This document shows, piece after piece, positions 1 to 64,000 of a stretch of 64,000 nt of DNA. Source of the DNA: Actinomycetota bacterium (GTDB taxonomy: Bacteria > Actinomycetota > Thermoleophilia > BMS3ABIN01); assembly GCA_023489275.1 (NCBI GenBank), contig JAMDDD010000009.1, forward strand, positions 436 to 64,435, read 5' to 3'. Numbering within the stretch: position 1 is the stretch's first letter; every line of letters starts with the position of its first letter. Both the position numbers and the translations under genes were made by a program. The notes beneath the pieces were generated by a model. That model was not told where the DNA came from. It did not search any database and worked only from the letters and a program-made list of their open reading frames with translations.

Positions 1-453
1 CTGGCGGCCTGCCCGTCCATCATCAAAGCGGGAACGCCAGTGGTGGCCGATCTTCCCGAGCCATTTCCCGGCCCCGGTCCCGAGACATCCGGTAACATCG
101 TGGGGGCAATCAAGACGGCGGATTTCTTTGTCTGCAGCGATGAGAGGTCGCGCCGCTCCTGGCTGAAGGCGCTCGAGTCCGGCGGGCGCGTCAACCCTCA
201 TACGCGCAAGGGAGATCCCGGACTCAGGAAGCTGATCGACGTGGTGGCGGTTCCCGGAGACGGTCCGCCGGGCGGCGCCGGTACAGTGGCGGCGATTACT
301 CCACTGGAGCGGTTTTGTGCTGCTCCCCGGTTTGCCCGGGACCGGGGCACAAATTACAATTCCGCGAAATTGCCGCCGAAGCAGAGAAACGGGATTTTCC
401 ACCGCGGGCTGAGGCGAATCCGCTACCGGCTCCGTGCTGCCCGGGCGGGCTAG
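1..453 (+). CDS. 3' end of an upstream gene (partial, unknown function); frame 1 is open from window start to stop at 451-453
   Basis: Frame-1 ORF runs in from the window edge; no recognisable motif; true C-terminus uncertain in this high-GC context. Confidence 0.25.
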   Translation: MAACPSIIKAGTPVVADLPEPFPGPGPETSGNIVGAIKTADFFVCSDERSRRSWLKALESGGRVNPHTRKGDPGLRKLIDVVAVPGDGPPGGAGTVAAITPLERFCAAPRFARDRGTNYNSAKLPPKQRNGIFHRGLRRIRYRLRAARAG

Positions 454-579
454 CGGGCCGGGAAGCCGTTCTGCTATATTACCTAGGCTGATGAATTCGC
501 GTGTTGTGACATGCACGCTGCATGTTGCGGCCTGTTTAACCAGCGGATTTCCGGCAGACAGGCCGGGAAGGAGCAAGAG

Positions 580-1947
580 TTGACCTCAAATGTCAATCCA
601 CAGATATTCCGCGAGTACGATATCCGCGGGCTGGTGGGCGAGGACCTAACCGAGGAAACGGTCGAGCTGCTCGGAAAGGCGTACGGGACTTACTGCCTTT
701 CATTTGGCCTCCGGGAGGCGATCGTCGCCCGCGACAACCGGCCCAGCTCCGAGCCGTACCGGGACGCCCTCATTGCCGGCATCACGTCAACCGGGTGCGA
801 CGTTATCGACGCCGGCGAAGCGCCGACCCCGGTCTTTTATTTCTCGCTGCATGAGTACAAAAAACAGGCCGGGGTAATGATCACCGGCAGCCATAACCCG
901 CCCGAATATAACGGGTTCAAGCTCTGCCGCGGACACGGCACCATTTACGGGGAAGAGATCCAGAAAATCAAGGCCATCATTGACGCCGGTCAGTTTGCCA
1001 CCGGCGCCGGCGCCGTTTCGATTGCCGATCCGATTCCCGCCTATCTCGGTTTCATCGCCGGCAACGTCAAGCCGGCGCGGCCGCTCAAAGTAGTGGTTGA
1101 CGCCGGCAACGGAGTCGGCGGCAAGGTGGCGCCCGGGTTGCTTAAAAGATTGGGATGTGAGGTCGTCGAGCTGTACTGCGACCTCGACGGCAGCTTCCCC
1201 AACCATTTTCCCGATCCCACCGTCCCCGCCAACCTGGAAGATCTCCGGAAACTGGTGCAGACAGGGGGCGCCGATCTGGGCATAGCGCTCGACGGCGACG
1301 CCGACAGGATCGGCGCCGTTGCTGATGACGGCGCCGTTATCTGGGGTGACCAGTTGATGATTCTTTTTTCACGCGATATTCTCCGCGACAATCCCGGTGG
1401 CACCATCATTTTCGAGGTCAAGTGTTCCCAGGCGCTCGTTGAGGATGTCGCTGCCCACGGCGGTGTGCCGCTGATGTGGAAGACCGGCCATTCTCTCATC
1501 GAAGCCAAGATCCGCGAGGAGAAAGCGCTGCTGGCCGGCGAGATGAGCGGCCATATTTATTTCGCGGACCGCTACTTCGGTTATGACGACGCGATTTACT
1601 CAGCCTGCCGGCTGGTTGAGCTGGTGGCCCGGCAGGAGGACACGCTGTCGCGGATGATGGCGGACATTCCTGTTTATTACGCCACCCCAGAAATGAGAAT
1701 TGAGTCAACAGAAGAAGAAAAATGGCAAATCGTGGAAACTGTCAAGCAAGAGTTCTCGCGTGATTATGAGGTCATCGACATCGACGGCGCCAGGGTTGTC
1801 TTTCCGGATGGCTGGGGGCTGGTGCGCGCATCCAATACGTCGCCGGTGGTGGTCGTGCGCTGCGAAGCCAAGACTCCGGAGCGCCGCGACCAGATCAAGG
1901 ATTTGATTCTGGAAAAGTTGCGGCGGTTTCCATCCGTGAAAATCTGA
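580..1947 (+). CDS. phosphoglucomutase/phosphomannomutase (alpha-D-phosphohexomutase family)
   Basis: Active-site motif TGSHNPPEYNGFK and metal-binding DGDADR in translation; likely TTG start at 580 after GGAGCAAGAG RBS (ORF track starts 511). Confidence 0.85.
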   Translation: MTSNVNPQIFREYDIRGLVGEDLTEETVELLGKAYGTYCLSFGLREAIVARDNRPSSEPYRDALIAGITSTGCDVIDAGEAPTPVFYFSLHEYKKQAGVMITGSHNPPEYNGFKLCRGHGTIYGEEIQKIKAIIDAGQFATGAGAVSIADPIPAYLGFIAGNVKPARPLKVVVDAGNGVGGKVAPGLLKRLGCEVVELYCDLDGSFPNHFPDPTVPANLEDLRKLVQTGGADLGIALDGDADRIGAVADDGAVIWGDQLMILFSRDILRDNPGGTIIFEVKCSQALVEDVAAHGGVPLMWKTGHSLIEAKIREEKALLAGEMSGHIYFADRYFGYDDAIYSACRLVELVARQEDTLSRMMADIPVYYATPEMRIESTEEEKWQIVETVKQEFSRDYEVIDIDGARVVFPDGWGLVRASNTSPVVVVRCEAKTPERRDQIKDLILEKLRRFPSVKI

Positions 1948-2009
1948 GCCCGGCAGCCTTTTTTTCAGCTGGAACTGGGAACTTTGAAGCTGTTCCGAAG
2001 GAGTGATCC

Positions 2010-3089
2010 ATGACAGAGCAACCGGGAGCCGGCGCGGTAAGCAGGCTGGACGACACCGATTATATTAAATCGCTCGATTCCCAGGACCAGTTCGGCATGG
2101 TCGCCGGCCTCGCCCGGCAAGTTCGGGACGCCTACGCCGCCAGCCGTGATGTGATCGAGGACGGCAGCGCCGAGCTTGGAGGCGTCGTGGTGGCCGGCAT
2201 GGGCGGCTCCGCCATCAGCGGCGACATCGCCGGCGCCGCCTATGAAACCTCTCTGGCCGGCCCGATGGCGACCATCCGGGGATATCATCTGCCGGAGTGG
2301 GTCAGCAGCCGCACCCTCGTGTTTGCCGTCAGCTATTCCGGCAACACCGAGGAGACGCTCGGCTGCCTCGCCGAAGCCCTGGAGCGCGGCAGTTACACCG
2401 TCTGCATCAGCTCGGGGGGGGCGGTAGCCGAGATCGCCGCCCGGGAGCTTCTGCCCTTAATCAAGATCCCGGCCGGCCTGCAGCCACGCGCCGCCAGCGG
2501 CTATCTTGCCATTCCGGTTGTTGCCGGCCTGGAGAGCCTGGGGCTGGCCGCCGATGTCGAAGCCGATGTTGACGAAACGGCGGGTGTGCTGTCTCTCCTC
2601 GCTGAGCTCTACGGCCCGGAGGTTCCCTTCGCCGACAACCCGGCCAAGCAGCTCGCCGTCAGGCTGCTGGACCGGATACCGGTCATTTATGGCGCCGAGC
2701 TGACCGCGGTTGCCGCCCGCCGCTGGAAAACACAGATCAATGAGAACGCCAAATCGCTTGCTTTCTACAATGAATTTCCCGAGCTAAACCATAACGAGAT
2801 CGTCGGCTGGGACAAGCCGGAATCGGTGACGGGCGCCTTTAGCGTCATCTATTTAAAAGACGAGCGGCTCCATTCTCAAAACGTCAAACGCATGGATATC
2901 ACCGGAGAGCTCCTAAGAAAATATGTCGGTGAGATTTACGAGCATCGAACCTCCGGACGCTGCCGCCTGGCCCGGCTGTTCTCAAGTTTCTATCTGGGAG
3001 ACTTTGTCTCGCTGTATATGGCCGTGCTGGAAGGGATAGACCCGTCTCCGGTAGACAGGATTGAGGAGTTGAAACACAGGCTGGCGTAA
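2010..3089 (+). CDS. bifunctional phosphoglucose/phosphomannose isomerase (SIS-domain PGI/PMI family)
   Basis: SIS motif GMGGSAISGD, ~359 aa, adjacent to PGM/PMM gene. Confidence 0.75.
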   Translation: MTEQPGAGAVSRLDDTDYIKSLDSQDQFGMVAGLARQVRDAYAASRDVIEDGSAELGGVVVAGMGGSAISGDIAGAAYETSLAGPMATIRGYHLPEWVSSRTLVFAVSYSGNTEETLGCLAEALERGSYTVCISSGGAVAEIAARELLPLIKIPAGLQPRAASGYLAIPVVAGLESLGLAADVEADVDETAGVLSLLAELYGPEVPFADNPAKQLAVRLLDRIPVIYGAELTAVAARRWKTQINENAKSLAFYNEFPELNHNEIVGWDKPESVTGAFSVIYLKDERLHSQNVKRMDITGELLRKYVGEIYEHRTSGRCRLARLFSSFYLGDFVSLYMAVLEGIDPSPVDRIEELKHRLA

Positions 3090-3265
3090 AGCCTGCCAGG
3101 CAATTCATAGCCAGGCCGAGCGGCAGAAACCGGATTTCGGATTTTGGATATTGGCCCTGGATACTGAAATTCGATTTAACAAAACAGGGTTTGATTGTAT
3201 CTAAAACCAGATATCCAGAGTCCGGTAGCTGTTTGTCAGCTCTACAATCAAAAGCCCGCATCTAG

Positions 3266-4696
<1,431 letters not shown>

Positions 4697-4817
4697 AAAA
4701 GCAGATGGTGGATCAGCAAAGGGATGACAGGTTTGCCCAAGACATTTGCATGATCAGTAACTTTGAACTTTGAACTTGGAACGAGTCACGGCAAAAAACT
4801 AAAAAAGTAAAATCGCA

Positions 4818-5870
4818 ATGTCAAAAACAGAGTATAACGTCAAAACCATAGAGTGGCAGAGCGATGAGGTCGTGATGATTGACCAGCGGGTGCTGCCGCT
4901 TGATGAGAAGTACATTCATCACAAAACCTGGCAGGAAGTAGGGGATTCGATCAAGACGATGGTCATCCGCGGCGCGCCGGCGATCGGGGTCGCCACCGCC
5001 ATGGGCATGGCGCTCGCCGCCATGCAGTCTCCGGCCACGACATATGAAGCGCTGAAGCAGGATCTCGATGCCGCCGCCCAGGGATTGTTCATCACCAGGC
5101 CCACCGCCTATAACCTGGGCTGGGCCCTTCAGGAGCAGGCCAAAATTTATAACGAGCCTGGCGATCCCGACGATATCCGCCGCCGCCTCAAGGAGCGCTC
5201 CCAGGAGATTCTCGACGAGGACATCGCCATGTGCGTTGCCATTGGGGAGCACGGGGCGCCGCTCTTTCCCAAGGGAGCCCGCATCCTCACGCACTGCAAT
5301 GCGGGAGCGCTGGCGACGGCCGGCTACGGAACGGCGCTGGGCGTCATCCGGTCGGTATTCAAGCGGGACCCGAGCATCATGGTTTACGCCGACGAGACGC
5401 GGCCTTTTTTGCAGGGAGCCCGGCTGACCGCCTGGGAGCTGCAGCAGGAAGGCATCCCCTGCTGCCTGATTACGGACAATATGTCCGGCTACTTTTTTAA
5501 GAAGGGTGAAATCGACGCTGTCGTGGTCGGCTCGGACCGCATCGCTGCCAACGGGGATGTCGCCAACAAGATCGGGACTTACACCGTCTCGGTGCTGGCA
5601 AAAGCGCATGGCGCGCCTTTCTACGTTGCGGCGCCGACATCAACAGTGGACCTGAGCATTCCCCACGGCGATCACATTCCCATTGAAGAGCGAGATCCGG
5701 CAGAGGTTACCCACTTCCGGGAAGTGCAGTGCGCCCCCAGCGGCATCGACGTCTGCAATCCCGCTTTTGACGTGACCCCTCACGAGAACGTCAGCGCCAT
5801 TATCACTGAGGCCGGCGTACACCTGGAACCCTATTCGGAAAGCCTGGCCGCCGCGAAGAAAGGCAAATAA
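4818..5870 (+). CDS. mtnA: S-methyl-5-thioribose-1-phosphate isomerase (eIF-2B-like family)
   Basis: 350 aa, conserved GAPAIG and CNAGALAT and DRIAANGD motifs. Confidence 0.85.
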   Translation: MSKTEYNVKTIEWQSDEVVMIDQRVLPLDEKYIHHKTWQEVGDSIKTMVIRGAPAIGVATAMGMALAAMQSPATTYEALKQDLDAAAQGLFITRPTAYNLGWALQEQAKIYNEPGDPDDIRRRLKERSQEILDEDIAMCVAIGEHGAPLFPKGARILTHCNAGALATAGYGTALGVIRSVFKRDPSIMVYADETRPFLQGARLTAWELQQEGIPCCLITDNMSGYFFKKGEIDAVVVGSDRIAANGDVANKIGTYTVSVLAKAHGAPFYVAAPTSTVDLSIPHGDHIPIEERDPAEVTHFREVQCAPSGIDVCNPAFDVTPHENVSAIITEAGVHLEPYSESLAAAKKGK

Positions 5871-6989
5871 TTGAAGGCGATGGTACTCGCAGCCGGCCTG
5901 GGCACCCGCCTGAGGCCACTCACCGGCTCCATCTCCAAACCGATGGTGCCGATTGTCAACAGGCCGGTAATGTATCATATATTAAGTTTGGTCAAAAAAC
6001 ATGGATTTGACAAAGCTGTCGCCAATCTCCATTATCATCCGCACGCCATCACCAATTACTTTGGCCGGGGGCAGAATGTTGGCATCGAGCTTCGTTATTC
6101 GCTCGAGCCCAAGCTGCTGGGCACCGCCGGCGGCGTCAAGAATGTTGAGAACTTTCTTGGCGGCGGCAGCTTCCTGGTGATCAGCGGCGACGCCCTCACT
6201 GATCTTGATCTGACCAGGCTCGCCCGGCAGCACCAAGAGGCCGGCGGCATCGCTTCACTGGCGCTCAAACGGGTCAAGGACCCGAGCCGGTTCGGCGTTG
6301 TCATCCAGGGCGAGAACAACCGCATCGCCGGCTTTCAGGAAAAACCGCCTCCCGGGGAAGAGCTGAGCAATCTATGCAACTGCGGCATCTACATTTTCGA
6401 GCCGGAAATCTTTGATTACATCCCGGAGAAGAGTTTTTACGACTTTGGCAAGCAGGTCTTTCCCAATCTGGTCGCCAGGGGCGTTCCTTTCTACGGCTTC
6501 GAGATTGACGGTTACTGGAATGATGTCGGCAGTCTGGCCCAGTACCGCATCGGCAATTTCGACGCCCTTACCGGACAGGTCAAGGTGGAAATCCCCGGTG
6601 AAGAGATTCTTCCCGGCATCCATGTTGGCAAAGGCACCTACATCTCGAAGACCGCCAGGCTGGAGCCGCCGGTTCTCCTCGGCGACTACTGCCGGGTCGG
6701 TGAAGGGGCCAGCCTGATCGGGCCCCTCACCGTCGGTGATCACAGCGTCATTGAAGCCGGCGCTTCACTCGAAGGCGTGATTAAATGGCGGGCGGCCCAG
6801 ACCGGCGCCGGCGCCCAGGTAACCGGCGGCATCATTGGCACCGGGGCGCACATCCGGGATGATGTTCATATCGGCGACCGGGCTGTCGTGGGAGACCGGT
6901 GCGTCATCGGCGCCGGCAGCGTCATCGGCCCTGAGGTCAAGCTGGAGCCGTTTACCGTAATCGAGGCAGAAAGCCATATCGGAAACTAA
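5871..6989 (+). CDS. sugar-1-phosphate nucleotidyltransferase with C-terminal left-handed beta-helix (mannose-1-P guanylyltransferase-like)
   Basis: N-terminal MVLAAGLGTRLRPLT nucleotidyltransferase motif; hexapeptide repeats at C-terminus; TTG 5871 or ATG 5880 start. Confidence 0.8.
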   Translation: MKAMVLAAGLGTRLRPLTGSISKPMVPIVNRPVMYHILSLVKKHGFDKAVANLHYHPHAITNYFGRGQNVGIELRYSLEPKLLGTAGGVKNVENFLGGGSFLVISGDALTDLDLTRLARQHQEAGGIASLALKRVKDPSRFGVVIQGENNRIAGFQEKPPPGEELSNLCNCGIYIFEPEIFDYIPEKSFYDFGKQVFPNLVARGVPFYGFEIDGYWNDVGSLAQYRIGNFDALTGQVKVEIPGEEILPGIHVGKGTYISKTARLEPPVLLGDYCRVGEGASLIGPLTVGDHSVIEAGASLEGVIKWRAAQTGAGAQVTGGIIGTGAHIRDDVHIGDRAVVGDRCVIGAGSVIGPEVKLEPFTVIEAESHIGN

Positions 6990-7065
6990 GAAGTTTGGTT
7001 TGGCAGGGGGGCAACGCTTCTTACGCTGACGCCCCGGAAACAATCCTGAAGCTGAAGCGGCCGCC

Positions 7066-7806
7066 GTGGATGATGGCAAATTTTCCGTAGCAATACCGGA
7101 GCCGGGCTGGCTCGACACATTCCTGTCGCTGCTGTTCCCGCTCATGTGCGTTCACTGCGGGCAGCCAGGCGCCTGGCTCTGCCCCGCCTGCGCCGCTTCC
7201 CTGCGCCCGGTCGGGGCTCTTTCCTGCCGCCGCTGCGGCAGACCGAGCCTGTATGCAGTGGAAAGCTGCCGCGAATGCCGGGGGCGCTTTATGCATTTCG
7301 CCGGCGCCCGCGCCGGTTTTCATTTTGAGGGTCCCGCCCGCAGCATCGTGCACGGGCTCAAGTATGGCGGCCAGCGGCGGCTGGCTGGCCTGATGGCGGC
7401 AATTTCCGCCGATTTCAAGCATTTGACTGCTGCCGGGAAAGAAGTTACCCTAACTTACGTACCCATGCACAGGTCAAAACTGCTCATGCGCGGTTACAAT
7501 CAGGCTGAATGCTACGCCAGAGCGCTTTCCCGGCGCCATCACCTGCCTGTGCGGGGGCTTCTCACAAAAGTTCATCCAACCCCGCCCCAGAATCAGCTCG
7601 GCCTCGACCAGCGCGGCAAGAATGTCGCGGGGAGCTTTGCGCTGGCAAAAGGTGCACGGGTGAGCGGGCAGCAGGTGGTGTTAATCGATGACGTTTATAC
7701 CACCGGATCAACGGCAGACGCCTGCGCCCGGGTCCTGCGCCTCGAGCTGGGAGTGGTGGTAAACGTCTGGACTTTCGCCCGGACCGTCAGAAGGGAAACA
7801 GATTGA
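7066..7806 (+). CDS. comF: ComF-family phosphoribosyltransferase-domain protein
   Basis: N-terminal Cys4 zinc-finger (CVHCGQPG...CPACAASL...CRRCGRP...CRECRG) plus C-terminal PRTase motif VLIDDVYTTGST. Confidence 0.75.
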   Translation: MDDGKFSVAIPEPGWLDTFLSLLFPLMCVHCGQPGAWLCPACAASLRPVGALSCRRCGRPSLYAVESCRECRGRFMHFAGARAGFHFEGPARSIVHGLKYGGQRRLAGLMAAISADFKHLTAAGKEVTLTYVPMHRSKLLMRGYNQAECYARALSRRHHLPVRGLLTKVHPTPPQNQLGLDQRGKNVAGSFALAKGARVSGQQVVLIDDVYTTGSTADACARVLRLELGVVVNVWTFARTVRRETD

Positions 7807-7871
7807 AACATGGCGTTTAATCGCCGATACCGGGGGTATCAGGGGACTACAAACAAGCAGCGGAGGAATCA

Positions 7872-8426
7872 ATGAATCTGCAGATCAAGGGAAGAAATAT
7901 CACGGTGTCTGAAGCTCTGCGCTCCTACGTGGACGAAAAGCTGCTTAAGCTTGGCAAGCATTTAAACAGCGCCAGCACGATGGAAGTGGAGCTTTTCTGC
8001 GAGAAGAATCCCAGCATCTCCGACAACCAGGTTGCAGAAGCGACAATCTTCACCAAGGGGCCGGTCATCCGCGCCAAAGGCGCCTCCACTGACATGTACG
8101 CCTCGATTGATCTGGTCGCCGACAAGCTGAGCCGCCAGGTAAAGAAGTACCGGAGCAAACTGGTCAGCCATAATTCTCACGTGCGCGGCAGTTTGCCTCC
8201 AGAGCAGGGAGAATTGCCGGAGGTTGAAGCGGAAGTGGAGCCGGAACAGCCCGGAATCGTTAAAACCAAATCATTCACGGTAAAACCTATGTCGGCGGAA
8301 GAGGCGGCGCTGCAACTGGAAATGATCGGCCATGATTTCTTCGTCTTCCGAAATTCGGAGTCAAACGACACCAATGTGATCTATCGCCGCCGCGACGGAA
8401 ATTACGGGCTAATCGAGCCGAAATAG
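7872..8426 (+). CDS. hpf: ribosome hibernation promoting factor (long HPF)
   Basis: 184 aa, sigma-54 modulation/RaiA N-domain plus C-terminal dimerisation domain; located just upstream of secA as is common. Confidence 0.85.
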   Translation: MNLQIKGRNITVSEALRSYVDEKLLKLGKHLNSASTMEVELFCEKNPSISDNQVAEATIFTKGPVIRAKGASTDMYASIDLVADKLSRQVKKYRSKLVSHNSHVRGSLPPEQGELPEVEAEVEPEQPGIVKTKSFTVKPMSAEEAALQLEMIGHDFFVFRNSESNDTNVIYRRRDGNYGLIEPK

Positions 8427-8498
8427 CCATGTTCGCCGGAGATCGCTGCCGCACCGCCGGGACATCTTCCGGCGCTGTCCGGTCTGCTAGAATATTTA

Positions 8499-11090
8499 TT
8501 GATCATGGTTAAGTTGTTCGACAAGGTCCTTCGCGCCGGCGAGGGAAAGAAATTCAAGAAGCTTCAGGAGCGCGTCGTCGCCATCTCGGCCCTGGAAGAC
8601 GAGATCAAAGCTCTCGGAGACGACGAGCTCAGAGCCAGGACGCCGGCCTTTAAAGAGCGCCTGGCAAATGGCGAGACGCTCGATGACATCCTCCCGGAAG
8701 CCTTCGCCGTCGTCCGCGAGGTCTCGCAGCGCACGCTCGGGATGCGGCACTTTGACGTTCAGCTCATCGGAGGCGTCGCCTTGCATGAAGGCAACATCGC
8801 CGAGATGAAGACCGGCGAGGGCAAGACCCTGGTCGCCACGCTCCCCGTTTATCTCAACGCCCTCAGCGGCAACCAGGTGCACGTGGTCACCGTCAACGAT
8901 TATCTGGCCCGGCGCGACGCCGAGTGGATGAGCCCAATCTATAACTTCCTGGGAATGGAGGCCGGCGTCCTCCGCAACATGATGCCGAATGACGAGCGCC
9001 GCGCCGCTTACGCCTGCGACATCATCTACGGGACCAACTCCGAGTTCGGCTTTGACTATCTGCGCGATAACATGGCGCACAGCCTTGACGAGATCGTCCA
9101 GCGCGGCCATTCATTTGCCATTGTTGACGAGGTGGACAGCATCCTCATCGACGAGGCCCGGACGCCGCTGATCATCTCGGGCGCGCCCGAGGAAGCCGCC
9201 GCCACTTATTATAAATTTGCCGCCATCGTTCCGCTTTTGCGGGAAGATGATGACTATGAAGTCGACGAGAAGCACCGCACCGTGTCCGTGACCGAATCCG
9301 GCGTCGCCAAGGTGGAGAAGCAACTCGGCATTGAGAACCTGTATGAGTCAAAGAACGGTCAGCTGGTCAATCATTTGATGCAGGCCCTGCGGGCCCATGC
9401 CCTGTTTCAAAAAGATGTCGAGTACGTGGTCAAGGATGGCGAGGTCCTCATCGTGGACGAATTTACCGGCCGCATCATGGAAGGGCGCCGTTACTCCGAG
9501 GGCCTGCACCAGGCGATTGAAGCCAAGGAGAGGGTGCGCATCCGCGAAGAAAACCAGACGCTGGCGACGATCACCCTGCAAAATTACTTTCGCATGTATG
9601 ACAAGCTGGGCGGCATGACCGGCACGGCGGCCACCGAGGCCGATGAGTTCATGCATATCTACAAGCTGGAAGTGGTCAGCATCCCCCCGAACCGCCCGAT
9701 GGTCCGTGATGACCGCAATGATCTGATTTACAAGACCAAGAAGGGCAAGTTTAACGCCGTCATTGACGACATCGCCGCCTGTCACAAGCGCGGCCAGCCG
9801 GTGCTGGTCGGCACCATCTCGATCGAAACGTCCGAGGAGCTGAGCGCCAAGCTCACCCGCCGGGGCATCAGGCATAACGTGCTTAACGCCAAGCAACACG
9901 AAAAAGAAGCGGAGATCATCAAGGACGCTGGCCAGGCGGGAGCCGTGACGATCGCCACCAACATGGCGGGCCGCGGCGTCGATATCAAGCTGGGGGAAGG
10001 CGTCACCGACCTGGGCGGCCTTTACGTGCTCGGCACCGAGCGCCACGAGAGCCGCCGGATCGACAATCAGCTCCGGGGGCGCGGCGGCCGCCAGGGCGAT
10101 CCGGGCGCCTCGCGCTTTTATCTCTCCGCCGAAGACGATCTCATCCGCCTGTTTGCCGGCGACCGCATTTACCGGATTCTGGACCGTCTGGGACCGGAAG
10201 AAGAAATGCCTATCGAGCACAAGATGCTTAGCAAAACTGTGGAAAATGCGCAAAGAAAGGTGGAAGAGCAAAACTTTCAGATGCGCAAGCGCGTGCTGGA
10301 ATATGACGACGTGATGAACAAGCAGCGCGAGGTCATCTACGAACAGCGCCGCAAGATTCTCGAAGGCGATGATATCAGTGAAGACGTCAAGGAAATTATC
10401 AACGACGTTCTGACAGCCACGGTGCTCGAATACGCCAACAAGGATGAGTATCCGGAAGACTGGGACTGGGACAAGCTGCTTGCCTCGATCAAGTCAATTT
10501 ACGACATCCGTTTCGGGCTGGAAGACTTTGACATAACCGACACAACTGTGGATGACGTGCTGGAAAAGGTCATCGGCGACGCGGAACAAGTGTACGCCGT
10601 CAAGGAAGCGGAATTCAGCTCCGAACACATGCGGCAGCTGGAAAGGCTGGTGATGCTGGGGGTCGTGGATGCGCGCTGGCGTGAGCACCTGTACGACATG
10701 GATTACCTGCGTGAAGGTATCCACTGGCGGGGGCTCTCCCAGAAGGACCCGCTGGTGGAATATAAGGCAGAAGGCTACAACATGTTCCAGGAGCTGCTCG
10801 ATTCAATCAAGGAAGATTTTACCCGCACGATTTTTCATATGAACCGCGTGCCAGAAGAGCAGATGCCGGAGCGCCGGGAAGAAGATTTAAGCTATACCTA
10901 CAGCGACGGGTTCACGCCGGCGCCCTTGAGCTCGCCCGAGCCAGGTCCGCCGGCGGCGGGCGCTGCCGGCGCGGCAGCCGCGGCTCCGGCCGCAACCGCG
11001 GTGACCACGATGAAATCGGAAAAAGTCGGCCGTAACGATCCCTGCCCCTGCGGCTCCGGCAAGAAATACAAAAAGTGCTGCGGGGCCTAA
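8499..11090 (+). CDS. secA: preprotein translocase ATPase SecA
   Basis: 863 aa, DEAD-motor motifs ([28 protein letters not shown]), C-terminal zinc finger [14 protein letters not shown]. Confidence 0.97.
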
Positions 11091-11098
11091 GGACTGCC

Positions 11099-12248
11099 TT
11101 GAGCAAACCGGCGCCGGTTCACACCATTGACGAGCTCGAGGACCTGCTCTCACAAGTGCGGGAAAAGTTCCAGTGGCTGGGTGATTACCTTTGACCCGGC
11201 GGCGCTGGAAAAGAAGTCCGCGCAGATCGTAACCCGCATGCAGCAGGAGGATTTCTGGTCCGATAAACCCGCCGCCGCCAGCTTAAGCGCCGATTACCGC
11301 CGCGCCAAACGGCGCCTGGAGCGTTACCGGCGCGCCGCGTCCGAGGTCGGCGATAGCGAAGCAATGGTGGAAATCGCCCGCGAGGCGGTCGCTTCCGGGG
11401 GACCGGAAGCTGAAACAGAATTCCTCGCCGAAACCCACGCGGCCCTTAAGGCAACTCTCAACCATCTGGAGCGCCTCGAAGAAGAGCGTCTCTTTAGCGG
11501 CAAGTACGATGACGGTGACGCCGTTCTTGTCATTCATCCTGGTGCGGGCGGCACTGAGTCGCAGGACTGGGCGGAAATGCTGCTGCGGATGTATCTGCGC
11601 TGGGCCGACCGGCGCGGCTTTAAGGCCGAAATCAATGAAGCCACCGCCGGTGACGAGGCTGGCCTTAAAAGCGCCACGGTGACCATCCACGGCGATAACG
11701 CCTACGGGCTGCTCTCATCCGAGCGCGGCGTTCACCGCCTGGTGCGGATCTCGCCCTTTGACGCGGCCAGCCGCCGCCATACCAGCTTTGCCGCCGTTGA
11801 AGTAAGCCCGCTGGTGGAGGAAGACGTCGAAATTGAGATTGACGACAAGGATTTGCGGATTGAAACCTACCGGGCCAGCGGCGCCGGCGGCCAGCACGTA
11901 AATAAGACCGATTCGGCGGTGCGTATCACTCATATGCCCACCGGGTTGGTGGCGCAATGCCAGAACGAGCGCTCGCAGCTCTCCAATAAAAATACTGCCA
12001 TGAAACTGCTGAAAGGCAAGCTGGTTGAGCTGAAGGAACGCGAGCGGGCGGCGGCAATGGAGAAGGAGCGCGGCGAGCTGGCCGAGATCGCCTGGGGCAG
12101 CCAGATCCGCTCCTACGTGCTGGCTCCCTACCAGATGATCAAGGACCACCGCACCAGTTATGAGACCGGAAATGCCCAGGCGGTGCTGGACGGCGACATT
12201 GACGCGTTCATCCACGCGTACCTGGTAAAGCGGGCGGGAAAGAAGTAG
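11099..12248 (+). CDS. prfB: peptide chain release factor 2 with programmed +1 frameshift (CTT TGA C at 11189-11195)
   Basis: Frame switches +1 at in-frame UGA 11192-11194 inside the canonical CUU UGA C shifty site; downstream frame has SPF and GGQ motifs (RASGAGGQHVNKT); TTG start at 11099. Confidence 0.9.
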
Positions 12249-12479
12249 AACCGGACTCCGGACACCGGACTCCGGGCTCTGGATTTAATCAAGCCGCAGA
12301 CTTCTTAACAGCCGGCATCTTAAGTGCAATCACGGTCTTTTCGCGGCATGGCTCACGAACAGCCGAGGGGACAGGGTCTTATGCTTTGCCGGTATTTCCG
12401 CTAGAATCATCTGATGTAAACTGTCGGTTGCCGGCGCTTTGACTTTCCTCGCCGGGTTGAACCTGTCATCGGGAGTGCC

Positions 12480-13352
12480 GTGTTAAGCATCGCCTTGCCA
12501 AAAGGAAGCCTGCAGGAGCAGACGCTGAAGCTGTTTGCGGAAGCCGACCTGCCTGTCAACCGCAGCGCCCGCGAGTATAGCGTCACCATCGACGACGAGC
12601 GGATCAGCGCGGTCAAAATCCTGAGGCCCCAGGAGATCCCCAAATATGTCGAAGAGGGATATTTTGACCTGGGCATCTCCGGGCTGGACTGCATCACGGA
12701 AGCGGGAGCCGACGTGGTGGAAGTGGCGGAGATGCCTTATGCCAAGACCGGCGCCGGCAAGATGAAGATGGTAATCGCCGTGCCGGAAGGCTCCAATATC
12801 GAACGGGCCGGCGACATCAAACCCGGCAGCCGCGTGACGACGGAGTTTCCCAACATTACCCGGAAGTTTTTTGATGATCTCGGCACCCGCGTGGACGTCT
12901 TTTATTCTTTCGGCGCCACCGAGGCCAAGGTGCCGGAAATAATGGACATCGTCGTTGATCTCACCGAGACCGGCTCCACCCTCAGGCGCAATAACCTGAA
13001 AATCATCGAAACGATCATGGAGTCAACGACCAGACTGATCGCAAATAAAGACTCGTGGGCCGATCAGGGCAAACGGCAGGCGATGGAAGAGGTCCGTACG
13101 CTGCTGCTGGGAGTGATCGACGCCCGCGGGCGGGTGCTGCTGTCAATGAATGTGGCCCGGGACAAGCTGGAAGACGTCGTCGGCGTCCTGCCGGCGATGA
13201 AGCGCCCCACGGTAGCGCCGCTATACAATTCCGATTATTTTGAAATCTCCACCGTTGTTGACAAAAGCTCGGTTAACGTTATCATTCCCCAGCTAAAAGC
13301 CAGCGGCGCTGAGGACATTCTCGAGCAGAACATCTCCAAGATCGTCCGCTAG
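12480..13352 (+). CDS. hisG: ATP phosphoribosyltransferase, long form
   Basis: N-terminus MLSIALPKGSL typical of HisG; 290 aa with C-terminal regulatory domain; GTG start. Confidence 0.85.
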   Translation: MLSIALPKGSLQEQTLKLFAEADLPVNRSAREYSVTIDDERISAVKILRPQEIPKYVEEGYFDLGISGLDCITEAGADVVEVAEMPYAKTGAGKMKMVIAVPEGSNIERAGDIKPGSRVTTEFPNITRKFFDDLGTRVDVFYSFGATEAKVPEIMDIVVDLTETGSTLRRNNLKIIETIMESTTRLIANKDSWADQGKRQAMEEVRTLLLGVIDARGRVLLSMNVARDKLEDVVGVLPAMKRPTVAPLYNSDYFEISTVVDKSSVNVIIPQLKASGAEDILEQNISKIVR

Positions 13353-13395
13353 CGGCTCCGGCTGGGCAAACACCGTTTCGATCCATTTCGATTGA

Positions 13396-14679
13396 TTGGT
13401 TTGTCGGGCAGTGTCGATTTCAAGTTTCTTTCACAGAGCGGCGCGACCGCCGGTAACGATTTTTCTCCTCACCCGGGGCGGGCTGTTTTTCTTTGTCCCC
13501 GTGGCCTTTTTCATCATTTTGCGGGCGATTCCCGGACTCGGCATTTCACCGCCGCTTCATTATGTTCCCCTGGCAAACGTCTCCGGCTGGGGCCATTATT
13601 TTTTTGCTCCCTGGGCCCGATGGGACACCGGCTGGTATCTAAAGATCGCACGGCGGGGATATCTGCCTCAGGACGGCTCGGTTGCCTTCTTTCCCCTGTA
13701 TCCGTTTTTAATCGCTTCCCTCCGCCTGTTATTTGCGGGTAACCGGCTGATGACCGCGATCTTCATCTCCCTGACCGCCTGTCTGGCCGCTTTTTATCTG
13801 CTTTTCCGGCTGGTCGAGCTGGACTTCAGCACCGGTGCCGCCCGCAAGAGCGTCCTTTTCCTGGCGGTTTTTCCCACCTCATTTTTTCTGCAGGCGGTGT
13901 ACACGGAGTCGCTTTTCCTGGCCCTGACGGTGGGCAGCTTCTATGCCGCCAGGCGCAGGCGATACTTTCTGGCCGGCGTGGCCGCCGGCCTGGCGGCGCT
14001 GACGCGAAACACCGGCGTCCTCTTATTGATGCCGCTCATCATTTTTTACATGAGCGATCGCTCCTGGAACTGGCGGCGGATTGACATGAATATCCTTTCC
14101 CTGCTGCTCGCGCCCGCCGGCCTGCTGGGATGGATGTTTATCCTGAAAATAAACTTCGGTCAGGCGCTGCTGTTTGCCACCGCCCAGGCCCAATGGGGAC
14201 GCCACCTCGCCGGTCCACTCGCGGGCGGCCCGCTTGCGGCGCTGGCCAACGGTTTTCTGGATGCGTTCCGGGGGGCTGGCGCTGTCGTCAGCAATCCTGT
14301 CCACAGCCTATGGCCCCCCAATACCTTTGACCCCGCTTACCTGGGGAGCGCCGCCTTAATCGACTTTGGCTTAACCGTCTCTTTTGTGGTGTTAACTGCG
14401 CTTGCCTTCAGGCGCCTGCCTCTCGCCTATGCGGTCTATGGCCTCCTTGTCTTGCTGGTTCCGCTTCTTTACCCGCACTCGCCCGCTTTTCCGTCAGCTG
14501 ATTTCCGGCAGCCTTTGCTTTCAATGCCCCGTTTCTTGCTGGCAGATTTTCCCGCTTTCATCCTGTTCGGAATCGGGGTCGCGAAAAAGCCGAGGCTGAG
14601 CATGGCCGCCGCGTCCGTATCGGTCCTTCTTCTGATGGCTCTGACCGCGCGCTTTATTCTGGGCGAATGGGTGGCTTGA
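13396..14679 (+). CDS. polytopic membrane protein, DUF2029/GT87-like glycosyltransferase family (tentative)
   Basis: About 11 predicted TM helices, conserved W/D/Y-rich first loop (WARWDTGWYLKIARRGY); start uncertain. Confidence 0.4.
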   Translation: MVCRAVSISSFFHRAARPPVTIFLLTRGGLFFFVPVAFFIILRAIPGLGISPPLHYVPLANVSGWGHYFFAPWARWDTGWYLKIARRGYLPQDGSVAFFPLYPFLIASLRLLFAGNRLMTAIFISLTACLAAFYLLFRLVELDFSTGAARKSVLFLAVFPTSFFLQAVYTESLFLALTVGSFYAARRRRYFLAGVAAGLAALTRNTGVLLLMPLIIFYMSDRSWNWRRIDMNILSLLLAPAGLLGWMFILKINFGQALLFATAQAQWGRHLAGPLAGGPLAALANGFLDAFRGAGAVVSNPVHSLWPPNTFDPAYLGSAALIDFGLTVSFVVLTALAFRRLPLAYAVYGLLVLLVPLLYPHSPAFPSADFRQPLLSMPRFLLADFPAFILFGIGVAKKPRLSMAAASVSVLLLMALTARFILGEWVA

Positions 14680-15332
14680 CCTCTGGCCTGGAATAGCTAA
14701 CTCGGCCTGACAATAATTCTCTCTGTCAAAATCCATAAATTTTTGACGCCCCTTCCTGCCGTTCAGGCAAACTCTGAGGGAAGAGATTTGCTTTTCCCCG
14801 GCAGGAAGCAGGCAAATCCGGCCGGTGAACCGGCGGCGGCGCCAATAATGAAAGTCCCTGCTTTTTGACAAACCCAATAAGAATGAAAGATGTTTCTGCC
14901 GGGGCGTGGTTCAGGATGCGGGCAGAACATGTTAATAAATCAGCCGTCCGGGAAATAGATGGATTGTCCCCTGCAGAAAAAATGAGGTGGGCGGCGCGAA
15001 ACACCTGGATCAAGTTCAGGCGGCGGCGGAGCTGCTGCGGCCATCCCGGAGAACCAGGTTGCTGACAGCCCGCTCCGGAATCCCGGGAGGATTCCTGATC
15101 ATGAAAGCCTGTCCCGGCAGGTTGGTTATTTAATAACTACTTTGGATCGGAGCCGCAGGCTGTTTCTTGCACCCCGCCTCTTTTCGTTAGATAATGCGAT
15201 AGCGGTTCGGGGCCGCCTGGAATGACCCGAGCCGCGGATGAAACCAACCGGGCAAGTTTCGAAAGGCTTTAGCCGCTGGACATTCAGGAACTCAAGAAAA
15301 GGGCCAGCCTGCTGCGGCAGGACGTCATCCGC

Positions 15333-16121
15333 ATGGTAACCGCGGCCGGCTCAGGACACCCCGGCGGCTCACTGTCCGCGGCAGACATTGTCGCCGCACT
15401 TTATTTCCAGGTCCTTCAGCATAATCCCGCGGATCCAAAGTGGCCCGGCCGCGACCGGTTTATCTTGAGTAAAGGCCACTGCGCGCCGGTCCTTTACGCC
15501 GCGCTTGCCAGAAGCGGCTATTTCCCCGTGAAAGACCTGGTGAATCTTCGCCAGATTGATTGCCATCTGCAGGGCCACCCCGACATGCATAAAACGCCCG
15601 GGGTGGAGATCTCATCCGGCTCTCTCGGTCAGGGACTCTCGGTTTCGATAGGTATGGCGCTGGCGATGCGACTTGATAACCTTCCGGGCCGTATTTTCAC
15701 GCTGATGGGGGATGGTGAATCGCAGGAGGGCGAGGTCTGGGAGGCAGCAATGGCGGCGTCCCATTACAAGCTTAATAATCTCACCGCCATCATCGACGCG
15801 AACGGCCTTCAGATTGACGGCTTTACCTGCGACGTTATGAATATCGAGCCCCTGCCGGAAAAATTTGCCGCATTCGGCTGGAACACACTCGTCATCGACG
15901 GAAATAACATGGAGCAGGTTGTGGACGCGCTGGAGCGGAGCCGGACCGCCGCCGGCCCGGCGGCAATTATCGCCAGGACCGTGAAGGGCAAAGGGGTTTC
16001 ATATATGGAAAACAATGCCGGCTGGCATGGCAAGGCTCCCAAGGCCGGGGAAGCCGAACAGGCTCTGGCCGAGCTGACGGGGGAAGAGATCCGGGAAAGC
16101 CGGGAAAAAGTTGGCAGCTGA
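15333..16121 (+). CDS. transketolase, N-terminal (TPP-binding) subunit
   Basis: GSGHPGGSLS and GDGESQEGEVWEA motifs; the native N-terminus probably begins upstream at CTG 15276 (see findings). Confidence 0.85.
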   Translation: MVTAAGSGHPGGSLSAADIVAALYFQVLQHNPADPKWPGRDRFILSKGHCAPVLYAALARSGYFPVKDLVNLRQIDCHLQGHPDMHKTPGVEISSGSLGQGLSVSIGMALAMRLDNLPGRIFTLMGDGESQEGEVWEAAMAASHYKLNNLTAIIDANGLQIDGFTCDVMNIEPLPEKFAAFGWNTLVIDGNNMEQVVDALERSRTAAGPAAIIARTVKGKGVSYMENNAGWHGKAPKAGEAEQALAELTGEEIRESREKVGS

Positions 16122-17058
16122 GCTTAAACCGAGAGCTACCCGGGAGGCATACGGCGAGGCTCTCCTGGAGCTGGGAGCGCGCCATCCGGAAGTTGTGGCG
16201 CTGGACGCCGACCTGTCCGGCTCAACAAAGAGCGGTAATTTTGCCGCCGCCTATCCCCAGCGCTTTTTCAACGCCGGCGTCGCCGAGGCAAACATGATGA
16301 ACATGGCCGCCGGACTGGCAATTGGCGGCAAGATTCCCTATGCCTCCACCTTTGCCGTTTTTGCTACCGGCCGGGCGTTTGACCAGGTGCGGCAAAGCAT
16401 TGCCCAGCCGCGCCTTCCCGTGAGAATATGCGCCAGCCACGGGGGCCTGACGGTGGGTGAAGACGGTTGCACGCACCAGTCCATCGAAGACATCGGTCTG
16501 ATGCGGATGCTGCCGAACATGCGCGTCGTAGTGCCGGCGGATTTTAATCAGACCTACGCGGCCGTGATCGAAAGTTACAATCTGCCGGGCCCGATGTACC
16601 TCCGCACGGGGCGGCCAAATGTGCCGTTTCTGTACGAGCAGGTTCCGGAAGGCCTGGGCAATGGCTGCGATATTCTTAAAGAAGGCTCCGACATTTCCAT
16701 CTTCGCCTGTGGCATAATGGTGGCCAAGGCTTTGGAGGCCGCCCGGCGGCTGGAAAAAAGGGATATTGACGCCGAGGTGGTAAACGTAAGCATCATCAAG
16801 CCGATTGACGCAGATACGGTGGCCGGAAGCCTGTCAAAGACGGGACGCGCCATCACTGCTGAAGAACATAGTATAATAGGCGGCCTGGGAGATGCGGTTG
16901 CGGAAGTCGCTGCCGAACAATGCCCGGTCAGGATAGGCCGCCTGGGAATCAAGGATACGTTTGGAAAATCCGGCCATCCCGACCAGTTGCTGGAGGAATT
17001 CCATCTAACCGTCGCGGATCTGGTGAACTTGGCCCAGGACATGCAGAAAAGCGAATAA
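16111..17058 (+). CDS. transketolase, C-terminal (pyrimidine-binding) subunit
   Basis: 315 aa, overlaps N-subunit stop by 11 nt; conserved FNAGVAE and GGLTVGEDGCTHQ motifs. Confidence 0.85.
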   Translation: MAAELKPRATREAYGEALLELGARHPEVVALDADLSGSTKSGNFAAAYPQRFFNAGVAEANMMNMAAGLAIGGKIPYASTFAVFATGRAFDQVRQSIAQPRLPVRICASHGGLTVGEDGCTHQSIEDIGLMRMLPNMRVVVPADFNQTYAAVIESYNLPGPMYLRTGRPNVPFLYEQVPEGLGNGCDILKEGSDISIFACGIMVAKALEAARRLEKRDIDAEVVNVSIIKPIDADTVAGSLSKTGRAITAEEHSIIGGLGDAVAEVAAEQCPVRIGRLGIKDTFGKSGHPDQLLEEFHLTVADLVNLAQDMQKSE

Positions 17059-17214
17059 CTGCTGGCAAGAGGCCGTTTGCGGCCGTCATTTTGGAGCGCG
17101 CCGTTTTAAAGGACGCTCCACAACCCCCGGGTATTTTCCTCTTTTTTCCATACAAACACATATGGCCTTGAGATTAAAAAGTATATGCCAGGCGCCGGCT
17201 GATGGAGCAAGCTG

Positions 17215-17892
17215 TTGATCAGATTTGAAAATGTAACAAAGATATACGATCCGAACATTGTCGGTCTTCAGGATGTCAACGTCCATATCGGGCGCGGCGA
17301 CTTCGCGTTCCTGGTCGGGCATAGTGGCTCCGGCAAATCAACTTTTATCAGGCTGCTGCTGAAGGAATTTGAGCCTTCCCGGGGCTCGATTACCGTGGCC
17401 GGCCGTAACCTGCAGCGAATGCGCCGTGGCGCCCTGCCACATCACCGGCGCAACATCGGCTGCGTCTTTCAGGATTTCAAGCTGCTGCCAAACCGCACGG
17501 TCGCCGAGAATGTCGCCTACGCTCTGCGGGTCACCGGCCAGCCGGCCCGGGCCATCCGGCGCAAAGTGCCCGAGATCCTGCAGCTGGTCGGCCTGGGAGA
17601 GAAGATGAGCAACCTCCCCGACGAGCTCTCCGCCGGGGAGCAGCAGCGGGTCAGCGTCGCCCGCGCTTTCGTCAATCACCCGTCCCTGCTGGTGGCGGAC
17701 GAGCCTACCGGCAACCTGGATCCGGACACCTCGGTCGGCATCATGCAGCTTCTCTACCGGATCAACCGAACGGGAACGACGGTGCTGATGGCGACCCATG
17801 ACAGGGAAATGGTTGATAAAATGCGAAAGCGTGTTATAGCGCTTGAGGGTGGCAAGGTTATCCGCGACGAGGACAAGGGGCTGTACAGATAA
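17215..17892 (+). CDS. ftsE: cell-division ABC ATPase FtsE
   Basis: Walker A GHSGSGKST, signature LSAGEQQRVSVARA, Walker B LLVADEPTGNLD; TTG start. Confidence 0.85.
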   Translation: MIRFENVTKIYDPNIVGLQDVNVHIGRGDFAFLVGHSGSGKSTFIRLLLKEFEPSRGSITVAGRNLQRMRRGALPHHRRNIGCVFQDFKLLPNRTVAENVAYALRVTGQPARAIRRKVPEILQLVGLGEKMSNLPDELSAGEQQRVSVARAFVNHPSLLVADEPTGNLDPDTSVGIMQLLYRINRTGTTVLMATHDREMVDKMRKRVIALEGGKVIRDEDKGLYR

Positions 17893-19010
17893 TGAGATTC
17901 CGGTTCTTTCTGGGCGAGGCGCTCGATTCGCTCACACGCAACTGGGTGATGAGCGTGGCCGCGATCGTCACCGTGCTGGTATCCATGTTCGTTCTCGGCA
18001 TCGGCGCCTTCGTCTTTTTTAACCTGCAAAACGCCACCAGCGGCGTCCGCAACAAGCTGGAGATCGAAGTCTTTATCAAGAATACCGCCTCGCAGGACCA
18101 GGTCAACCAGCTGGGAGACCAGATCAAGGGAATGCCCGAGGTCAAAAGCATGGACTTTGTCAGCAAGGATGAAGCGCTCCAGAGGCTGCGCGACAGCATG
18201 AAAGGTCATGAAGACGTGCTGGCGGCTCTTTCCGGCAATCCACTGCCGGCTTCGTTCGAGATCTTCCTGAAGGATACCAACCAGACAAATCTCGTCGCCA
18301 GCCGTTTTTATAATAACCAGACCGTTGACAACAGCCCGGTCGCCGATTCGGCCGACAATCCAATCACGCTGGCTGGTGATCTGAGCGACGGCGCAACGAA
18401 CATGACCGTGACCGCCGGCGGCGGGGCACAGTTCGCCAAGGACATGTACTTCCACATCGATAACGAAGTCATGCGCGTCACGGACAATCCGAACGGGGAT
18501 ACGATGAACATCGCCCGCGCCCAGGCAGGCACCAAGGCCGAAGCCCACAGCAAGGGCGCCGAGATCTACGGTGAAGACGGGGTCAAGACCGGCGGCAATA
18601 CCACGGCGCGCGTGAATGCGGTGGCCAACTACACCCTCATCGGCGGCAGCGGTTTTGTAATTCTGCTAGCCGTGGCTTCAGTGCTGCTTATCTCCAACAC
18701 AATCAGACTGTCAATTTTCGCCCGCCGCCGCGAGGTGGAGATCATGCGGCTGGTGGGCGCCACCAACTGGTTCATTCGCTGGCCGTTTGTGATGGAGGGT
18801 GTTTTTACCGGGCTGCTCGGCGCCACCGCGGCCGTGATCCTGGTGATCATTGTGCAAAATTCGATCATTGATGTCATCAGTTCACAGCTTTCCTTCCTCG
18901 GTGCCGAGGCTGTCCCCACCGGCTGGCTGCTCCTGTCGATCATCGGCGGCGGCATCTTGCTGGGCTCGGTCGGCAGCGCCCTGGCTCTGAGGCGGTTCCT
19001 CAAAATATAA
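17892..19010 (+). CDS. ftsX: cell-division permease FtsX with enlarged extracytoplasmic domain
   Basis: C-terminal FtsX motif RRREVEIMRLVGAT and 4 TM helices; start codon overlaps ftsE stop; periplasmic loop ~200 aa, larger than usual. Confidence 0.8.
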   Translation: MRFRFFLGEALDSLTRNWVMSVAAIVTVLVSMFVLGIGAFVFFNLQNATSGVRNKLEIEVFIKNTASQDQVNQLGDQIKGMPEVKSMDFVSKDEALQRLRDSMKGHEDVLAALSGNPLPASFEIFLKDTNQTNLVASRFYNNQTVDNSPVADSADNPITLAGDLSDGATNMTVTAGGGAQFAKDMYFHIDNEVMRVTDNPNGDTMNIARAQAGTKAEAHSKGAEIYGEDGVKTGGNTTARVNAVANYTLIGGSGFVILLAVASVLLISNTIRLSIFARRREVEIMRLVGATNWFIRWPFVMEGVFTGLLGATAAVILVIIVQNSIIDVISSQLSFLGAEAVPTGWLLLSIIGGGILLGSVGSALALRRFLKI

Positions 19011-19272
19011 GGCGATGATTTTTTTCACGGTCTGGCGGGTATAATTATCAGGACGATATTATTAAAGTGGCGCCAATGGCGGTCAGCGCCATCGCAAGGC
19101 AGGCAGCCAGCCCACCAGGAGGAAAAACACTTCCAGATTGCCAAGCAAACCGTTTTACGTTATAGTTATGATGCCCGCTGGCCGGGCGAAGATAATTGGG
19201 TTGCAGTGCTGGACTGATGCTTTGGCGAGGTTCGAGTACGCTTCCACGGGAAATTCGAAGGGAGGAAAAACC

Positions 19273-19473
19273 TTGCCGGAAGGAACAGTCAAATGGTTCT
19301 CCGACCAGAAAGGCTACGGCTTTATTGAACAGGAGAACGGCAGCGATCTATTCGTTCACTTTTCCGAGATCCAGGGCGACGGCTTCAAAACCCTTGCCGA
19401 GGGTCAAAAAGTGAGCTTCGAGCCATCTGAAGGGCCGAAAGGCCCTCAGGCCACAAATGTGCGAGTACTGTAA
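19273..19473 (+). CDS. cspA: cold-shock protein (CspA family)
   Basis: RNP1-like [12 protein letters not shown] and RNP2-like VHFSEI motifs; TTG start 6 nt after GGAGGA. Confidence 0.85.
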
Positions 19474-19486
19474 TTGTTGCTAATGC

Positions 19487-19518
19487 CAAAAGGCCCTCCG
19501 CCAGGAGGGCCTTTTTTT
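19487..19518 (+). terminator. rho-independent terminator after cspA
   Basis: AAAGGCCCTCCGCCAGGAGGGCC hairpin followed by TTTTTTT. Confidence 0.8.
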
Positions 19519-19545
19519 AATCCTTTTTTAAGCGTCTGATGAACC

Positions 19546-19719
19546 TTACCAGGTGTAGACCTGATCGCTGGAGAAGATAAGATCAACCAGCTTGTCGTAG
19601 TCTTTATCCTGCTTCAGACGCACGACGGTAACTTCGTTTTCCGGCGCCTCCTGATCTTCGATGATGGTATCGACGTTGCCGGTTTCCGTAAATTCCTTGA
19701 TAATGTGCAATATTTTCAT
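19546..19719 (-). CDS. small acidic protein, unknown function (last gene of the sulfur-relay operon)
   Basis: 57-aa ORF starting MKILHIIKEF; co-oriented and contiguous with DsrE-like genes. Confidence 0.35.
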   Translation of the reverse strand: MKILHIIKEFTETGNVDTIIEDQEAPENEVTVVRLKQDKDYDKLVDLIFSSDQVYTW

Positions 19720-19777
19720 AAAAACCCCTGTTCGGATAATCGGCGTTTGACTGCCTCCCGCCAGCCTTGGCCTGGGA

Positions 19778-20056
19778 TTAGTAAGGGACGACGTGATCGA
19801 ACTCAAGCAGCTTCTGAGGAATGTTCTGCATGGTCATATGCTCGAAGCCTTCATCGGCTTCATTAACCGAAATCCGGCCGCATTCGAGGTCGCCAAGAGT
19901 CTCAACATTGAGATCGTTGTCGCCATGATGCTCGATCGGATCGCCCATGTTGATGACGGAAACTTCATCGCCTTCGAGTGTAAGGCCGACCGCCATCCGG
20001 AGCGCCTCATCCTGCCTGTCCCTGATTATGACTGCAATTTTCCTGGCGTCGGCCAT
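19778..20056 (-). CDS. DsrE/DsrF/DsrH-like sulfur relay family protein
   Basis: 92 aa, overlaps upstream gene stop; fold-family call from length and context only. Confidence 0.4.
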   Translation of the reverse strand: MADARKIAVIIRDRQDEALRMAVGLTLEGDEVSVINMGDPIEHHGDNDLNVETLGDLECGRISVNEADEGFEHMTMQNIPQKLLEFDHVVPY

Positions 20057-20343
20057 TAGAAGACCACCACCTTGTCAACTTCATGCATCATTACCGCGTT
20101 CTGGTACTGGCTGCCGGACTTGGCCCCCTTGACATCGGAGACGCCCCGCGGGCCGGCGCTGTGCTCGCAGTATGAGACCTCAGCTGTCTCACCAAGCTGA
20201 CTGCAGATATCAGCAATCAGCAGCGTGCCGTCGTCCATGCCAAAAATGGTCACGTCATGACCTTTCGCTTTCGCTGCCCTGGCAAGCCCGACAACATCTT
20301 CCAGATATTTATCGGAGTTGACAAGAATCCCAAGTTTGCTCAT
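20056..20343 (-). CDS. DsrE/DsrF-like sulfur relay protein
   Basis: 95 aa, N-terminal GILVNSDKY...V(T)IF..DDG pattern with candidate active Cys in SYCEHS. Confidence 0.5.
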   Translation of the reverse strand: MSKLGILVNSDKYLEDVVGLARAAKAKGHDVTIFGMDDGTLLIADICSQLGETAEVSYCEHSAGPRGVSDVKGAKSGSQYQNAVMMHEVDKVVVF

Positions 20344-20552
20344 ATCACTACCTCCATCATTACCTCCATCCTTCGTTATATTGTCCCGCCCCTTGAGTCA
20401 AGGACAGCCCGGAGCGTGATTATATTATTGCCCGTGAGATAACTCAAGAAACGCAAAAAAACAGGGCGCGGCGCTACAGTGTCATTTCCGTAGCCGCCGC
20501 ACCCAGCGAAAATCAAGGTTTATCCCGGTAGATGCACTATCGGGACAGACTC

Positions 20553-20798
20553 TTATTTCTGGATTTTCAGAGCGGTGACGCCCGCCTTCGGGTTCGTCTT
20601 CTCGACAATCTCGTACCCTTTGCCATTGCAGGCCTGGGTAACCGATTCCACCGAAGAGGGATTGTCTATCAGAACATCCAGCTCCATGCCCTTTTGCAAC
20701 TTGTCCATACACTTAAGGGTGTATAGCTGCGGATGCGGACAGACATACCCCGTTACGTCCAGCTCGTATTTGCCGTCTTCGAGCTTGTTGAATTTCAA
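20553..20798 (-). CDS. tusA: TusA-like sulfurtransferase
   Basis: 81 aa with the diagnostic CPxP motif (YVCPHPQL). Confidence 0.85.
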   Translation of the reverse strand: MKFNKLEDGKYELDVTGYVCPHPQLYTLKCMDKLQKGMELDVLIDNPSSVESVTQACNGKGYEIVEKTNPKAGVTALKIQK

Positions 20799-20842
20799 AG
20801 CGTTTCACCTCCTAAATCAACGCCGGTTAAGCTGTCGATCAT

Positions 20843-22357
20843 TTATAACTTGATATCGAAGTCCATGTCATCGGAAGCCATCATGCGGTTGGCAAAGTAG
20901 TTAATGTACTTTGCCGACAGCCCGGCTCCGATGAACAGTCCGGTAAAGAAAACCCAGGCGCTTGGATTTCCAAAAGCAGCCGGCCCGTAAAAGGCGCCAA
21001 TGTTGCAGCCCAAGCCGACCCGGGCGCCGATTCCCATCAGGGTGCCGCCGCCAACGGCGTAGCCCCATTGCGCCTTGGAGTGCGGGAATTTCCACTTAAA
21101 CTCCCGCGCCGTCAAGGACTTGAAAGCCGCCCCGAATATCAGTCCGACGGAAAGCAGGAGCGCCGGACTGAGCCAGGGATTGGGCAGCCCGTTGTCCTGG
21201 CCAAAATAGGAGTTGTTCGCCATGGAAAAATCGGCATGGCGCAGTATCCAGCCGCCTAACATGGCTTCCTGGGTGGTGATATACCAGTAACCCGGATCAA
21301 AAACAGTATTGTTGTGAGATACGTCGGGGTAGGTCGCGTGTGTCTTGGGCCAGCTGGATGGAGCCTTGGCGGACACCGGCTTCCCGTTGGGCAGCTTCTG
21401 ATGAACCGCCGGCTGACCCGCCAGCACCTGGCCAAAATTGGTAAAGTTGTAACGATTCTGGAGCCAGGCCAAAGTGAAGATCTGGGCGCCGGCCACGATG
21501 CCGATGAGGATGGCGGCAATCGAGGTGCGGCGCGAGGCGCTGATCATTGACCAGAAGCCGGCCAGCTCGTCCTTGAAGCCGGCCTTGACGGTGCCACCGT
21601 CGGCCGTGGCGCCAGCGGTGGCGGCTATCTGTCTGGTGCGGCGCTTGAGGTATGGCTTGCGCACGACAAAGATATAAACGCCGATCAATAGCACCAGCCC
21701 GACGAGAACTGCGTTGATGAGGGTATCCCCCACCAGGTGTTGCCAGAAGGAATACTTTGCATTTGGATTGCCGACGCCGCCAAACAGAAGCTTGGTGACG
21801 CCCCAGTCATTCAGCGTCTTGCCGGTGATAAAGTGTGCCTTGAACCAGTCGAAGACCGTCGCGTTAAAAATGGCCTGGGAAAAAGCAAGCGAGAGGAGCA
21901 CGACGAAGGAAATCATGTTGCCTTCCCCGGTCTTGTAAAGGCTGCCGGTGGCGCAGCCTCCGGCAAAGACCATGCCCAGCCCGAAGATGATGCCGCCGAG
22001 CAGTCCATGAAAACCAATTGATTCAATGATGTACTTGTCAGGATAAACCGAGACAATATACGAATTGACAATGCTTAACATGATCAGGCCAATGATGATG
22101 CCGACGAACATCCGCGGCACCTTGACCATAATCAGGTCGCGGAATGCAGAGGCAAAGCAAAACCTGCCATACTGCTGCAAAATGCCATAAAGAAAACCAA
22201 ACCACATGTAAGCAACAATGTAAACGTACACGGGTGCAGACAAAAGATACAGGATCGAAAGGATCGCCACGAATCCCAGCACCCCGATAGCGTAAATTTT
22301 GTGTCTATACTTTGTTACGGCGTCTGCCATACCCCATCCTCCTTTGTGTTGTGCCAA
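20843..22357 (-). CDS. YeeE/YedE-family sulfur-compound (thiosulfate) transporter, long variant
   Basis: Two internal repeats each carrying the family Cys motif (GGCATGSLYKTGEG and GLGCNIGAFYGP); polytopic; 504 aa with a ~150-aa insertion relative to typical family members. Confidence 0.75.
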   Translation of the reverse strand: MAQHKGGWGMADAVTKYRHKIYAIGVLGFVAILSILYLLSAPVYVYIVAYMWFGFLYGILQQYGRFCFASAFRDLIMVKVPRMFVGIIIGLIMLSIVNSYIVSVYPDKYIIESIGFHGLLGGIIFGLGMVFAGGCATGSLYKTGEGNMISFVVLLSLAFSQAIFNATVFDWFKAHFITGKTLNDWGVTKLLFGGVGNPNAKYSFWQHLVGDTLINAVLVGLVLLIGVYIFVVRKPYLKRRTRQIAATAGATADGGTVKAGFKDELAGFWSMISASRRTSIAAILIGIVAGAQIFTLAWLQNRYNFTNFGQVLAGQPAVHQKLPNGKPVSAKAPSSWPKTHATYPDVSHNNTVFDPGYWYITTQEAMLGGWILRHADFSMANNSYFGQDNGLPNPWLSPALLLSVGLIFGAAFKSLTAREFKWKFPHSKAQWGYAVGGGTLMGIGARVGLGCNIGAFYGPAAFGNPSAWVFFTGLFIGAGLSAKYINYFANRMMASDDMDFDIKL

Positions 22358-22699
22358 ATCCGAAGTTAAGCGTCCGGGGAACGATCCGCCGACGCGTTAG
22401 CAAGAGATAATAAAAAAGGAATGTGCCTCTTCTCCATGACCCATGCGTGTGTATAAACGCTTACCAGCGTGGACCGGAAAAAACAGGACTGAAGGCTTAG
22501 GCAATACCCAGTTGTAAACCCACAGCCCCTTGCTTCCTTCACCAAAATAACGCACGCATACCCTAATGTTTGCAACATTATTTAATACCCGGTTGCCCGA
22601 GTTGTCAAGGAGTTGCAAGGAAGTGGTTCGTGTTCCCGATTCCTGGACCGGCCGTGGCCTTTTTGGAAACGCGGCCCCTGAATCGAAAGCGGCCGTCGT

Positions 22700-23932
22700 T
22701 TGCACTGGCCCATTAAAGCAGCTACCCTTGCTTGTATGCCAAGCGGTTTCAAGGGTTTTTTTATAGCATTTTCGGTCTGGGCGGCGTTCGTCTTGGGGGC
22801 TCTTTTCGGGCTTTACTGGGGTGGGCATTATTACCGCATCGCTTCCGTTGCCGGCGTACTCCCTGAAAGCGTCCGCTCTTTTTTCTTTCCCGGAAGCAAC
22901 CTGGTGCAGCTGGGATCCCAGATAGAGGGGATCCTGGATAGCGGCTATTATCAGCCAGTCCATAATTCCAGCCTGGAAAACGCCGCCATCAACGGCATGG
23001 TCGGCAGTTTGAACGACCCGTATACCGAGTATTTTACTCCTGATGAATATCAACAGTTTGAAGACCAGGCCCAGGGAACATTCGTCGGCATCGGCGTTAC
23101 CATCGAGCCGCAGGGCGGCGATCTGACGGTCGTCAGCGTCCTGGACAACTCTCCGGCTCAGCAAGCCGGCATCCAGGCCGGCGACCTCATCATCGCGATC
23201 AACGGCCAATCCTTAAGCGGCAAAACCGCCGACCAGGCGGAGGCCGCCATGAAGGGAAAAGAAGGAACCACCTTAACGTTGCACATCAAAAGGGGCCAGC
23301 AGGAATTCGACAAATCGGCCGTCCGCAAATCGCTGGCTCTGCCAATCGAATCGGACAAGATGCTTAACCATAACAGCAAGAAGATTGGCTATATCCGGCT
23401 GGATCAGTTCTCCGTCGGGGCCGGCACCAAGGTCAGGGCCGCCGACGACAAGCTGGTAAAGGAAGGAGCGCAGGGAATCATTCTCGATTTGCGGAATAAC
23501 GGTGGCGGGCTGCTGGATGAGGCGGTCAGCGTCGGCAGCGTCTTTATCAAGAGCGGCGTTATCGTCTCCGTTGCCGGGCGGGACTCCGGCAAACAAACCT
23601 ATAACGCTCAGGGCGGCGCCAACGCAACCATCCCCCTCGTCGTGCTCGTCAATGGGTACACGGCAAGCGCTTCCGAGATCGTCGCGGGCGCCATCAAAGA
23701 CGATCATCGCGGTCTTTTAATCGGTCAGAAGACATTTGGTAAAGGCGTTGTCCAGAGCCTTGACCCGCTTGGCAACGGCGGGGCTCTCAAGTTCACCTCC
23801 GGCAGCTATTACACGCCCAGCGGCGCCAATATCAACAAGATCGGCATCCAGCCTGATATCCAGGCTACCGATAACCCGAACACCCCCGCCGATGAGGTCA
23901 TCGAGCGCGGTCTGGCGGCGCTGGCTCCCTGA
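22700..23932 (+). CDS. ctpA: carboxyl-terminal processing protease (S41, PDZ-containing)
   Basis: PDZ domain (GDLIIAINGQSLSGK) and S41 catalytic region (GYTASASEIVAGAIKD...KTFGKG); N-terminal TM anchor; start may be a little downstream. Confidence 0.85.
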   Translation: MHWPIKAATLACMPSGFKGFFIAFSVWAAFVLGALFGLYWGGHYYRIASVAGVLPESVRSFFFPGSNLVQLGSQIEGILDSGYYQPVHNSSLENAAINGMVGSLNDPYTEYFTPDEYQQFEDQAQGTFVGIGVTIEPQGGDLTVVSVLDNSPAQQAGIQAGDLIIAINGQSLSGKTADQAEAAMKGKEGTTLTLHIKRGQQEFDKSAVRKSLALPIESDKMLNHNSKKIGYIRLDQFSVGAGTKVRAADDKLVKEGAQGIILDLRNNGGGLLDEAVSVGSVFIKSGVIVSVAGRDSGKQTYNAQGGANATIPLVVLVNGYTASASEIVAGAIKDDHRGLLIGQKTFGKGVVQSLDPLGNGGALKFTSGSYYTPSGANINKIGIQPDIQATDNPNTPADEVIERGLAALAP

Positions 23933-23954
23933 TTTTCTCAGGTCCGTTCCGGCG

Positions 23955-25904
23955 ATGACCCGCAAGCCCGAAAATATCGATGAATTTCCCCGGGTGGCAA
24001 CGTTAAAAAAACGGGGAAAGATTTATGAGGCGGAAGCGGCTTTCGGCAGCGAAAATAGCGTCTTTGTCGGCCGTAAGGCGCTCCATGGCGCCCGACCGGG
24101 AGATCTCGTCGTCCTCAAGCCTGCCGGGCGCGGCCGGGGAGAAGTCGTCCGCTCCCTGGGTAAGGCGTCTTCACTTGCCACCATCATGGAAGGAATCATG
24201 GCCTGGTTTCAGTTCCCGCGCGGATTTTCACCAAAGGCGCTGGATGAAGCCGCCGGCCGTGCCCGCCTGGCGGAAAAGGAGGATGCCCGGCGGCGCGATC
24301 TCACTAATCTTGCCACCGTAACCATCGATCCGGATGAGGCCCGCGATTTCGACGACGCCATCTCTCTGGAAGGATCCGCGCCGGGAAAGTTGGCCCTTTA
24401 CGTACATATAGCAGATGTCAGCTATTATGTCAGAGCCGGATCCGCTGTTGACCGGGAAGCTGCAAAAAAATCAAACAGCGTCTACCTGCCGGTGCTGGTG
24501 GAGCCGATGCTGCCCCCGGTTTATTCCAGCGATACTTGCAGCCTGCGTCCGGGCGTTCCCCGAAAAACCGTGACGGTGGAGATGGTTTTTGCCGCCGGCT
24601 GGCCGTCTGACGGCGGTGACGGAGAAGCAGGCGGCGTTTTCCCCCTGCAAGACCGTGCCGGAAAGAATAAACGTCCGGCGGACAGAAAACGCTTCCGGCC
24701 GGAAGACGGGGCGAAAGTAGAGTCCCCAGTCCTCAAGGAGGTCCGGTTTTACCGGAGCCTGATCCGGAGCCGGCGCCGGCTGACCTACAATGAGGTGGAT
24801 GATTTTTTTAATGCCGCTGGTTCAGCAGCGGCTCCGGGCGGCGCCGGCCTCACCGGCGCGGGCGCGCCGACGGAAAACGGAAATCCTGGTGGCGAGGCTT
24901 TCCCGGCGGAAATCAGGCGGCTCCTGCTGGAAGCCCAACGCCTTGCCGGCGCGCTCAGAAAGTCCCGCCATCAGCGGGGCGCTCTTAACATCAGCACATT
25001 CGAGCCGGAATTCCGGCTTTCTCCCGGCGGTGAGATCCTGAGCGCCAGACCGCGGCCCGAGTCAGAATCGCATTCACTGATCGAGGAATTTATGATCGCC
25101 GCCAACGAGGCGGTTGCCGGTTTTCTCGAGGCCCGGCAGAACGACTGCGTCTACCGCGTCCATGAAGAACCGGACGCGGCGGCGGTGGACGCCTTGTTTG
25201 ATACTCTGGAAGATCTCGAAATCCCGACCCCCCCTTTTTCACTGAAAACAGGATCGCCCGCAAAAGCGGCCGAGGCCGTCCGCGAGTTGGTCAAGTCGCT
25301 CCCGCGGCTGCTGAAGGAGCAGCAGCGCAGCCGGTCCGCTTTTGGGGAGATCGTCCTCAGATCGCTAAAACAGGCGCGCTATCTCGAAGAAAACCTCGGC
25401 CATTTCGGCCTGGCCTCTCCCGCATACCTTCACTTCACCTCACCCATCCGCCGCTACCCCGACCTGGTTGTTCACCGGGCGCTGCTTCAGGAGCTCCGCC
25501 TTGATGTAAACGCCGGGAAGGGCGCCTGCCTGAACCCCGCCGAGGTCGCGGAAAGCAGCTCGGAAGCAGAGCGGCGGGCGGCCGCGGCCGAGCATCTGGG
25601 CGACGATGTGGCCCTGGCTTTTCTGCTGGACCGCCTGTTGTTCGAGGAAGGCTGGGACAGGCAGTTTGTGGGCGAGATTATCAGCGTCATTCCCTCAGGG
25701 CTGTTCGTCCGTTTCGAGCAGATCTACGAGGGTTATCTGCCGGCCAGAAGTCTCTGGGGCGACTATTTTGCCATCAGTGAAAAGGGCGGCTCGCTCGTCG
25801 GCCGCCGGCGCGGACGCACCTGGAGGCTGGGAGATGTCATCAACGTGCGGGTTGTCCGGATTGACAAGCTCAAGGGAAAGGTAGAACTGGAGCCCGTGCG
25901 TTAG
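23955..25904 (+). CDS. rnr: ribonuclease R
   Basis: RNB catalytic motif (DPDEARDFDDAIS), C-terminal S1 domain and basic tail; ATG 23955 chosen inside the longer ORF. Confidence 0.85.
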   Translation: MTRKPENIDEFPRVATLKKRGKIYEAEAAFGSENSVFVGRKALHGARPGDLVVLKPAGRGRGEVVRSLGKASSLATIMEGIMAWFQFPRGFSPKALDEAAGRARLAEKEDARRRDLTNLATVTIDPDEARDFDDAISLEGSAPGKLALYVHIADVSYYVRAGSAVDREAAKKSNSVYLPVLVEPMLPPVYSSDTCSLRPGVPRKTVTVEMVFAAGWPSDGGDGEAGGVFPLQDRAGKNKRPADRKRFRPEDGAKVESPVLKEVRFYRSLIRSRRRLTYNEVDDFFNAAGSAAAPGGAGLTGAGAPTENGNPGGEAFPAEIRRLLLEAQRLAGALRKSRHQRGALNISTFEPEFRLSPGGEILSARPRPESESHSLIEEFMIAANEAVAGFLEARQNDCVYRVHEEPDAAAVDALFDTLEDLEIPTPPFSLKTGSPAKAAEAVRELVKSLPRLLKEQQRSRSAFGEIVLRSLKQARYLEENLGHFGLASPAYLHFTSPIRRYPDLVVHRALLQELRLDVNAGKGACLNPAEVAESSSEAERRAAAAEHLGDDVALAFLLDRLLFEEGWDRQFVGEIISVIPSGLFVRFEQIYEGYLPARSLWGDYFAISEKGGSLVGRRRGRTWRLGDVINVRVVRIDKLKGKVELEPVR

Positions 25905-25942
25905 CTGCAAAGCCGGTCAGGCGGCCCGGTCCAGCCCCCGGG

Positions 25943-26650
25943 TCAGTCCGGGCGGCATTCTTCATCGGCAAGGACGGCACCGTCGCGCATGCATACCGTG
26001 CGGTCGCAGGCAGCTGCGACTTCAGGGTTATGCGTCACCAGCACAAACGTGGTGCCTGTCGATTTGTTGATATCACGCATCATCTGCATGATCTCCCGGG
26101 AATTGATCGTGTCGAGATCGCCGGTGGGCTCATCGCCAAGGATGATGGCCGGCTCGTTCACGAGAGCCCGGGCGATCGCCACCCGCTGCTGCTGACCTCC
26201 GGACAGCTCGCTGGGATGATGGCTCAGTCGGTCGCCAAGGTCAACTCTTGTCAGGGCCCGGGCGGCGGCTGCTTTCGCCTTGCGGCGAGGCATGCCCGCG
26301 TATTCACAGGCGAGGGCGACGTTTTCCGCCGCCGTGAAAGTCGGGATCAGGTTAAATCCCTGAAAGATAAAACCAATCTGCCTGCTGCGCACGCGATTTA
26401 GCTCATGCCTCTTTAATTTGTCAACACGCCTTCCTTCCAGCCAGACCTCCCCCTGGTCAGGCGTGTCCAGACATCCCATGATGTGCATGACGGTTGACTT
26501 CCCCGAGCCGGATGGGCCCATGATCGCCAGCATCTCGCCCCGGGCGACCTCCAGGGAAGCCCCCCGGAGAGCTCGTACCAGGTTCTCCTTGCCCAGTTCA
26601 TAGGTCTTGTACAGAGCCCGGATCTGGAGAATGACGTCGCCGTCATTCAT
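25943..26650 (-). CDS. ABC transporter ATP-binding protein (MacB/LolD type)
   Basis: Walker A GPSGSGKST, signature LSGGQQQRVAIARAL, Walker B ILGDEPTGDLD. Confidence 0.85.
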   Translation of the reverse strand: MNDGDVILQIRALYKTYELGKENLVRALRGASLEVARGEMLAIMGPSGSGKSTVMHIMGCLDTPDQGEVWLEGRRVDKLKRHELNRVRSRQIGFIFQGFNLIPTFTAAENVALACEYAGMPRRKAKAAAARALTRVDLGDRLSHHPSELSGGQQQRVAIARALVNEPAIILGDEPTGDLDTINSREIMQMMRDINKSTGTTFVLVTHNPEVAAACDRTVCMRDGAVLADEECRPD

Positions 26651-27800
26651 AACGCAAGGCCTTCACAGGATTTAACCGGGCAGCGTGCCAGGAGGGATAG
26701 AGGCCGCTAAGCACGCCGAGAACGATGGCGAACGCAATCGAGCCGATTGCCAGACGCGTGGTCAACAAGAATATAACCGTTCCCGATGCTTCACCCGCCT
26801 TGTTGGCCGCGAGCACAAACAGCCAGCCCAGCGCCAGCCCGGTGATGCCGCCGACGGCGCCGATAAAGGCGGACTCACCCAGGAACTGGCGGATGATCCG
26901 GCCGTCGGAGGCGCCCAGAGATTTGCGGATGCCCACCTCGCGCGTGCGCTCGTAGACTGACATGGTCATCGTGTTGATTACCGACAGGCCGCCCACGAGC
27001 AGTGAGATCAGCGCCACTCCAAATACAATCGTGGTGAAGATGTGGGTCGAATTCGTCACCTGCTGCTGGAACTTGGCGGGGCCGATGGCGTCATATTGCG
27101 GATACTTCTTGCCGATCTCCTCCGCCAGCCGGTCGGGGTTCACCCCAGGCTTGGGATATATGGTCAAACCGGTAGCCAGCATGCCGGGTTTGATGTTTTT
27201 CTGTACCAGTTCCGGCAGATCGTTAAAAAAGATGTTCTGGGCGTCGCGGAAAGGGATGATCACGGCATCATCGGGAATCGTCAGGGTCTTTTCCAGTATT
27301 CCCACCACCTGGAAGCTGCGGCCGCGGACCTTGATGAAGCCGCCGACACGGGCGTTGAGCTTCTGTACCAGATCAGCGCCGACGACGGCCTTTCCCTGGT
27401 CATCGGGAGACAGTTCCCGTCCTTGTGAATATGTCAGCTTGAAACTCTCGAGGTTCCGCCCCCGCAAATCAGAAGCGCTGATCATCGCCGGTACGCCGAA
27501 GGAGGCGCTTTGCTCCTTGTCCAGCGGAAGGGTAATCCCGGCCGAGGCCAGCCGGACACCCGGAATCGCCTGTATCGCCGGGATCCTGTCCACGGAAATC
27601 GGATTCACGCTAAAACCGGCGGAGCCCCCCTGGCTCACGGTCACCTTATCGGCGTAGAAGCGGGTGCCACCGTTGACCAGCAGCGTAATTTTTTCCGCCA
27701 GCGATCCCATCACGACCAGCGCAAAAATGCCGATGGTGATGCCAAAAATAGTCAGAAAAGCCCTAAGTTTGCGGCGGAAAACATTTTTGACGGTCCTCAT
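26643..27800 (-). CDS. ABC transporter permease (MacB/FtsX-like, large periplasmic domain)
   Basis: N-terminal TM, ~220-aa periplasmic domain, C-terminal FtsX motif RTREVGIRKSLGAS; start placed at MRTVKNVF. Confidence 0.8.
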   Translation of the reverse strand: MRTVKNVFRRKLRAFLTIFGITIGIFALVVMGSLAEKITLLVNGGTRFYADKVTVSQGGSAGFSVNPISVDRIPAIQAIPGVRLASAGITLPLDKEQSASFGVPAMISASDLRGRNLESFKLTYSQGRELSPDDQGKAVVGADLVQKLNARVGGFIKVRGRSFQVVGILEKTLTIPDDAVIIPFRDAQNIFFNDLPELVQKNIKPGMLATGLTIYPKPGVNPDRLAEEIGKKYPQYDAIGPAKFQQQVTNSTHIFTTIVFGVALISLLVGGLSVINTMTMSVYERTREVGIRKSLGASDGRIIRQFLGESAFIGAVGGITGLALGWLFVLAANKAGEASGTVIFLLTTRLAIGSIAFAIVLGVLSGLYPSWHAARLNPVKALRYE

Positions 27801-27995
27801 GTGATCCCCTCGGAAATTCGCGCTTCTGGCAGCATAATGCCAGACGCACCGGGAGGCAAGCCACGGTTTTCGGAGCACCTGAGAACACTTTCTCAAAAAA
27901 ACGGGGCAGGAATAACAGGGCTGGGCAGGATAGAATAAAGAATGAACCGCGACCATGCCAACAGCGGGCAGCTTCTCTGCCTAACCAGATAGTAA

Positions 27996-28460
27996 ATGAC
28001 TGCTAACGACATAAAACCAATCGCGACCAATCGCAAGGCCTATCATGATTTTTTTATTGACGAGACCTGGGAGGCGGGGCTGGAGTTGTCCGGCACCGAG
28101 GTAAAGTCGCTCCGGGCCGGGCGCGCCAACCTCAAGGACAGCTATGCCGCGATCAGTGGGGAGGAAGCGTTTATTGTCGGGCTGCACATCAGCCCGTACA
28201 AGCAGGGAGGCATCTTCAACCCGGATCCGGACCGCACCAGAAAACTGCTGTTGCACAAAAGCGAGATCCGCTCCCTGATCGGCAAGACCCGGGAAAAAGG
28301 ATACACGCTTGTGCCCACAAAACTTTACTTTCGCAACCGCCGCGCCAAGATTGAGATCGGCCTCGCCAGGGGCAAGAAACTTTATGACAAGCGGCGGGCA
28401 ATGGCGGAAAAGGAGGCCCGGCGGGAGATGGAGCGAGGGCTGAAGGAGCGGCAAAAATAA
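27996..28460 (+). CDS. smpB: SsrA-binding protein
   Basis: 154 aa, conserved N-terminus ([11 protein letters not shown]...[17 protein letters not shown]) and basic C-tail; adjacent to tmRNA. Confidence 0.92.
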
Positions 28461-28562
28461 AGGCCGGCTTGCGATTAATTATTAACTGCCGGAACTATTA
28501 ACCGGAACTGCCGCTATTGTTAACTGCCCCGAATTATAAGTGAAAGAAGACGGAAACGGGAA

Positions 28563-28590
28563 AGGACCGCCAGCTGGCGGTCCTTTGATG
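28563..28590. terminator. bidirectional hairpin terminator between smpB and the convergent membrane-protein gene
   Basis: GGACCGCCAGCTGGCGGTCC perfect hairpin flanked by T-rich (plus) and A-rich (minus) runs. Confidence 0.55.
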
Positions 28591-28612
28591 CCACTTTAAA
28601 TGACAGCCCCTC

Positions 28613-29269
28613 TCAGGCGGCCCGGCGATATTCCTCTGGACGCACTTTTTCTTGTCCCATGGGAACCTCTTCACCACGCATCCGCATATTCATCGACGCA
28701 CCGACCAAGCCTCCGAAGACTGCCGTAAACAGACTCGCAATCGCTCCCACGAGAAACCAGCCGTTCATCGTAGAAGCGATACTGCCGGCGAGACTGAAGT
28801 CTCCGGGCGTAATAGCGGTCACGTTGGGCACGTAGGCATTAATTAGCGAGGTGGCATTGATGCCGAAGCCAAGAATGCCCGTGAAGCCCAGAATGCCCAG
28901 GGTAATGCCGGCAACGATCAAAAGCCCCCAGGTAGTCAGCCCTTGCCAGAGCCCGTTAAGGGACACCGGCGTTTTCTCCAGGGCCGCGGCCACCAGGGCG
29001 CCGAGGAACGTTGCGCCTGCCGCGCTGACAGCAACCCAGATGCCCACCGAGGTCAGAATCCCGTTCAGGCCGGTGAGCGACGCCACCGACGCGGCGCCCA
29101 CCCCCAGAAAACTGCCAAATGCGACGAACAGAAGCTCAAGCGCCAGCGCCACCAATGCGCCAGCGACAATCGCCCCGCCACTAATACGCTTCCGGAACTC
29201 CCCGACGGCACTCCGCGGCATCGATTCCTGGTACCAACTTCCCTCTTCTTGTATCCTGCTCGCTTCCAT
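28613..29269 (-). CDS. polytopic membrane protein, unknown function
   Basis: Gly/Ala-rich TM helices; start set at MEASRIQEEG. Confidence 0.4.
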   Translation of the reverse strand: MEASRIQEEGSWYQESMPRSAVGEFRKRISGGAIVAGALVALALELLFVAFGSFLGVGAASVASLTGLNGILTSVGIWVAVSAAGATFLGALVAAALEKTPVSLNGLWQGLTTWGLLIVAGITLGILGFTGILGFGINATSLINAYVPNVTAITPGDFSLAGSIASTMNGWFLVGAIASLFTAVFGGLVGASMNMRMRGEEVPMGQEKVRPEEYRRAA

Positions 29270-29578
29270 TTTGTCCTCCCTCCGTTTTCTTTTTCGTGGT
29301 CCCACAAATTTGCACCTTATAATCATTATCCTGACCAGTTTTTTAATAGTTAAACCATAATTTGGACAAATTTTGGATGAATTTAAACACGTAAAAATAC
29401 CTGCAATTCTACGTAATGATATTGCCCGGCTGCCCGAATGGTCGGGAGTTTGGTCAATCTTTTCCTGCCGCCGGAGAATTGGCGCCCCGGGGCTGGGGCG
29501 GAGTATAATACTAGTGTTAGTGCTTATTCAGAAATCCGTTGCTTGGATTAAATAGATTCAACATGCGGAGCCGTTCAT

Positions 29579-29936
29579 GGGGGCGACCTGGTTTCGACGG
29601 GGTCGATCTGGACGGGAGCAGCAAGCCGAGCTGCCGGCGGGCTCGTTAAACAGCCGGAAAACCTAAAGTAAACGCAGACAATAATCTCGCGTTAGCCGCT
29701 TAATTTAAGCGGCTCGTCGCCCCCGGTTCGTCCGTGACCGGGACCAGCGGCGTCAGATAGCGGACTACGCCACCGCGGCCGCCTCTCGCCGTAGTGCGCG
29801 AAGCCTTAGGGAGGCTGGCGAACCGGATCCGGTCTTCGCGGAGCCGGCGCGCGAGATTTAAAAGCGAAGACTAAGCTTGTAGCGGCTCCCCTTCGGGTGG
29901 CTTCGGACGCGGGTTCGATTCCCGCCGCCTCCACCA
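29579..29936 (+). ncRNA. ssrA: transfer-messenger RNA (tmRNA); predicted tag peptide ADNNLALAA (resume codon GCA at 29684, stop TAA 29701-29703)
   Basis: 5' end GGGGGCGACCTGGTTTCGACGGGG and 3' end GGACGCGGGTTCGATTCCCGCCGCCTCCACCA (tRNA-Ala-like acceptor/T-arm plus CCA); internal ORF ending LALAA-stop. Confidence 0.9.
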
Positions 29937-29949
29937 TCTTCCACACCTC

Positions 29950-30020
29950 TGAAAATGCCTTGTTTAAGGCATTTTTTGTTATCCGATATCGTAAGAAGCC
30001 GGCGGGAATCGAACTTGTCT
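29950..30020 (+). repeat. direct repeat A, copy 1 (~70 bp; second copy 35885-35955, ~88% identity); candidate island boundary/att
   Basis: CTGAAAATGCCTTGTTTAAGGCATTTTTTGTTATCCGATATCGTAAGAAGCCGGCGGGAATCGAACTT matches CTCAAAAATGTCTTGTTTAAGGCATTTCTTGTTCCCCGATATCGTAAACAGCTGGCGGGAATTGAACTT. Confidence 0.8.
29952..29982 (+). terminator. rho-independent terminator of ssrA
   Basis: AAAATGCCTTGTTTAAGGCATTTTTTGTT hairpin plus U-tract. Confidence 0.75.
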
Positions 30021-30053
30021 GGTTTTCGGAGGTCTGCCTCTTGCAAAGAAAGC

Positions 30054-30073
30054 AGTGATACTTTAGTATCACT
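30054..30073 (+). promoter_or_regulatory. perfect 9-2-9 palindrome abutting the phd start codon (candidate antitoxin operator)
   Basis: AGTGATACT-TT-AGTATCACT ends 3 nt before ATG 30076; TTGCAA -35-like hexamer upstream. Confidence 0.6.
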
Positions 30074-30075
30074 CT

Positions 30076-30333
30076 ATGCGAACCGAAATCGTTACAACTC
30101 TTAAGCGCCAAGCCACCAAGCTTCTCTCAGAACTGGAAAAGAGCAAGGAGCCCATCCTGATAACCCAACATGGGGTACCGAGCGCTTATCTGGTGGATGC
30201 CGAGACCTATGAAGCTCAACAGCGCCGGATGAGTCTTCTGGAGGGGATCGCCCGAGGGGAAAAGGCAGTCGAAGAGGGCCGCACTCTTTCTCACGCGCAA
30301 GCAAAGAAGCGCATGGCTCGATGGCTGAAATAA
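30076..30333 (+). CDS. Phd/YefM-family antitoxin
   Basis: 85 aa; ...PILITQHGVPSAYLVDAETYE... pattern typical of Phd/YefM; stop overlaps the parE start. Confidence 0.8.
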   Translation: MRTEIVTTLKRQATKLLSELEKSKEPILITQHGVPSAYLVDAETYEAQQRRMSLLEGIARGEKAVEEGRTLSHAQAKKRMARWLK

Positions 30334-30656
30334 TTTGGACTGAACCTGCGCTGGCAGATCTGGATGCCATCGCGGATTATATCGCGCTGGATAATCCGGA
30401 AGCGGCCAGGAAACTAGTCCGGAAGGTTTTTCGCCACGTGGGGCAATTGGCTGATCATCCCAAAAGCGGTTCAAAACCGCCTGAGTTGAAGGGATGGCGC
30501 TACCGGCAGATCGTTGAACCACCATGTCGGATCTTCTACCGGGAAGACGGTAGGCGTGTCTTTATTCTATATGTCATGCGAGGAGAGATGTCACTCCATC
30601 CTTCAGTTATTGATTCCCGCGACCAGACTCGAAGTGACGAAAACAATGGCCCATAA
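30321..30656 (+). CDS. ParE/RelE-family toxin
   Basis: 111 aa; ...WRYRQIVEPPCRIFYREDGRRVFILYVMRG... core. Confidence 0.75.
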   Translation: MAEIIWTEPALADLDAIADYIALDNPEAARKLVRKVFRHVGQLADHPKSGSKPPELKGWRYRQIVEPPCRIFYREDGRRVFILYVMRGEMSLHPSVIDSRDQTRSDENNGP

Positions 30657-31045
30657 GCGAAAAGGACAACTAACCCCCGCTCCCCAGTGGTGGAAGCATC
30701 TGCGTGCCTGGAAGCGCATCGCCAACAAACGCGAGCGCCGGGCAGAAAAACAAGGGATCAAGAGGGGGGCCTAAAATGGCTATCCCGGCTTTTCAGGATT
30801 TAATGTTGCCGTTACTAATATTTGCGAGCGACGGCCAAGAACATACACCGCGTGAAACAGTTGAAACACTGGCGGATGAATTCTCGCTGACCGAGGCGGA
30901 CCGGCAGGAGCTGCTGCCCAGCGGCCGGCAGGCGACTTTTGATAACCGGGTCGCTTGGGCTAAAGCTCATATGAAAATGGCGGGCCTCTTAAGCTCACCA
31001 AAGAGAGGTATTTACAGGATAACTGATCGCGGTCAGGAGGTTGTT
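30643..31045 (+). repeat. ~400-bp direct duplication (second copy 36826-37231, ~97% identity) covering the small basic ORF and the 5' third of mrr
   Basis: Near-identical nucleotide runs read in both places; divergence after ...GATCGCGGTCAGGAG. Confidence 0.85.
30646..30774 (+). CDS. small highly basic protein (42 aa), duplicated at 36829-36957
   Basis: MAHKRKGQLTPAPQWWKHLRAWKRIANKRERRAEKQGIKRGA conserved in both copies with synonymous/conservative changes only. Confidence 0.45.
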   Translation: MAHKRKGQLTPAPQWWKHLRAWKRIANKRERRAEKQGIKRGA

Positions 31046-31683
31046 AAACAAGCGCCGCAAAGAATTGATCTGAGATTTCTTAGGCAGTTTCCGGAATATA
31101 TTGAAGCCAGAACTAAAAAGAAGGGTGCCGATAATCTCTCCGATGAGTCGAGGAAAAGACGGGCAGGACTCCGGAAGAGTCAATGGAAGCCGCATATAGA
31201 CATATCAACAACGATCTTGAAAGTGAAATACTGCAGACTATTAAAAGCTGCTCACCACGTTTTTTTGAACAGCTGGTTGTCGATTTGATTGTCAGGATGG
31301 GATATGGTGGCTCCCGGCAGGATGCAGGCAAGGCTGTTGGCAAAAGCGCCGATGGTGGAATCGACGGTATCATCAAGGAAGACAAGTTAGGCTTGGATAA
31401 CGTGTATATTCAGGCCAAGAAATGGGAGAACTCTGTCAGCAGGCCTGAGATACAAAAATTTGCTGGCGCGCTACAGGGCCATCGAGCAAGAAAAGGAATA
31501 TTTATCACAACTTCTTCATTTACAAATGGCGCAAGGGAATACGTAGCCGGGATTGAAAGCAAGATAGTTCTGATAGACGGCGATGAGTTGGCGGAGCTGA
31601 TGATTGATTTCGAAGTGGGCGTTTCGACTATTGCGTCTTACAATGTGAAAAAAATTGATATGGACTATTTTACGGAAGATTAA
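30776..31683 (+). pseudogene. mrr: Mrr-family type IV restriction endonuclease, disrupted by a frameshift near 31150-31160
   Basis: N-terminal Mrr_N winged-helix (MAIPAFQDLMLPLL...) in one frame to ~31150; Mrr catalytic domain (D..GIDGI...QAKKW) continues in another frame from 31147 (..TPEESMEAAYRHI..). Confidence 0.75.
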
Positions 31684-31857
31684 CGACTTGCCTTGGCAAT
31701 CCGCTCCAGCCGGCTCAAAATACATAGCTCAGAGTTCGAATACCGTTGCACCGCCTCCATCATTTTCCAGCCTCTCAAAAATGCCGTGATAACATTATAT
31801 TATTATCCTGCAAGTAAAATTGGGAAGGAAGAAATACCCTATGGCGGTGGCAATAAG

Positions 31858-31998
31858 ATGCAAAAATGTCTACCAATTCTATTCCTCTGCGTCATCATAG
31901 GGTTTTTGGCGGCGACATTAGGAACAGTAGCATTTATTGTTATCTCAATTTTAGTTATATTCTTTATTGGCAGTTATTCAAACAGGCGGAGGAAGTGA
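31858..31998 (+). CDS. tiny hydrophobic peptide (46 aa) in AT-rich island DNA (speculative)
   Basis: MQKCLPILFLCVIIGFLAATLGTVAFIVISILVIFFIGSYSNRRRK, single TM. Confidence 0.2.
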   Translation: MQKCLPILFLCVIIGFLAATLGTVAFIVISILVIFFIGSYSNRRRK

Positions 31999-32045
31999 GA
32001 AATAATAATGGGCAGAAAAGCTGACCCAAACAATACCAGCTCTCA

Positions 32046-32146
32046 AAAATGCCGGGGTATAGGGATGTGCAGTGCGTGGACCACTTTCGACCTGTACAAC
32101 TCTAGCATCTTGTCAAGTCGAAGGGGTGTGTAATCCGCCAGGCTTC
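32046..32146 (+). repeat. inverted repeat B, copy 1 (~100 bp; inverted partner 35790-35890, ~95% identity)
   Basis: GGGTATAGGGATGTGCAGTGCGTGGACCACTTTCGACCTG...AATCCGCCAGGC present as reverse complement at 35790-35890. Confidence 0.8.
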
Positions 32147-32484
32147 AGCTAATCTCAGACCTTTATCAAGTATCTCTAGTGAGGATGATTCAGTCAGGTT
32201 TGGCGGGGTTTGGGAGGACGTGGAGTCGAAAAGGTGTGGATCACAAATCGGGAAGAAGTTAAATCACGACACCACTGCTTCAGTGCCTGCCCGAATCTTT
32301 AAGCCTCTCCATCATGGAGGAACTCAGCCTTCGTCTGCCATTAAGCACGGCCCTCAGGTTAGCGGGGGTCTCTTCGGGTGCGGAATCTTCTATAAGTAGG
32401 GATTAGGTTGATTGGTAGGCTAAGCGCATACCAATCTTGACCCCTTGGACCCGTCTTTCGACTACCAGTCTTGCCCGGCATCAG

Positions 32485-32584
32485 TACATGCTCGTGAGCT
32501 GATCCCATTATGGGCCATAGCACTTTCAAGGCTCACCTCCTGGAAAAGCATTATTACACGCTTGTGAGCTGATCCCATTATGAG
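32485..32584 (+). CRISPR. possible degenerate CRISPR relic: two 30-nt repeats (32485-32514, 32555-32584; 3 mismatches) separated by a 40-nt spacer
   Basis: TACATGCTCGTGAGCTGATCCCATTATGGG versus TACACGCTTGTGAGCTGATCCCATTATGAG; a Cas1 fragment lies 2.6 kb away; only two units, so weak. Confidence 0.3.
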
Positions 32585-33923
32585 AATCGTTACCGTCGAT
32601 CAACCAGGAGTTGTTCACAAGCTCGAACGTATAGTCCAGCGTCCAGTCGTCGCAGGTATCGCCGTTCGGCCCATAATCCGCATCCTGCGTGCTCGTGAAG
32701 GTAACAAACACCTTCAGCGTTGCTGCGTCCAACGGTGTCATGCTATGGATGGCGACGTTGAAATCGTGGCTTGTGGCATCAGCGCCGGCCAAATGTTCGA
32801 TGCTGCCCACCCGCTGCTGGCCCGCCGGCGTGAATTGTTGCCACACCATCTGCCAGTCCCCAGTGTTGATGCCCCAGAAGTAGGCCCCCAATGTCGCTGC
32901 TACATCGCTGGCGCCGGGCTGTGCGGCCAGTTCGCTCGGGACTGCGATCGGAACAGAGTCATGTGACAGACTCGGAGACGAGGTAGTCGGCGAGGGAAAT
33001 GAGCTGTTCGCTTGCGGTGAGCTGCTCGTCGTCCTTAGTGCCAATCTGCCTGGCGAGGCCACCGCGGCCGCTGAAGGCGTCGCTGGTGATGTCGTTTTGT
33101 GACGATCATTTAGCACGAAGAGACCGTATGTAATAACAAACGCCGCAGTGAAAACGATGACAAAGATGACGAGCACCACGATCGGTGTGTGTCTTCGGCT
33201 GCGCCCCAGGCCGGGGGGTGACTGTAAGCCGCCTTGCGTCTCTAGTCCTTTGCCAAACGAAGTAACCGCGCTTTGCAGAACGATCGTGCGGTCACACATC
33301 TCTGCCAGGCGGGGGTCATGGGTGACGACAATCACGGGAACCTTCTGTGCCAGCACCTTGAACAAACCGGCAACCTCGGCCATCAGGCCTGGATCGAGGT
33401 TAGCGGTCGGCTCGTCAGCGATGACAAGTTCAACGTCACGGGCGAGCATGCGGGCGATGGCGACCCGCTGGCGCTGGCCACCGGAAAGGCTACCGATCTT
33501 GCGCTCAGCGAAGTCATTGAGATCAACTTGGTTAATACTTGACTCTATACGAGCAGGGCGCCACTCTGAGGGCACCTGAGCGTCACTGAGATCTTGCTCC
33601 AGTGTCCGTTTCGGTGTCCAGTTGGCAAGCAGGCCAAAGTCCTGTGGGATGAGGCCAATGCGCCTCAGTTGGCGCTGGCGATCGGCATCGCGGCGTAGCT
33701 CCTGCCAGTCGGTGCCAAGCACCTTGACAGTGCCCTCGTAGGGTTCCTGCAGGGTGCCGGCAAGTAGCTCGACGAGGGTTGTCTTACCGGCACCACTGGG
33801 GCCGGTAATGGCAATCAGACCACTGCCACTGATATCGAGGAAGGGGATGCGCAAGACGTCTTCCTGCGTGTCCGCATAGCGATAGCGCAAGTCGCGAATC
33901 GTGATCAGTGGGGTGCTCATCAC
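32526..33923 (-). CDS. ABC ATPase (FtsE/MacB-type) fused to a TM helix, Ser/Thr/Pro-rich linker and ~130-aa extracytoplasmic domain
   Basis: Walker A GPSGAGKTT, signature LSGGQRQRVAIARML, Walker B LVIADEPTANLD, H-loop VTHD; then IVVLVIFVIVFTAAFVITYGLFVL TM and C-terminal domain; the last ~20 codons read through the CRISPR-like repeats so the true stop is uncertain. Confidence 0.7.
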   Translation of the reverse strand: MMSTPLITIRDLRYRYADTQEDVLRIPFLDISGSGLIAITGPSGAGKTTLVELLAGTLQEPYEGTVKVLGTDWQELRRDADRQRQLRRIGLIPQDFGLLANWTPKRTLEQDLSDAQVPSEWRPARIESSINQVDLNDFAERKIGSLSGGQRQRVAIARMLARDVELVIADEPTANLDPGLMAEVAGLFKVLAQKVPVIVVTHDPRLAEMCDRTIVLQSAVTSFGKGLETQGGLQSPPGLGRSRRHTPIVVLVIFVIVFTAAFVITYGLFVLNDRHKTTSPATPSAAAVASPGRLALRTTSSSPQANSSFPSPTTSSPSLSHDSVPIAVPSELAAQPGASDVAATLGAYFWGINTGDWQMVWQQFTPAGQQRVGSIEHLAGADATSHDFNVAIHSMTPLDAATLKVFVTFTSTQDADYGPNGDTCDDWTLDYTFELVNNSWLIDGNDSHNGISSQACNNAFPGGEP

Positions 33924-33935
33924 GAAACTCCGCTG

Positions 33936-34511
33936 CTATCCTTTACGCAGCATTGCCGGGCTGATGTTGGTCGATCGCCAGGCGGGAAGCAGGGTCGCTG
34001 CCAGAGCAAGCACGATTGTCACCGGAAAGGCAGCCAGCAAGGAGACCAAGTTGAAGGCCACCGGCAGCACGGTCGTCTGGCGCAAGATGCCCGCCGCCAG
34101 GATGCCTAAGGCTTCGCCGACTAGGCCGCCGATCAAACAGGGGTAGAACATAGCGATGAGAAACTCGCGCAGCAGGCGCGAGCGCAACACACCGCTCTGA
34201 CGGCGCACAGCGATCTCCTCGCGGCGGTTGCGCATTACAGTGACGCCGAGAGTAAAAGTAGCGGCGGCAGTTTGGCTTAGCATGGCAGCCACCACGACGA
34301 TTGTGAGTACGGTAAGGATTTGCTCGACTAGGGCAGTGTTCACAGCCTGCGTGTGCTCGACATTCGGGTTGTCAACTAGGTGGGTGATCTTCTCTGCCAC
34401 GCCAAATGCAACACTCATCAGCAAGACGGAGAAGAACACCCCTATAAAAACGGCGATGGCGGCTGCCGCCTGCCAGGGTTCACGATGATGGATTTTTACT
34501 TGAGCAGGCAC
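33936..34511 (-). CDS. minimal FtsX-family ABC permease (no periplasmic domain)
   Basis: 191 aa, 4 TM, FtsX signature RNRREEIAVRRQSGV. Confidence 0.65.
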   Translation of the reverse strand: MPAQVKIHHREPWQAAAAIAVFIGVFFSVLLMSVAFGVAEKITHLVDNPNVEHTQAVNTALVEQILTVLTIVVVAAMLSQTAAATFTLGVTVMRNRREEIAVRRQSGVLRSRLLREFLIAMFYPCLIGGLVGEALGILAAGILRQTTVLPVAFNLVSLLAAFPVTIVLALAATLLPAWRSTNISPAMLRKG

Positions 34512-34514
34512 GAA

Positions 34515-34757
34515 TCACTCTTTGTTCGTGGATTGAGCAGATGATTGAATAACAGATTTAAAGATGCTTATCACTCCGAAGAATAAAATAACCCCCGACA
34601 GGGCCATGAGGCTCAAATACACAGGCTCCTTGAGGTAGAAGTTTCTCCCCTGCTCCACCATCATCAGTTCATCGCCAAGACCTGAAGGGGGCCGTACGGA
34701 ATAAACGGCGATCAATCCGATGGCACCTATCACGAGCAGAATGACGCCCTTTTTCAT
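34515..34757 (-). CDS. small two-TM membrane protein, first gene of the ABC operon
   Basis: 80 aa, two hydrophobic helices; sits downstream of a 450-bp AT-rich promoter region. Confidence 0.4.
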   Translation of the reverse strand: MKKGVILLVIGAIGLIAVYSVRPPSGLGDELMMVEQGRNFYLKEPVYLSLMALSGVILFFGVISIFKSVIQSSAQSTNKE

Positions 34758-35212
34758 AGTTTCCTCACATTCATTGATTAGGTCACTGAATCATAATTAT
34801 TCAGTTTCATATCGTCAGCATTGTTAAGCTCTACCCACGTAATATGATTAAACCTCAAACATGATTTTAGAATGCCTTTTGTAATTATCTTTCTGCTTGG
34901 GTGAAGTCCCAATTCTGTTGTAAATTTGCTTTCCGGTAGACTGACTCATCCTAGCCGATTTTGACTAGCTTCCCGTTTTGTTTTTCTTCCTGCCGTTCCT
35001 TCCACTCAAAGTATTCCGTCATGTCGAAGTAACGCGTGCCAGTTGAACAACACTTCTTGAACTTCAGATTCCTTCGTCGAGCCAGTAGGAGAGCATCTTT
35101 AGCAGTAATGCTTTTTAACATTGCTTGACTAGGTCAGTAGAAAATGCAAATAAAGCTACGTGCCTAATTTATCATGGAATTGTCAGGCTGCAAATTTTTT
35201 TCTAGTTTAGAG

Positions 35213-35569
35213 TTACGTTGGAGTTACCATGTTTCTGTTACCATCACAGAGCCCCTTTGAACTATGATTCCCAGGTTGCGCACACTTCGTCAATGTGTCT
35301 ATCGCGGCCTCAAGAGAAGCCACCGATGCCGAGATGCTTTGCACCACCAGCCGTGCCACCTCTGGATGAAGCCGGCACACCCCCTTTTTATCAATCACGA
35401 AGTCCCTGGGCGTGAACGTCTGCGAACAAACAAACGCCAGCACCTCTCGGTCCACCTTTGGTCGGTGCGACTCCATGAGATCATTAACGAAAGAATCCCG
35501 CCCCTCCCGGCAGACATGCAGGAAGCCGATCGTCGGATCAAGGCCAACCTCGGAGATAGCAAAGCGCAC
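35213..35569 (-). pseudogene. cas1: Cas1 C-terminal fragment (CRISPR integrase remnant)
   Basis: GLDPTIGFLHVCREGRDSFVNDLMESHRPKVDREVLAFV...DFVIDKKGVCRLHPE matches the conserved Cas1 block GLdPylGflH...slvlDLMEpFRPlVDr.vl; N-terminal two-thirds absent. Confidence 0.6.
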
Positions 35570-35620
35570 CTGACTTTCAAGGAGGGCGTATGAGATGGTC
35601 CAGCTTTCGTGGACACTTTT

Positions 35621-35760
35621 TTAAGGCTCCTGCTGCTCCAGCCAACGCTCCTCAAACTTCTTCGGGCTGACATATCCGAGCGACGAATGCAGCCGGTTTG
35701 AGTTGTAATACATCTCGATGTAGTCAACTATATCTCTTGTTGCCTCCTCTCGGCTATGGT
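35621..35760 (-). mobile_element. IS3-family transposase OrfB C-terminal fragment
   Basis: ...YHSREEATRDIVDYIEMYYNSNRLHSSLGYVSPKKFEE matches the OrfB tail and the other IS3 copy at 41840-42491. Confidence 0.7.
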
Positions 35761-35884
35761 AGCGGCGGCCGCGCACCTGGTCAGATTTAGAGCCTGGCGG
35801 ATTGCACACCCCTTCGACTTGACAAGATGATAGAGTTGTGCAGGTCGAAAGTGGTCCACGCACTGCACATCCCTATACCCGCCC

Positions 35885-35955
35885 TCAAAAATGTCTTGTT
35901 TAAGGCATTTCTTGTTCCCCGATATCGTAAACAGCTGGCGGGAATTGAACTTCCG
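35885..35955 (+). repeat. direct repeat A, copy 2
   Basis: See copy 1 at 29950-30020. Confidence 0.8.
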
Positions 35956-36082
35956 TTCCAACGACTCTCATAAAAACACAAAGCCCAGTCAATAATTTCA
36001 GTTGACAGAATGCTGGCAAATAAATCCGCAGCATTCATAAGATGTCCGCATGAAGATATAATGGCTTTCAAAAGGAATATGC

Positions 36083-36409
36083 ATGGGGAATCTGACAACA
36101 AATGAGAAAAAGGCTTTAACTGACTTTCGCGATGTCCTGGTTGCAGACTTCGGCGCGTTAGACGTCCGCCTTTTCGGGTCTCGTGCGCGTGGCGAGGGCG
36201 ATGAAGAGTCGGATCTGGATGTTTTTATCGTCCTTCCTCAAATTGACTGGGAACTGGAGAAGAAAATTTACGGCCTCTCCTTTGATATTAGTCTGGGACA
36301 CGCTGTGCTTATTTCTCCGATTCTCTATTCTCAAAGTGATATCGAAAATCCATCCATAATGATTTCGCCTCTTTACAAGACCGTTCTGCGAGAGGGCGTG
36401 AAGATTTGA
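36083..36409 (+). CDS. minimal nucleotidyltransferase (MNT) antitoxin of a HEPN/MNT pair
   Basis: GSRARGEGDEESDLDVFIV polbeta-type NTase motif; 108 aa; 4-nt overlap with HEPN gene. Confidence 0.8.
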   Translation: MGNLTTNEKKALTDFRDVLVADFGALDVRLFGSRARGEGDEESDLDVFIVLPQIDWELEKKIYGLSFDISLGHAVLISPILYSQSDIENPSIMISPLYKTVLREGVKI

Positions 36410-36798
36410 ATGATGACTTGAGAAGCCTCGTGGAATATCGACTTGATGAGGCACATGAATCGATTGAAGAAGCAGTTCTCTTGCTGCATGATGGTAAACC
36501 ACGCGGCGCTTTAAGCCGGGCGTATTATGCGATGTTCTACGCAACCCTTGCGTTGCTCGCAATAAAGGAGCTGGGTGCATCAAAGCATTCGGGTGTTATT
36601 CGCCTGTTCCACGAACATTACGTGCAGGATGGAACATTCGAAAAGGAAATTGCTCGCTCGCTGAGCGTTGCCTTTGATCTCAGAAACAAATCGGATTATC
36701 GCGAACTGATTTCACCTTCCCGTGAAGAAGCACAGGATACGCTTGAAGCAGCGAAAAAGTTTGTGGCCGAGGCAGAGCGGGTCGTCGCGCAAAGATAA
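36406..36798 (+). CDS. HEPN-domain toxin
   Basis: 130 aa helical protein with R-x4-6-H-like motif RNKSDY; paired with MNT. Confidence 0.75.
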   Translation: MNDDLRSLVEYRLDEAHESIEEAVLLLHDGKPRGALSRAYYAMFYATLALLAIKELGASKHSGVIRLFHEHYVQDGTFEKEIARSLSVAFDLRNKSDYRELISPSREEAQDTLEAAKKFVAEAERVVAQR

Positions 36799-36828
36799 AT
36801 ACGGCGAACGATATCGTGAGGGCAAGCA

Positions 36829-36957
36829 ATGGCTCATAAGCGAAAAGGACAACTAACCCCCGCTCCCCAGTGGTGGAAGCACTTGCGTGACTGGAAGCGC
36901 ATCGCCAATAAACGCGAGCGCCGGGCAGAAAAACAAGGGATCAAGAGGGGGGCCTAA
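36829..36957 (+). CDS. second copy of the small basic 42-aa protein
   Basis: Identical architecture to 30646-30774. Confidence 0.45.
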   Translation: MAHKRKGQLTPAPQWWKHLRDWKRIANKRERRAEKQGIKRGA

Positions 36958-36958
36958 A

Positions 36959-37276
36959 ATGGCTATCCCGGCTTTTCAGGATTTAATGTTGCCGTTACTA
37001 ATATTTGCGAGCGACGGCCAAGAACATACACCGCGTGAAACAGTTGAAACACTGGCGGATGAATTCTCGCTGGCCGAGGCGGACCGGCAGGAGCTGCTGC
37101 CCAGTGGTCGGCAGGCGACTTTTGATAACCGTGTCGCTTGGGCTAAAGCTCATATGAAAATGGCAGGCCCCTTAAGCTCACCAAAAAGAGGTATTTACAG
37201 GATAACTGATCGCGGTCAGGAGACAGTTAACCGGAGTTATTACACGGCAACGAATGTGCGTCTGAGTTCTGCATGA
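36959..37276 (+). pseudogene. mrr: truncated second copy of mrr (Mrr_N domain only)
   Basis: MAIPAFQDLMLPLLIFASDGQEHTPRETVETLADEFSL... identical to the first copy up to 37231, then diverges and terminates. Confidence 0.7.
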
Positions 37277-38688
37277 AGGGGACGATGCACTGATAGATAT
37301 TTTCGCATAGCATCAATAATCCGTTCAGGCCGATTTTCGCGAATGCGGCCATATTTCTGAGGTACCCCTTGCGGAGTGACGAATGCCGCTGTATAGCTCC
37401 GGCCGGGCCGAACCTCTTCAATGCCTGCAAACAGTTTTTGAATACGGCGTCCCGGGGGGTTCTCTATTTTGAAGTAGACATTAAGACCGAGACAGCGCTT
37501 GACATATCCTCCCATCTGCTCATACGGATCGCATGAAAACGTCCTTTCAAGATTCTCCTCCAGCATCGCCCTGATTTCCTCTCCTGTTAGCTCTACTGTT
37601 GAGACAGGCGGATTCATGGGAATAATGTTGTAAAGGTCATTCAAGGTTATCTGTCCTGGAACTATTGGTGCGCCGTAGCGCCAGCCATTCGAAAATGCCA
37701 ATTGCGCCCCCGTGTTTTCGAGCAGGGTCTTAAGGAGGAAATTGTCCATAGTAGCTTCCAAAGTTGTTCCCCTGTTGAGCGCTGTGACAGTTTCACCGAC
37801 AACCTCTGCGAGATCATTCTTATAGGGTGCGAGTGCCTGTCTTATCAGTTCATCTACTGTGGGGTCAGGTTGCGTGGCTGCTTCAACCTCAATCAACCGG
37901 TGCCGGTAATCTACGATTTGTCCACCGACCACCTCCAGGTCCAGGCGACCCAAAAAAGAACCATGGCAGCCTGACTGTATAACAATAGTTTTCCCATTGA
38001 GAACCGGTTTATAAAGACGGTTATGGGTGTGACCGCTGAGACAAATATCTATGCCGTGCACCTCGGACAAAAGCTTCATTTCCTGAGGGAACCCGAGGTG
38101 CGAGACCAAGACAACGAAGTCCACCTTTTCTTGAGTGCGCAGCACATCGATAATTGGCGGAAGTTCATCCTTGCCCAGGGTAAAGGATATGCCTTCGCTG
38201 TAGGAGGGCGGCATGGTCTTGTCCACGATATTTGAGGCTATCCCCACAAGGCCGATCCGTAATCCGCCGATCTCTTTTACGACATACGCCTGAAAGACCG
38301 GTTTGCTTGTCTCTTTTTCGTAGACATTGTTTGCCAGCATCGGATATTCAAGCTCGGTGGCCCGCTGCTGGAATACCCTCGGGCCATAAGCAAATTCCCA
38401 GTGTGCCGTCATGGCATCAAGTCCCAACGAATTCAAGATAGGGATCAAATCCCGGCCCTGGGTGTTCAGGGCAGGATAGGTGCCGTGTATGGTATCGCCG
38501 CAGTCGCAAAAGAGAACGCGCCCCTGGCTCTCAGCCCGAATCTGTTTTACGATCGCGGCGATGCGGGCGTAACCACCCGCAAGACGGTATACAGCGCGGG
38601 CGCCCTGCCAAAACATTTCCTGGTGTAAATCAAAATAGGCGTGGCTGTCATTCATTTGAACTATTGTGAACTTGTTACTCCCGCTCAT
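37240..38688 (-). CDS. bifunctional metallophosphatase/5'-nucleotidase
   Basis: Calcineurin-like motifs (VQMNDSHAY, GDTIHG, GHTHN) plus 5'-nucleotidase C-terminal domain; start set at MSGSNKF. Confidence 0.75.
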   Translation of the reverse strand: MSGSNKFTIVQMNDSHAYFDLHQEMFWQGARAVYRLAGGYARIAAIVKQIRAESQGRVLFCDCGDTIHGTYPALNTQGRDLIPILNSLGLDAMTAHWEFAYGPRVFQQRATELEYPMLANNVYEKETSKPVFQAYVVKEIGGLRIGLVGIASNIVDKTMPPSYSEGISFTLGKDELPPIIDVLRTQEKVDFVVLVSHLGFPQEMKLLSEVHGIDICLSGHTHNRLYKPVLNGKTIVIQSGCHGSFLGRLDLEVVGGQIVDYRHRLIEVEAATQPDPTVDELIRQALAPYKNDLAEVVGETVTALNRGTTLEATMDNFLLKTLLENTGAQLAFSNGWRYGAPIVPGQITLNDLYNIIPMNPPVSTVELTGEEIRAMLEENLERTFSCDPYEQMGGYVKRCLGLNVYFKIENPPGRRIQKLFAGIEEVRPGRSYTAAFVTPQGVPQKYGRIRENRPERIIDAMRKYLSVHRPLHAELRRTFVAV

Positions 38689-38807
38689 TCCTATCCCCTC
38701 ATTTCCGTTAGTCCATTGTGTCCTTTTGGGGAATTCAACCACCGCAAATTAGGAACCGAACATACGCAATGTGTCAGGTATAACGCAAAAAGTATTATAG
38801 TCTGTCC

Positions 38808-39563
38808 ATGAATTTCATTGCCTTAATTATCGGTGCTGTTACCGGTTTCGTTTCTGCTTTTTTTGGCATTGGCGGGAGCAGTATTGACACACCTGTAATC
38901 AGAACTTTCCTGGGTCTTCCACCGCTGCAGTCACTGGCAACGCCCCTGCCTCTCACCGTGCTTACCGCCTCCATTGCCATGTTTGCTTATCGCAAGGGGC
39001 ATCTGGCAGATTATCGCATCACTGGCTTGAGCCTGATAACAGCGGTGCCGGGGGTAGTGTTTGGTTCATTGTTGACTGCCTATATTCCCGGCCAGTTCCT
39101 GATGCTGCTGACCGCGGTGGTGCTGGCTCTCGTGGGGATAGATTTTATCGTCAAGGATTTCACAGAAAAAACCCTGGTAATCAGCAAGCCAAGAAAGAGG
39201 GCGCCCGCCTGGCAGATTTTACTGGTGGCCGGATTCATCAGCATTCTGTCGGGCGTACTTGCCAATGGCGGTGGAATTTTCTTCGTCCCGGCGTTTGTTG
39301 TTCTTTTCCGCCTGCGGATAAAGGAGGCAATCGCTACCTCATTGCCGCTAGTGCTGATCCTGGCGCTGCCCGGAAGCGCCGTTCAACTCGCCCTGGGTCA
39401 CGTGGACCTGGCGACGATGGCGACGATGGCAATCGGCGTTGTTCCGATGGCCTTTATCGGCGCCAAGCTGGACATCCACACCCGATCAAAGATGGTTATG
39501 CTCCTTTATGGTGTGGTCATGCTTGTTTTTGCCGTCTATTTCTTTGTCAGCCAATTAAGATAG
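38808..39563 (+). CDS. TauE/SafE (DUF81) family sulfite/anion exporter
   Basis: 251 aa, two-repeat 4+4 TM topology with GxGGG motifs (FGIGGSSI, ANGGGIFFVP). Confidence 0.7.
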   Translation: MNFIALIIGAVTGFVSAFFGIGGSSIDTPVIRTFLGLPPLQSLATPLPLTVLTASIAMFAYRKGHLADYRITGLSLITAVPGVVFGSLLTAYIPGQFLMLLTAVVLALVGIDFIVKDFTEKTLVISKPRKRAPAWQILLVAGFISILSGVLANGGGIFFVPAFVVLFRLRIKEAIATSLPLVLILALPGSAVQLALGHVDLATMATMAIGVVPMAFIGAKLDIHTRSKMVMLLYGVVMLVFAVYFFVSQLR

Positions 39564-39647
39564 TGTCATGCTGGGGTTAAAGCCAGTCAAGGGGGCTAAT
39601 TACCCTTTTGCAAGAGTATCGTAAAAGAGGAATTCAAGGAGGAAACA

Positions 39648-40259
39648 ATGACCGGCGATGAACCCAACGACCAAAACAGCCACGACCACAGCCACGACCC
39701 CGGCCATGACCCCAATACCCATGACCGCCGCTTCCATGGCCAACCGGAACGGTTGCGATCGGCTGAGAGGTTGGCACTGCTGGAAGTGGAGCGCGTGGTT
39801 GCTTTGAGCCTGGAGGACCTGCGGGTAAATAGCGCTCTGGACGTAGGCTGCGGCACGGGCCTGTTTACCGAGGCATTCATCAACGCGGGCGTGGAGGCGA
39901 CCGGAATTGACGCCAATGCAGAAATATTAGCTATCGCCCGTAGTCAGGTGCCAGCGGCTCAATTCCGGGAAGCTCCGGCGGAAAAGCTGCCTTTTGACGC
40001 AGGTGTCTTCGATCTGGTGTTTCTTGGCCACCTGCTGCATGAAACCGATGAGCCACTGGCGGCTCTAAAGGAGGCGCGCCGGGTGGCAAAAGGCAGGGTA
40101 GTGGTGCTGGAATGGCCCTACCGACGCGAACAGCAGGGGCCACCGCTGGCGCACCGACTTCGGCCGGAGGCGATTGAAGATCTTGCCCACCGGGCGGGTT
40201 TTGGCGAGGCAGAGCGCATCCAGCTTAAGCACATGGATCTCTACCGGTTTGAGCCCTGA
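39648..40259 (+). CDS. class I SAM-dependent methyltransferase with His/Asp-rich N-terminal tail
   Basis: Motif I LDVGCGTGLFTEAF, motif post-I IDANAE; N-terminus NDQNSHDHSHDPGHDPNTHD. Confidence 0.7.
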   Translation: MTGDEPNDQNSHDHSHDPGHDPNTHDRRFHGQPERLRSAERLALLEVERVVALSLEDLRVNSALDVGCGTGLFTEAFINAGVEATGIDANAEILAIARSQVPAAQFREAPAEKLPFDAGVFDLVFLGHLLHETDEPLAALKEARRVAKGRVVVLEWPYRREQQGPPLAHRLRPEAIEDLAHRAGFGEAERIQLKHMDLYRFEP

Positions 40260-40342
40260 CCGGTAACAGATCGCCCCGTGTATGAGATTTGGGGCCTCGT
40301 TGAGAAAACAGGCTGGGCCGGAAACTAACGGGGGCTCTTCAG

Positions 40343-40527
40343 CTGAAAATCAGGGATTTGATCAGGCTGATCGAGGAAGATGGCTGGCAACAAACAAGGA
40401 CCAGGGAAGTCACCGCCAGTACCGGCACCCCACGAAGAAGGGAACCGTAACCATTGCTGGAAAACCGAGTTCAGATATTCCTCCTGGTACAATGGCGAGC
40501 ATTCTCAAGCAGGCTGGGCTAAAATAG
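40343..40527 (+). pseudogene. hicA: HicA-family mRNA-interferase toxin, apparent 1-nt deletion near 40404
   Basis: N-terminal half KIRDLIRLIEEDGWQQTRTR in one frame (from 40343) and GSHRQYRHPTKKGTVTIAGK...ILKQAGLK in the -1 frame; junction falls in a G-run (AGGGAAG). Confidence 0.65.
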
Positions 40528-40548
40528 GAACGTGGAAGGGGGCAGATT

Positions 40549-40752
40549 ATGAAATATATGGTCGTGATTGAAAAGGGAGAAACCGGCTACGGAGCCCATG
40601 TTCCCGATTTGCCCGGCGTTATTGCTGCCGGAGAAACCCGGGAGGAAGTTTTAAAACTTGTCAAGGAAGCAATCGAATTTCACATCGAAGGGCTTCATGA
40701 AGCAGGTGACCCTGTGCCTCCGCCATCATCCAGCGGCGAATTATTGAAGTAG
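40549..40752 (+). CDS. hicB: HicB-family antitoxin (N-terminal domain only)
   Basis: MKYMVVIEKGETGYGAHVPDLPGVIAAGETREEVLKLVKEAIEFHIEGL matches the UPF0150/HicB fold. Confidence 0.75.
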   Translation: MKYMVVIEKGETGYGAHVPDLPGVIAAGETREEVLKLVKEAIEFHIEGLHEAGDPVPPPSSSGELLK

Positions 40753-41131
40753 ATGCTGCCGCGTAATCCTGTCCATGATTGAAGCCACTATCCAAGACTG
40801 GGTAAAGCGCTTTCGGCTCAGTAGTGGCGATGATCTCACTGGGTTCATGATTGACTGCGACGCCTATCTCTGTGAGGAAGCTTTCTTGTCAGTCGAAGTC
40901 AACAAATCGAACGATTTCGAATTTGACAATCTGACTAAATTGAGGTAGTTAAACTAACGCCACCTTTCATCCTTTCGTCATACACAACTTTCGAGCATAG
41001 CTCGTATCTTTTTAGCAAAAACCAGATAATAAATCTGAAACAGTTAATTTGACATAACAGGAAATGCCCTAATATATTTCTGACCTGGAAAAAAGAAACA
41101 GATCGTTAACCTAAAGTCCGGGGGGTTAGTA

Positions 41132-41692
41132 ATGAAACTCAAGCTCCTTTTAGCGGCCTTGGCGTCGATCATTGTTTGGGCACTGCTTTCCAGCGCCGCA
41201 ACTGCTCAGACTCAAAACAACGTCGGCCCGTCGCCAACAATTAACCCGACGCATGCTCCTCCTGGAGGCAGTTTTACCATTTCAGTGTATTACAGTTCAG
41301 GTGGCCCAGGCGCGTCTCCCCCTTATTATTACTGGGATCAGTACGATAATACGCACACGAACGCAAACCTGCTAGGCGCCGGCTCCTGGCCATCTACCCC
41401 GCAACAAAACTACACCAGCATCGCAAACCTCACCGTTCCGGCTGATGCTACCGTGGGCCAGCATCAAATTTTGATGTTTCAGCCGGTGTCAGTTGTTACT
41501 GAACCGCCTGTCCCAGGACCAACCTGTGCGAGCTTCACCGTTGACCCGCCTAGCGTCCAGCAAAGCGCCTACAGCAACGCCGCCCCGGCCACAACGCTGC
41601 CTAGCACCGGCTTTTTCCTCCTGATTCCCGCCGCCGGACTGGGCGCCGGCGGGTTGGGCGCAGCCATGCTCAGGCGACGGCGCCGCGGCTAG
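41132..41692 (+). CDS. secreted sortase substrate (LPXTG-type cell-wall anchor)
   Basis: Signal peptide MKLKLLLAALASIIVWALLSSAATA; C-terminal LPSTG + hydrophobic stretch + RRRRRG. Confidence 0.7.
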   Translation: MKLKLLLAALASIIVWALLSSAATAQTQNNVGPSPTINPTHAPPGGSFTISVYYSSGGPGASPPYYYWDQYDNTHTNANLLGAGSWPSTPQQNYTSIANLTVPADATVGQHQILMFQPVSVVTEPPVPGPTCASFTVDPPSVQQSAYSNAAPATTLPSTGFFLLIPAAGLGAGGLGAAMLRRRRRG

Positions 41693-41839
41693 ATCAGAAA
41701 CATACTACCTGGCTTCAGGGTGGCCTCCTTAAATAATTTAGCCGGGGTGAAAATAAGAGAACCTTTGATGCGCTGAGTCAACCAGGTATTTAAGATAGAT
41801 AAGCTCGAATTGACCTGGCCTGGTAATAGTGGACACTCA

Positions 41840-42491
41840 GCTAAGCCGCTTTTCCAAGATACCACATTTCCTCAAACTGACGGGGGCTGACATATCCCAG
41901 CTAGGAATGCAGCCTTTTTGAGTTGTAGAACATTTCCAGATAATCAACGATATCTCTTTTGGCTTCTTCCCTGGTCTGGTAGCTTCGCCAGGATACCCGT
42001 TCCGTCTTGAGGGTACCGAAGAAGCTCTCCGCCACGGCGTTATCCCAGCAATCGCCTTTGCGGCTCATGCTGGAGACGGCGCCGGACTGTTTCAGCAGTT
42101 TCTGAAACTCGTGGCCGCAGTACTGGGAGCCCCGGTCGCTGTGCAGGATAAGGCCGTCCGCCGGCCGCCGGCGCCAGATGGCCATCTGAAAGGCGTCCAT
42201 GACCAGCTCCTGGGTAATGCGACCGCTCATGGCCCAGCCCACCACCTGGCGGGAGAACAGGTCCAGGACCGTTGCCAGATAGAGCCAGCCTTCACGGGTC
42301 CATACGTATGTGATGTCCGAGACCCAGGTACGGTTGGGCGCCGCCACTTCAAAGTCACGGTTAAGCAGATCGGAGCCAACCGCCACGAGGATCTGGTTTA
42401 GCGCCGTTTCGGCAAGACCCTGAAGACCACTGTCGCTTACCAGCAGCTCTTTAACTTGCTCGCCGTTCAGGTTAATCTGATACGCGGTCAT
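41840..42491 (-). mobile_element. IS3-family transposase OrfB (DDE integrase core) with in-frame TAG, no OrfA present
   Basis: ...[14 protein letters not shown]...HSDRGSQY... DDE region; RLHS-TAG-LGYVSP interruption; upstream region lacks OrfA. Confidence 0.75.
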
Positions 42492-42704
42492 CGCTTCCTC
42501 CTATAGTTGGCTTCTTGCTCGAAACCAATCTATCGGAAAAGCGATGGCCGTTTCTACAACCCAGGCTTGGAATTTACAGCAGTATAGGGGCACGACCCTT
42601 GTGGCAAGTGATCGTCTGCATATTTTTGACATTTCGCCTATAATGGCCATATCATGAATGCACCATTTTTTTTCTTCTTGTAACGTAGGCAGACTGACAG
42701 GTGC

Positions 42705-44831
42705 TTGCCGCGGAGGCGGATTCTTGTGAGTAATCTGCAACATACCGCGACTGAAACTGTGCCCGCTTCCCGAAGCGGCCTCGCGCTGGACCTGTTCAAC
42801 CGTGTCCGTGCTTCTCTCCAGAGTCCCGCGCTGGTGGGCGAAGGCGGAGCGCGCGTCCGTTACTTGCGCGTGCAGTGGTGGGTTACCTTCTGGCGCTTCC
42901 TCATCCTGCTGCAAATCCCCGAGGTCACTCTGGTGCAGCCCGGCCGCTTTGAGTCGCTTCCCCGCGCCTACATTCTGATGGCAGTGGCCGCGGCATACGC
43001 CGCTGTCAATTACCTGATCGCGACGCGGACCCGGGCCGGTGGCAGGCTGGCCTTCCACCTGATGGATCTTGGGGTCTGTTCGGCGCTGCTGCTGCTGGCA
43101 GCCGGCGACGACAAGCTGCTGTTTGTGATGACATTTTACTCGTTCTCGAGCCTGCTGGCGCGCCCAACTGTGCTGTTCCGCGAGATGGTGCCGGCTACCG
43201 CCGCGCTCAGCATTGCTTTTCTCGCGGCCTACTGGCTCCAGGGCCAGAGCCCCCGCAATCTGCTTGGCTCTCCCAGCGAGCTCGACAGCTTTATGCTCTA
43301 CTTTTTTTTCGGAATCGGTTTTGTGGGCTTCTCAGCCGTGCTCCGGCGCGCCAGCTCACTTGAGCTGGACTCGCATCTCGAAGAGCAGCGGCAAAGATAC
43401 CGCCGTCACCTTCACGACGACCTGGGCAACACGCTGTGCGGGCTTCACTTCCGGATTCAGAGTCTGTGGCAGATATCAGAATCTGCTGAACTGGGCAGAG
43501 CGCTCCGGTTTTTAGCAGAAGGATATGGACGAGCTGCCAGCGTTCTCTCGCGTCTGCTGAGCGGTCTGGAGGACAGGCCAGTTGACAACCTCACCGAGGC
43601 TCTCGTCCGGCTTAAAGCTGAAACGGATCAGGGCGGCGGCCCCTCTCTGCGGCTCCAGGTCCCGGTGAATCCAGTGCGACTCAGCCCGGAGGTCGGATAC
43701 GAAATTATGGCAGTGATCAGCGAGGCTGTCAACAACGCAAAAAAGCACGCTGGCGTTTCTGAGACCACTTTGCAGGTCAGGAAAAGGCTGGGAAAGCTCC
43801 GCATTACAGTTTCCGACGAAGGTAACGGTTTCAATGATGACGAGCTGCAAGTGAGGCAGTCAGCCGGCAGCAAGGGCATCAAAGGAATGTATGAGCGGGC
43901 CGCCCTGATCAAAGGCCGTCTGGAGATAGAGAGCGGCAAGAGACGCGGCACCCGGGTGACGCTGAAAGTTGACGCCAACCGTGGCAACGGGATCTTCAGC
44001 CGCGTTCTTGACTACGACCCCGAGCGCTCCCTGAGCGGCATCTATCCGTTCCTGGTGAGGCTGCGCTTTTTCATGCTGGTCTGGACCCTTATCGGGATCG
44101 CCCTGGTGCCGGACAGTCACCGGGAGAACCTGCTGCTGTTCGCGGTCTGCGCCGGCCTGGTACTCGACGGCTTGGCCTGGGTGGTGCTCAGTTCACCCCT
44201 GTTTCGCATCATCGGCAAGCGGCCCTGGCTGCTGCTGCTTGAGAGCGCCGGTTTCTCCATCCTCGCTTATCTTGTGATGCAGGACAATGTTCCCTATTTC
44301 TTTTCGCTTTATGTAGGTGTGGCCGTCATCATGAACGGCCTCTTTCTCGACGCGATGAAGAACCTGGCTATGACGCTGTTCCTGAACGCCGGCATCGTGA
44401 CAGCGTATCACCTGGCGCCGGCGGCGCTCGTGGCAACTTTTCCCGGCGGGCGCCTGGAGACACCGCTGCAGCATTCGACGATTTACGTCGTCCTGGCCGT
44501 GTCGGCCGGGCTTGCCGGCGAGTTTGTCAAGAATCTGGAAAGCCTGCAGATCAAGGCCATCGCCCGTGTTCTGGCCAGGCAGAGACTAAACATGACGGCT
44601 GAGACTCATCGTCAACTTGATTCTCTGGTAACGGGAATCAGACAGGAGTTTCAGGAGCTTTCAGCGGAAACAACCGGGTCTCTGGACAGCCACAGACTCA
44701 GGGGAATAGAGTCACGCTCCAGTTATCTCAAGACCAGGCTCCGCTCGATTCTGATATCGCTTGACGAACCATTGGAGGCCGTTGACATCACCGGTGATTT
44801 GGGGGTAAGCCCCGGTGACGGCACCGCGTAA
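42705..44831 (+). CDS. sensor histidine kinase (HisKA_3 family) with N-terminal and additional C-terminal membrane domains
   Basis: H-box RRHLHDDLGNTLCGL, HATPase_c (EAVNNAKKHAG...VSDEGNGF...GIKGMYERA); ~6 TM before and ~6 TM after the catalytic core; TTG/GTG start. Confidence 0.75.
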   Translation: MPRRRILVSNLQHTATETVPASRSGLALDLFNRVRASLQSPALVGEGGARVRYLRVQWWVTFWRFLILLQIPEVTLVQPGRFESLPRAYILMAVAAAYAAVNYLIATRTRAGGRLAFHLMDLGVCSALLLLAAGDDKLLFVMTFYSFSSLLARPTVLFREMVPATAALSIAFLAAYWLQGQSPRNLLGSPSELDSFMLYFFFGIGFVGFSAVLRRASSLELDSHLEEQRQRYRRHLHDDLGNTLCGLHFRIQSLWQISESAELGRALRFLAEGYGRAASVLSRLLSGLEDRPVDNLTEALVRLKAETDQGGGPSLRLQVPVNPVRLSPEVGYEIMAVISEAVNNAKKHAGVSETTLQVRKRLGKLRITVSDEGNGFNDDELQVRQSAGSKGIKGMYERAALIKGRLEIESGKRRGTRVTLKVDANRGNGIFSRVLDYDPERSLSGIYPFLVRLRFFMLVWTLIGIALVPDSHRENLLLFAVCAGLVLDGLAWVVLSSPLFRIIGKRPWLLLLESAGFSILAYLVMQDNVPYFFSLYVGVAVIMNGLFLDAMKNLAMTLFLNAGIVTAYHLAPAALVATFPGGRLETPLQHSTIYVVLAVSAGLAGEFVKNLESLQIKAIARVLARQRLNMTAETHRQLDSLVTGIRQEFQELSAETTGSLDSHRLRGIESRSSYLKTRLRSILISLDEPLEAVDITGDLGVSPGDGTA

Positions 44832-44894
44832 CCTCTCACGGTGGCCATCTTGACAAACTCAGTCCGGGCCCATATGCTGCCAATCATTACATAG

Positions 44895-45080
44895 CTTCAG
44901 CCTGTGAGTCGCTGAAAGGCGCTTGAGGGAAACCGGTGAAATACCGGTGCGGTCCCGCCACTGTAACTGGAAGCTTTGCGTGTAGTCGGTCCCGTTCGGA
45001 TCGAGTCACTGGGTAATAAACCCGGGAAGGCTAGCAGCAAAGCAAAATCCAGAAGCCAGGAGACCTGCTCACAGGCTCTA
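44895..45080 (+). promoter_or_regulatory. cobalamin (AdoCbl) riboswitch
   Basis: Conserved core GGGAAACCGGTGAAATACCGGTGCGGTCCCGCCACTGT and B12-box AGCCAGGAGACCTGC (45054-45068) upstream of cbiM. Confidence 0.8.
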
Positions 45081-45196
45081 GTCAAGAAACTCTCCGAGGA
45101 GGGAGTGGCTAGGGTTCTGCATCGGCCTTATCTATTAAGCCTCCTTCTTCGGAAGGGGGCTTTGGTCATGTATAGGCAGCGACGTCAGGAGGCAGT

Positions 45197-45883
45197 ATGC
45201 ACATCGAAGACGGTATTTTACCGCCGGAGGCTTGGGGAACATGGTACGGAATTGCGGTCCTGTTTGTGCTACCAGGGCTGCGCGAAATAAGGCGGCGGAC
45301 GCGGGAAGCCCTGTCATACAAGCCCTTGCTGGCGATGGTCGGGGTCGCCGTATTTGTGATTTCAGCGATGCACCTGCCCGTACCCGTGACGGGCTCCTGT
45401 TCCCATCCAGTCGGCACGCCGCTGGCCGCAATCATTGTCGGTCCCTTCGCCACGGTCGTAATTACTACCATCGTCCTTTTTTTCCAGGCTATCTTCCTGG
45501 GGCACGGCGGCATCACCACCATTGGCGCCAACACTTTTTCGATGGGCATCGTCGGCGGTATCGGCGGCTACCTCTGCTGGAAAATGATGCGCTCATTTCG
45601 AAGCCCTATCTGGCTTGCCGCTGGCCTCGCTGGCCTTGCCGGCGATCTGCTCACTTACGTGACCAGTGCCTTTGAGCTGGCCTGGAGCCTGCATGGCAAC
45701 GTTTCCTTGTTTCATCAGTGGCTCGTCTTCTTCATGGGCTATGGACCGACCCAGATTCCGCTTGCCATCGGTGAGGCGGTTTTTAGCGCCGCCGTGCTTC
45801 AGGTTATGTTTAATCGCCGCCCTGATTTGTTGTACAGGATCAAGCTTGCCAGGGAGGCGAAGGTTAATGTTGCCGGTATCTAG
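45197..45883 (+). CDS. cbiM: cobalt ECF transporter substrate-capture component CbiM
   Basis: Characteristic N-terminus MHIEDGIL; 228 aa polytopic; AGGAGG RBS. Confidence 0.85.
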   Translation: MHIEDGILPPEAWGTWYGIAVLFVLPGLREIRRRTREALSYKPLLAMVGVAVFVISAMHLPVPVTGSCSHPVGTPLAAIIVGPFATVVITTIVLFFQAIFLGHGGITTIGANTFSMGIVGGIGGYLCWKMMRSFRSPIWLAAGLAGLAGDLLTYVTSAFELAWSLHGNVSLFHQWLVFFMGYGPTQIPLAIGEAVFSAAVLQVMFNRRPDLLYRIKLAREAKVNVAGI

Positions 45884-46250
45884 AAAACAGGCTTCGGGCC
45901 AAGTCGCCGTCCAGGAGAGTTGGTTCGACCCCTTCACCAAGACCATGCTAACGATAATGCTGGTGCTCCTTATGTTTATTTTCGCCGCTGCCTATTACAT
46001 GGATAGCCATCATATGGCGGCCGGTGGCACTGATGACGCGGTCAACAACATTGCAACTAAGGTATCAAACGACCAGCATCATCCCTTTATAGAACTGCCG
46101 GGAGATGCGCAGGTTGGCGCTTTCTCGGTCGCCAATCTCTTTGTCGGCCTCATTATCGGCCATTCCTGGCATAAACTATTTCCGGCTCGCGAGTCTGAAA
46201 CTGAACCAGACGCCGGGGAAAGGGAAGGCATTGCAAATCACGACGATTGA
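45867..46250 (+). CDS. cbiN: cobalt transport protein CbiN
   Basis: 127 aa with N- and C-terminal TM helices; ATG 45867 overlaps cbiM end (longer ORF in track is an upstream extension). Confidence 0.65.
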   Translation: MLPVSRKQASGQVAVQESWFDPFTKTMLTIMLVLLMFIFAAAYYMDSHHMAAGGTDDAVNNIATKVSNDQHHPFIELPGDAQVGAFSVANLFVGLIIGHSWHKLFPARESETEPDAGEREGIANHDD

Positions 46251-47010
46251 CAGGATCGCCTCCGGCGATACATTTTTCCATCGCCTCGATGGCAGGGTAA
46301 AAACCGTGCTGCTTCTCGTGGCGATCGTCGTTTCCACTGTTATTAATCACTGGTACCTGCTGGCCGGCATCTGGCTGACGGCACTGGTGCTTTTTCATTC
46401 CCTGCGACTCTCCTGGCGTCTTCTTATTCGGCGGCTCTACATTCCCTTTGGCATCGCCTGGCTTGTATTCCTCGATCTTGCCTTCACCAACGGTAGCCAT
46501 CCACTGCTCGGCTTTTCCGTCGGTCCGGTGACGCTCACAGCCTACCGGGAAGGGCTGTGGCTGGGTTTTCTCATCGCGCTGCGCATAATGGCAGCGGTGA
46601 CTCTGGGCAGCGTTCTCACCTTCAGCACTCCCATGATTGAAATACTGGAAACTTTACGCTTGTGCAAGCTGCCCGGTTTTATTGTTGACCTGGCGGCGAT
46701 GATGTACCGCTATGTTTTTGTTCTGGAAGAAACGGCGCGCAATATGCGGCGTTCGCAGCTAAGCCGCATGGGCGCCAGCGCCGGCTGGCTGCAACAGGCG
46801 AGCGACATGGGCCGGGTCGGCGGCCTTGTTTTGACAAAGTCTCTGGACCGAAGCACGATGATTTACAAAGCCATGCTGGCGCGAGGCTACGACGAAAATA
46901 GCATCGGCGCAACTTATTTCACCAGCCCGGTACCGGCATCCGAACGCGGGCTTGGCATAATGACGGTCTTTCTGCTGGTTTCACTGCTGATTTTCGACAT
47001 CTTTTTTTAG
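46231..47010 (+). CDS. cbiQ: cobalt ECF transporter T component CbiQ
   Basis: Polytopic, conserved ECF-T C-terminal ARG..R motif region (ARNMRRSQLSRMGAS); likely TTG 46231 start (track ORF begins 46105). Confidence 0.7.
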   Translation: MQITTIDRIASGDTFFHRLDGRVKTVLLLVAIVVSTVINHWYLLAGIWLTALVLFHSLRLSWRLLIRRLYIPFGIAWLVFLDLAFTNGSHPLLGFSVGPVTLTAYREGLWLGFLIALRIMAAVTLGSVLTFSTPMIEILETLRLCKLPGFIVDLAAMMYRYVFVLEETARNMRRSQLSRMGASAGWLQQASDMGRVGGLVLTKSLDRSTMIYKAMLARGYDENSIGATYFTSPVPASERGLGIMTVFLLVSLLIFDIFF

Positions 47011-47019
47011 CGGGTAAAC

Positions 47020-47883
47020 ATGGAACTTATCAACGCCTCGGGCGTCAGCTTTGTCTATAGCGATGGCCAGCAGGCCCTGAAAAATATTGACCTCTCCATA
47101 AATAGTGGCGAAAAGGTTGCTGTCCTCGGCCCCAATGGCGCGGGCAAATCCACGCTTTTTCAGTTATTCAACGGCCTCCTGACAGCCTCAACCGGAACGA
47201 TCACGGTAAAGGGCCTGCCTGTCCGCAGGGAAAACTACCGGGAAATTCGCACCATCGTCGGCATGGTCTTTCAGGATCCCGATGACCAGCTTTTTAATTC
47301 CACCGTTCGCCAGGAGATCGCTTACGGGCTCAAGAACGTGGGCGTCAAGGACGAGGAGCTGGAATGCGCAATTTCCTGGACCCTCGAAATCGTAGGCCTG
47401 CGCGGCTACGAAACAAAAGGCCCGCATCATTTAAGCGGGGGCGAGAAGAAGCGGGTCGCGCTGGCCAGCGTCCTGGCCATGCGGCCGGAAATCCTGGTTC
47501 TTGATGAGCCGACCGCATCGCTGGATCCGATGGGCGCGAGCAGGCTGATCGATCTGCTCGGTTCCATTAACCGGGAGCTTGGAATTACCGTGATATTTGC
47601 GACTCATGATGTGGACATCGTCCCCCTGCTGGCGGACCGGATTTATCTTTTAAGCAAAGGTGAAATCGTGCTAAGTGGTGACACGTCTGAGATATTTGCC
47701 AATAAGGAAATTATCAGGCAAATCTCGCTGCGCCTGCCCCGGGTTGCGCATCTGGCGGAGCTGCTCAAGCGGGACGGGGTCATCGAGACTGATGCTCTGC
47801 CTCTTACCATTGGCCAGGCCAGGCGGATTTATTTATCCGAACACCTTTCCGCCGCGCCAAGAAGTCTGACAGAAGAAAAATAA
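47020..47883 (+). CDS. cbiO: cobalt ECF transporter ATPase CbiO
   Basis: Walker A GPNGAGKST, signature LSGGEKKRVALASVL, Walker B LVLDEPTASLD. Confidence 0.85.
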   Translation: MELINASGVSFVYSDGQQALKNIDLSINSGEKVAVLGPNGAGKSTLFQLFNGLLTASTGTITVKGLPVRRENYREIRTIVGMVFQDPDDQLFNSTVRQEIAYGLKNVGVKDEELECAISWTLEIVGLRGYETKGPHHLSGGEKKRVALASVLAMRPEILVLDEPTASLDPMGASRLIDLLGSINRELGITVIFATHDVDIVPLLADRIYLLSKGEIVLSGDTSEIFANKEIIRQISLRLPRVAHLAELLKRDGVIETDALPLTIGQARRIYLSEHLSAAPRSLTEEK

Positions 47884-47895
47884 GCGGCGCCGGTT

Positions 47896-48903
47896 TTAAT
47901 CGCCGCTTATTTTCTTCCAGCTATAACCGGCGTTGTTGCTGTCAATAATCGTCTGCCCGTCGCCCACAGCGATCACATCGGTGAGGGTGGGGAAGCCGAT
48001 TGAGCGCAGGGACCGTTCGGAAACAGAAGATATCACCGTCCAGTTTGTCCCTCCGTCCGCCGACCGGAGGACAGAACCACTCCAGGTGACCGCGACCAGG
48101 CTCTGGTTATTCACCGCTCTCATGGAAAGAATATCATCCTTGGTGTCACTGGCCTCAATCGTATTGGACTCCATCATCCAGTCCTTGCCGCCATTATAAG
48201 TTTTCATGATTGTGCCGGCCTCGCCGGCAACCAGGGCCGTATTCGGATCAATCGCGGCGACCGTAAACAGGTGTTTTGATCCGGGAACAGCGATCATCGT
48301 CCAGCTGGCTCCTCCGTCGGTGGATTTATAGACGTGGCCGCTCGTGGCGACGATCAGGCCGATGTTGTCCGAGAAGCTGATGTCATTCAGAACGTCATGC
48401 GGGTCCGTTGGCGCGTTCAGCTCAGTCCATGTAAGACCGCCATTGGTGGTCCGGATGACCGTTCCCGACCAGCCGACGGCCACGGCAGATCTTCCGCCGC
48501 TCCAGGCAACCTTGTTGAGGGTATTGCCGGTTGGGGATTTCACCGGCTTCCAGGAAGAGCCGCCGTCCGTCGAGCGAATTATGTTTCCGGCGGAGCCGAC
48601 AGCCACCGCTGTGCGCCCGTTGATAAAAGCTACCGAGTTGAGGTCTGCCGTCTGTGATGTCCGGACCGGTTTCCAGGAGGAGCCCATATCGGTCGATTTT
48701 AAAATGGCGCCTTCCCAGCCGGAGATCAGTCCCAGATTCGGTGAGAAAAAGGCAACATCGGTATAGATGCGCTGCAATGGAGGTCTACTGCTTTGTTCGG
48801 TGGCCGTTGTAGACGGTGTCTGCGACGATTGGCCACATCCGGACAGAAAAACTGCCGTGGAAGCAAGAAGCAAGACAAAAGCAACACTGATTCTTGGCCG
48901 CAA
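47896..48903 (-). CDS. BNR/Asp-box repeat lipoprotein (Ycf48-like beta-propeller)
   Basis: Lipobox LSGC; seven S/T-x-D/N-G-G-x-x-W repeats (STDMGSSW, STDGGSSW, TTNGGLTW, STDGGASW, TYNGGKDW, SADGGTNW, SNNAGYSW). Confidence 0.7.
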   Translation of the reverse strand: MRPRISVAFVLLLASTAVFLSGCGQSSQTPSTTATEQSSRPPLQRIYTDVAFFSPNLGLISGWEGAILKSTDMGSSWKPVRTSQTADLNSVAFINGRTAVAVGSAGNIIRSTDGGSSWKPVKSPTGNTLNKVAWSGGRSAVAVGWSGTVIRTTNGGLTWTELNAPTDPHDVLNDISFSDNIGLIVATSGHVYKSTDGGASWTMIAVPGSKHLFTVAAIDPNTALVAGEAGTIMKTYNGGKDWMMESNTIEASDTKDDILSMRAVNNQSLVAVTWSGSVLRSADGGTNWTVISSVSERSLRSIGFPTLTDVIAVGDGQTIIDSNNAGYSWKKISGD

Positions 48904-48951
48904 AAAACCTCCAACGATTGGGCGAAAAAGAAGTAGGATAATTTTAACAGG

Positions 48952-50298
48952 TTACCGGTTTTGGACAAAGACCGGCAGCGGGCCAGGCTTGATATCCGCC
49001 GCTTCAGCAACGGTTTTTGAGCCGTCAATTCCGGTGATCGTGACGGGTCCGGTCAGGTCCGGGGGAACTCCGGAGCCAGCCGCGGCCCAGATGATGAAGA
49101 CCGGCTGCCTCCCATCACTGAAAGTGAACTTGTAATCCCCCAGGCCCAACTGCTGCGCTGCAACGGCACCGGCTGTCTCAGCCACCATCGTCCGGTAAGC
49201 GTAGAATGCTTCTTTTTTAGTGCCAGGCTTGATTCCGGCGGCGGCCTCCTGTCCCATCCCGTTGTAAACCAGTCCCGCATGATCATAGAAATTGCCGGGG
49301 TCATTCGCGTAGCTGAAATTTTCATATGGCCGCGCCCAGGAAACCCGGGAAACACCGGCGCCAAGCATGGTGCAAAACCGCTCGATCAGATCGGCCGCCT
49401 GCTGAGCTTCGGTTTGCCTGGGAGAACCCGGGGGCCAGTTTGGCTGGCTTGTAGTTGTGGCTGTTTCCGTCACCCAGATGCTGGTGACACGCTCGATGCC
49501 CAGAGAGCCAAGCAACTCCCGGTATGAGTCCAGCGAGTCCAGAATTGCCTGATCATCCCCGCTATTTCCGTAATAATGAAGATCGAAGATATCAAACGGA
49601 TGTTCGCCGTGAGGCGTATCCTGAATGATCTCTGCAACGATGCGGCGGTATACCGTCAGCGCCCTCGTAGGGCTGCCCTGCCCCGGATAGAGAGCCGCGA
49701 CCCCGGCAAGCGCTATCCGGCAAGAGGGGCAGGCGGTCAGAACAGCTTTTCTGGCGGCTGTGAAAAAACGGGGGAAGTCTCCGGGATTGCTCCAGGAGAG
49801 GTTTGGCTCATTGCCGATCTGCCAGGTAGTGATCCAGGGATAGGATGACACCAGCTGCTGGGTTTCCCGTTGAAATTTTACCAGATTTGTGGGAGTTGAG
49901 CCATTGATCGGCCGGATGCAGCCAAGCACGTCCAGCCCCTCCCGATGGATGCGGTTCAGGTAATCAGATGGCTCCTGATAATTCCAGCCGTTAAAGATAA
50001 AGTCCAGCCGCACCCAGCTGGCGCCGAGGTCTTTGACCAGCGAGAGTGAATAATCCTGATATTCCGCGAGAGAATTCATCCCCAGCGCCGCCAGCATGGC
50101 CTGGCCGGCGCTGGTGGGAACGTCATCAAGAGTGCCGGGACTATAGATTCCATAAGGTGAACCCTTGATCTTCGCCGGCGGCGAGGAATAATCATCCGGA
50201 CCGGATCCCCTCGCTAAAAAATTGAAAGAGAGGAAACCTCCGCCAGTGATGGCAATCACGATCACCGCGACAGTTATCTTCCAATGTAAAAAAGTCAT
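48952..50298 (-). CDS. secreted glycoside hydrolase, clan GH-A (GH5-like)
   Basis: N-terminal anchor, (beta/alpha)8-type motifs including catalytic WQIGNEPN; C-terminal extra domain. Confidence 0.55.
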   Translation of the reverse strand: MTFLHWKITVAVIVIAITGGGFLSFNFLARGSGPDDYSSPPAKIKGSPYGIYSPGTLDDVPTSAGQAMLAALGMNSLAEYQDYSLSLVKDLGASWVRLDFIFNGWNYQEPSDYLNRIHREGLDVLGCIRPINGSTPTNLVKFQRETQQLVSSYPWITTWQIGNEPNLSWSNPGDFPRFFTAARKAVLTACPSCRIALAGVAALYPGQGSPTRALTVYRRIVAEIIQDTPHGEHPFDIFDLHYYGNSGDDQAILDSLDSYRELLGSLGIERVTSIWVTETATTTSQPNWPPGSPRQTEAQQAADLIERFCTMLGAGVSRVSWARPYENFSYANDPGNFYDHAGLVYNGMGQEAAAGIKPGTKKEAFYAYRTMVAETAGAVAAQQLGLGDYKFTFSDGRQPVFIIWAAAGSGVPPDLTGPVTITGIDGSKTVAEAADIKPGPLPVFVQNR

Positions 50299-50596
50299 AA
50301 TTTTCCTCAGCCTCTCCGGCTGGCGTGTCTGCCGGCCGGCTCCAGCGCCTTCGCCTGCTTTAGGAAGTTCCCCATAAATAGTCTACCAGTCTACCCTTTG
50401 GCGGTCACGAACAATTCCCGGACCATCGGCGCTTGCTGCGAGCATTCACGGCAAGCAAATATAGACCGTTTCTGGTTGCTTAAGCGTACCCGGCAATATG
50501 CCGATGTTCCCTCCGGAAGCGGTTTTTTTTCGGTTTTTCTCCCGGGGAGGAATACCGGCCCAGGGGTGCCTTCCAGGCCGGGGGCAAGGACAGCAA

Positions 50597-52153
50597 ATGA
50601 GCAAGGCGCATACGCATGAGGCCAGCATTGCGGGCAACGGGGCAATGCCTTCAGGTTCTGACGGCAACACCGTCAGCGTTTTCATCGCGATCCTTATCCT
50701 TGTTCCTGCCCTGGCGGTCACGCAGCTAGCGACCAATGACATCCAGGAAATCCAGGAAGTTCTATTCCTGGGATACTTCCTGCCGATCGCGATTGGTGCG
50801 CGTTACTTTAAGAGGCGGGGAGCCCTGATCTGCGGCGCGCTGGTAGTTGTCATATATACGGCAATCTTCATCCCCCGGCTGCTCACTCAATTTAATGTGC
50901 ATCAAGAACTGACGGTAGAGCTTTTCGGTCGCTTGTTCCTGTTCTCCGCCGCCGCCATATCCCTGAGTTCATTTCGGCTGGGTGTCTCGCGCGAGAAAGA
51001 AAAAGCATTGCTGGCGGAACGCGAAAGAGCTGACCGGCTGAAGATGATGCTGGACGTTTCCAATGCGGTTACATCTTCGCTTAAGATTGATCAGGTGCTG
51101 CAGCTGCTGGCGGTCAGGATTGTCGAAACTGTTGAGGCAACCTTTTGCCGGATATCATTGCTGAGCGAGGAGGGCGACCGGATGCGGGTCGTTGCGGCGG
51201 CGCCCGCACGCGAGCTGGATTGGGACGCTTGCACACGTAAATCTGTATCCCTGGCGGATTTGCCGGACCACCGTAAAACGATCGAGACAAAAGAAGCTGT
51301 GATCGTTGCGGGAAGACGAAAAGAGCCTTCACTTTCCCTGGGTCAGCTGGACGTCATGGGCGGAACCACTTCACTGCTCATTTACCCGCTGGTCGTCGGG
51401 GGAGAAGTGGTCGGCCTGGTAGAAATTGGCGAGCAAAGAAAATGGGAGCGAAGCCCGCTGAGCCAGGAAAAAGCGGATCTATGTCAGACGATCGTCAACG
51501 AGGGGGCGGTGGCCGTCGGGCACGCGCTTTCCCATAAAGAACTGGAAGACACCTTTGTGGGCACAATCCGGTCGCTGGCAGAGGCGATCGACGCCAAAGA
51601 CCCGTCGACCCGCGGCCATTCAGACTGGGTTTCAAAGTATGCAGTGATGCTGGGAAAGCAGCTTCATCTGGAGGAGCCGCGCCTGGAAGCACTCAAATAT
51701 GTCGGATACCTGCATGATGTGGGCAAGATTGGCGTTCCTGACTCAATCCTGGGAAAGAAAGGCCAGCTTACCCCCGAAGAGTGGAAGCTGATGAAAAAGC
51801 ATCCGATCACCAGCGCCAAGATTCTCGAGCCGGTCCGGATTTCTTCCTTAATCAAGGCCGCCATCCGCCACCATCATGAAAGATTCGACGGCAGGGGATA
51901 TCCCGATGGACTTGCCGGTGAATCGATTCCGCTGGAAGCGCGAATTATCGCGGTGGTCGATGCTTATGAAGCGATGACCTCGGATCGGCCTTACCGCAAG
52001 GCCCTCTCCGACGAGGAAGCCGTGGCTGAGCTCAAGCGGTGCTCGGGCACCCAGTTCGATCCCGCCTGCGTCGATGCTTTCCTGACGGCCCTGGGCCGGC
52101 TGCCGGATGCATTTAATGATCAGGCTGAAGACTATCCCGCCGTCGCCGGCTAG
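50597..52153 (+). CDS. membrane-anchored GAF + HD-GYP domain c-di-GMP phosphodiesterase-like protein
   Basis: HD motif YLHDVGKIGVPD and HHERFDGRGYPDGL (HD-GYP); N-terminal TM segments and GAF-like middle domain; track ORF starts 50498. Confidence 0.75.
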   Translation: MSKAHTHEASIAGNGAMPSGSDGNTVSVFIAILILVPALAVTQLATNDIQEIQEVLFLGYFLPIAIGARYFKRRGALICGALVVVIYTAIFIPRLLTQFNVHQELTVELFGRLFLFSAAAISLSSFRLGVSREKEKALLAERERADRLKMMLDVSNAVTSSLKIDQVLQLLAVRIVETVEATFCRISLLSEEGDRMRVVAAAPARELDWDACTRKSVSLADLPDHRKTIETKEAVIVAGRRKEPSLSLGQLDVMGGTTSLLIYPLVVGGEVVGLVEIGEQRKWERSPLSQEKADLCQTIVNEGAVAVGHALSHKELEDTFVGTIRSLAEAIDAKDPSTRGHSDWVSKYAVMLGKQLHLEEPRLEALKYVGYLHDVGKIGVPDSILGKKGQLTPEEWKLMKKHPITSAKILEPVRISSLIKAAIRHHHERFDGRGYPDGLAGESIPLEARIIAVVDAYEAMTSDRPYRKALSDEEAVAELKRCSGTQFDPACVDAFLTALGRLPDAFNDQAEDYPAVAG

Positions 52154-52169
52154 CGGCGAAGGGGCGTTT

Positions 52170-54110
52170 TCATCCCTGCTGCCTGTTGACTACCGCTTCC
52201 CGGCTGTTCTTTAGCAGTTTTAAAGAATGCAGGTAAAGCGGGCTCTTGCTGCTCCGGATGATGTCGGCGCCGCGCAAACTGGCAAGCAGTTCGGATGGCG
52301 TTTTAAACTGGTGCAGTGACAGCATCGCCGTGCCAACGCCCTGGGGTACATGGCAGTCGCTCCCCGCCCCTCCCGGAATGTCATATTTGAGCGCAAGCCG
52401 TTTTGCCTTTTCGTTAAATGACGTAAAAGTAATGCGAGGATTGTACACCTCGATGATGTCGATGTCGGCGGCATTGCTTGCCAGAAGCTTGTATGTCGGG
52501 GTCAGATGCAGCGGGTCGAACGGGTGGGGGACATAAACCAGTCCGCCCTGGTTCTTAATCTCCCTGATTGTTTCCTCGAAAGACAGGCCGCGGGGGATCT
52601 CCTCGGAAAGGTAGAGGCCGATAACCTCGCCACGTGTCGTCTTGATTTCCTCACCGATAATGACATGGATATGCGCGGGCGCTAAAGCGGCCACCGCCAG
52701 CGCGCCCTTGATCGTATTGTGGTCGGTGACGGCGATCGCTTCCAGACCGCACTCCTCACAGGCTGCCAGCAGCTCCTCGGGAGTGGTGGCGCAGTCGCTT
52801 GAGTAACAGGTATGGATGTGGAGGTCCGCCAGAATCATTTTGCTGCCGGTTTCCTGGATGGCCAGTTTCCCGGGGCGGTCCCGCCGGCGCTTGTGGGCTC
52901 GCCGGTAAATCCTTTCCACTTGTGTTGATATTTTTCCCCAGTCATGACGGCGTGCCCGGCGGGCGGCGGCGGCGCCCATGGACCGTCTATGCCGAGGATT
53001 AACCAATAAGTCAACCAGGTCAGCCGCCAGATTGTACGGGTAAGGGTGGTCAAGCAGGAGCCCTTCAAGGCCTTCGCTCACCAGCTCACGGAAACCGGCA
53101 TGAGCCGGCAGGATAACGCTGCTGCCCGAGGCCATCGCCTCCAGCACCGCGCTTGCCAGACTGGTGGCCGCGTACGGGGCGCAGAGAATCTCGCAGCGCC
53201 TGTATACGCCTGCCAGCCCGTCCGGCGGGATCGGGCCCTTAAACGATATCCGGTCGCGAAGGCGCCTGGGCACGATCAGATTGGCCCGCCAGGAAAGCTC
53301 TTCGCCGCCGGCAATGGCAAGCTCGAACCGGGGAATGTCGGTCGGGAGCATCCTGACCGCTCTCATGAGCAGCGCCAGACCCTTGCGAGGGTCTGTCCAG
53401 GCGGCAAAGATCACCAGCGGCGGCGCGGCCGGCCTTTCCTCTTCCTCGGGAAGAGAGAACCGGGAAAGGTCAATCCCCGTGGGAATAACGTCATAACCGG
53501 CCGGAAAGTAACCGGAAACGATCCTGCGCGTATTCTGCGAAGCGCAAATGCGGCCGTCCAGCCGCGAAAAAAACCGCTCGACGACCGGCCGCATCAGCTG
53601 GTAGCTGAGAAACCGCTCCCCGGAGGTATGGAAAGTCGCCACGGTGGGACACCTGGCCAGCCTCAGGCCGGCGAACGAAAGACTGGGGGGAAATGGCTCG
53701 TGCAGGTGGAGAATGTCAAACCGCTCCCGCGACAGGGTTTCCTCCATCTGATCGGTGACCTCCAGCGGCAGCGTCAGGTTCGCGAGCGAATCGCTGTAGG
53801 GCATCCGGAAAGTGCCGGAAATCCTGATCAGGCTCGCCCCCTCGACCTTGTCTCCGCCACGAGCGCGCTTTTCCGGCCCCCCCCTCCGGCCGGCCCCGGG
53901 CTTGCGCGCGGCGCGGCGCGCGGCTCTGGCTTTTTTTCTGGCGGCGCGCGCTTCCTCGCGCTCTTCGGCGGGGGCAATCACGGTAACGTCATGCCCCCGG
54001 GAGTCGAGCGATGAGGCCAGCCCCCTGACGTGACGGTTCACGCCCCAGACGGAGGTCCAGGGGTATGGCGTAACCAGCCCCACTTTAAGCTTTTCAGGGT
54101 CGCCGCTCAT
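52170..54110 (-). CDS. fusion protein: GT4 glycosyltransferase (N) + PHP-family phosphoesterase (C), with Arg/Ala-rich basic insert
   Basis: GT4 N-domain (KVGLVTPYPW...), GT1 C-domain (EAMASGSSVILPAHAGF), then PHP motifs ADLHIHTCYSSDC, AVTDHNT, YVPHPFD, GAGSDCH. Confidence 0.75.
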   Translation of the reverse strand: MSGDPEKLKVGLVTPYPWTSVWGVNRHVRGLASSLDSRGHDVTVIAPAEEREEARAARKKARAARRAARKPGAGRRGGPEKRARGGDKVEGASLIRISGTFRMPYSDSLANLTLPLEVTDQMEETLSRERFDILHLHEPFPPSLSFAGLRLARCPTVATFHTSGERFLSYQLMRPVVERFFSRLDGRICASQNTRRIVSGYFPAGYDVIPTGIDLSRFSLPEEEERPAAPPLVIFAAWTDPRKGLALLMRAVRMLPTDIPRFELAIAGGEELSWRANLIVPRRLRDRISFKGPIPPDGLAGVYRRCEILCAPYAATSLASAVLEAMASGSSVILPAHAGFRELVSEGLEGLLLDHPYPYNLAADLVDLLVNPRHRRSMGAAAARRARRHDWGKISTQVERIYRRAHKRRRDRPGKLAIQETGSKMILADLHIHTCYSSDCATTPEELLAACEECGLEAIAVTDHNTIKGALAVAALAPAHIHVIIGEEIKTTRGEVIGLYLSEEIPRGLSFEETIREIKNQGGLVYVPHPFDPLHLTPTYKLLASNAADIDIIEVYNPRITFTSFNEKAKRLALKYDIPGGAGSDCHVPQGVGTAMLSLHQFKTPSELLASLRGADIIRSSKSPLYLHSLKLLKNSREAVVNRQQG

Positions 54111-54303
54111 GCTTCACAGGTTAGTTAAAAGTCGTCAAGGTAGCAACAGGAAGGGCAACCAAAAAAAGCACGCCGACTCGCACTCGCCTTTGCCGCCAGC
54201 CAGCCAGTCCTGTCTTTCTTGATTTTCGCCGGATGCACCACAAAAAAGGGCCGCGGTCGGCGGCCCCTGGTTATCGGGAAGATAAGTTCCTGCTTCCCTT
54301 CTG

Positions 54304-54786
54304 TCATTTTTTCGCGGGAATCAGTAGTTGCGCTCCCGACAGAACGACAAGTACGCCGCCGGCGATAATGAAAAACCACGGCATTGTGCGCATCGGCAGC
54401 TGGTCGGCTTTCTGGAAGTTGTCAACGTTCTGATGCATGACGGTAACAACTGTGTTAAAATCCTTGCCCATCTTGTTCATCTGCTTGACGCCATTAGCAA
54501 TGCCCGGGAACTGCTGACCGATCATCTGATTCATCTGATCCGTGGTCATGTTCATTTGCTTGGCGAGCGCCGGGATCATCTTGTTGATGCCGTCCTGCAT
54601 GCCCGCGAATGTCCGCATGTACCCCTGGAACCTGGTGACATTTGGTTTGGTCAGCACCGGCTCAAAAGCTTTCATCATGTCGGCTCCTGCCGGCGCCCGG
54701 TCAAACATTTTATAACCGAATGGCGCCGCGATCAGTCCCAGACCGACAATAAGAATGATAACGGACAGTACCTTGCTGCTTGACAT
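54304..54786 (-). CDS. membrane protein with N- and C-terminal TM helices, unknown function
   Basis: 160 aa, Met/Gln-rich soluble middle; lies between MIPS and GT-PHP genes, same strand. Confidence 0.4.
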   Translation of the reverse strand: MSSSKVLSVIILIVGLGLIAAPFGYKMFDRAPAGADMMKAFEPVLTKPNVTRFQGYMRTFAGMQDGINKMIPALAKQMNMTTDQMNQMIGQQFPGIANGVKQMNKMGKDFNTVVTVMHQNVDNFQKADQLPMRTMPWFFIIAGGVLVVLSGAQLLIPAKK

Positions 54787-55021
54787 TCTGGCTCCTTTGG
54801 TTGTTTTTCCCGAAAAGAGAGTTACAAATGTAACTAACTCTTATTGGACATTATATTATTACGATAAGCCACAATGAAAGACCTTCCAAGGTTGGGGAGA
54901 TGACCGGGCAGCCGAAAGGAAGATTAATCCGGTTTGACCCATGGGAACGGAATACTGCCGCCGGGCGCGGAAAACGCCGCACCCAGCCTGCGGCCGTTGG
55001 TTGCTCCGGGCTTGCGCGGAG

Positions 55022-56113
55022 CTACTTCGACTTTGGCGCCGCTTTGCCGGCGATGAACTCCTCAGTCATGTTGCGGGCAATGTCGTCCGGATGCTGGATT
55101 GGCGGCGATTTCATGAAGTACGATGAGGGGCCCTCAAGCGTGCCGGAGATGCCGCGGTCCAGCGCCAGCTTGGCGCAGCGGACGGCGTCGATGACGATAC
55201 CGGCCGAGTTGGGTGAGTCGACGACCTCCAGCTTCAGCTCAATGTTGAGCGGGACATCGCCAAAGGAGCGGCCTTCCAGCCGGATGTAAGCCCATTTGCG
55301 GTCCTGCAGCCAGGCAACGTGATCGCTGGGACCGATGTGGACGTTGTCAGCGCCGATATCAAAGTCAAGCAGCGAGGTGACGGCGTTGGTCTTGGAAATC
55401 TTCTTGCTTTCGAGCCGTTCGCGCTCGAGCATGTTAAGAAAGTCGCTGTTGCCGCCCACGTTCAGCTGGCTGGTGCGCTCCAGCCGGACGCCGCGATCCT
55501 GCATGAGGCTGGCGAGAATGCGGTGAACGATCGTGGCTCCCACCTGGGATTTGATATCATCTCCGATAATTGGTAGTCCTTTTTCCTTAAAGCGCTGCTG
55601 CCAGTAGTCCTCCCGGCCGATAAAGACGGGGATGCAGTTGACCATGGCGCATCCCGCCGCCAGGATCTGCTCGGTATACCACTTGGTCGCTTCCTCGCTG
55701 CCGACGGGCAGATAGCTGACGACCACATCGGTTTGCGTTTCCTTGAGAATGCCGACGATGTCATCGGTCTTGCCGGGAGCCTTTTTGACAACCTGGGACA
55801 GGTATTTGCCGATGCCGTCGTGCGTCATTCCCCGCCCAACCTTGATGCCGGTGGCGGGCACGTCGGTGAATTTAACGGTGTTGTTGGGATGAGCAAAGAT
55901 GGCCTCCGACAGGTCCTTGCCGACCTTTCCCTGAACCACGTCAAAAGCAGCGACGAACTTGATGTTCTTGATGTGATAGCCGCCCAGATTGACGTGCATC
56001 AGGCCGGGCACCGTGTCGCCGGCCTTTGCTTTCTTGTAGTATTCGACCCCCTGGACGAAGGAAGAGGCGCAGTTTCCCACGCCGATAATCGCGACTCTGA
56101 CGTCATTGCTCAA
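55022..56113 (-). CDS. ino1: myo-inositol-3-phosphate synthase (bacterial/archaeal type)
   Basis: N-terminus [17 protein letters not shown]; ~364 aa; TTG start 8 nt after GGAGGTG (track ORF extends further upstream into the neighbouring gene). Confidence 0.85.
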
Positions 56114-56184
56114 GGCACTGACACCTCCGGATAGTAAACAAGAATTTGTAGATTCCGCCGGCGGCGGGCTGCCCCGCCGGTATT

Positions 56185-56886
56185 TCACTCTTTGTCGCCA
56201 GCCGGAGCTTCCGCTTCGAGGAACCGGCGCCGCACGTGCAGGATCCGCTGCAGCACCGTCACGGCTGTAAGCACCGCTAGAATATACACCACCAGCGGCA
56301 GCACGCCAAATTTCTGCAGCAGCAGGCCGGCAATGAGGAGCACCAGCCGCTCCGGCCGGGTCATCAGCCCTACCTTGCAGTCCAGCCCCAGGGCCTCGGC
56401 GCGGGCGCGGGTGTAGCTGACGAGGAAAGAACCGATCATGGTGGCAAAGGTGGCGCCGACAACCCACAGGTTGCCACCTCTGGCGTAAACCAGGGCGATC
56501 GATGTGAGCACTGCGCCTTCGCCGACGCGGTCAAAGGTCGAATCAAGAAAGGCGCCCATCGGCGTAACGCGCTCGGACAACCGCGCCAAAGCGCCGTCCA
56601 GCATATCGAAGATGCTGCCGATGGCAAAGACAATGGCCGCCGTCACGTAACGACCGGTCCACACCAGCGGCGCCACACCCAGGGTCAGGATAAGCCCGAA
56701 GACGGTGAGCAGATTTGGCGAGATGCTCGTGCGGCCGATGATGGCGGTAACGGGGCTAAACAGCCGCCGCGCCTCGGTGCTGTAATAGTACCTCAGCTTT
56801 TCGATGTAAGGCATGTCCCTCAAAAAAGTCTCTCCGGCCGCCGCCCGCACCTCCGCCGGCCCGGCCGCCTCGGCAGATTCTAACAC
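56185..56886 (-). CDS. CDP-alcohol phosphatidyltransferase (phosphatidylinositol-phosphate synthase-like)
   Basis: Family motif D-x2-DG-x2-AR...G-x3-D-x3-D ([32 protein letters not shown]); start may be ATG 56814. Confidence 0.8.
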
Positions 56887-57076
56887 TTAGCCCTTGCTCC
56901 ATACCACCCACCGGGAAGGGCTGGGGCCGGCCTCATCTTTGTTTTCCCGGTTCTCTGCCCGTTTAATGATGGCGAGTCCGGGCTGATGAAACTTCGGAGC
57001 GAAAGAGCCGTCAATGGCGGTTGCTGGCCAGGCGGCGGAAAACAGGCGGCGGAAGCCGCGGGTCTTTGGTTTGGGA

Positions 57077-57841
57077 TCAGGAGACAGCGCGGCGGTAAAC
57101 CCGCGTGGCCCAGACAACGGCCAGCGCCGTCAATGGCACCATCACCAGGAAGCCCTCGGCGATGGTGGTGTTCCACAGATGGCCGGCAGCCAGGAGCCTG
57201 TCGCCCTCCACGACATAATACAGGGGATTGAAGTGCCCGATCACGCGCATCCAGGCAGGGCCCAGCTCCAGCGGCAGCAAGATGCCCGCCAGCAGCAGGA
57301 GCGGCAGGTTGATGCCGTTGACCACGGCAGCAAAACTGTTGATCTCCTTGGTGAGCAGCGCTACGGCTATGGAGAAGGAAGCAAACAGCACCATCAGCAG
57401 CGCCAGTAAAACGTAAGCAATCAGCAAACCGGCGATATGGATGGGAAAGCCAAAGGGCTCCGCCACGACGACAATCATGGTCATAAAGAAAAAGGTCCAT
57501 GTCAGACTCGACAGGATCGGGCCGATCAGCAACGCCAGGCGGCTTGCCGGCGTGACCCGGATCCGTTCGGTGTAGCCGGCCTGCAACTCAAAGATGGTGG
57601 AAAAGCCGGCGCTGGCGCCGCTCATAAAAGCCATCAGCGCCAGAATGCCGGGCAGGAAGATTTCCAGAACGTTGATGCCTGGTGGAAATTCGGACCCTCC
57701 CGGCAGGGACTTAAGCAGCGGCGTAAACAGCGCCAGATAAAGCAGCGGCGTCGAGAAGCTGATCGCCAGCCAAACCGGTACCCGGAACGTCTGGACGAAG
57801 CTGCGCCGGTAAAGCAGGGCGATGTCCCTCAGCGTTTTCAT
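57077..57841 (-). CDS. ABC-2 type transporter permease
   Basis: 254 aa, 6 TM, overlaps ATPase stop. Confidence 0.7.
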   Translation of the reverse strand: MKTLRDIALLYRRSFVQTFRVPVWLAISFSTPLLYLALFTPLLKSLPGGSEFPPGINVLEIFLPGILALMAFMSGASAGFSTIFELQAGYTERIRVTPASRLALLIGPILSSLTWTFFFMTMIVVVAEPFGFPIHIAGLLIAYVLLALLMVLFASFSIAVALLTKEINSFAAVVNGINLPLLLLAGILLPLELGPAWMRVIGHFNPLYYVVEGDRLLAAGHLWNTTIAEGFLVMVPLTALAVVWATRVYRRAVS

Positions 57842-58839
57842 TGCGGATCCTTCCCACCCGGCGGCTGGCCGGCGTCACGAAGGGATCTGCCCGTATAGCG
57901 CAGGAAGACATCGTCCAGCGTGGGCTCGGAAAGCGTGACCGTCTTAATGGTCATGCCGTTCTGGTCCAGCAACCGCAGGATTCGGGGCAGCGCCGTGACG
58001 CCGTCATCGACGTAAAGGCGCAGGTGATCGGATTCGGCGCTCACCTCTCGCACGAAATCCTGCTCTTGCAGGAGCCTCATTGCCCCCTCGGGCCCGGCGC
58101 CGTCGTCCTGGAGGCTGACGACAACGCTGTCGGCGGCAATTTGCTGTTTTAGCTGCCTGGAAGTGCCCTCGGCCACCAGCTGGCCGTGGTCCATGATCGC
58201 GAGGCGGTTGGAGAGGGCGTCCGCTTCTTCCAGGTAGTGTGTGGTCAGAAAAATTGTCGTGCCGGCCTCGCGCAGCTTGCTGATCTGCACCCACAGGTTG
58301 GCCCGGTTCTGCGGATCGAGGCCGGTAGTGGGCTCGTCCAGGAAGAGCACGTCCGGCCGGTGCATGATGCCCAGGGCGATATCCAGGCGCCGCCGCTGCC
58401 CGCCCGAATATGATTGAACCCTTCTTGACGCAAACTCCGCCAGGTCGAGCACTTCAATCAATTCGTCGGCCCGCCGCTCCGCTTCCCGCCGGCCCATACC
58501 GTAAAGCTCTCCCTGCAGGAGCAGGTCTTCCCGGCCGGTGGCGAGCCGGTCGCTGCCGCCGAGCTGGCTGACATAACCGATGCGCTGGCGCACTTGATGC
58601 GGGCTCTTGTGAACGTCAAATCCCGAGACCACCGCCCGGCCGCTTTCAATCGGCAGCAGCGTCGAGAGCATGCGGAGCGTGGTTGTCTTGCCGGCGCCGT
58701 TGGGACCCAGGAAGCCGAAGATCTCACCCGGCCAGATCTCCATGTCGATGCCGCGCACCGCCTCGATCTTTTCCTTGCGGGTCCGAAAAGTCTTGGTGAG
58801 GTCATGCGCCTCCAGCACCGGTTGTCCATTTGTGTTCAT
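57838..58839 (-). CDS. ABC transporter ATP-binding protein (DrrA-like, with C-terminal accessory domain)
   Basis: Walker A GPNGAGKTT, signature YSGGQRRRLDIALG, Walker B LFLDEPTTGLD. Confidence 0.85.
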   Translation of the reverse strand: MNTNGQPVLEAHDLTKTFRTRKEKIEAVRGIDMEIWPGEIFGFLGPNGAGKTTTLRMLSTLLPIESGRAVVSGFDVHKSPHQVRQRIGYVSQLGGSDRLATGREDLLLQGELYGMGRREAERRADELIEVLDLAEFASRRVQSYSGGQRRRLDIALGIMHRPDVLFLDEPTTGLDPQNRANLWVQISKLREAGTTIFLTTHYLEEADALSNRLAIMDHGQLVAEGTSRQLKQQIAADSVVVSLQDDGAGPEGAMRLLQEQDFVREVSAESDHLRLYVDDGVTALPRILRLLDQNGMTIKTVTLSEPTLDDVFLRYTGRSLRDAGQPPGGKDPQ

Positions 58840-58918
58840 TGCTTTAAAATAGTTAACATAAATTAAGAATCACAAAAATTAAATATTTTGATTATTAAAA
58901 TAATTAAATTTTTAACTA

Positions 58919-59398
58919 GTGTCAAGCCGGGATAAACCGTTTCAAAATTTGCGCATCGGACCGGCGGCCAGCACGCGATCGATCCTGTTCCATCAGGCTG
59001 TCGCGGATAAACTCGGCCTTAATCCTACCGATCATAAAATCCTGCTTTTTCTGTTCGACCGCCCCCGGGCCGCAGGCGAGCTGGCCCATCTTACCGGTCT
59101 TACCACTGGCGCGATGACGGCGGTAATTGACCGGCTGGAAAAAGCAGGCTATGTCCGCCGGGTTCACGACATGGAAGACCGGCGCCGCATCTACGTGGAG
59201 ATAATCCCTGAAAACGCAGCCAGAATTGTGGACCTGTTCCGGCCCCTGAGCCGGGCGATGGCGAAGCTGGAGTCAGGTTACTCGCCGGCGGAGCTGGATC
59301 TGATCCACGATTACCTCGAGCGCGCCGGCGAGGTGCTGTACCGGGAGACGCAAAGGCTGAGCCGGGTCAAGCCAGAGCCGCCGCTAAAATCCAAATAA
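58919..59398 (+). CDS. MarR-family transcriptional regulator
   Basis: wHTH core GELAHLTGLTTGAMTAVIDRLEKAGYVRR; divergent from the ABC operon across an AT-rich 80-bp spacer; GTG start. Confidence 0.8.
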   Translation: MSSRDKPFQNLRIGPAASTRSILFHQAVADKLGLNPTDHKILLFLFDRPRAAGELAHLTGLTTGAMTAVIDRLEKAGYVRRVHDMEDRRRIYVEIIPENAARIVDLFRPLSRAMAKLESGYSPAELDLIHDYLERAGEVLYRETQRLSRVKPEPPLKSK

Positions 59399-59498
59399 CT
59401 TTCTAATTTCCAGCATTTGCAAACTTGCATTCCTTGACAATTATATATAAATAAATAATTATGAGTTTATGTAATTTAGAGAACCCTGTTGCTCTGGC

Positions 59499-59858
59499 AT
59501 GGCGGCATTGACGAAAAATAACATCAAACGTGACAGGATAGAGCTTCTTAAGTTAATGGGCCATCCCTTGAGGATCCAGCTTCTGGAGAAGCTGATGGCG
59601 GGCGTCACCTGCGTCAGTGACTTTGAGGGTTTTTTTGACACGAGCCAGCCAAACATATCCCAGCATCTGGGGCTGCTCCGGCGGGCCGGCCTGATTGACT
59701 ATTACATGGATGGGCGGCTCAGGTGCTACTACCTGGTTGATCCGATCGTCCCGGATCTGCTGAAGCTGCTCAGGAAGGAATATGAAGAGGACCTGGAGCC
59801 GCCTGCCTGCTGCCCGGTTACCAAGACAGGAAAGTATCCTGGTGACCGGCAGCACTAA
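59499..59858 (+). CDS. ArsR/SmtB-family metalloregulator-like repressor
   Basis: HTH region LRIQLLEKLMAGVTCVSDF...ISQHLGLLRRAGLI; C-terminal Cys pair PPACCP. Confidence 0.75.
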   Translation: MAALTKNNIKRDRIELLKLMGHPLRIQLLEKLMAGVTCVSDFEGFFDTSQPNISQHLGLLRRAGLIDYYMDGRLRCYYLVDPIVPDLLKLLRKEYEEDLEPPACCPVTKTGKYPGDRQH

Positions 59859-59905
59859 GATTTAACAAATTTCAATTTCGTCACGAATGAAACTAGGGAG
59901 GGAAA

Positions 59906-60337
59906 ATGAGCGCAACAGAAAAAACCGGCAAATCCGTATCCATCATGTGTTTCCACGACGAAATGTGCCAGGTGTTCAACGCCTTGATGACGGCGCAAAG
60001 CCTGCTCCGGTCCGGCTCAAAGGTGGCCATCTTTTTTGGGTCGCGGGGGATTAACGCCGTTCACAGGGACAAGATCGACAAACTGGTGTGCCTGCCGGAC
60101 CAGCCCCAGGAAGTGCAGGACGCGGTGGTGAAAAAGATGGAAGAGATGGATCTGCCGGAGATCAGCCTGCTGATGGAGTCGCTCTACTATGAGGGGGCAA
60201 AGCTTCTGGCCTGTCCTCTCAACCTGAACGTCTTCGGCATGAGCAAGGACGACCTTGTGCTGGGCGTCACGGTGGCCGACCCCGCCACCTATTACAAGGA
60301 AGTAATGCTGGCAGCCGACATGAACCTGGCTTTTTGA
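59906..60337 (+). CDS. DsrE/DsrF-like family protein
   Basis: 143 aa; DsrE-like Rossmann-type pattern with Cys near N-terminus (SIMCFHDEMC) and LLACPLN; tentative. Confidence 0.45.
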   Translation: MSATEKTGKSVSIMCFHDEMCQVFNALMTAQSLLRSGSKVAIFFGSRGINAVHRDKIDKLVCLPDQPQEVQDAVVKKMEEMDLPEISLLMESLYYEGAKLLACPLNLNVFGMSKDDLVLGVTVADPATYYKEVMLAADMNLAF

Positions 60338-60380
60338 CCTGCTCAAACGTAAGCGATGGTAAGAAGAAAGGATTTGGCAG

Positions 60381-62012
60381 ATGAGAGTTGAGGAAGAAAG
60401 TTACAAGGGCGTAGAGGAAGGGATGGAAATCCCGCTTCAGGAACTGGGATTACCCGCTCCCGACAAGGGGCTGCTGATCGTTTTCTGGAAGGGGCAGTGA
60501 CAGGGCTGCCGGCGGGAGGCTCCCGCTGTAAAGCGCCTGTATGAGCGCTTCTCTTCCAAAGGATTCTCCGCCATTTACATTGGTCCTTATGAAACAGGGG
60601 AAGCCTGCCAGCAATGGAAGGAAGAATACCAGCTGCCATTTGAAGTAGTGCCTGACAAGGAAGGCTCGATTTTCAAGCAGCTTAGCAACGGCTGGGTTCC
60701 CTATTCGATTTTGGTGGGGCCGGACGGCAAGGTAATTTTGTGGGAAAGCGAGTTTCAGGAGTCGGGCTTCTCTGCCGCGGTGGAAAAAATCTACGAAGAA
60801 CCGGCCCAAACAGAGGCGCCGGAACCGGTGCTCCAGGCGGCGCCGCGGCGAGGGCCGGCATATGGCGCCAATATCCTTATCCTCGGCGGCGGCGCCGGCG
60901 GACTGGTGGCCGCGTATCAACTGCGGAAGCGGCTTTCCGGCAGGGACCGAATCGTCGTGGTCGACCGCGAGCCCAACCACCTGTTCCAGTCTTCGCTGCT
61001 CTGGCGGGCGGTGGGGATGCGCCAGACGGAGCAGATTCAGCGGCCGCTGTCCGATCTGACCGGCACGGGAGTCGAGTTTGTCAACGAGCCCGTGGTGCAG
61101 ATAGATCCGCAGCGCAAGCAGGTGCGAACCTCGGCGCGGGAGCTCGATTATGATTTCCTCATCGTCGCCCTCGGCGCCGAGCTGGCGCCGCAAGAAGTGC
61201 TTGGGTTCGAGGAGATGGCCTTCAATCTCTACGATCTGGACGGCACGGCCAAGATCAACGCCGCCCTAAATGAATTTTCCGGCGGCGAAGTGGCGGTGCT
61301 TGTCACCGACATGCCCTTCAAATGCCCGGCGGCGCCGTATGAAGCGGCGTTGCTGGTCGATTCATTTCTGCGCAAAAAGGGCCTGCGCGACAGATCGGAG
61401 GTTCACCTCTTTACGCCGGAGCACCAGCCGATGCCAATCGCCGGTCCGAAGCTGGGCGAAGCGATAACGAACGTGCTTGGCAAGCGCGGCATCCAGTATC
61501 ATCCCCTGTTTACTTTCGAATGGATCAGCCCCGGTGACCAAACCATCATTCCCTCCACCGGCGACCCGCACAAGGTCGATCTGCTTCTTGCCATACCGCC
61601 CCACCGGGCTCCGGAAGTCATCCAGTACTCCGGCCTCATCGGTTCTTCCGGATGGATGCATGTCGATTCGCATACATTGAAAACCGAGTACGATGGCGTG
61701 TATGCGATAGGCGACGTCAATAATATCCGGCTCGCCAACGGCAAGAATCTGCCGATGGCCGGAGTTTTTGCCCATTACGAGGCCAAGGTCGCCGCTGAGC
61801 AGATCGTCGCGGAAATAAACGGGGAGCCGTCAAATGCTTCATTCGACGGTAAGGGTTTTTGCTGGCTGGAGCTGGGCGGCGGCAAAGCCGGATTCGCCGC
61901 CGGCAACTTTTACGCCGAGCCTGAGCCCGCCGTTCGCCTTTACCCGCCCATGCGCTCCTGGCACTGGGGCAAGGTCGCCTTTGAGAAGTGGTGGCTGCGT
62001 CACTGGTTCTAA
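60381..62012 (+). CDS. candidate selenoprotein: TlpA-like redoxin (UxxC, Sec at in-frame TGA 60498-60500) fused to sulfide:quinone-oxidoreductase-like FAD flavoprotein
   Basis: Thioredoxin-fold motif LLIVFWKGQ-TGA-QGCRREAPAVKRLY aligns with FWASWCGPCRAEMP; same frame continues into the FAD GG-fold (ILILGGGAGGLVAAY), the SQR-type CPAAPYE motif and GKGFCWLE Cys. Confidence 0.55.
60510..60528 (+). other. candidate bacterial SECIS hairpin 10 nt downstream of the in-frame UGA
   Basis: CGGCGGG-AGGCU-CCCGCUG: 7-bp stem (one G-U) with 5-nt GG-containing apical loop. Confidence 0.4.
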
Positions 62013-62087
62013 TTGATGCTCCGGCCTGCTCTTGCTAGGATTTTATGCAGGCTTTTTGAAAGCTCACGGCGGGGACGGGCCGCATGC

Positions 62088-62116
62088 TTGACTATATCCG
62101 TTAATCCGGATATGTT
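62088..62116 (+). promoter_or_regulatory. candidate sigma70-like promoter with embedded inverted repeat operator upstream of fdx-hgcAB
   Basis: TTGACT (62088-62093) - 17 nt - TATGTT (62111-62116); spacer contains ATATCCG-N6-CGGATAT. Confidence 0.4.
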
Positions 62117-62230
62117 ATTTGATATCTGTGGGAGGTGTTAGCGGTCCCCGGTTTTTTCCGGCCATGAATCCCGCCCGCGCCGGCATGTCAGGGGACGCTG
62201 CCTCAGGTCAAATAATTTAAGGAGGAGACA

Positions 62231-62629
62231 ATGGAGCCGTTCCGTTATCACGTTTACGTCTGTGTCCAGGAAAAGCCGGACCCCGCCGCGCCCAGCTGCT
62301 CCAATAACGGCGGTAAAGAAGTGCTCGATGCCCTGCGGGAAGAACTGGGAAAGGCAGGCCTGGGCGACGAGGTCCAGGTGACTACCGCCGGCTCGCTGGG
62401 GCTCTGCACCCGCGGCCCGAACATGGTTGTGTATCCTGAAGGCACGTGGTATTCGGGGGTGCAGGTGTCGGATGTTCCAGAAATCGTCAGCGAGCATTTT
62501 GTCAAGGGGAGGCCGCTGACAAGGCTTGCCAATCAGGACGCCGCCGCCTTAAAAGCGGAGATCCTGGAAAACAAGCGAAAAATACTCGCGGCGATGAAGG
62601 CGGCCCGGGAAGCGCAGTCGCAAAAGTAA
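62231..62629 (+). CDS. thioredoxin-like [2Fe-2S] ferredoxin
   Basis: Cys pattern VYVCVQ...C-x4-C...LGLCTRGPNMVVYPEGTWY; GGAGG RBS. Confidence 0.7.
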   Translation: MEPFRYHVYVCVQEKPDPAAPSCSNNGGKEVLDALREELGKAGLGDEVQVTTAGSLGLCTRGPNMVVYPEGTWYSGVQVSDVPEIVSEHFVKGRPLTRLANQDAAALKAEILENKRKILAAMKAAREAQSQK

Positions 62630-62661
62630 ATAGCGCCCCCCGCATACATCCATTTTGTACC

Positions 62662-63762
62662 ATGATTCAGGATAGTAATCAAATTTGCTGCGATGTTGAC
62701 GGCGCCCTTCCCCTGACCGAAACCAGCCCGGGCCGTGAGCCGCCGCAGATAGCGGGGCAGGTTGGCTTTGAAATCAGCCGCCGGGAGCGATGGGAGCATT
62801 TCCGGTGCCGCCTCGGCAGCTTCCGGGACAGGTATTCGGTAGCGCCCGGCCTGTATGCATTTGGCAACCCCGGTCCCCAGGGGGACGTTCTTGTGAGCGC
62901 CAGCTACAAGCTCAGCTTCGATACACTCAGAAAGGAACTGGAAGGGCTGGACTGCTGGATCCTCGTCCTGGACACCAGGGGCATCAACGTCTGGTGCGCC
63001 GCCGGTAAGGGCACTTTTGGCACCGCCGAGCTGGTCCGGCGGATCGGTGCCACGCGCCTGGGAGAAGTTGTTTTTCACCGCCGCCTGCTGCTGCCGCAGC
63101 TGGCCGCACCCGGGGTAAATGCCGCTGAAGTTCGCCGGCAAACAGAATTTAAGATCTCGTTCGGACCAGTGCGGGCGGCGGACATCCCGGCGTACATGAA
63201 GGCTGGTTACCGAAAAACGCCGGCGATGAGCACTGTCTCCTTCGGCCTCAGGGACCGCCTGGTATTGACGCCGATGGAGCTAAACCCCGCCTTAAAAAAG
63301 TTTCCCTGGTTCGCAGCCATGGCTATACTCCTCTTTGGCCTCCAGCGGCGGGGCATCATGTTTACTGATATATGGAACGGCGGTGGCATGGCGTTCCTGA
63401 TCCTGGGCCTGACCGCGGTGGCCTCCGGGGCTTTCCTGACGCCGGTTCTGCTTCCGTTCCTCCCCTGCCGCTCCTTTGCCGTGAAGGGATGGATCGCCGG
63501 GCTGGCGGTGGTATTTTTGACATCGCTGATTCCAATCGTATCCGCGGCAATGAACAGCCGGCTGCTGCTGTTTGCGGCATACCTTCTTTTTCCGGTAATC
63601 AGCTCCTACCTGGCGCTTCAGTTTACCGGGTCGACGACCTTCACGGGCATGTCCGGCGTCCGAAAAGAACTGAAGATCACCTTGCCGGTATACGCGGCTG
63701 CCGCGGCTGTTTCATTGTTCCTGCTAATTATGTTCAAGTTGACCGAATGGGGGAAGGGATGA
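62662..63762 (+). CDS. hgcA: mercury methylation corrinoid protein HgcA
   Basis: Diagnostic cap-helix motif GINVWCAAGKGTFGT, corrinoid-binding domain followed by 5 TM helices; ATG 62662 (track ORF has a spurious upstream extension). Confidence 0.85.
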   Translation: MIQDSNQICCDVDGALPLTETSPGREPPQIAGQVGFEISRRERWEHFRCRLGSFRDRYSVAPGLYAFGNPGPQGDVLVSASYKLSFDTLRKELEGLDCWILVLDTRGINVWCAAGKGTFGTAELVRRIGATRLGEVVFHRRLLLPQLAAPGVNAAEVRRQTEFKISFGPVRAADIPAYMKAGYRKTPAMSTVSFGLRDRLVLTPMELNPALKKFPWFAAMAILLFGLQRRGIMFTDIWNGGGMAFLILGLTAVASGAFLTPVLLPFLPCRSFAVKGWIAGLAVVFLTSLIPIVSAAMNSRLLLFAAYLLFPVISSYLALQFTGSTTFTGMSGVRKELKITLPVYAAAAAVSLFLLIMFKLTEWGKG

Positions 63763-64000
63763 AATACCTGGCCGACATTGTCACGCTGGAATACAATGCC
63801 GAACTCTGTACCGGCTGCCGCCGCTGCGTTGAGGTCTGTCCGCATCAGGTATTTGTTATAGAGAACAAACGCGCCGCGATCACGGACCGCGACCGCTGCA
63901 TGGAATGCGGCGCCTGCGCCCTCAATTGCGAGGCCGGCGCCATCATGGTTGACGCCGGAGTCGGCTGCGCCACCGCCATCATCAACAGCATCATCGGTGG
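63759..64000 (+). CDS. hgcB: mercury methylation ferredoxin HgcB (partial, runs off window)
   Basis: Two CxxCxxCxxxCP [4Fe-4S] motifs (CTGCRRCVEVCP, CMECGACALNC); ATGA overlap with hgcA stop. Confidence 0.8.
   Translation, partial: MKYLADIVTLEYNAELCTGCRRCVEVCPHQVFVIENKRAAITDRDRCMECGACALNCEAGAIMVDAGVGCATAIINSIIG

Follow-up and report, generated by a model that had tools for sequence, protein, structure and literature searches.

A probable array of small att-flanked cassettes without integrases behind the tmRNA gene of an uncultured actinobacterium

Within the 64-kb window that we analyzed, the whole of a stretch of DNA from an uncultured actinobacterium (Thermoleophilia), positions 29937-37230 directly behind the tmRNA gene probably belong to an array of small, att-flanked, integrase-less mobile cassettes, of which they form the tmRNA-proximal part (Table 1). 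There is a good likelihood that these cassettes, of about 1 kb each with a 160-nt attachment-site repeat between them, form a family found lineage-wide within a Thermoleophilia lineage. In this genome, the array is no longer intact: it contains an AT-rich insert and an IS-bounded segment and has suffered a terminal deletion.

Table 1. Features of the tmRNA-proximal region (window coordinates)
Feature	Position	Strand	Evidence or remark
tmRNA (ssrA), intact, tag ADNNLALAA	29579-29936	+	ARAGORN; Rfam RF00023, 188.7 bits
Right (P') arm, att copy 1; with tmRNA end = attL	29937-30032	+	Contains repeat copy 1
phd/yefM antitoxin	30076-30333	+	Pfam PF02604, E=1.3e-14; exact protein MCL6106180.1
parE toxin	30321-30656	+	Pfam PF05016, E=4.4e-20
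Small basic ORF copy 1, 42 aa, MAHKRKGQLTPAPQWWKHLRAWKR...	30646-30774	+	Codon-position variation; database homologues
mrr pseudogene (type IV restriction endonuclease)	30776-31683	+	Pfam Mrr_N + Mrr_cat; alignment with intact orthologues
Left (P) arm + core CCGCCTCCATCA (31751-31762), distal end of element 1	31695-31786	+	nhmmer model positions 5-101
AT-rich insert	31787-32054	+	46-aa hydrophobic ORF at 31859-31999
IS-bounded segment	32055-35880	.	90-nt inverted repeats 32055-32144 / 35791-35880, 97%
ABC ATPase	32526-33923	-	Inside IS-bounded segment
Truncated FtsX	33936-34511	-	Inside IS-bounded segment
80-aa membrane ORF, 56-aa ORF	within 32055-35880	-	
Cas1 C-terminal fragment	35213-35569	-	Inside IS-bounded segment
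IS3 transposase C-terminal fragment	35621-35863	-	Inside IS-bounded segment
Right (P') arm, att copy 2, left side cut by IS-derived arm	35881-35960	+	nhmmer model positions 76-160; repeat copy 2 and terminator hairpin inside
MNT-type nucleotidyltransferase, antitoxin of MNT/HEPN pair	36083-36409	+	Pfam PF01909, E=7.7e-9
HEPN toxin	36406-36798	+	Pfam PF05168, E=1.2e-17
ORFZ remnant, last ~26 codons, RKDKYGERYREGKQWLISEKDN	36776-36856	+	
Small basic ORF copy 2	36829-36957	+	1 aa off copy 1: 4 synonymous + 1 non-synonymous codon change
mrr 5' fragment, Mrr_N only	36959-37230	+	Pfam PF14338, E=4e-31

A sequence-only reading of this region had described a 70-bp direct repeat following the ssrA terminator. 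The repeat is real (29952-30016 vs 35888-35952; 65 nt, 57/65 identical, 88%), but the terminator hairpin itself, AAAATGCCTTgtttAAGGCATTTT (dG -11.6 kcal/mol in copy 1, where the hairpin lies at 29951-29977, and -8.3 kcal/mol in copy 2), forms its start, and the repeat is the right arm of an attP-like unit of ~160 nt, composed of a left arm (...CTCAGAGTTCGAATACCGTTGCA), the core CCGCCTCCACCA, ~12 variable nt, the hairpin and the right arm (...GCCGGCGGGAATCGAACTTT). Our alignments showed that the core common to the att repeats is the 3'-terminal 12 nt of tmRNA (29925-29936), that the tmRNA-proximal copy consists of the tmRNA 3' end plus a right arm, and that internal copies consist of a left arm, the identical 12-nt core and a right arm. 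Compensatory changes preserve the terminator hairpins (e.g., CCTC/GAGG and GGCTT/AAGCC), and the tmRNA T-arm (29913-29927) has a 15-nt perfect inverted copy at 30000-30014, inside right arm copy 1. In the unit at 31695-31786, the core is followed by the spacer and only the 5' half of the hairpin, with a break at 31786/31787, and a hairpin check found no complete terminator hairpin there. This partial copy and the one at 35881-35960 could be either one insertion-split unit or two separate units.

The cassette next to the tmRNA gene, module 1 (29937-31762), is one att-bounded cassette, and it recurs intact at the tRNA-Ala gene of another genome (L050). Pfam confirmed the gene order first read from the letters, in which phd/parE, a 42-aa basic ORF and mrr follow the first repeat, although comparison with the intact L050 and L060 orthologues showed that mrr has lost 1 nt after 31147 and with it its reading frame; the L050 orthologue matches PADLOC mREase_IV (E=2.5e-95). 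A palindromic operator-like sequence, GTGATACTTTAGTATCAC, lies upstream of phd at 30054-30073, and the small ORF starts before the parE stop, leaving 1 nt between its own end and the mrr ATG. In L050, the element lies between tRNA-Ala(TGC) plus right arm (9854-9963) and left arm plus core (11838-11901), at 80-82% nt identity to the window; homology stops at window position 31766, the flank outside the element is unrelated, and the two target genes have only CCTCCACCA in common. That the tRNA-Ala and tmRNA targets share just this sequence points to site-specific integration of module 1.

Related arrays displayed the same organization with different contents. An nhmmer map placed 70 copies of the att unit, 45 of them full-length, at 35 non-redundant loci, never in mixed orientation and with 35 spacings (median 1209 nt; intervals ~0.5-3 kb). 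Cassettes have been reshuffled between arrays: a RelE/HTH cassette is present in four arrays with different neighbours, HicAB-MerR in three, and BacA and ABC1 kinase in two each, while complete att-TA-small ORF-att cassettes are found in L039 and L035. TA pairs and anti-phage genes, known or candidate, make up most of the cargo, with PADLOC matches to mREase_IV, PDC-S09, PDC-S63, PDC-S48 and an Aga REase-type model. The 30 att-adjacent ORFs with a length of 220 aa or more included no recombinase or integrase, we found no recombinase in the tested ORFs between 39.6 and 63.8 kb, and the earlier statement that neither module retains an integrase held, with only the IS3-type transposase and Cas1 fragments in the region. 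We consider it unlikely that the arrays are decayed conventional islands, that is, full-size integrase-bearing islands or prophages at ssrA reduced by deletion to fragments and att scars. The window does contain decay products (the IS and Cas1 fragments and the frameshifted and truncated mrr), and Dehalococcoides is known to have tandem ssrA islands, some of them lacking an integration module (PMC3146451); however, no integrase remnant occurs in any of the 35 inter-att intervals, whose median length is 1.2 kb, and compact intact cassettes that recur across arrays beside different neighbours are not what independent random decay would produce.

In module 2 (35881-37230), an MNT-HEPN cassette, the small ORF and mrr part is, judging from the identity values, a recent intragenomic copy. 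From its right arm through HEPN, it is 80-89% identical to the cassettes in L035 and L046 (89% nt identity for the MNT gene); beginning with the small ORF, its identity is 96% to module 1 but 85% to L035. The duplicated basic ORF and mrr 5' end that had been noted behind MNT/HEPN correspond to a 407-nt repeat (30641-31047 vs 36824-37230) with ~16 mismatches (96% identity; 97% over the first 300 nt). Ahead of it is the remnant of ORFZ, a second conserved small basic ORF (48 aa, CxxC) that is complete in related cassettes and missing from module 1. The mrr copy is cut at 37230, and BLAST against L001 showed homology to this relative's 5'-nucleotidase region starting at 37231, a flank that is not syntenic in other relatives. 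We propose that homologous recombination duplicated the small ORF and mrr of module 1 into module 2, the breakpoint lying at the small-ORF start. The original description of two tandem modules accreted at tmRNA is upheld as to matched gene order, swapped TA pairs and element-bounding repeats, but the modules are not adjacent, and the 96% identity reflects recent intragenomic recombination, not two independent matched acquisitions.

As a complete explanation, in-situ segmental duplication of an ancestral terminator-TA-small ORF-mrr module, with later replacement of one TA pair and without site-specific integration, is quite unlikely. An intragenomic copying event did occur, since the small ORF and mrr 5' parts are 96% identical within the genome and only ~80-85% identical to the same genes elsewhere, but duplication accounts solely for this part. 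The right arms are just 88% identical, the MNT-HEPN genes and arm are nearer to other metagenomes' cassettes (80-91%) than to anything in module 1, and att sites bound the same cassettes in many further arrays as well as at the tRNA-Ala gene; L050, L035 and L039 contradict it.

The cassette reading also fits where the unit occurs. All att-bearing loci are in Thermoleophilia-type MAGs or metagenomes: exact-pattern scans found 4 loci in 185,579 species genomes, all Thermoleophilia/Actinomycetes MAGs, and 29 in metagenomes, and none in viral contigs, phages or plasmids. Copies adjoin tmRNA in the window, L019, L020 and L060, and tRNA-Ala once. The cassettes behind tmRNA in L019, L020, L032 and L060 differ from the window's, in keeping with inserted DNA and not conserved core, and contigs of 97%-identical strains end exactly at the tmRNA 3' end, position 29936. 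Our data are mostly fragmented MAG and metagenome contigs, broken at the att repeats, and neither an empty target site nor an excised circular junction was observed. It is very improbable that we are looking at an intergenic terminator repeat (REP/MITE-like) that spread by itself or by recombination, with ordinary chromosomal genes in between: the unit does contain a rho-independent terminator, no recombinase was found and all copies are co-oriented with most genes, but it holds the exact 3'-terminal 12 nt of tmRNA, is confined to arrays starting at tmRNA or tRNA-Ala, has no further copy in the window (BLAST of the repeat), is limited to one locus per genome in the species-genome scan, and coincides with gene-content breakpoints between genomes. 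The repeat does not arise by chance; it is an element boundary, as first suggested, and bounds the same element at the L050 target.

The suggestion of an exchangeable TA slot was borne out. Three TA families fill the space from the right arm to small ORF-mrr, both of which stay the same: Phd/ParE (module 1, L050 and L051), MNT/HEPN (module 2) and a HigB-like/HTH pair (L060). On the evidence of codon-position variation (6/6/29 among 15 distinct homologues), the 42-aa ORF is a genuine conserved coding gene; its AF2 model is a single helix (residues 15-41), and none of 14 database homologues has a Pfam domain or informative name. Both mrr copies in the window are inactivated, one by the 1-nt deletion and the other by truncation.

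What we say of recombinase type, mobilization in trans, the small ORF's function and defence or addiction roles is what we infer. Cassettes would enter by site-specific recombination, with crossover inside the CCTCCACCA 3' end of tmRNA or tRNA-Ala; the right arm would give the RNA gene a new terminator, and repeated insertions would leave complete left-core-right junctions between cassettes. The recombinase would not be cassette-encoded and would have to act in trans. TA pairs may stabilize cassettes or serve defence, and Mrr would restrict modified DNA. Neither an integrase nor any other candidate recombinase turned up anywhere, so the arrays may be fossils; RecA-dependent exchange of cassettes through the 160-nt homology would also be feasible.

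The closest known systems are CIMEs and the Dehalococcoides ssrA islands. By definition, a CIME has a cognate ICE/IME, and the integrase of that element works on the att sites of the CIME; CIMEs and their accretion have reportedly been described for streptococcal ICEs by Pavlovic/Bellanger and colleagues. Like CIMEs, the cassettes are att-flanked, encode no recombination or transfer functions and lie in tandem at one attachment site, but no cognate integrase-bearing element was found here, and each array holds more cassettes, of far smaller size. Dehalococcoides ssrA-GIs are multiple tandem islands directly downstream of the single-copy tmRNA gene, bounded by direct repeats of the ssrA 3' end, with conserved nucleotides extending past the repeat (McMurdie et al. 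2011, PMC3146451); in 16 of them, an integration module of six genes includes the serine recombinase DsiB, and insertion is in the T-loop, while 15 lack the module and are proposed to be cis-mobilizable (PMC3146451). Tandem elements behind tmRNA, ssrA-3'-end repeats and, in a subset there, an absent integration module are common ground; differences here are the ~0.5-3 kb intervals, recombinases in 0 of ~35, a CCA-terminal crossover region (CCTCCACCA), a ~160-nt repeat unit that includes the terminator, and TA/defence cargo instead of rdhA. Prochlorococcus tycheposons insert at tRNA/tmRNA genes, where later integrations push older elements inward, leave islands with scattered partial tRNA repeats and degraded remnants, carry defence/adaptation cargo, and have tyrosine recombinases and replication modules (Hackl et al., bioRxiv 10.1101/2020.12.28.424599); here, in contrast, no element with a tyrosine recombinase or replication module was seen, and junctions are complete 160-nt units, more than the partial tRNA repeats of tycheposon islands. 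Co-oriented ~1-kb cassettes with a ~60-160-nt site between them, many of them TA and reshuffled between genomes, recall integron arrays such as the TA-rich Vibrio superintegrons. We rejected integron identity, however: no IntI, attI or Pc adjoins the array, TA cassettes carry their own promoters, and no covariation supports a folded att site, the repeat being a tRNA-like direct repeat and not an attC hairpin. The domain architectures of Mrr, Phd/ParE and MNT/HEPN match known type IV enzymes and type II TA systems, from which the window differs in its inactivated mrr genes and the extra 42-aa basic ORF; we found no described counterpart of such a conserved ORF wedged between a TA pair and mrr.

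Between the modules lie 4.1 kb of unrelated, partly IS-derived DNA (31787-35880). A perfect 15-nt direct repeat, CTCTCAAAAATGCCG, stands on either side of its AT-rich insert (31772-31786 and 32040-32054), and the 90-nt inverted repeats of the IS-bounded segment, which has no homologues in any related locus, derive from an IS3-family end. The sharp drop in GC content first noted inside the region is partly borne out (0.40-0.55 vs 0.59-0.64 upstream), but in the ABC/FtsX block (32600-34200) GC is 0.60.

The sequence-only reading of this region had described two related modules in tandem 3′ of the tmRNA gene, and its overall observation was confirmed, while its interpretation of the modules as integrative was supported with refinements. 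Exact protein matches (MCL6106178-190) place the window on a 66.8-kb contig of an Actinomycetota/Thermoleophilia MAG. Both the direct repeat and the duplication of a 42-aa basic ORF (the small ORF) together with the 5′ end of mrr are real (see table), and the gene order it gave agreed with ours: Phd, ParE, the small ORF and Mrr follow the first repeat copy, and MNT, HEPN, the same small ORF and an Mrr_N fragment follow the second. Judged by their domains and their overlapping, adjacent genes, Phd/ParE (PF02604 and PF05016, overlapping by 13 nt) and MNT/HEPN (PF01909 and PF05168, overlapping by 4 nt) are predicted type II toxin-antitoxin (TA) pairs. We also found no recombinase domain in any ORF of 29937-37230, as had been claimed. 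Four points required revision, two of them the lesions of the mrr copies described below. In addition, the repeat had been placed after the ssrA terminator and in fact begins with that terminator hairpin itself, and the two modules, though present, are not directly in tandem, since 4.1 kb of unrelated DNA lies between them.

Coordinates of the features discussed (in the window unless a related locus, L, is named)
Feature	Location	Strand	Remarks
tmRNA gene	29579-29936		Intact
Module 1	29937-31762		1.83 kb; begins directly after the tmRNA CCA
Module 2	35881-37230
att copy, tmRNA end + right arm	29913-30032
att copy, left arm + core + half a hairpin	31695-31791
att copy, right arm only	35876-35960
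Distal repeat of tmRNA 3′ end	31751-31762		CCGCCTCCATCA, 11/12 match
Direct repeat	29952-30016; 35888-35952		65 nt, 88% identical
T-arm/right-arm inverted repeat	29913-29927; 30000-30014		GTTCGATTCCCGCCG; perfect, 15 nt, 72 nt apart
Small ORF	30646-30774; 36829-36957
Small ORF + mrr 5′ end, duplicated	30641-31047; 36824-37230		407 nt, ~96% identical
ORFZ remnant	36776-36856		Only trace of ORFZ in the window
Direct repeats flanking AT-rich insert	31772-31786; 32040-32054		CTCTCAAAAATGCCG; perfect, 15 nt
46-aa hydrophobic ORF	31859-31999		MQKCLPILFLCVIIGF...SNRRRK
IS3-end inverted repeats	32055-32144; 35791-35880		90 nt, 97% identical
Tandem-like direct repeat	32478-32512; 32548-32582		35 nt, 89% identical, 70 nt apart
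Cas1 fragment, 118 aa	35213-35569	-	PF01867 positions 206-281, E=3.8e-17
5′-nucleotidase gene	37240-38742	-
IS3-family element	41862-43058
IS3-type rve transposase	41901-42491
cbiM-cbiQ-ABC	45197-47883	+
L050, tRNA-Ala end + right arm	9854-9963		Element directly after tRNA CCA
L050, element interior			Phd, ParE, ORFZ/small ORF, intact 307-aa Mrr
L050, left arm + CCGCCTCCACCA	11838-11901		Homology to window element ends here
L050, degenerate tRNA-Ala 3′-end copy	11902-11950		GGTGGTTCGAACCCGGTATGGTCCACCA; ~20 nt past the distal core
L001, ORFZ	15881-15735	-	Also in L039, L020, L021, L023, L046, L050, L054
L059, HicA-HicB + small ORF	933-1558		Directly downstream of uvrB

Further copies of the repeat that extend leftward, in the related contig L001 and in the window, showed the full attachment (att) unit to be ~160 nt long. 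It comprises, in order, a left arm (...GCTCAAAATATTnAnCTCAGAGTTCGAATAnCGTTGCA), the core CCGCCTCCACCA, ~12 variable nt, the terminator hairpin and a right arm, GTTGCCCGATATCGTAAACAGCCGGCGGGAATCGAACTTT. The core is identical to the final 12 nt of the tmRNA; the tmRNA-proximal copy consists of the genuine tmRNA 3′ end plus right arm, and in internal copies the left arm replaces the tmRNA body. Tandem site-specific integrations would give this pattern, with B-O-P′ as attL, P-O-P′ at internal junctions and P-O-B′ at the last junction. The sequence-only reading had named a common dispersed intergenic repeat as one finding that would overturn its proposal, and we rejected this idea because BLAST of the repeat against the whole window, like the profile map, returned no copy within the 64 kb beyond the three tabulated.

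Scanning 185,579 species, each represented by one genome, for an exact pattern yielded four loci, all in Thermoleophilia or Actinomycetes MAGs, and a JGI metagenome scan with the left-arm pattern yielded 29; the unit was absent from viral contigs, phage records and plasmids. Using a profile built from full copies and counting over non-redundant loci, we mapped 70 att copies in 35 loci, 45 of them full-length, with up to seven on one contig (L035). Orientation was never mixed within any of the 35 loci, and the 35 spacings between copies ranged from 524 to 9265 nt (median 1209 nt). The array head was the tmRNA in the window and in three related loci (L019, L020 and L060), and every tmRNA found in relatives (these three and L032) already bears a right arm.

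Direct folding displayed the att hairpin, which a terminator scanner had missed, probably as the A/U-extended stem takes up the T tract. When we applied RNAalifold to 43 att copies, only this hairpin and an invariant 6-bp pairing emerged, with a covariation term of -0.2, and we therefore rejected a folded, attC-like site or RNA structure for the unit. A perfect inverted repeat pairs the tmRNA T-arm with the end of the right arm and accounts for a weak Rfam "permuted tmRNA" match (22.6 bits, E=0.3). Its right-arm copy hardly varies across all 43 aligned units, and the repeat may represent a candidate recombinase-binding site.

In L050, a 152-kb contig of another Thermoleophilia MAG, a tRNA-Ala(TGC) gene carries one complete element, and unrelated chromosomal sequence follows beyond 11901. 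This element is 80–82% identical to window positions 29912-30604 and 30774-31766, from which we concluded that module 1 is a discrete element and that two different RNA genes have been used as targets. As the right arm is present at both targets, it and the terminator travel with the element. The two targets have in common only CCTCCACCA at the junction, which argues for a site-specific crossover in that sequence, as opposed to homologous recombination. L050 also carries, about 20 nt past the distal core, a tRNA-Ala 3′ end repeated in degenerate form, which was probably left behind when another element integrated earlier at this tRNA.

Closely related strains did not provide attB: their contigs stop at the tmRNA end, and the 5′-nucleotidase flank occurs mostly in another context. 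Position 1 of L005/L006, from 97%-identical strains, corresponds to window 29936, so that these contigs stop exactly at the tmRNA CCA. L004, 953 nt long and from the same sample, matches the start of module 1 (window 29915-30867) at 100% identity and stops inside the 407-nt repeat. These contig ends suggest either differences between strains or assemblies broken by the repeat, precisely at the att core. One of the source metagenomes, ERZ27233565, holds at least two strains. Array-terminal copies with differing downstream sequence (L035 at 6538, L028 at 527) may mark native flank.

We next inventoried cassettes across the oriented loci by tblastn and clustering. Complete att-Phd-ParE-ORFZ-small ORF-Zn-ribbon ORF-att cassettes are present in L039 and L001 (ORFZ being a second small basic ORF), an att-MNT-HEPN-small ORF-att cassette in L035, and MNT-HEPN-ORFZ-small ORF-DUF6933/PRiA4 cassettes in L025/L046. 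In L060, the tmRNA is followed by a right arm, a HigB-like/HTH pair, the small ORF, an intact Mrr, a full att unit and HicAB. Together with the layouts of L050 and the window, this places three TA families in one slot, between the right arm and small ORF-mrr, bearing out the earlier suggestion of swapped TA cassettes; the locus is thus a clean natural example of a TA pair swap between fixed flanks. Several cassettes recur with differing neighbours: RelE/HTH (L009, L021, L035, L048), HicAB-MerR (L019, L035, L044), BacA (L032, L035) and ABC1 kinase (L001, L028). Among the other cargo proteins are DUF4365 and Mrr-like nucleases, a DEDDh exonuclease-BRCT protein, ArsP, Thi4, a class I tRNA-synthetase paralogue, MmgE/PrpD and SnoaL. 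PADLOC recognises several cargo proteins with its models for defence or candidate defence.

Neither window copy of mrr encodes an intact Mrr, with the Mrr_N winged helix and the PD-(D/E)xK Mrr_cat domain in one protein. Compared with intact orthologues, copy 1 has a 1-nt deletion after 31147, and the resulting frameshift (31147/8) splits the two domains; copy 2 retains Mrr_N only and ends at 37230, exactly where homology to a relative's 5′-nucleotidase region starts. The orthologues in L050 (307 aa; PADLOC mREase_IV, E=2.5e-95) and L060 (301 aa) are intact. Module 2 appears to be a mosaic: identity to the L035/L046 cassettes is 80–91% from the right arm through the spacer, MNT and HEPN to the ORFZ remnant, and from the small ORF start onward the module is 96% identical to module 1 and 85% to L035. 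From this switch at the small ORF, we infer a recent homologous exchange that copied small ORF-mrr between the modules; the two copies differ mostly synonymously (9 synonymous versus 4 non-synonymous codon changes). Later, mrr copy 1 would have lost 1 nt, a deletion would have extended from inside mrr copy 2 to the 5′-nucleotidase gene, and two segments would have been inserted: an AT-rich one that carries a 46-aa hydrophobic ORF, and one of 3.8 kb with inverted IS3-end copies of 90 nt at its ends. The two insertions apparently interrupt an att unit between the modules.

We rejected 31787-35880 as part of either module and treated it as later insertions because it has no homologue in any related locus and carries its own bounding repeats. 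The repeats flanking the AT-rich insert (40% GC) correspond to the spacer end plus the left half of the att terminator hairpin. Its strongly hydrophobic ORF has a basic tail and a single, weak database match (a PHROG, E=0.009), and resembles a type I toxin-like peptide carried by a very small insertion. The IS3-derived inverted repeats enclose 3.6 kb encoding an ABC ATPase with a long C-terminal extension, a truncated FtsX, small membrane ORFs, and Cas1 and transposase fragments, and the ABC part has host-like GC (0.60). A composite transposon or IS3-family element would need two complete IS copies, or terminal inverted repeats with a target-site duplication and a transposase; 32055-35880 does not qualify, as it has only its inverted arms of 90 nt and ~45 codons from the C-terminal end of a transposase. 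Target-site duplications of the IS3 family measure 3–5 bp, far shorter than the imperfect 12–15-nt similarity flanking this segment, which could be a composite-transposon relic or the product of an IS-mediated inversion. The 118-aa minus-strand ORF, which covers only the C-terminal quarter of Cas1, is the remnant of a CRISPR adaptation gene beside an IS fragment. The two copies of a 35-nt tandem-like repeat flank the stop codon (32526) of the ABC ATPase gene, which is on the minus strand.

On the right flank, in several relatives (such as L011-L015), the 5′-nucleotidase gene immediately precedes cbiM-cbiQ-ABC and is co-oriented with it. Its window counterpart is inverted and lies 6.4 kb from these genes, with TauE, a methyltransferase and an IS3-family element in between. 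Relatives found via the 5′-nucleotidase mostly show an MFS-5′-nucleotidase-CbiMQO context without a tmRNA, so that this flank is an unreliable core anchor. Relatives of the L011-L015 type have retained, next to the adjoining MFS gene, an att fragment from the right arm, and the tmRNA-linked variable region may extend beyond 37240.

Tandem islands at tmRNA genes are well established. Like genomic islands that target tRNA or tmRNA genes, the present elements lie directly 3′ of a regenerated RNA gene (the tmRNA in the window, tRNA-Ala in L050) and end in a distal direct repeat of its 3′ end (CCGCCTCCACCA in L050), and yet they encode no integrase of their own. No recombinase domain was found in 30 att-adjacent ORFs (≥220 aa) of related arrays, or among the window ORFs tested at 39.6–63.8 kb, the IS3-type rve transposase excepted; a Pfam census of 94 array ORFs covered the top 25 families, a scope that single recombinase matches could escape. 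Functional-looking att flanks without recombination or transfer genes support, at the sequence level, the view that the arrays are tmRNA-anchored tandem integrative elements of CIME type, although the cognate integrase-bearing ICE or IME expected for CIMEs, with the same att, was not found in the 60 fetched loci or in viral contigs, phages and plasmids. Among described systems, the tandem ssrA-specific islands of Dehalococcoides come closest; they are delimited by ssrA 3′-end repeats, and 15 of them, which lack an integration module, have been put forward as cis-mobilizable (PMC3146451). Islands built by tycheposons in Prochlorococcus are similar in principle. The present arrays differ in cassette size, the complete absence of recombinase genes, a CCA-terminal crossover region, a long, terminator-bearing att unit and a recurrent TA-small ORF backbone.

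More speculatively, the arrays might constitute an integron-like, active gene-capture system of Thermoleophilia built on ~160-nt units and ~1-kb cassettes, a reading we consider rather unlikely. The tmRNA 3′ end would anchor the array in the role of attI, the complete left-core-right unit would act as attC, a putative recombinase would be encoded elsewhere in the genome, and the small ORF and ORFZ, universally conserved, could be accessory factors carried by the cassettes, with roles such as recombination directionality or the regulation of read-through. The arrays resemble integrons in outline, but the defining tests, intI/attI and folded attC, failed: intI, attI and Pc are absent from the array head, which is the tmRNA, preceded by genes for a membrane protein, SmpB, a MacB-type ABC protein and RNase R. 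If a trans-acting recombinase were to move the cassettes, the arrays would be a second way, besides integrons, to store single-gene defence and TA cassettes at one chromosomal site. For the CIME-type arrays as observed, the unusual features are their scale and uniformity, with up to seven ~1-kb cassettes that each carry a complete 160-nt attachment unit and no integrase, reshuffled among genomes of an uncultured actinobacterial lineage.

The locus also reveals two conserved tiny basic proteins tied to five TA families, neither with a Pfam entry or informative name in the sources searched. Across 15 distinct DNA homologues of the small ORF, variable columns in the first 35 codons numbered 6, 6 and 29 at codon positions 1, 2 and 3, and pairwise differences 172, 164 and 1334, a third-position excess indicating a protein under strong purifying selection. 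A search of 5.8 billion proteins recovered only 14 homologues, all of them lacking both a Pfam domain and an informative name, and the small ORF had no match in Pfam, PHROGs, PADLOC or PDB sequences. An AlphaFold (AF2) model has a disordered N-terminus and a single helix at residues 15–41 (pLDDT 78). The RERRAEKQ stretch of the small ORF resembles the arginine-rich motif of lambda N, a lead only, which a PDB profile search did not recover. ORFZ (48 aa, basic, with a CxxC motif; MANHKRKHRRYYSSCALCKPDKYWRTRKDKYGERYRG...) precedes the small ORF in many cassettes, overlaps its start and shares its MA(N)HKRK beginning. It displays a similar third-position bias (8/10/31); the L050 copy contains a stop codon, and the L046 copy is frameshifted. 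Our best guess is that both are nucleic-acid-binding accessory or regulatory peptides. The small ORF always lies at the 3′ end of a TA operon, in operons of five families, and the gene tightly coupled after it is Mrr, a Zn-ribbon ORF, an exonuclease or nothing. In L059, a contig without an att unit, it follows a HicA-HicB pair, indicating that it associates with TA operons as such and not only with att arrays.

Follow-up and report, generated by a model that had tools for sequence, protein, structure and literature searches.

A 3.8-kb deletion remnant of a casposon, not a working member, is very probably what lies between positions 32054 and 35881 of the 64,000-nt stretch of DNA analysed here (the window; all coordinates are positions in it), as judged by sequence homology. 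Casposons are self-synthesizing transposons that encode a Cas1-type integrase (casposase) and their own family B DNA polymerase (PolB). The relic is 3,828 bp long, is bounded by two 91-nt inverted arms and contains an ABC-transporter operon, the stump of a casposase gene and an IS fragment (Table 1). The original prediction had seen a decayed CRISPR-Cas locus in this region; the 90-nt inverted arms and the tmRNA gene, neither of which it included, decide the interpretation. All genomes compared are draft metagenome assemblies, and several elements lie at contig ends.

Table 1. Features of the casposon relic and of the tmRNA region in the window
Feature	Position	Strand	Basis
tmRNA (ssrA), tag peptide ADNNLALAA	29579-29936	+	ARAGORN; Rfam RF00023, 188.7 bits, E 3.4e-76
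Unoccupied primary target site CCTCTGAAAATGCC	29946-29959	+	Same 14 bp duplicated around the 14.7-kb G002 casposon
Degenerate displaced copy of tmRNA 3' end	31701-31786	+	81.6% identical to G002 L012 16262-16347
Probable left target-site duplication copy CTCTCAAAAATGCC	32040-32053	+	Adjoins left inverted repeat; 12/14 vs right copy
Left terminal inverted repeat (GGGGTATAGGGATGTGCAGTGCGTGGACCAC...)	32054-32144	+	Complementarity to right arm, match to G002 casposon ends
Conserved subterminal casposon sequence	32329-32410	+	83-84% identical to subterminal regions of G002:C24 and G001
35-nt direct repeat pair	32478-32512, 32548-32582		31/35 identical (89%), 70-nt period
ABC ATPase, 465 aa	32526-33923	-	PF00005, E 1.5e-29
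FtsX-like permease, 191 aa, same operon	33936-34511	-	PF02687, E 6.2e-13
Small hydrophobic protein, 80 aa, first operon ORF	34515-34757	-	ORF list; without Pfam match
Casposase (Cas1-family) C-terminal stump	35213-35590	-	PF01867, 72.8% identity to G002 casposase, tree
IS3-family 3'-terminal 207 nt, truncated	35591-35797	-	rve_2, E 1e-9; 88% identical to C30:1984-2190
Right terminal inverted repeat	35791-35881	-	Complementarity to left arm, match to G002 casposon ends
Probable right target-site duplication copy CCCTCAAAAATGTC	35882-35895	+	Followed by tmRNA terminator-region copy to ~35957

Boundaries of the relic

Over 90 nt (32055-32144 and 35791-35880) the two arms show 97% complementarity, and the conserved terminal ~30 nt is retained in both. 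The outer ~35-45 nt of the left arm match the ends of complete casposons in G002, a genome of the same genus as the window. The subterminal sequence listed in Table 1 is present at both ends of the G002 casposon on contig C24 (G002:C24), in inverted orientation. Beyond the right arm, 35888-35952 is 88% identical to the tmRNA terminator region at 29952-30016, and the right flank is syntenic with that of the G002:C24 casposon (83.5% over 35851-36787). No PolB or other core casposon protein was found anywhere in the organism's own genome assembly. Because the window copy lacks the polymerase, its casposon nature rests on the homology of its ends and its Cas1 stump to complete elements elsewhere; since the polymerase is present in complete relatives with the same ends, the relic was classified as a deletion remnant. 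It is unable to move by itself. Counting against the casposon reading are the outermost base of the right arm, a G in place of the C found at the other ends, the imperfect target duplication, and the orientation of the stump toward the tmRNA side, opposite to that of the G002:C24 copy.

The 97% complementarity of the arms, their conserved termini and the presence of intact casposases of this lineage in the genus would also suit a non-autonomous mini-casposon with intact ends and ABC cargo, movable by a casposase acting in trans. This is unlikely: the own genome (assembly 92% complete) contains no intact casposase of the lineage and a single pair of arms, the target duplication has decayed to 12/14, the right arm has a changed terminal base, and the relatives searched showed neither a second relic nor a further copy of the ABC operon.

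Casposase stump

The ORF at 35213-35569 (minus strand, 118 aa) had been predicted to be the C-terminal end of a Cas1 protein, and its match to Pfam Cas_Cas1 (PF01867; E 3.8e-17, 62.8 bits), in which residues 4-79 correspond to profile positions 206-281 of 283, bears this out. Homology extends beyond the ORF start to 35590. The stump aligns with residues 359-461 of the 463-aa full-length G002 casposase; the predicted loss of the N-terminal portion thus holds and amounts to ~78% of the protein, with the last ~22% left. The nearest full-length relatives are G002 L012:8882-10273 (463 aa, 72.8% identity) and L011:9980-11380 (466 aa, 72.5%); the Cas4-Cas1 protein of the CRISPR locus in the own genome (own contig C17) is only 27-34% identical.

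A Cas1 tree of 17 rows, from which one non-overlapping fragment was dropped and which was made without reference family 3 casposon sequences, placed the stump in a clade of four polymerase-linked Cas1 proteins and three fragments (support 99/98), with an alphaproteobacterial sister clade (Kordiimonas, Rhodobacteraceae). All eight polymerase-linked Cas1 proteins fell into one clade (100/99), apart from the separate clade (100/99) with the CRISPR-linked Cas1 protein. The best solved-structure match of the G002 casposase was 6opm_A (E 1e-30; chain residues 18-308 of 431 against residues 137-445 of 463 of the query), with the CRISPR Cas1 4n06 behind it (3.4e-24); 6OPM features in a paper on the Methanosarcina mazei casposase structure (PMC6977970, available portion). 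On this comparative evidence the stump is the remains of a casposon integrase, not of a CRISPR immune system.

IS3-family fragment and deletion junction

The fragment that ends the homology of the stump at 35590/35591 sits within the casposase gene and consists of the inverted repeat TGAGATGGTCC... and the last ~56 codons of orfB. That an IS3 OrfB fragment adjoins the Cas1 fragment had been stated before and was confirmed: the OrfB-tail ORF (35621-35863, minus strand) matches rve_2 from aa 26 (E 1e-9), the outer end of the IS lies at 35591, and a second copy is present on the own contig C30. The C-terminal domain of the OrfB integrase core and a terminal repeat starting with TG, both present in the fragment, are marks of the IS3 family. 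Seven nucleotides, AGCCTGG (35791-35797), are common to the IS fragment and the right arm at the junction.

The inner end of the right arm adjoins the OrfB tail and a TG...GGACCAC motif is found within the arm, as would be expected if the 90-nt arms were IS3-type or MITE-type ends and the Cas1 stump unrelated passenger DNA. This is hardly conceivable, as the IS has another end (TGAGATGGTCC..., common to the C30 copy) than the casposon arm (GGGGTATAGGG), and the arms match both ends of complete Cas1 and PolB elements with 14-15 bp duplications.

Target site at the tmRNA gene

The primary target site CCTCTGAAAATGCC follows the tmRNA CCA end at a distance of 9 nt and overlaps the 5' arm of its terminator hairpin (29952-29975; -9.4 kcal/mol, z -5.3). 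The tmRNA was the sole Rfam match at E<=1 over 29000-38000. The flanks of the filled site in G002 map to the window up to 29959 and from 29946 onward, overlapping by exactly 14 bp, and the uninterrupted tmRNA flank of the window is the empty counterpart of that site. The relic is located in the tmRNA 3' region, as are copies of the element in sister genomes. The region that would hold the empty site of the G002:C13 copy is absent from the window. That copy has no adjoining tRNA-like gene, which counts against the casposon reading.

The displaced copy of the tmRNA 3' end contains CCTCCATCA at 31754-31762, a 9-nt spacer and the target-like sequence CTCTCAAAAATGCC at 31772-31785; its G002 counterpart is a partial tmRNA copy preceding a solo repeat. 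Immediately before the left arm of the relic there is no tRNA-like end, and a segment of 268 nt separates the displaced copy from the left duplication; this, too, counts against the casposon reading.

Complete casposons in sister genomes

G002 contains two elements of 11.7 and 14.7 kb, in each of which Cas1 (463 or 466 aa) is encoded beside a family B polymerase of ~1010 aa. They have GGGGTATAGGGATGTGCA... terminal inverted repeats at both ends and perfect target duplications of 14-15 bp (CCTCTGAAAATGCC at the tmRNA site, GATTAATCAAACGCC at the second site); an element in G235 has a 14-bp duplication. The two G002 elements are casposons. The ~1010-aa polymerase neighbours six of the seven full-length Cas1 loci examined. 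PF03175 was matched by all five aligned members (best E 6.2e-9) and PF00136 by two of them, and the motifs FDTET, FNLPFD, YxxxD, DFxSxYPT, KxxANSxYG and CDTDS are invariant. With single sequences the Pfam scores are marginal, and no match was obtained to PDB sequences (with the polymerase alone or as a five-member profile); both points count against the casposon reading. NCBIfam likewise gave no match, and the identification rests on Pfam and the conserved motifs. An HNH nuclease (PF01844, E 8.9e-13) is encoded by the G002:C13 copy; scanning of the C24 copy gave no positive.

Of 41 genomes searched for the repeat motif with up to 2 mismatches, 3 contain it, and these 3 all belong to the window's genus; a reversed-pattern control gave 0 matches. 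In all seven tRNA-side junctions examined the repeat begins 23-24 nt downstream of the CCA end: at the tmRNA (G002, G001), a partial tmRNA copy (G002), tRNA-Ala(GGC) (G003, G002:C17), tRNA-Ala(UGC) (G112) and tRNA-Ile (G235). The targets seen for the lineage are tmRNA, tRNA-Ala and tRNA-Ile. A target defined as alanine-type acceptor stems (tmRNA and tRNA-Ala share ..CCTCCACCA) was dropped on account of the tRNA-Ile junction, which has the same geometry. With two intact copies, perfect duplications and a filled and an empty tmRNA site within one genus, the lineage may still be mobile in the sister species.

A parent element of another kind, a pipolin or other tRNA/tmRNA-integrating island with a tyrosine recombinase that merely carried Cas1, would likewise encode PolB at a tmRNA gene, and tRNA and tmRNA genes are also used by pipolins (PMC11551731, available portion). 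We regard such a parent as extremely improbable: instead of long direct att repeats, the element has inverted repeats at its ends and a short duplication of 14-15 bp, a scan of 20 G002 ORFs revealed no recombinase domain, and the linkage of Cas1 and PolB is kept across four phyla.

ABC-transporter operon and direct repeat pair

The C-terminal part of the ABC ATPase consists of a membrane segment, a Ser/Pro-rich linker and a ~160-aa domain, and was found in only one of 40 relatives (G005; 65% over aa 303-461). PADLOC gave generic ATPase matches only. The operon, which is apparently intact, was not found in any other casposon copy seen, and is presumed to be casposon cargo from its position between the transposon ends. 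The original prediction had it overwriting the locus; since it lies inside the ends, at a variable cargo position, no overwriting took place.

The same prediction had taken a repeat pair in this region for the relic of a two-repeat array. The direct repeat is real, but it has two copies only, the second of which falls within the ABC ATPase coding sequence, at its 3' end, and encodes ..HNGISSQAC.., conserved in the G005 homologue. The expectation that the repeat would occur in arrays elsewhere failed: the own genome has no further copy of the 35-nt repeat and no array of it, and the 121-nt stretch with both copies had no match in the 40 relatives searched. Tandem Repeats Finder reported nothing over 31500-36500, and no CRISPR repeat family was found by Rfam in 29000-38000 (E<=1). 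Rather than CRISPR, the pair represents a locally duplicated stretch from the 3' coding end of the ABC ATPase gene.

The match of the stump to Cas1 profiles and the 70-nt period of the repeats are what a CRISPR-Cas locus decayed in place, reduced to a Cas1 stump and a two-repeat array, would leave. Such an origin is very improbable and largely refuted, as the stump clusters with polymerase-linked casposases and not with CRISPR Cas1, one repeat copy is conserved coding sequence that recurs in no array, no cas2, cas4, effector or other cas gene was found among the ORFs and Pfam matches of 30000-39000, and the real array of the genome, on own contig C17, consists of an unrelated 36-nt repeat in six copies, with Cas2, Cas4-Cas1 and Cas3 as neighbours. 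Of the predicted destruction of a CRISPR-Cas system, the order of an IS insertion followed by a deletion stands; the tree, the ends and the lack of cas genes make the parent a casposon.

Proposed history

The casposase would have attached the 3' ends of the element 9-10 nt downstream of the tmRNA's CCA end, where the T-arm and acceptor portion of the tRNA-like structure probably served as the leader that it read, by analogy with archaeal casposases, which read tRNA ends; gap repair after insertion would have produced the 14-bp duplication. An IS3-family element may then have inserted at codon ~360 of the casposase gene. A single deletion, with the 7-nt microhomology at its junction, would have removed the rest of the IS, the N-terminus of the casposase, the polymerase and everything to within 90 nt of the right end, the survivors being the cargo end with the ABC operon, the casposase stump and the IS tail. 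In the least certain step, a small island with a Phd/ParE toxin-antitoxin pair and an Mrr restriction enzyme may later have integrated at the tmRNA 3' end and shifted the relic 2.1 kb downstream.

Comparison with known systems

The bacterial family 3 casposons include StrAlb-C1, HenMar-C1, NitAL212-C1 and AceAut-C1 (Krupovic et al. 2014, PMC4046053; 2016, PMC4779613; available portions). The elements described here resemble them in their bacterial host, in the combination of Cas1, PolB and an HNH nuclease (the last in G002:C13), in the inverted repeats with a ~15-bp duplication, and in a Cys-rich (CxxC...CxxxC) N-terminal extension of Cas1, comparable to the N-terminal zinc-binding domain of NitAL212-C1 in the accessible text of PMC4046053. 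The alphaproteobacterial sister clade belongs to the class of most published family 3 members. The window copy differs in being a relic only. No tRNA or tmRNA target of bacterial casposons was found in the available text of PMC4046053 and PMC4779613, exclusive of the supplementary target-site tables.

Family 2 comprises archaeal casposons such as AciBoo-C1 and those of M. mazei, the source of the casposase structure 6OPM (PMC6977970, in part). Shared with it are duplications of 14-15 bp, integration at tRNA gene 3' ends, for which an upstream part of the tRNA is needed in targeting, and the accumulation of solo repeats and of tandem and inactivated copies at one site (portions of PMC4779613 and PMC6977970). 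Weak Pfam matches point to an HTH-like tail at the C-terminus of the polymerase, and the terminal ...TATACCCC-3' is reminiscent of the M. mazei end 5'-TATATCCC (PMC6977970, in part). Unlike family 2 Cas1, to which a C-terminal HTH domain is fused (PMC4046053, in part), the G002 casposase has no counterpart of this domain, its alignment to 6opm_A ending near the protein end. The duplication begins 9-10 nt after the CCA end here, whereas in family 2 it overlaps the last 4-7 nt of the tRNA according to the available portions of these papers, and the host here is bacterial.

The CRISPR-Cas adaptation module (Cas1-Cas2 and array) shares the homologous Cas1 fold and the catalytic block GxLH...DLxE; here there are no cas2 and no array, the Cas1 clade is another one and the architecture is that of a transposon. 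As with tRNA/tmRNA-integrating islands and pipolins, the tmRNA 3' region is used and toxin-antitoxin and restriction genes accrete there; those elements have tyrosine recombinases and direct att repeats, whereas the ends of the relic are inverted and its duplication is short.

Our literature search found no paper on casposons or casposases in Actinobacteria and none with a casposon at a tmRNA or tRNA-Ala gene, the supplementary target-site tables of PMC4046053 and PMC4779613, which may bear on novelty, lying outside its scope. Casposase biochemistry concerns archaeal casposases only in the available portions of the papers found. It is possible, though doubtful, that these elements form an undescribed bacterial casposon lineage that reads tRNA-like 3' ends as archaeal family 2 does, with a fixed offset of 9-10 nt behind the CCA and a 14-15 bp duplication, that the relic is a still mobilisable non-autonomous casposon, and that the tmRNA flank is a bacterial 'casposon graveyard' comparable to that of Methanosarcina.

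Significance

A lone Cas1 fragment is easily misannotated as dead CRISPR; here it is transposon debris, an identity that changes the reading of the island and of its ABC-transporter genes. Within a single genus, intact copies, relics and solo ends of the lineage occur together with target sites in both the filled and the empty state, and the target rule of the lineage, a distance of 23-24 nt downstream from the CCA of a tRNA-like gene, is simple and testable. Together, this set of copies and the target rule provide a natural bacterial system in which to study how an integrase of the Cas1 type gauges distance from a structured leader, a question also raised by CRISPR spacer integration.

Identification and boundaries of the element

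By function, the element is a casposon remnant, a casposon being a transposon with a Cas1-type integrase (casposase) and its own family B DNA polymerase (PolB). Both gene fragments of the original prediction, a Cas1 piece and an abutting IS OrfB piece, were confirmed. The 118-aa Cas1 ORF matches PF01867 (Cas_Cas1) with E 3.8e-17, aa 4-79 corresponding to positions 206-281 of the 283 in the profile, and the position of this C-terminal piece (the stump) was also recovered at 70.8 bits in a whole-genome family search. Directly upstream on the same strand, rve_2 (integrase-core tail) is matched from residue 26 on (Pfam, E 1e-9). A repeat search found inverted arms, 90 nt and 97% complementary, enclosing every predicted feature; together with reading of the sequence it also revealed further copies, within the window, of the region downstream of the tmRNA gene. 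The predicted features are real and their CRISPR interpretation is wrong: an origin from a CRISPR-Cas system was not borne out, the stump grouping with polymerase-linked Cas1 proteins and the arms being casposon ends.

The arms end in the same terminal sequence as two elements of the same-genus sister species G002, both bounded by GGGGTATAGGGATGTGCAnnnCGnnGACCAC in inverted orientation. The G002:C24 copy (14,684 bp) lies between perfect duplicates of CCTCTGAAAATGCC, starting 23 nt after the tmRNA CCA end; the G002:C13 copy (11,686 bp) has perfect GATTAATCAAACGCC on both flanks. By the published definition (PMC4046053, PMC6977970), a casposon combines inverted repeats and a 14-15 bp duplication with Cas1 and PolB. 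Boundaries read to the base give the relic a length of 3,828 bp. At no more than 2 mismatches, the repeat motif is present in three of 41 genomes, all of the window's genus (2 matches in the window's own genome, 7 in G002, 2 in G003); the reversed pattern, used as control, gave 0 matches. A more diverged repeat copy lies immediately behind the tmRNA gene of the relative G001.

Features of the casposon relic, its surroundings and related loci (window positions unless a contig or a fetched locus, L, with local coordinates is named)
Feature	Location	Remarks
tmRNA gene	29579-29936	Rfam, 188.7 bits
~92-nt units	29925-30016, 31701-31788, 35881-35957	
~92-nt units, relative G005	L027 (G005:C13) 2869-2960, 1812-1903, 210-301	also in L028
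Mrr-type gene	30704-31683	Mrr_N 30704-31288, Mrr_cat 31183-31683
Degenerate tmRNA 3' end, spacer, target	31701-31786	beyond the Mrr gene
Direct repeat of target	31767-31786, 32036-32054	19-20 nt
AT-rich segment	31787-32039	~254 nt; peptide 31858-31998
Left target duplication	32040-32053	read to the base
Left repeat	32054-32144	read to the base
Inverted arms	32055-32144, 35791-35880	repeat search
Direct repeat pair	32478-32512, 32548-32582	repeat search
ABC ATPase gene	32526-33923 (-)	
Cas1 stump ORF	35213-35569 (-)	
rve_2 ORF	35621-35863 (-)	
Right repeat	35791-35881	read to the base
Right target duplication	35882-35895	read to the base
Second Mrr copy	36887-37276	
tRNA-side junctions, tmRNA	G002, G001	plus displaced tmRNA 3' copy in G002
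tRNA-side junctions, tRNA-Ala(GGC)	G003, G002:C17	
tRNA-side junction, tRNA-Ala(UGC)	G112	
tRNA-side junction, tRNA-Ile(GAU)	G235	perfect 14-bp duplication CTTCGACAACGTTT
G235 copy	L038+L039 (G235:C2), about 36396-52048	15.65 kb
G002 casposases	L012:8882-10273, L011:9980-11380	463 and 466 aa
G002 casposon cargo	L011 7573-9958, 17051-18654; L012 5865-7540, 10567-13901	
Distant casposase lineage	L017 (G011:C1) 11350-18240; L016 (G002:C36) 310-1893	
Sublineage casposases	G002 (two copies), G235; G110; G000, G003, G112	full length; cut by contig end; fragments (G000 = own genome)
CRISPR-Cas locus, own genome	array C17:19609-20009, genes L013 9512-19241	outside the window; Cas2, Cas4-Cas1 fusion, GSU0053-family protein, Cas3 with C-terminal HD domain

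Target sites

The primary site behind the window's tmRNA gene is empty. The left and right flanks of the G002 element map to ..29959 and 29946.., and their overlap on the window is exactly the 14 bp duplicated in G002. The 5' arm of the tmRNA terminator hairpin (-9.4 kcal/mol, z -5.3) lies partly within this site. In the lineage as a whole, the repeat starts 23-24 nt past the CCA end at all seven tRNA-side junctions examined; an eighth end, on G002:C6, lies ~25 nt behind a degenerate ..TCCACCA, and the G002:C13 copy is an exception to the rule. The duplicated sequence varies from target to target, so the target is probably set by the conserved tRNA-like part upstream, by analogy with archaeal casposases, which need ~30 bp of the tRNA gene (PMC6977970).

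In the G235 copy, behind tRNA-Ile, the polymerase matches fall in several frames, so the gene is probably frameshifted; additional sequences resembling the repeat are found close by, at local positions 2380 and 4966.

Casposase relatives, polymerase and phylogeny

The closest matches of the stump are the two G002 Cas1 proteins (72.8% identity at L012, 72.5% at L011), of which it represents residues 359-461 by alignment; identity with the genome's own CRISPR Cas1 on contig C17 is only 27-34%. Both G002 proteins have a ~135-aa N-terminal extension with CxxC...CxxxC, followed by the Cas1 domain (E 1.7e-48 and 5.8e-46). Among solved structures, the G002 Cas1 matches 6opm_A best (E 1e-30), with CRISPR Cas1 chains ranking lower; the Methanosarcina mazei casposase structure paper (PMC6977970) names 6OPM.

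Within a few kb of each G002 Cas1 lies a protein of ~1010 aa, a homologue of which accompanies Cas1 at six of the seven full-length loci examined (two in G002, and those of G011, Kordiimonas sediminis, a Rhodobacteraceae MAG and an Eremiobacterota MAG). Only G002:C36 departs from this, with no polymerase in the 9 kb examined there. Single-sequence Pfam scores were borderline, 23.4 bits for DNA_pol_B (cut-off 23) and a value below cut-off for DNA_pol_B_2, and PDB sequence searches gave no match. PF03175 was matched by all five aligned members (best E 6.2e-9) and PF00136 by two of the five. The motifs FDTET, FNLPFD, YxxxD, DFxSxYPT, KxxANSxYG and CDTDS are invariant in the alignment; in family B polymerases, these serve as exonuclease and polymerase motifs.

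A maximum-likelihood tree was computed from 17 Cas1 rows, after removal of the G003 fragment, which has no overlap with the window stump. In it the stump belongs to a clade (99/98) of four polymerase-linked proteins and three fragments, and all eight polymerase-linked Cas1 fall within one 100/99 clade, the genome's own CRISPR protein lying in the opposite 100/99 clade. Casposase sequences of the stump's sublineage (at least 62% identity) occur at seven places in 301 genomes of the class, the window's genome included; a further fragment, in G004, appeared at a looser threshold only.

The same bacterial family contains another, distant casposase lineage (36-37% identity), whose copy in G011 has its own 1063-aa polymerase. 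As this lineage is also found at G002:C36, G002 holds two casposase lineages.

Decay and presumed cargo

Cas1 homology begins at 35590, directly beside 35591, where the IS has its outer end (TGAGATGGTCC...); the IS fragment is shared with the genome's own contig C30 (C30:1984-2190, 88% identity). IS homology extends to 35797 and the right arm begins at 35791, so that AGCCTGG belongs to both. In the simplest history, the IS would have inserted near casposase codon 360, and one deletion would then have run from within the IS to 90 nt short of the right terminus. No homologue of PolB, p193, p170, p396/414, the Mom family or the ParB-like protein was found in the own assembly (92% complete).

The retained layout is that of the Cas1-proximal end of other copies: repeat, variable genes, 3' end of cas1. 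Comparable lengths in those copies are 2.7 kb (G002:C13), about 3.1 kb (G235) and 1.9 kb (G112). The genes for the ABC ATPase, the FtsX-like permease and the 80-aa protein are presumably cargo, a reading taken from position because no other copy has them. The ATPase region of aa ~230-465 comprises a membrane segment, a linker rich in Ser and Pro, and a C-terminal domain of ~160 aa without Pfam match. The cargo of the intact G002 casposons is of a defence-like or DNA-modifying nature and includes AbiJ_NTD4/DUF7014, a DUF4062 protein (PADLOC PDC-S60), an NYN nuclease, a TPR protein, a Mom-family protein and a ParB_N-like protein.

The direct repeat pair and the CRISPR-Cas locus

The direct repeat pair of the original prediction exists (35 nt, 89% identity, 70-nt period). 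A two-repeat CRISPR array relic was rejected. The copy at 32548-32582 lies within the ABC ATPase gene, at its 3' end, and encodes ..SHNGISSQAC..; the other lies 70 nt further on, past the stop codon. The sole homologue of the ATPase C-terminal domain among 40 relatives, in G005, has 65% identity over aa 303-461 and keeps HNGIS.Q.C, so that this copy is ordinary coding sequence. The G005 match is limited to those residues and lies in a different protein context. An array with the repeat elsewhere would have supported the original prediction; BLAST with both copies found these two only in the 1.58-Mb assembly, and the 121-nt stretch holding them matched none of the 40 relatives. Tandem Repeats Finder reported nothing in 31500-36500, and Rfam (E<=1) no CRISPR repeat family.

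The true CRISPR-Cas locus of the genome, on C17, has six copies of a 36-nt repeat unrelated to the pair. It looks intact, and Cas3/GSU0053/Cas4-Cas1/Cas2 is the composition of type I-G (formerly I-U) systems.

The region downstream of the tmRNA gene

A distance of 2.1 kb separates the relic from the tmRNA gene, with a Phd/ParE pair and an Mrr-type (type IV methyl-directed) restriction gene in between; the latter is probably frameshifted, since it is split into two overlapping ORFs. The stretch at 31701-31786, with the degenerate tmRNA end, spacer and target, is orthologous (81.6%) to the partial tmRNA copy preceding a solo repeat in G002. An island would have integrated later at the tmRNA 3' end, shifting the old end and the casposon downstream. 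The 268-nt stretch between the displaced tmRNA end and the left repeat contains the AT-rich segment, which is flanked by the direct repeat of the casposon target, CCAGC(C)TCTCAAAAATGCCG, and encodes a 46-aa hydrophobic peptide without Pfam match. This site may have taken a second insertion, of which the segment would be all that is left.

A unit of ~92 nt, comprising the last ~12 nt of the tmRNA, the terminator and ~60 nt with an inverted T-arm copy, recurs along the locus with small cassettes (Phd/ParE, MNT/HEPN, Mrr) between units; G005 has three, spaced 1-1.6 kb, behind its tmRNA gene. This looks like serial mini-island accretion at ssrA or like a cassette array there, and no integrase was seen. 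The second Mrr copy is 97% identical over 300 nt (36824-37123) and is ended at ~37240 by a 5'-nucleotidase gene.

Comparison with known casposons

Methanosarcina casposons (PMC4779613, PMC6977970) likewise target tRNA ends and have duplications of 14-15 bp, and solo repeats and inactivated copies in tandem are described for them too. The Cas1 of the present lineage lacks the C-terminal HTH of family 2 casposons; the lineage resembles bacterial family 3 casposons and may belong with them. One actinobacterial family 3 casposon, StrAlb-C1, is described in the section concerned of PMC4046053. A literature search, with papers' main texts as its scope, found none that reports a tmRNA or tRNA-Ala gene as a casposon site. 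The decayed casposon in the window is an element of an already-known type; the more interesting biology lies in the sister genomes, with their apparently active, site-specific bacterial casposon lineage.

Follow-up and report, generated by a model that had tools for sequence, protein, structure and literature searches.

A PimA-like glycosyltransferase module fused to a PHP phosphoesterase is a candidate phosphatidylinositol phosphate phosphatase of Thermoleophilia

The locus lies in a 64-kb stretch of DNA (called the window here) and comprises four genes on the minus strand: a CDP-alcohol phosphatidyltransferase of the PIP/AIP-synthase type (PIPS; 56185–56886), a myo-inositol-3-phosphate synthase (MIPS; 55022–56113), a 160-residue membrane protein (54304–54786) and a 646-residue protein that joins a GT4 glycosyltransferase to a PHP domain (52170–54110). 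All four open reading frames of the co-oriented set described in the first-pass annotation are present at these coordinates. PIPS matches the Pfam family PF01066 with 74 bits. Its best NCBIfam matches are archaetidylinositol-phosphate synthase (NF040950, 160 bits) and PIP synthase (NF045883, 147 bits), both scores being slightly below the family cut-offs. The translation contains the DX2DGX2AR...GX3DX3D motif, the second half of which reads GAFLDSTFD. MIPS sits within a longer open reading frame (55022–56467), of which residues 123–472 match TIGR03450 with 543 bits; the Pfam Inos-1-P_synth match scores 117 bits. A ribosome-binding site (GGAGG, 56128–56124) precedes a TTG codon at 56113, which is most likely the start, giving a protein of 363 residues rather than 481.

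The 160-residue protein has hydrophobic segments at the N- and C-termini. No Pfam or NCBIfam family was found for it; with the threshold at E ≤ 10, the Pfam matches were at chance level (best E 0.041). It is restricted to the closest clade, with homologues in two loci (L002 and L028) and none in locus L003 or the more distant loci compared. A consensus scan placed a terminator-like hairpin (54246–54268; nine pairs, seven of them G–C, followed by a T run) and a promoter-like site (54307–54279), both on the minus strand, between this gene and the fusion gene. The four genes may therefore be transcribed as more than one unit. Directly upstream of PIPS, Pfam identified an ABC-2 (DrrAB-like) permease and ATPase on the same strand (57077–58839). 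L028 has the pair in an adjacent position too, and in L002 and L088 it lies close by; we regard it as context, with no more than a possible link to the lipid genes.

The 646-residue protein was said to carry both a GT4 glycosyltransferase and a PHP phosphoesterase, and the Pfam search bears this out. Both GT4 halves were found (Glyco_transf_4, residues 23–217, 91 bits; Glycos_transf_1, residues 221–384, 78 bits), followed by PHP (residues 429–492, 47 bits) and PHP_C (residues 565–613, 47 bits). Its nearest homologue shares 98% identity with it, and others from Thermoleophilia metagenome-assembled genomes are 60–69% identical. The AF2 model of the full-length protein is compact (pLDDT 87.3, pTM 0.86), which predicts one packed unit made of both halves.

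The N-terminal module (residues 1–410; 52881–54110) is closest to the PI mannosyltransferase PimA. In a phmmer search of the PDB, PimA (4n9w/2gej) scored 150 bits with E 8e-43, and MshA scored 55 bits. PimA also headed the Foldseek list obtained with the fusion model (TM 0.79–0.81, normalised to the target), with MshA as the second-best structural neighbour. In PimA numbering, the acceptor-side residues Y9, Y62, H118, D199 and R201 are kept. The donor and catalytic site has changed, with G15W, R196A and E274T, and R68N, N63S and Q18N are further differences. G16, R201, K202 and E282 are retained, as are the HEPxxPS and FHT motifs. The clade of the window protein shows R196A and E274S/T/A/P, and the Solirubrobacterales clade shows G16E/D, K202P/G/A, loss of E274 and E282R. 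A residue table of the fusion relatives showed that G16, K202 and E282 are lost in most of them, and that H118, E199 (D199 in the window protein) and R201 persist despite this decay of the donor site. Standalone PimA homologues keep every motif, and one fusion relative (P0055, 41% identity) has complete EX7E and RKG motifs. The C-terminal domain of the module is the least conserved folded region of the protein (23% identity, against 40% for the N-terminal domain and 56% for PHP). R196 and E274 are reported to be absolutely critical for PimA, and in docking the inositol O3 lies at R201 (PMC9202250). Judged by these residues, the GT half is probably inactive as a glycosyltransferase, which speaks against the active next-step enzyme proposed in the first-pass annotation. 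With the critical donor-site residues lost, the protein would therefore resemble a phosphatase whose binding module derives from PimA, and not a two-step enzyme. Residual or altered transferase activity may persist in the window protein, as G16, R201, K202 and E282 remain.

The Arg/Ala-rich basic insert that had been remarked upon in this module is readily seen in the alignments to PimA and in the model. It comprises around 50 residues (50–101; 53808–53963, against PimA 47–62), with a predicted helix (51–69) followed by a disordered basic stretch. It is kept in the close clade, where identity is 38%, as compared with 15% to Solirubrobacterales; R58 is invariant in an alignment of 17 sequences and nearly so in one of 40. 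PimA has a basic membrane-binding helix α2 (HRKVKKW), whereas its counterpart in the fusion is acidic (TDQMEETLSRE). At the other end of the protein, residues 621–646 (SPLYLHSLKLLKN; 52173–52250) form a conserved C-terminal helix, predicted for 624–645, in which Y626 and K631 are invariant. Relatives lengthen this helix with a basic tail, and standalone PHP homologues carry a comparable one.

The PHP domain (residues 425–620; 52251–52838) reads as first annotated, with the motifs DLHIHT, VTDHN, VPHPFD and GSDCH. Twelve His, Asp and Glu residues were scored (D429, H431, H433, D439, D463, H464, E488, H529, D532, H535, D585 and H587), and going by the PHP motifs these would include the metal-binding ones. 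Essentially all Thermoleophilia fusions share the full set of twelve unchanged, and the loss of metal-binding His/Asp residues that could have undone the phosphatase assignment was not seen in them. In some distant fusion clades the PHP domain is degenerate, so the fused layout can be maintained after PHP catalysis is lost. NCBIfam gave weak matches to RNase RNM and 3′,5′-bisphosphate nucleotidase. The nearest solved PHP structures are nucleotide or nucleic-acid enzymes (RNase AM, EndoQ, Pol III PHP) or uncharacterised proteins. We know of no PHP lipid phosphatase, and our literature search found no paper tying PHP enzymes to PI synthesis.

Relatives of the fusion are encoded in at least 593 species genomes, so the architecture is no chance juxtaposition. 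The best 80 of these loci were kept, and the class-named ones among the 80 are Thermoleophilia. The fusion is of ancient origin and broadly distributed, and deeper clades exist at 30–46% identity. In every one of the 62 Thermoleophilia loci whose flank reaches at least 6 kb, both PIPS and MIPS are found upstream on the strand of the fusion, and the fusion starts within 300 nt of the end of MIPS in 46 of them. The order PIPS–MIPS–fusion recurs in Gaiellaceae and two other deep clades; the synteny with inositol genes thus holds in relatives. Another phylum provides an independent linkage. A Dehalococcoidia genome encodes PHP+PHP_C in a gene of its own, which overlaps the start of a canonical pimA; PIPS comes after pimA. 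This standalone PHP shares 34% identity with the PHP domain of the window protein (E 5e-24). The PHP–pimA adjacency was found in 10/10 close metagenomic relatives of this PHP, with PIPS after pimA in all five contigs long enough to show it.

[quoted passage not shown] In Bacteroides, the PgpA-like BT_1525 was assigned as the PIP phosphatase in 2022 (PMC9246714). The mycobacterial enzyme was still called unidentified in a preprint of July 2026, in which EphE was proposed; the sole current proposal is a phosphatase in complex with PimA (bioRxiv 10.64898/2026.07.15.738315). A PimA-like half and an intact PHP domain beside inositol-lipid genes make the 646-residue fusion a strong candidate for the actinobacterial PIP-to-PI enzyme. 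We lean, with somewhat better than even confidence, towards a PHP domain that dephosphorylates PIP and a PimA-derived module that binds the head group. MIPS would supply inositol-3-phosphate, the PIPS-type transferase would join it to CDP-diacylglycerol to give PIP, and the C-terminal PHP domain, through its metal centre, would cleave the inositol 3-phosphate monoester and so release PI. The fusion would thus be a membrane-peripheral PIP (PI-3-P) phosphatase finishing bacterial PI synthesis in Thermoleophilia. Its N-terminal module would have kept the GT-B fold and acceptor cleft of PimA (H118, E/D199, R201, Y9), lost the residues for GDP-mannose binding and transfer, and come to recognise the inositol-phosphate head group and hold the enzyme at the membrane, with help from the basic insert and from the helix at the C-terminus. 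The earlier guilt-by-association case for PHP as the PIP phosphatase is strengthened by the invariant residues, the synteny and the Dehalococcoidia operon; its coupling to an active glycosyltransferase has become doubtful.

A bifunctional enzyme, in which PHP turns PIP to PI and GT4 then glycosylates PI to a PIM1-type product on one polypeptide, is unlikely. Both GT4 halves score well over the Pfam threshold, the window protein keeps G16, R201, K202 and E282 along with HEPxxPS and FHT, and the full motifs of P0055 suggest an active ancestor. PI and PIM have been reported in Solirubrobacter by TLC (PMC10722151). Against this, R196A and E274T strike residues critical in PimA, with three more altered by R68N, N63S and Q18N (PMC9202250), in a module whose C-terminal domain is the least conserved. 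In Solirubrobacterales the donor site is destroyed throughout while PHP is invariant, and glycosyl transfer is therefore not the conserved function of the family. We give a little less credence still to a nucleotide or nucleic-acid substrate, either for a repair phosphoesterase working with a UDG-like neighbour or for a nucleotidase of the pAp/GDP type that assists PimA, much as the Rv2609c Nudix domain of the mycobacterial pimA operon might. The weak RNase RNM and nucleotidase matches fit this, and the Arg-rich insert and basic tails could bind nucleic acid. A UDG-like gene immediately follows the fusion in 71 of 74 relatives (overlapping it in L001), and in nine loci it is nearer to the fusion than MIPS is. 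Among standalone PHP homologues, the closest (Chloroflexota, 45–50% identity) lie outside inositol contexts, two after xseA–xseB and one after UbiA and LPG_synthase_TM. However, the UDG-like protein has IKHHAL in place of the family-4 catalytic motif GEAPG and scores far under the family cut-offs, and no such neighbour lies beside the fusion in the window clade. PHP is fused to a lipid enzyme, PIPS and MIPS are linked to the fusion in 62/62 loci, and the Dehalococcoidia PHP is tied to pimA–PIPS and not to repair genes. A role on donor or product nucleotides would hardly be sensible with the GDP-Man site gone.

It is improbable, to a slightly greater degree, that PIP is in fact dephosphorylated by a PAP2_3 membrane protein encoded beside PIPS, which would leave the fusion with another phosphorylated head group as its substrate or with a regulatory or scaffolding role in the pathway. 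Lipid phosphate phosphatases, PgpB for example, belong to the PAP2 superfamily. The gene precedes PIPS in 52/62 loci, with overlapping coordinates in some (e.g. L001), and Gaiellaceae and the P0132 clade have it in this position too; the dead PHP domains of distant fusions make a non-catalytic role possible. But the protein belongs to the PAP2_3 subfamily (133 bits) and its sole NCBIfam match is phosphoinositol-dihydroceramide synthase, so it resembles a PI-consuming head-group transferase of the Aur1 or BT_1522 type and not a phosphatase. It was not found within the flank of 10/62 loci or in window-clade loci with PIPS–MIPS–fusion, and no PAP2 homologue was detected within the window. Both the PAP2_3 gene abutting PIPS and the UDG-like gene abutting the fusion, seen in relatives, had been overlooked in the first-pass annotation. 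Least probable by a clear step is a soluble substrate, with the fusion as an inositol-3-phosphate phosphatase (an IMPase analogue) or, as was suggested earlier, an MshA/MshA2-like glycosyl-inositol-phosphate synthase with its phosphatase. The fusion gene adjoins MIPS, synthase–phosphatase fusions are common in compatible-solute pathways, MshA is second among the structural neighbours, and to our knowledge MshA2 of the mycothiol pathway has no assigned gene. The MshA identity was rejected: the score to the MshA model is 67 bits where the cut-off is 462, with the alignment confined to the C-terminal half, and by bit score the sequence is three times nearer to PimA, the top structural match. With the donor site decayed, no glycosyl-inositol-phosphate would be made, and free inositol is not needed since PIPS takes inositol phosphate directly. 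The Dehalococcoidia operon joins PHP to pimA and PIPS, not to MIPS.

Four co-oriented open reading frames were found on the minus strand, and the first-pass annotation described the locus accurately, as both ORFs and domain matches show; the Arg/Ala-rich insert and the four PHP motifs that it named are present. The fusion gene (52170–54110, −) encodes a 646-residue protein in which Pfam places Glyco_transf_4 at residues 23–217, Glycos_transf_1 at 221–384, PHP at 429–492 and PHP_C at 565–613. The phosphatidylinositol phosphate (PIP) synthase-type gene (PIPS; 56185–56886, −) encodes a CDP-alcohol phosphatidyltransferase (PF01066, 74 bits) with the motif DX2DGX2AR...GX3DX3D. In NCBIfam it comes closest to archaetidylinositol-phosphate synthase (NF040950, 160 bits; cut-off 180) and PIP synthase (NF045883, 147 bits; cut-off 170), falling just short of both cut-offs. 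The myo-inositol-3-phosphate synthase (MIPS) lies within an ORF at 55022–56467 (−) and matches PF01658 with 117 bits (cut-off 27) and TIGR03450 with 543 bits across the full length of the model (equivalog cut-off 638). The true start is most likely the TTG at 56113, judging from the GGAGG ahead of it, and the likely gene is then 55022–56113. Between MIPS and the fusion gene lies a gene (54304–54786, −) for a 160-residue protein that is hydrophobic at both ends and has a helical middle rich in Met, Gln and Asn. It is confined to the closest clade (the window and the related loci L002 and L028) and has no family match in Pfam or NCBIfam. A LemA-like identity, considered by analogy with ML0451c, was dropped, as Pfam at E≤10 gave chance-level matches only. 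The protein might nonetheless parallel the LemA-like scaffold set beside PimA in a 2026 preprint (bioRxiv 10.64898/2026.07.15.738315).

A strong terminator-like hairpin (54246–54268, −; nine pairs followed by a T run) just upstream of the fusion gene and a promoter-like site (54279–54307, −) separate the 160-residue protein gene from the fusion gene. From these elements, the fusion gene may be transcribed apart from PIPS and MIPS, or its expression may be attenuated. Directly upstream of PIPS is a DrrAB-like pair of ABC-2 permease and ATPase (57077–58839, −), which could be a lipid exporter; such a pair also adjoins the cluster in L028 and is nearby in L002 and L088. Beyond it lies a divergent ORF (58919–59398, +) that by eye looks like a MarR-type regulator. 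From the downstream side, a gene for a membrane-anchored GAF and HD-GYP (HD_5) protein (50498–52153, +) converges on the fusion gene, and the two stop codons are 16 nt apart.

The glycosyltransferase half of the fusion is a relative of PimA with a GT-B/GT4 fold. In a phmmer search against the PDB, PimA of M. smegmatis (4n9w/2gej) was the top sequence match (E 8e-43, 150 bits, residues 8–49 and 102–404), compared with 55 bits for MshA, over the C-terminal half only. The MshA equivalog profile TIGR03449 gave 67.2 bits against a cut-off of 462.5 and aligned just residues 206–406. An AlphaFold2 model of the full-length protein from 40 homologues was confident and compact (pLDDT 87.3, pTM 0.86), and two PimA structures ranked first and second in Foldseek, with TM-scores of 0.79–0.81 normalised to the target. 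This kinship favours a lipid reading, and the MshA/MshA2-like alternative raised earlier is rejected on the profile score and the comparison with PimA. HEPxxPS and FHT, two motifs of the PimA N-domain, are also retained in the fusion, whose gene lies in an apparent operon with a PIP-synthase-type gene, an arrangement also known for pimA in Actinobacteria.

For the residue read-out, 147 fusion-length homologues were aligned with PimA and the window protein. Residues Y9, Q18, Y62, N63, R68, H118, R196, E199, R201 and E274 (PimA numbering) are reported to bind GDP-mannose or to be absolutely critical for activity (PMC9202250), and G16, K202 and E282 were read out in addition. In the window protein and its 60–70% identical clade, R196 is replaced by Ala, E274 by S/T/A/P, G15 by Trp, R68 by Asn, N63 by Ser and Q18 by Asn, and Y9, G16, Y62, H118, D/E199, R201, K202 and E282 are kept. 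The window protein itself has Ala at R196, Thr at E274 and Asp at E199, and it does not carry the full EX7E and GRxxxxRKG residue set of PimA. The acceptor-side set (Y9, Q18, Y62, N63, R68, H118, E199 and R201) gives a mixed picture in this protein, with Y9, Y62, H118 and R201 kept, E199 as Asp, and Q18, N63 and R68 changed. The Solirubrobacterales/Thermoleophilaceae clade (36–40% identity) has gone further: G16 is changed to E/D, R196 to I/V/S, K202 to P/G/A, E274 to A/L/R and E282 to R, so that all five of these GDP-mannose/catalytic residues are gone, and H118, E199, R201 and Y/F9 are kept. Most fusion relatives lack the whole donor site, unlike PimA, and H118, E199 and R201 are conserved family-wide. 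One homologue, P0055, still has EX7E and RKG in canonical form, suggesting that the fusion family had an active ancestor. The standalone PimA homologues of other phyla retain every motif.

Compared with the Solirubrobacterales clade, the window protein is 56% identical in the PHP domain, 40% in the GT N-domain, 23% in the GT C-domain and 15% in the insert. The basic membrane-binding helix α2 of PimA (HRKVKKW; R77, K78, K80 and K81) aligns with an acidic segment, TDQMEETLSRE, in the fusion, whereas the basic insert of about 50 residues (50–101) lies one element before the α2 position and is predicted to form a helix at 51–69 and to be disordered thereafter. We infer that selection has preserved the PHP domain and the acceptor-side cleft rather than glycosyl transfer. 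The GT module of the window protein is likely to be inactive, but with four donor-side residues still in place this is less than certain. The fusion of a GT4 module to a PHP domain, as first annotated, is certain in its architecture, but the part of the claim that made it an active next-step glycosyltransferase is doubtful in view of R196A, E274T and the loss of the donor site in relatives.

The C-terminal PHP domain, which PimA lacks, is complete. It scored 47.1 bits for PHP (PF02811; cut-off 26.4) and 46.6 bits for PHP_C (PF13263; cut-off 21.3), has the (β/α)7-barrel fold of PHP enzymes and contains the putative metal-binding set HxH, D, DH, E, H and DxH. Twelve His/Asp/Glu residues of these motifs (D429, H431, H433, D439, D463, H464, E488, H529, D532, H535, D585 and H587; window-protein numbering) are invariant in essentially all of the Thermoleophilia fusions (about 130 compared), in keeping with the PHP motifs named in the first-pass annotation. 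The closest structural relatives of the domain are 3e38 (score 13.5), TM0559 (12.9), RNase AM (12.0), BAD_1165 (11.5) and EndoQ (11.0). No lipid phosphatase is among them, and the fold therefore does not reveal the substrate. The TrpH/RNase AM-type proteins in this group (V. cholerae RNase AM, 9ETK; BAD_1165, 3O0F; TM0559, 2ANU; and 3E38) are 19–25% identical to the fusion PHP domain. Those that have been characterised use RNA 5′ ends or nucleoside bisphosphates as substrates, and none is fused with a GT-B module or shows linkage with lipid genes.

In a few distant fusion clades the PHP domain is degenerate and has lost HxH. Seven proteins of about 590–607 residues (P0162, P0175, P0176, P0180, P0190, P0214 and P0246) have a GT-like plus PHP-like architecture without HxH and DxH; they carry an acidic residue at the position of PimA E274 and, in most, at E282. 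They may be doubly degenerate pseudo-enzymes or may have another function. Several odd architectures (P0146, P0161, P0179, P0211 and others) were set aside, as Pfam shows PHP only or apparently chimeric fragments.

Relatives were surveyed by scanning one genome per species, keeping the best 80 loci and using the proteins of the window as queries on their flanks. A relative of the fusion is encoded in at least 593 species genomes, and among the best 80 loci all those with a class-level name belong to Thermoleophilia. PIPS and MIPS lie upstream on the same strand in every one of the 62 loci with at least 6 kb of upstream sequence, and the end of MIPS is within 300 nt of the fusion in 46 of them. 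The order PIPS, MIPS, fusion is repeated in three deeper clades (Gaiellaceae, the 705-residue P0125 type and the 601-residue P0132 type). Together these clearly answer the earlier concern that the fusion might not be syntenic with inositol genes in relatives. A PAP2_3 gene precedes PIPS in 52/62 loci; in L001 (5629–6426) it stands immediately before PIPS, and the coordinates of the two genes overlap in some loci. Directly downstream of the fusion, 71 of 74 loci have a gene of the UDG superfamily, and the loci without it are those of the window's own clade only. The L001 copy (11920–12573) encodes a divergent UDG-fold protein and overlaps the fusion gene by coordinates.

A second coupling was seen when the contexts of standalone PimA homologues were inspected. 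On a 2.28-Mb Dehalococcoidia contig, a 250-residue PHP+PHP_C gene (L091, 9252–10004) has a stop that overlaps the start of a canonical pimA, and PIPS follows directly (L091 and L093–L102 represent this operon). The PHP protein is 34% identical to the window domain (E 5e-24), with the main motif residues intact and Asn at the D532 position. A metagenome scan returned 10 close relatives (53–87% identity); pimA is immediately downstream of PHP in all 10, and PIPS comes after pimA in each of the five contigs long enough to show it. As PimA is canonical here, the operon reads as PIP synthase, phosphoesterase and phosphatidylinositol (PI)-consuming transferase, a three-step logic that contains the missing middle enzyme. 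The coupling of a PHP+PHP_C phosphoesterase to PimA and PIPS is that of the fusion, but the genes are separate with ends overlapping by coordinates, the catalytic motifs of PimA are canonical, MIPS is not adjacent and the PHP sequences are only 34% identical. Another lineage has MIPS-pimA-PIPS without PHP.

Bacterial PI synthesis runs via PIP; the phosphatase step that a 2010 revision of the pathway left open was solved in 2022 for Bacteroides only. The fusion combines two familiar kinds of protein, a PHP phosphoesterase with a member of the PimA family. Its architecture is certain, and its function has to be deduced. We lean modestly towards the PHP domain being the PIP phosphatase of Thermoleophilia, with the PimA-derived half as a head-group-binding and membrane-docking module, since this accounts most economically for the whole set of observations. 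The case by association for such a phosphatase holds up well, given the intact residues, the constant synteny and the Dehalococcoidia operon. The PHP domain would convert PIP to PI in Thermoleophilia, and the PimA-derived half would have largely or wholly stopped acting as a glycosyltransferase. More specifically, and as a tentative proposal that falls short of a favoured one, a PimA-derived pseudo-glycosyltransferase, reused for head-group recognition and membrane docking, could hand phosphatidylinositol-3-phosphate to a multi-metal-site PHP phosphatase.

The stricter version of this idea in the first-pass annotation, a PHP phosphatase joined to an active glycosyltransferase, draws on the donor-side residues that the window protein keeps, and we consider it unlikely beside the changes at R196 and E274. 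A nucleotide or DNA substrate for the PHP domain, which we judge distinctly unlikely, would agree with the structural relatives that act on nucleic acids and with the UDG-like gene so often found after the fusion. The UDG-like protein, however, lacks the family-4 catalytic motif (IKHHAL for GEAPG), scores far under the family cut-offs and is absent from the window clade altogether; with the motif missing, this neighbour counts little as evidence of DNA repair. The standalone proteins most similar to the window PHP domain (45–50% identity, mostly Chloroflexota, PHP+PHP_C) bear on the same question. In two cases (L084 and L085, 7001–7672) PHP+PHP_C directly follows xseA-xseB and overlaps xseB by coordinates, and in L082 (4753–7714) it follows a UbiA prenyltransferase and an LPG_synthase_TM protein; no inositol genes were found near PHP in these three contexts. 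They give the lipid reading no support and modestly favour a nucleotide substrate. The standalone subfamily is abundant (4363 matches at E≤1e-10). P0127, which looks like a PHP protein on its own and shares 70% identity with the window domain, was discarded: its 843-nt contig shows no gene context, and it may be a fragment.

Two further readings place the phosphatase, or its substrate, elsewhere. The PAP2_3 membrane protein adjoins PIPS in most Thermoleophilia and could be the real PIP phosphatase, which we hold to be very unlikely. Family searches assign it to the Aur1/phosphoinositol-ceramide-synthase type rather than to plain lipid phosphatases, its sole NCBIfam match, a weak one, is phosphoinositol-dihydroceramide synthase, and neither the flanks searched in the window clade nor the 64-kb window yielded a copy. 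It is kept as a rival of low weight. By its family it resembles a head-group transferase that uses up PI more than a phosphatase, and it may move inositol phosphate from PI to another lipid; if so, this would hint at further inositol lipids in Thermoleophilia. With the lipid reading favoured by the kinship to PimA, a soluble inositol phosphate as substrate seems highly improbable.

For the PHP domain as PIP phosphatase, two systems offer a comparison. Heaver et al. (2022) identified the PIP phosphatase of Bacteroides as the PgpA-like BT_1525 and noted the enzyme elsewhere as unknown (PMC9246714). The B. thetaiotaomicron protein carries out the PIP-to-PI conversion that we propose for the fusion and is likewise found in a MIPS/PIPS gene cluster (PMC9246714). 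It differs in belonging to the PgpA membrane phosphatase family, which is unrelated to PHP, in having no GT-like module and in being backed by a knockout that accumulates PIP, whereas the role of the fusion is that of a genomic candidate. No PgpA match for the fusion was found in Pfam at E≤0.01 or among the best 25 of 38 NCBIfam matches, and the fusion, if a PIP phosphatase, would be non-homologous to BT_1525. A July 2026 preprint calls the mycobacterial PIP phosphatase "as-yet unidentified" and "long-sought" and proposes the α/β-hydrolase EphE (Rv3670), in a predicted complex with PimA via the LemA-like scaffold ML0451c/Rv2609c; the support is an AlphaFold3 prediction and a mutant with reduced PIM (bioRxiv 10.64898/2026.07.15.738315). 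The association with PimA is shared, and covalent in the fusion, but EphE lacks the usual nucleophile, its fold is unrelated to PHP, and PimA is catalytically active in that system. Our full-text literature searches returned no paper that connects the PHP family with PI synthesis or with glycosyltransferases. PI and PIM have been reported from Solirubrobacter (PMC10722151).

If the pseudo-glycosyltransferase reading is true, the fusion would be the long-sought PIP phosphatase for a whole class of Actinomycetota. As it would be non-homologous to both the Bacteroides PgpA-like enzyme and the mycobacterial EphE candidate, it would be a third solution to one reaction. It would also bring a lipid substrate into the PHP superfamily for the first time and offer a clear case of a GT fold retained as a substrate-binding pseudo-enzyme, and in Dehalococcoidia the same partnership would consist of separate PHP and active PimA proteins. 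Confirmation would lend Rosetta-stone support to the emerging idea that the PIP phosphatase and PimA work while physically touching. As the fusion is missing from mycobacteria, its direct medical relevance is limited. With two independent genomic couplings behind it, the fusion in at least 593 species genomes and the PHP-pimA-PIPS operon in a second phylum, the locus is a concrete, clonable candidate that makes a long-open step directly testable. The pathway contains a second Rosetta-stone fusion, P0189 (L090, 8001–9941), a 646-residue protein encoded beside parA/parB in which a canonical PimA carries a C-terminal CDP-alcohol phosphatidyltransferase of the PIP-synthase type.
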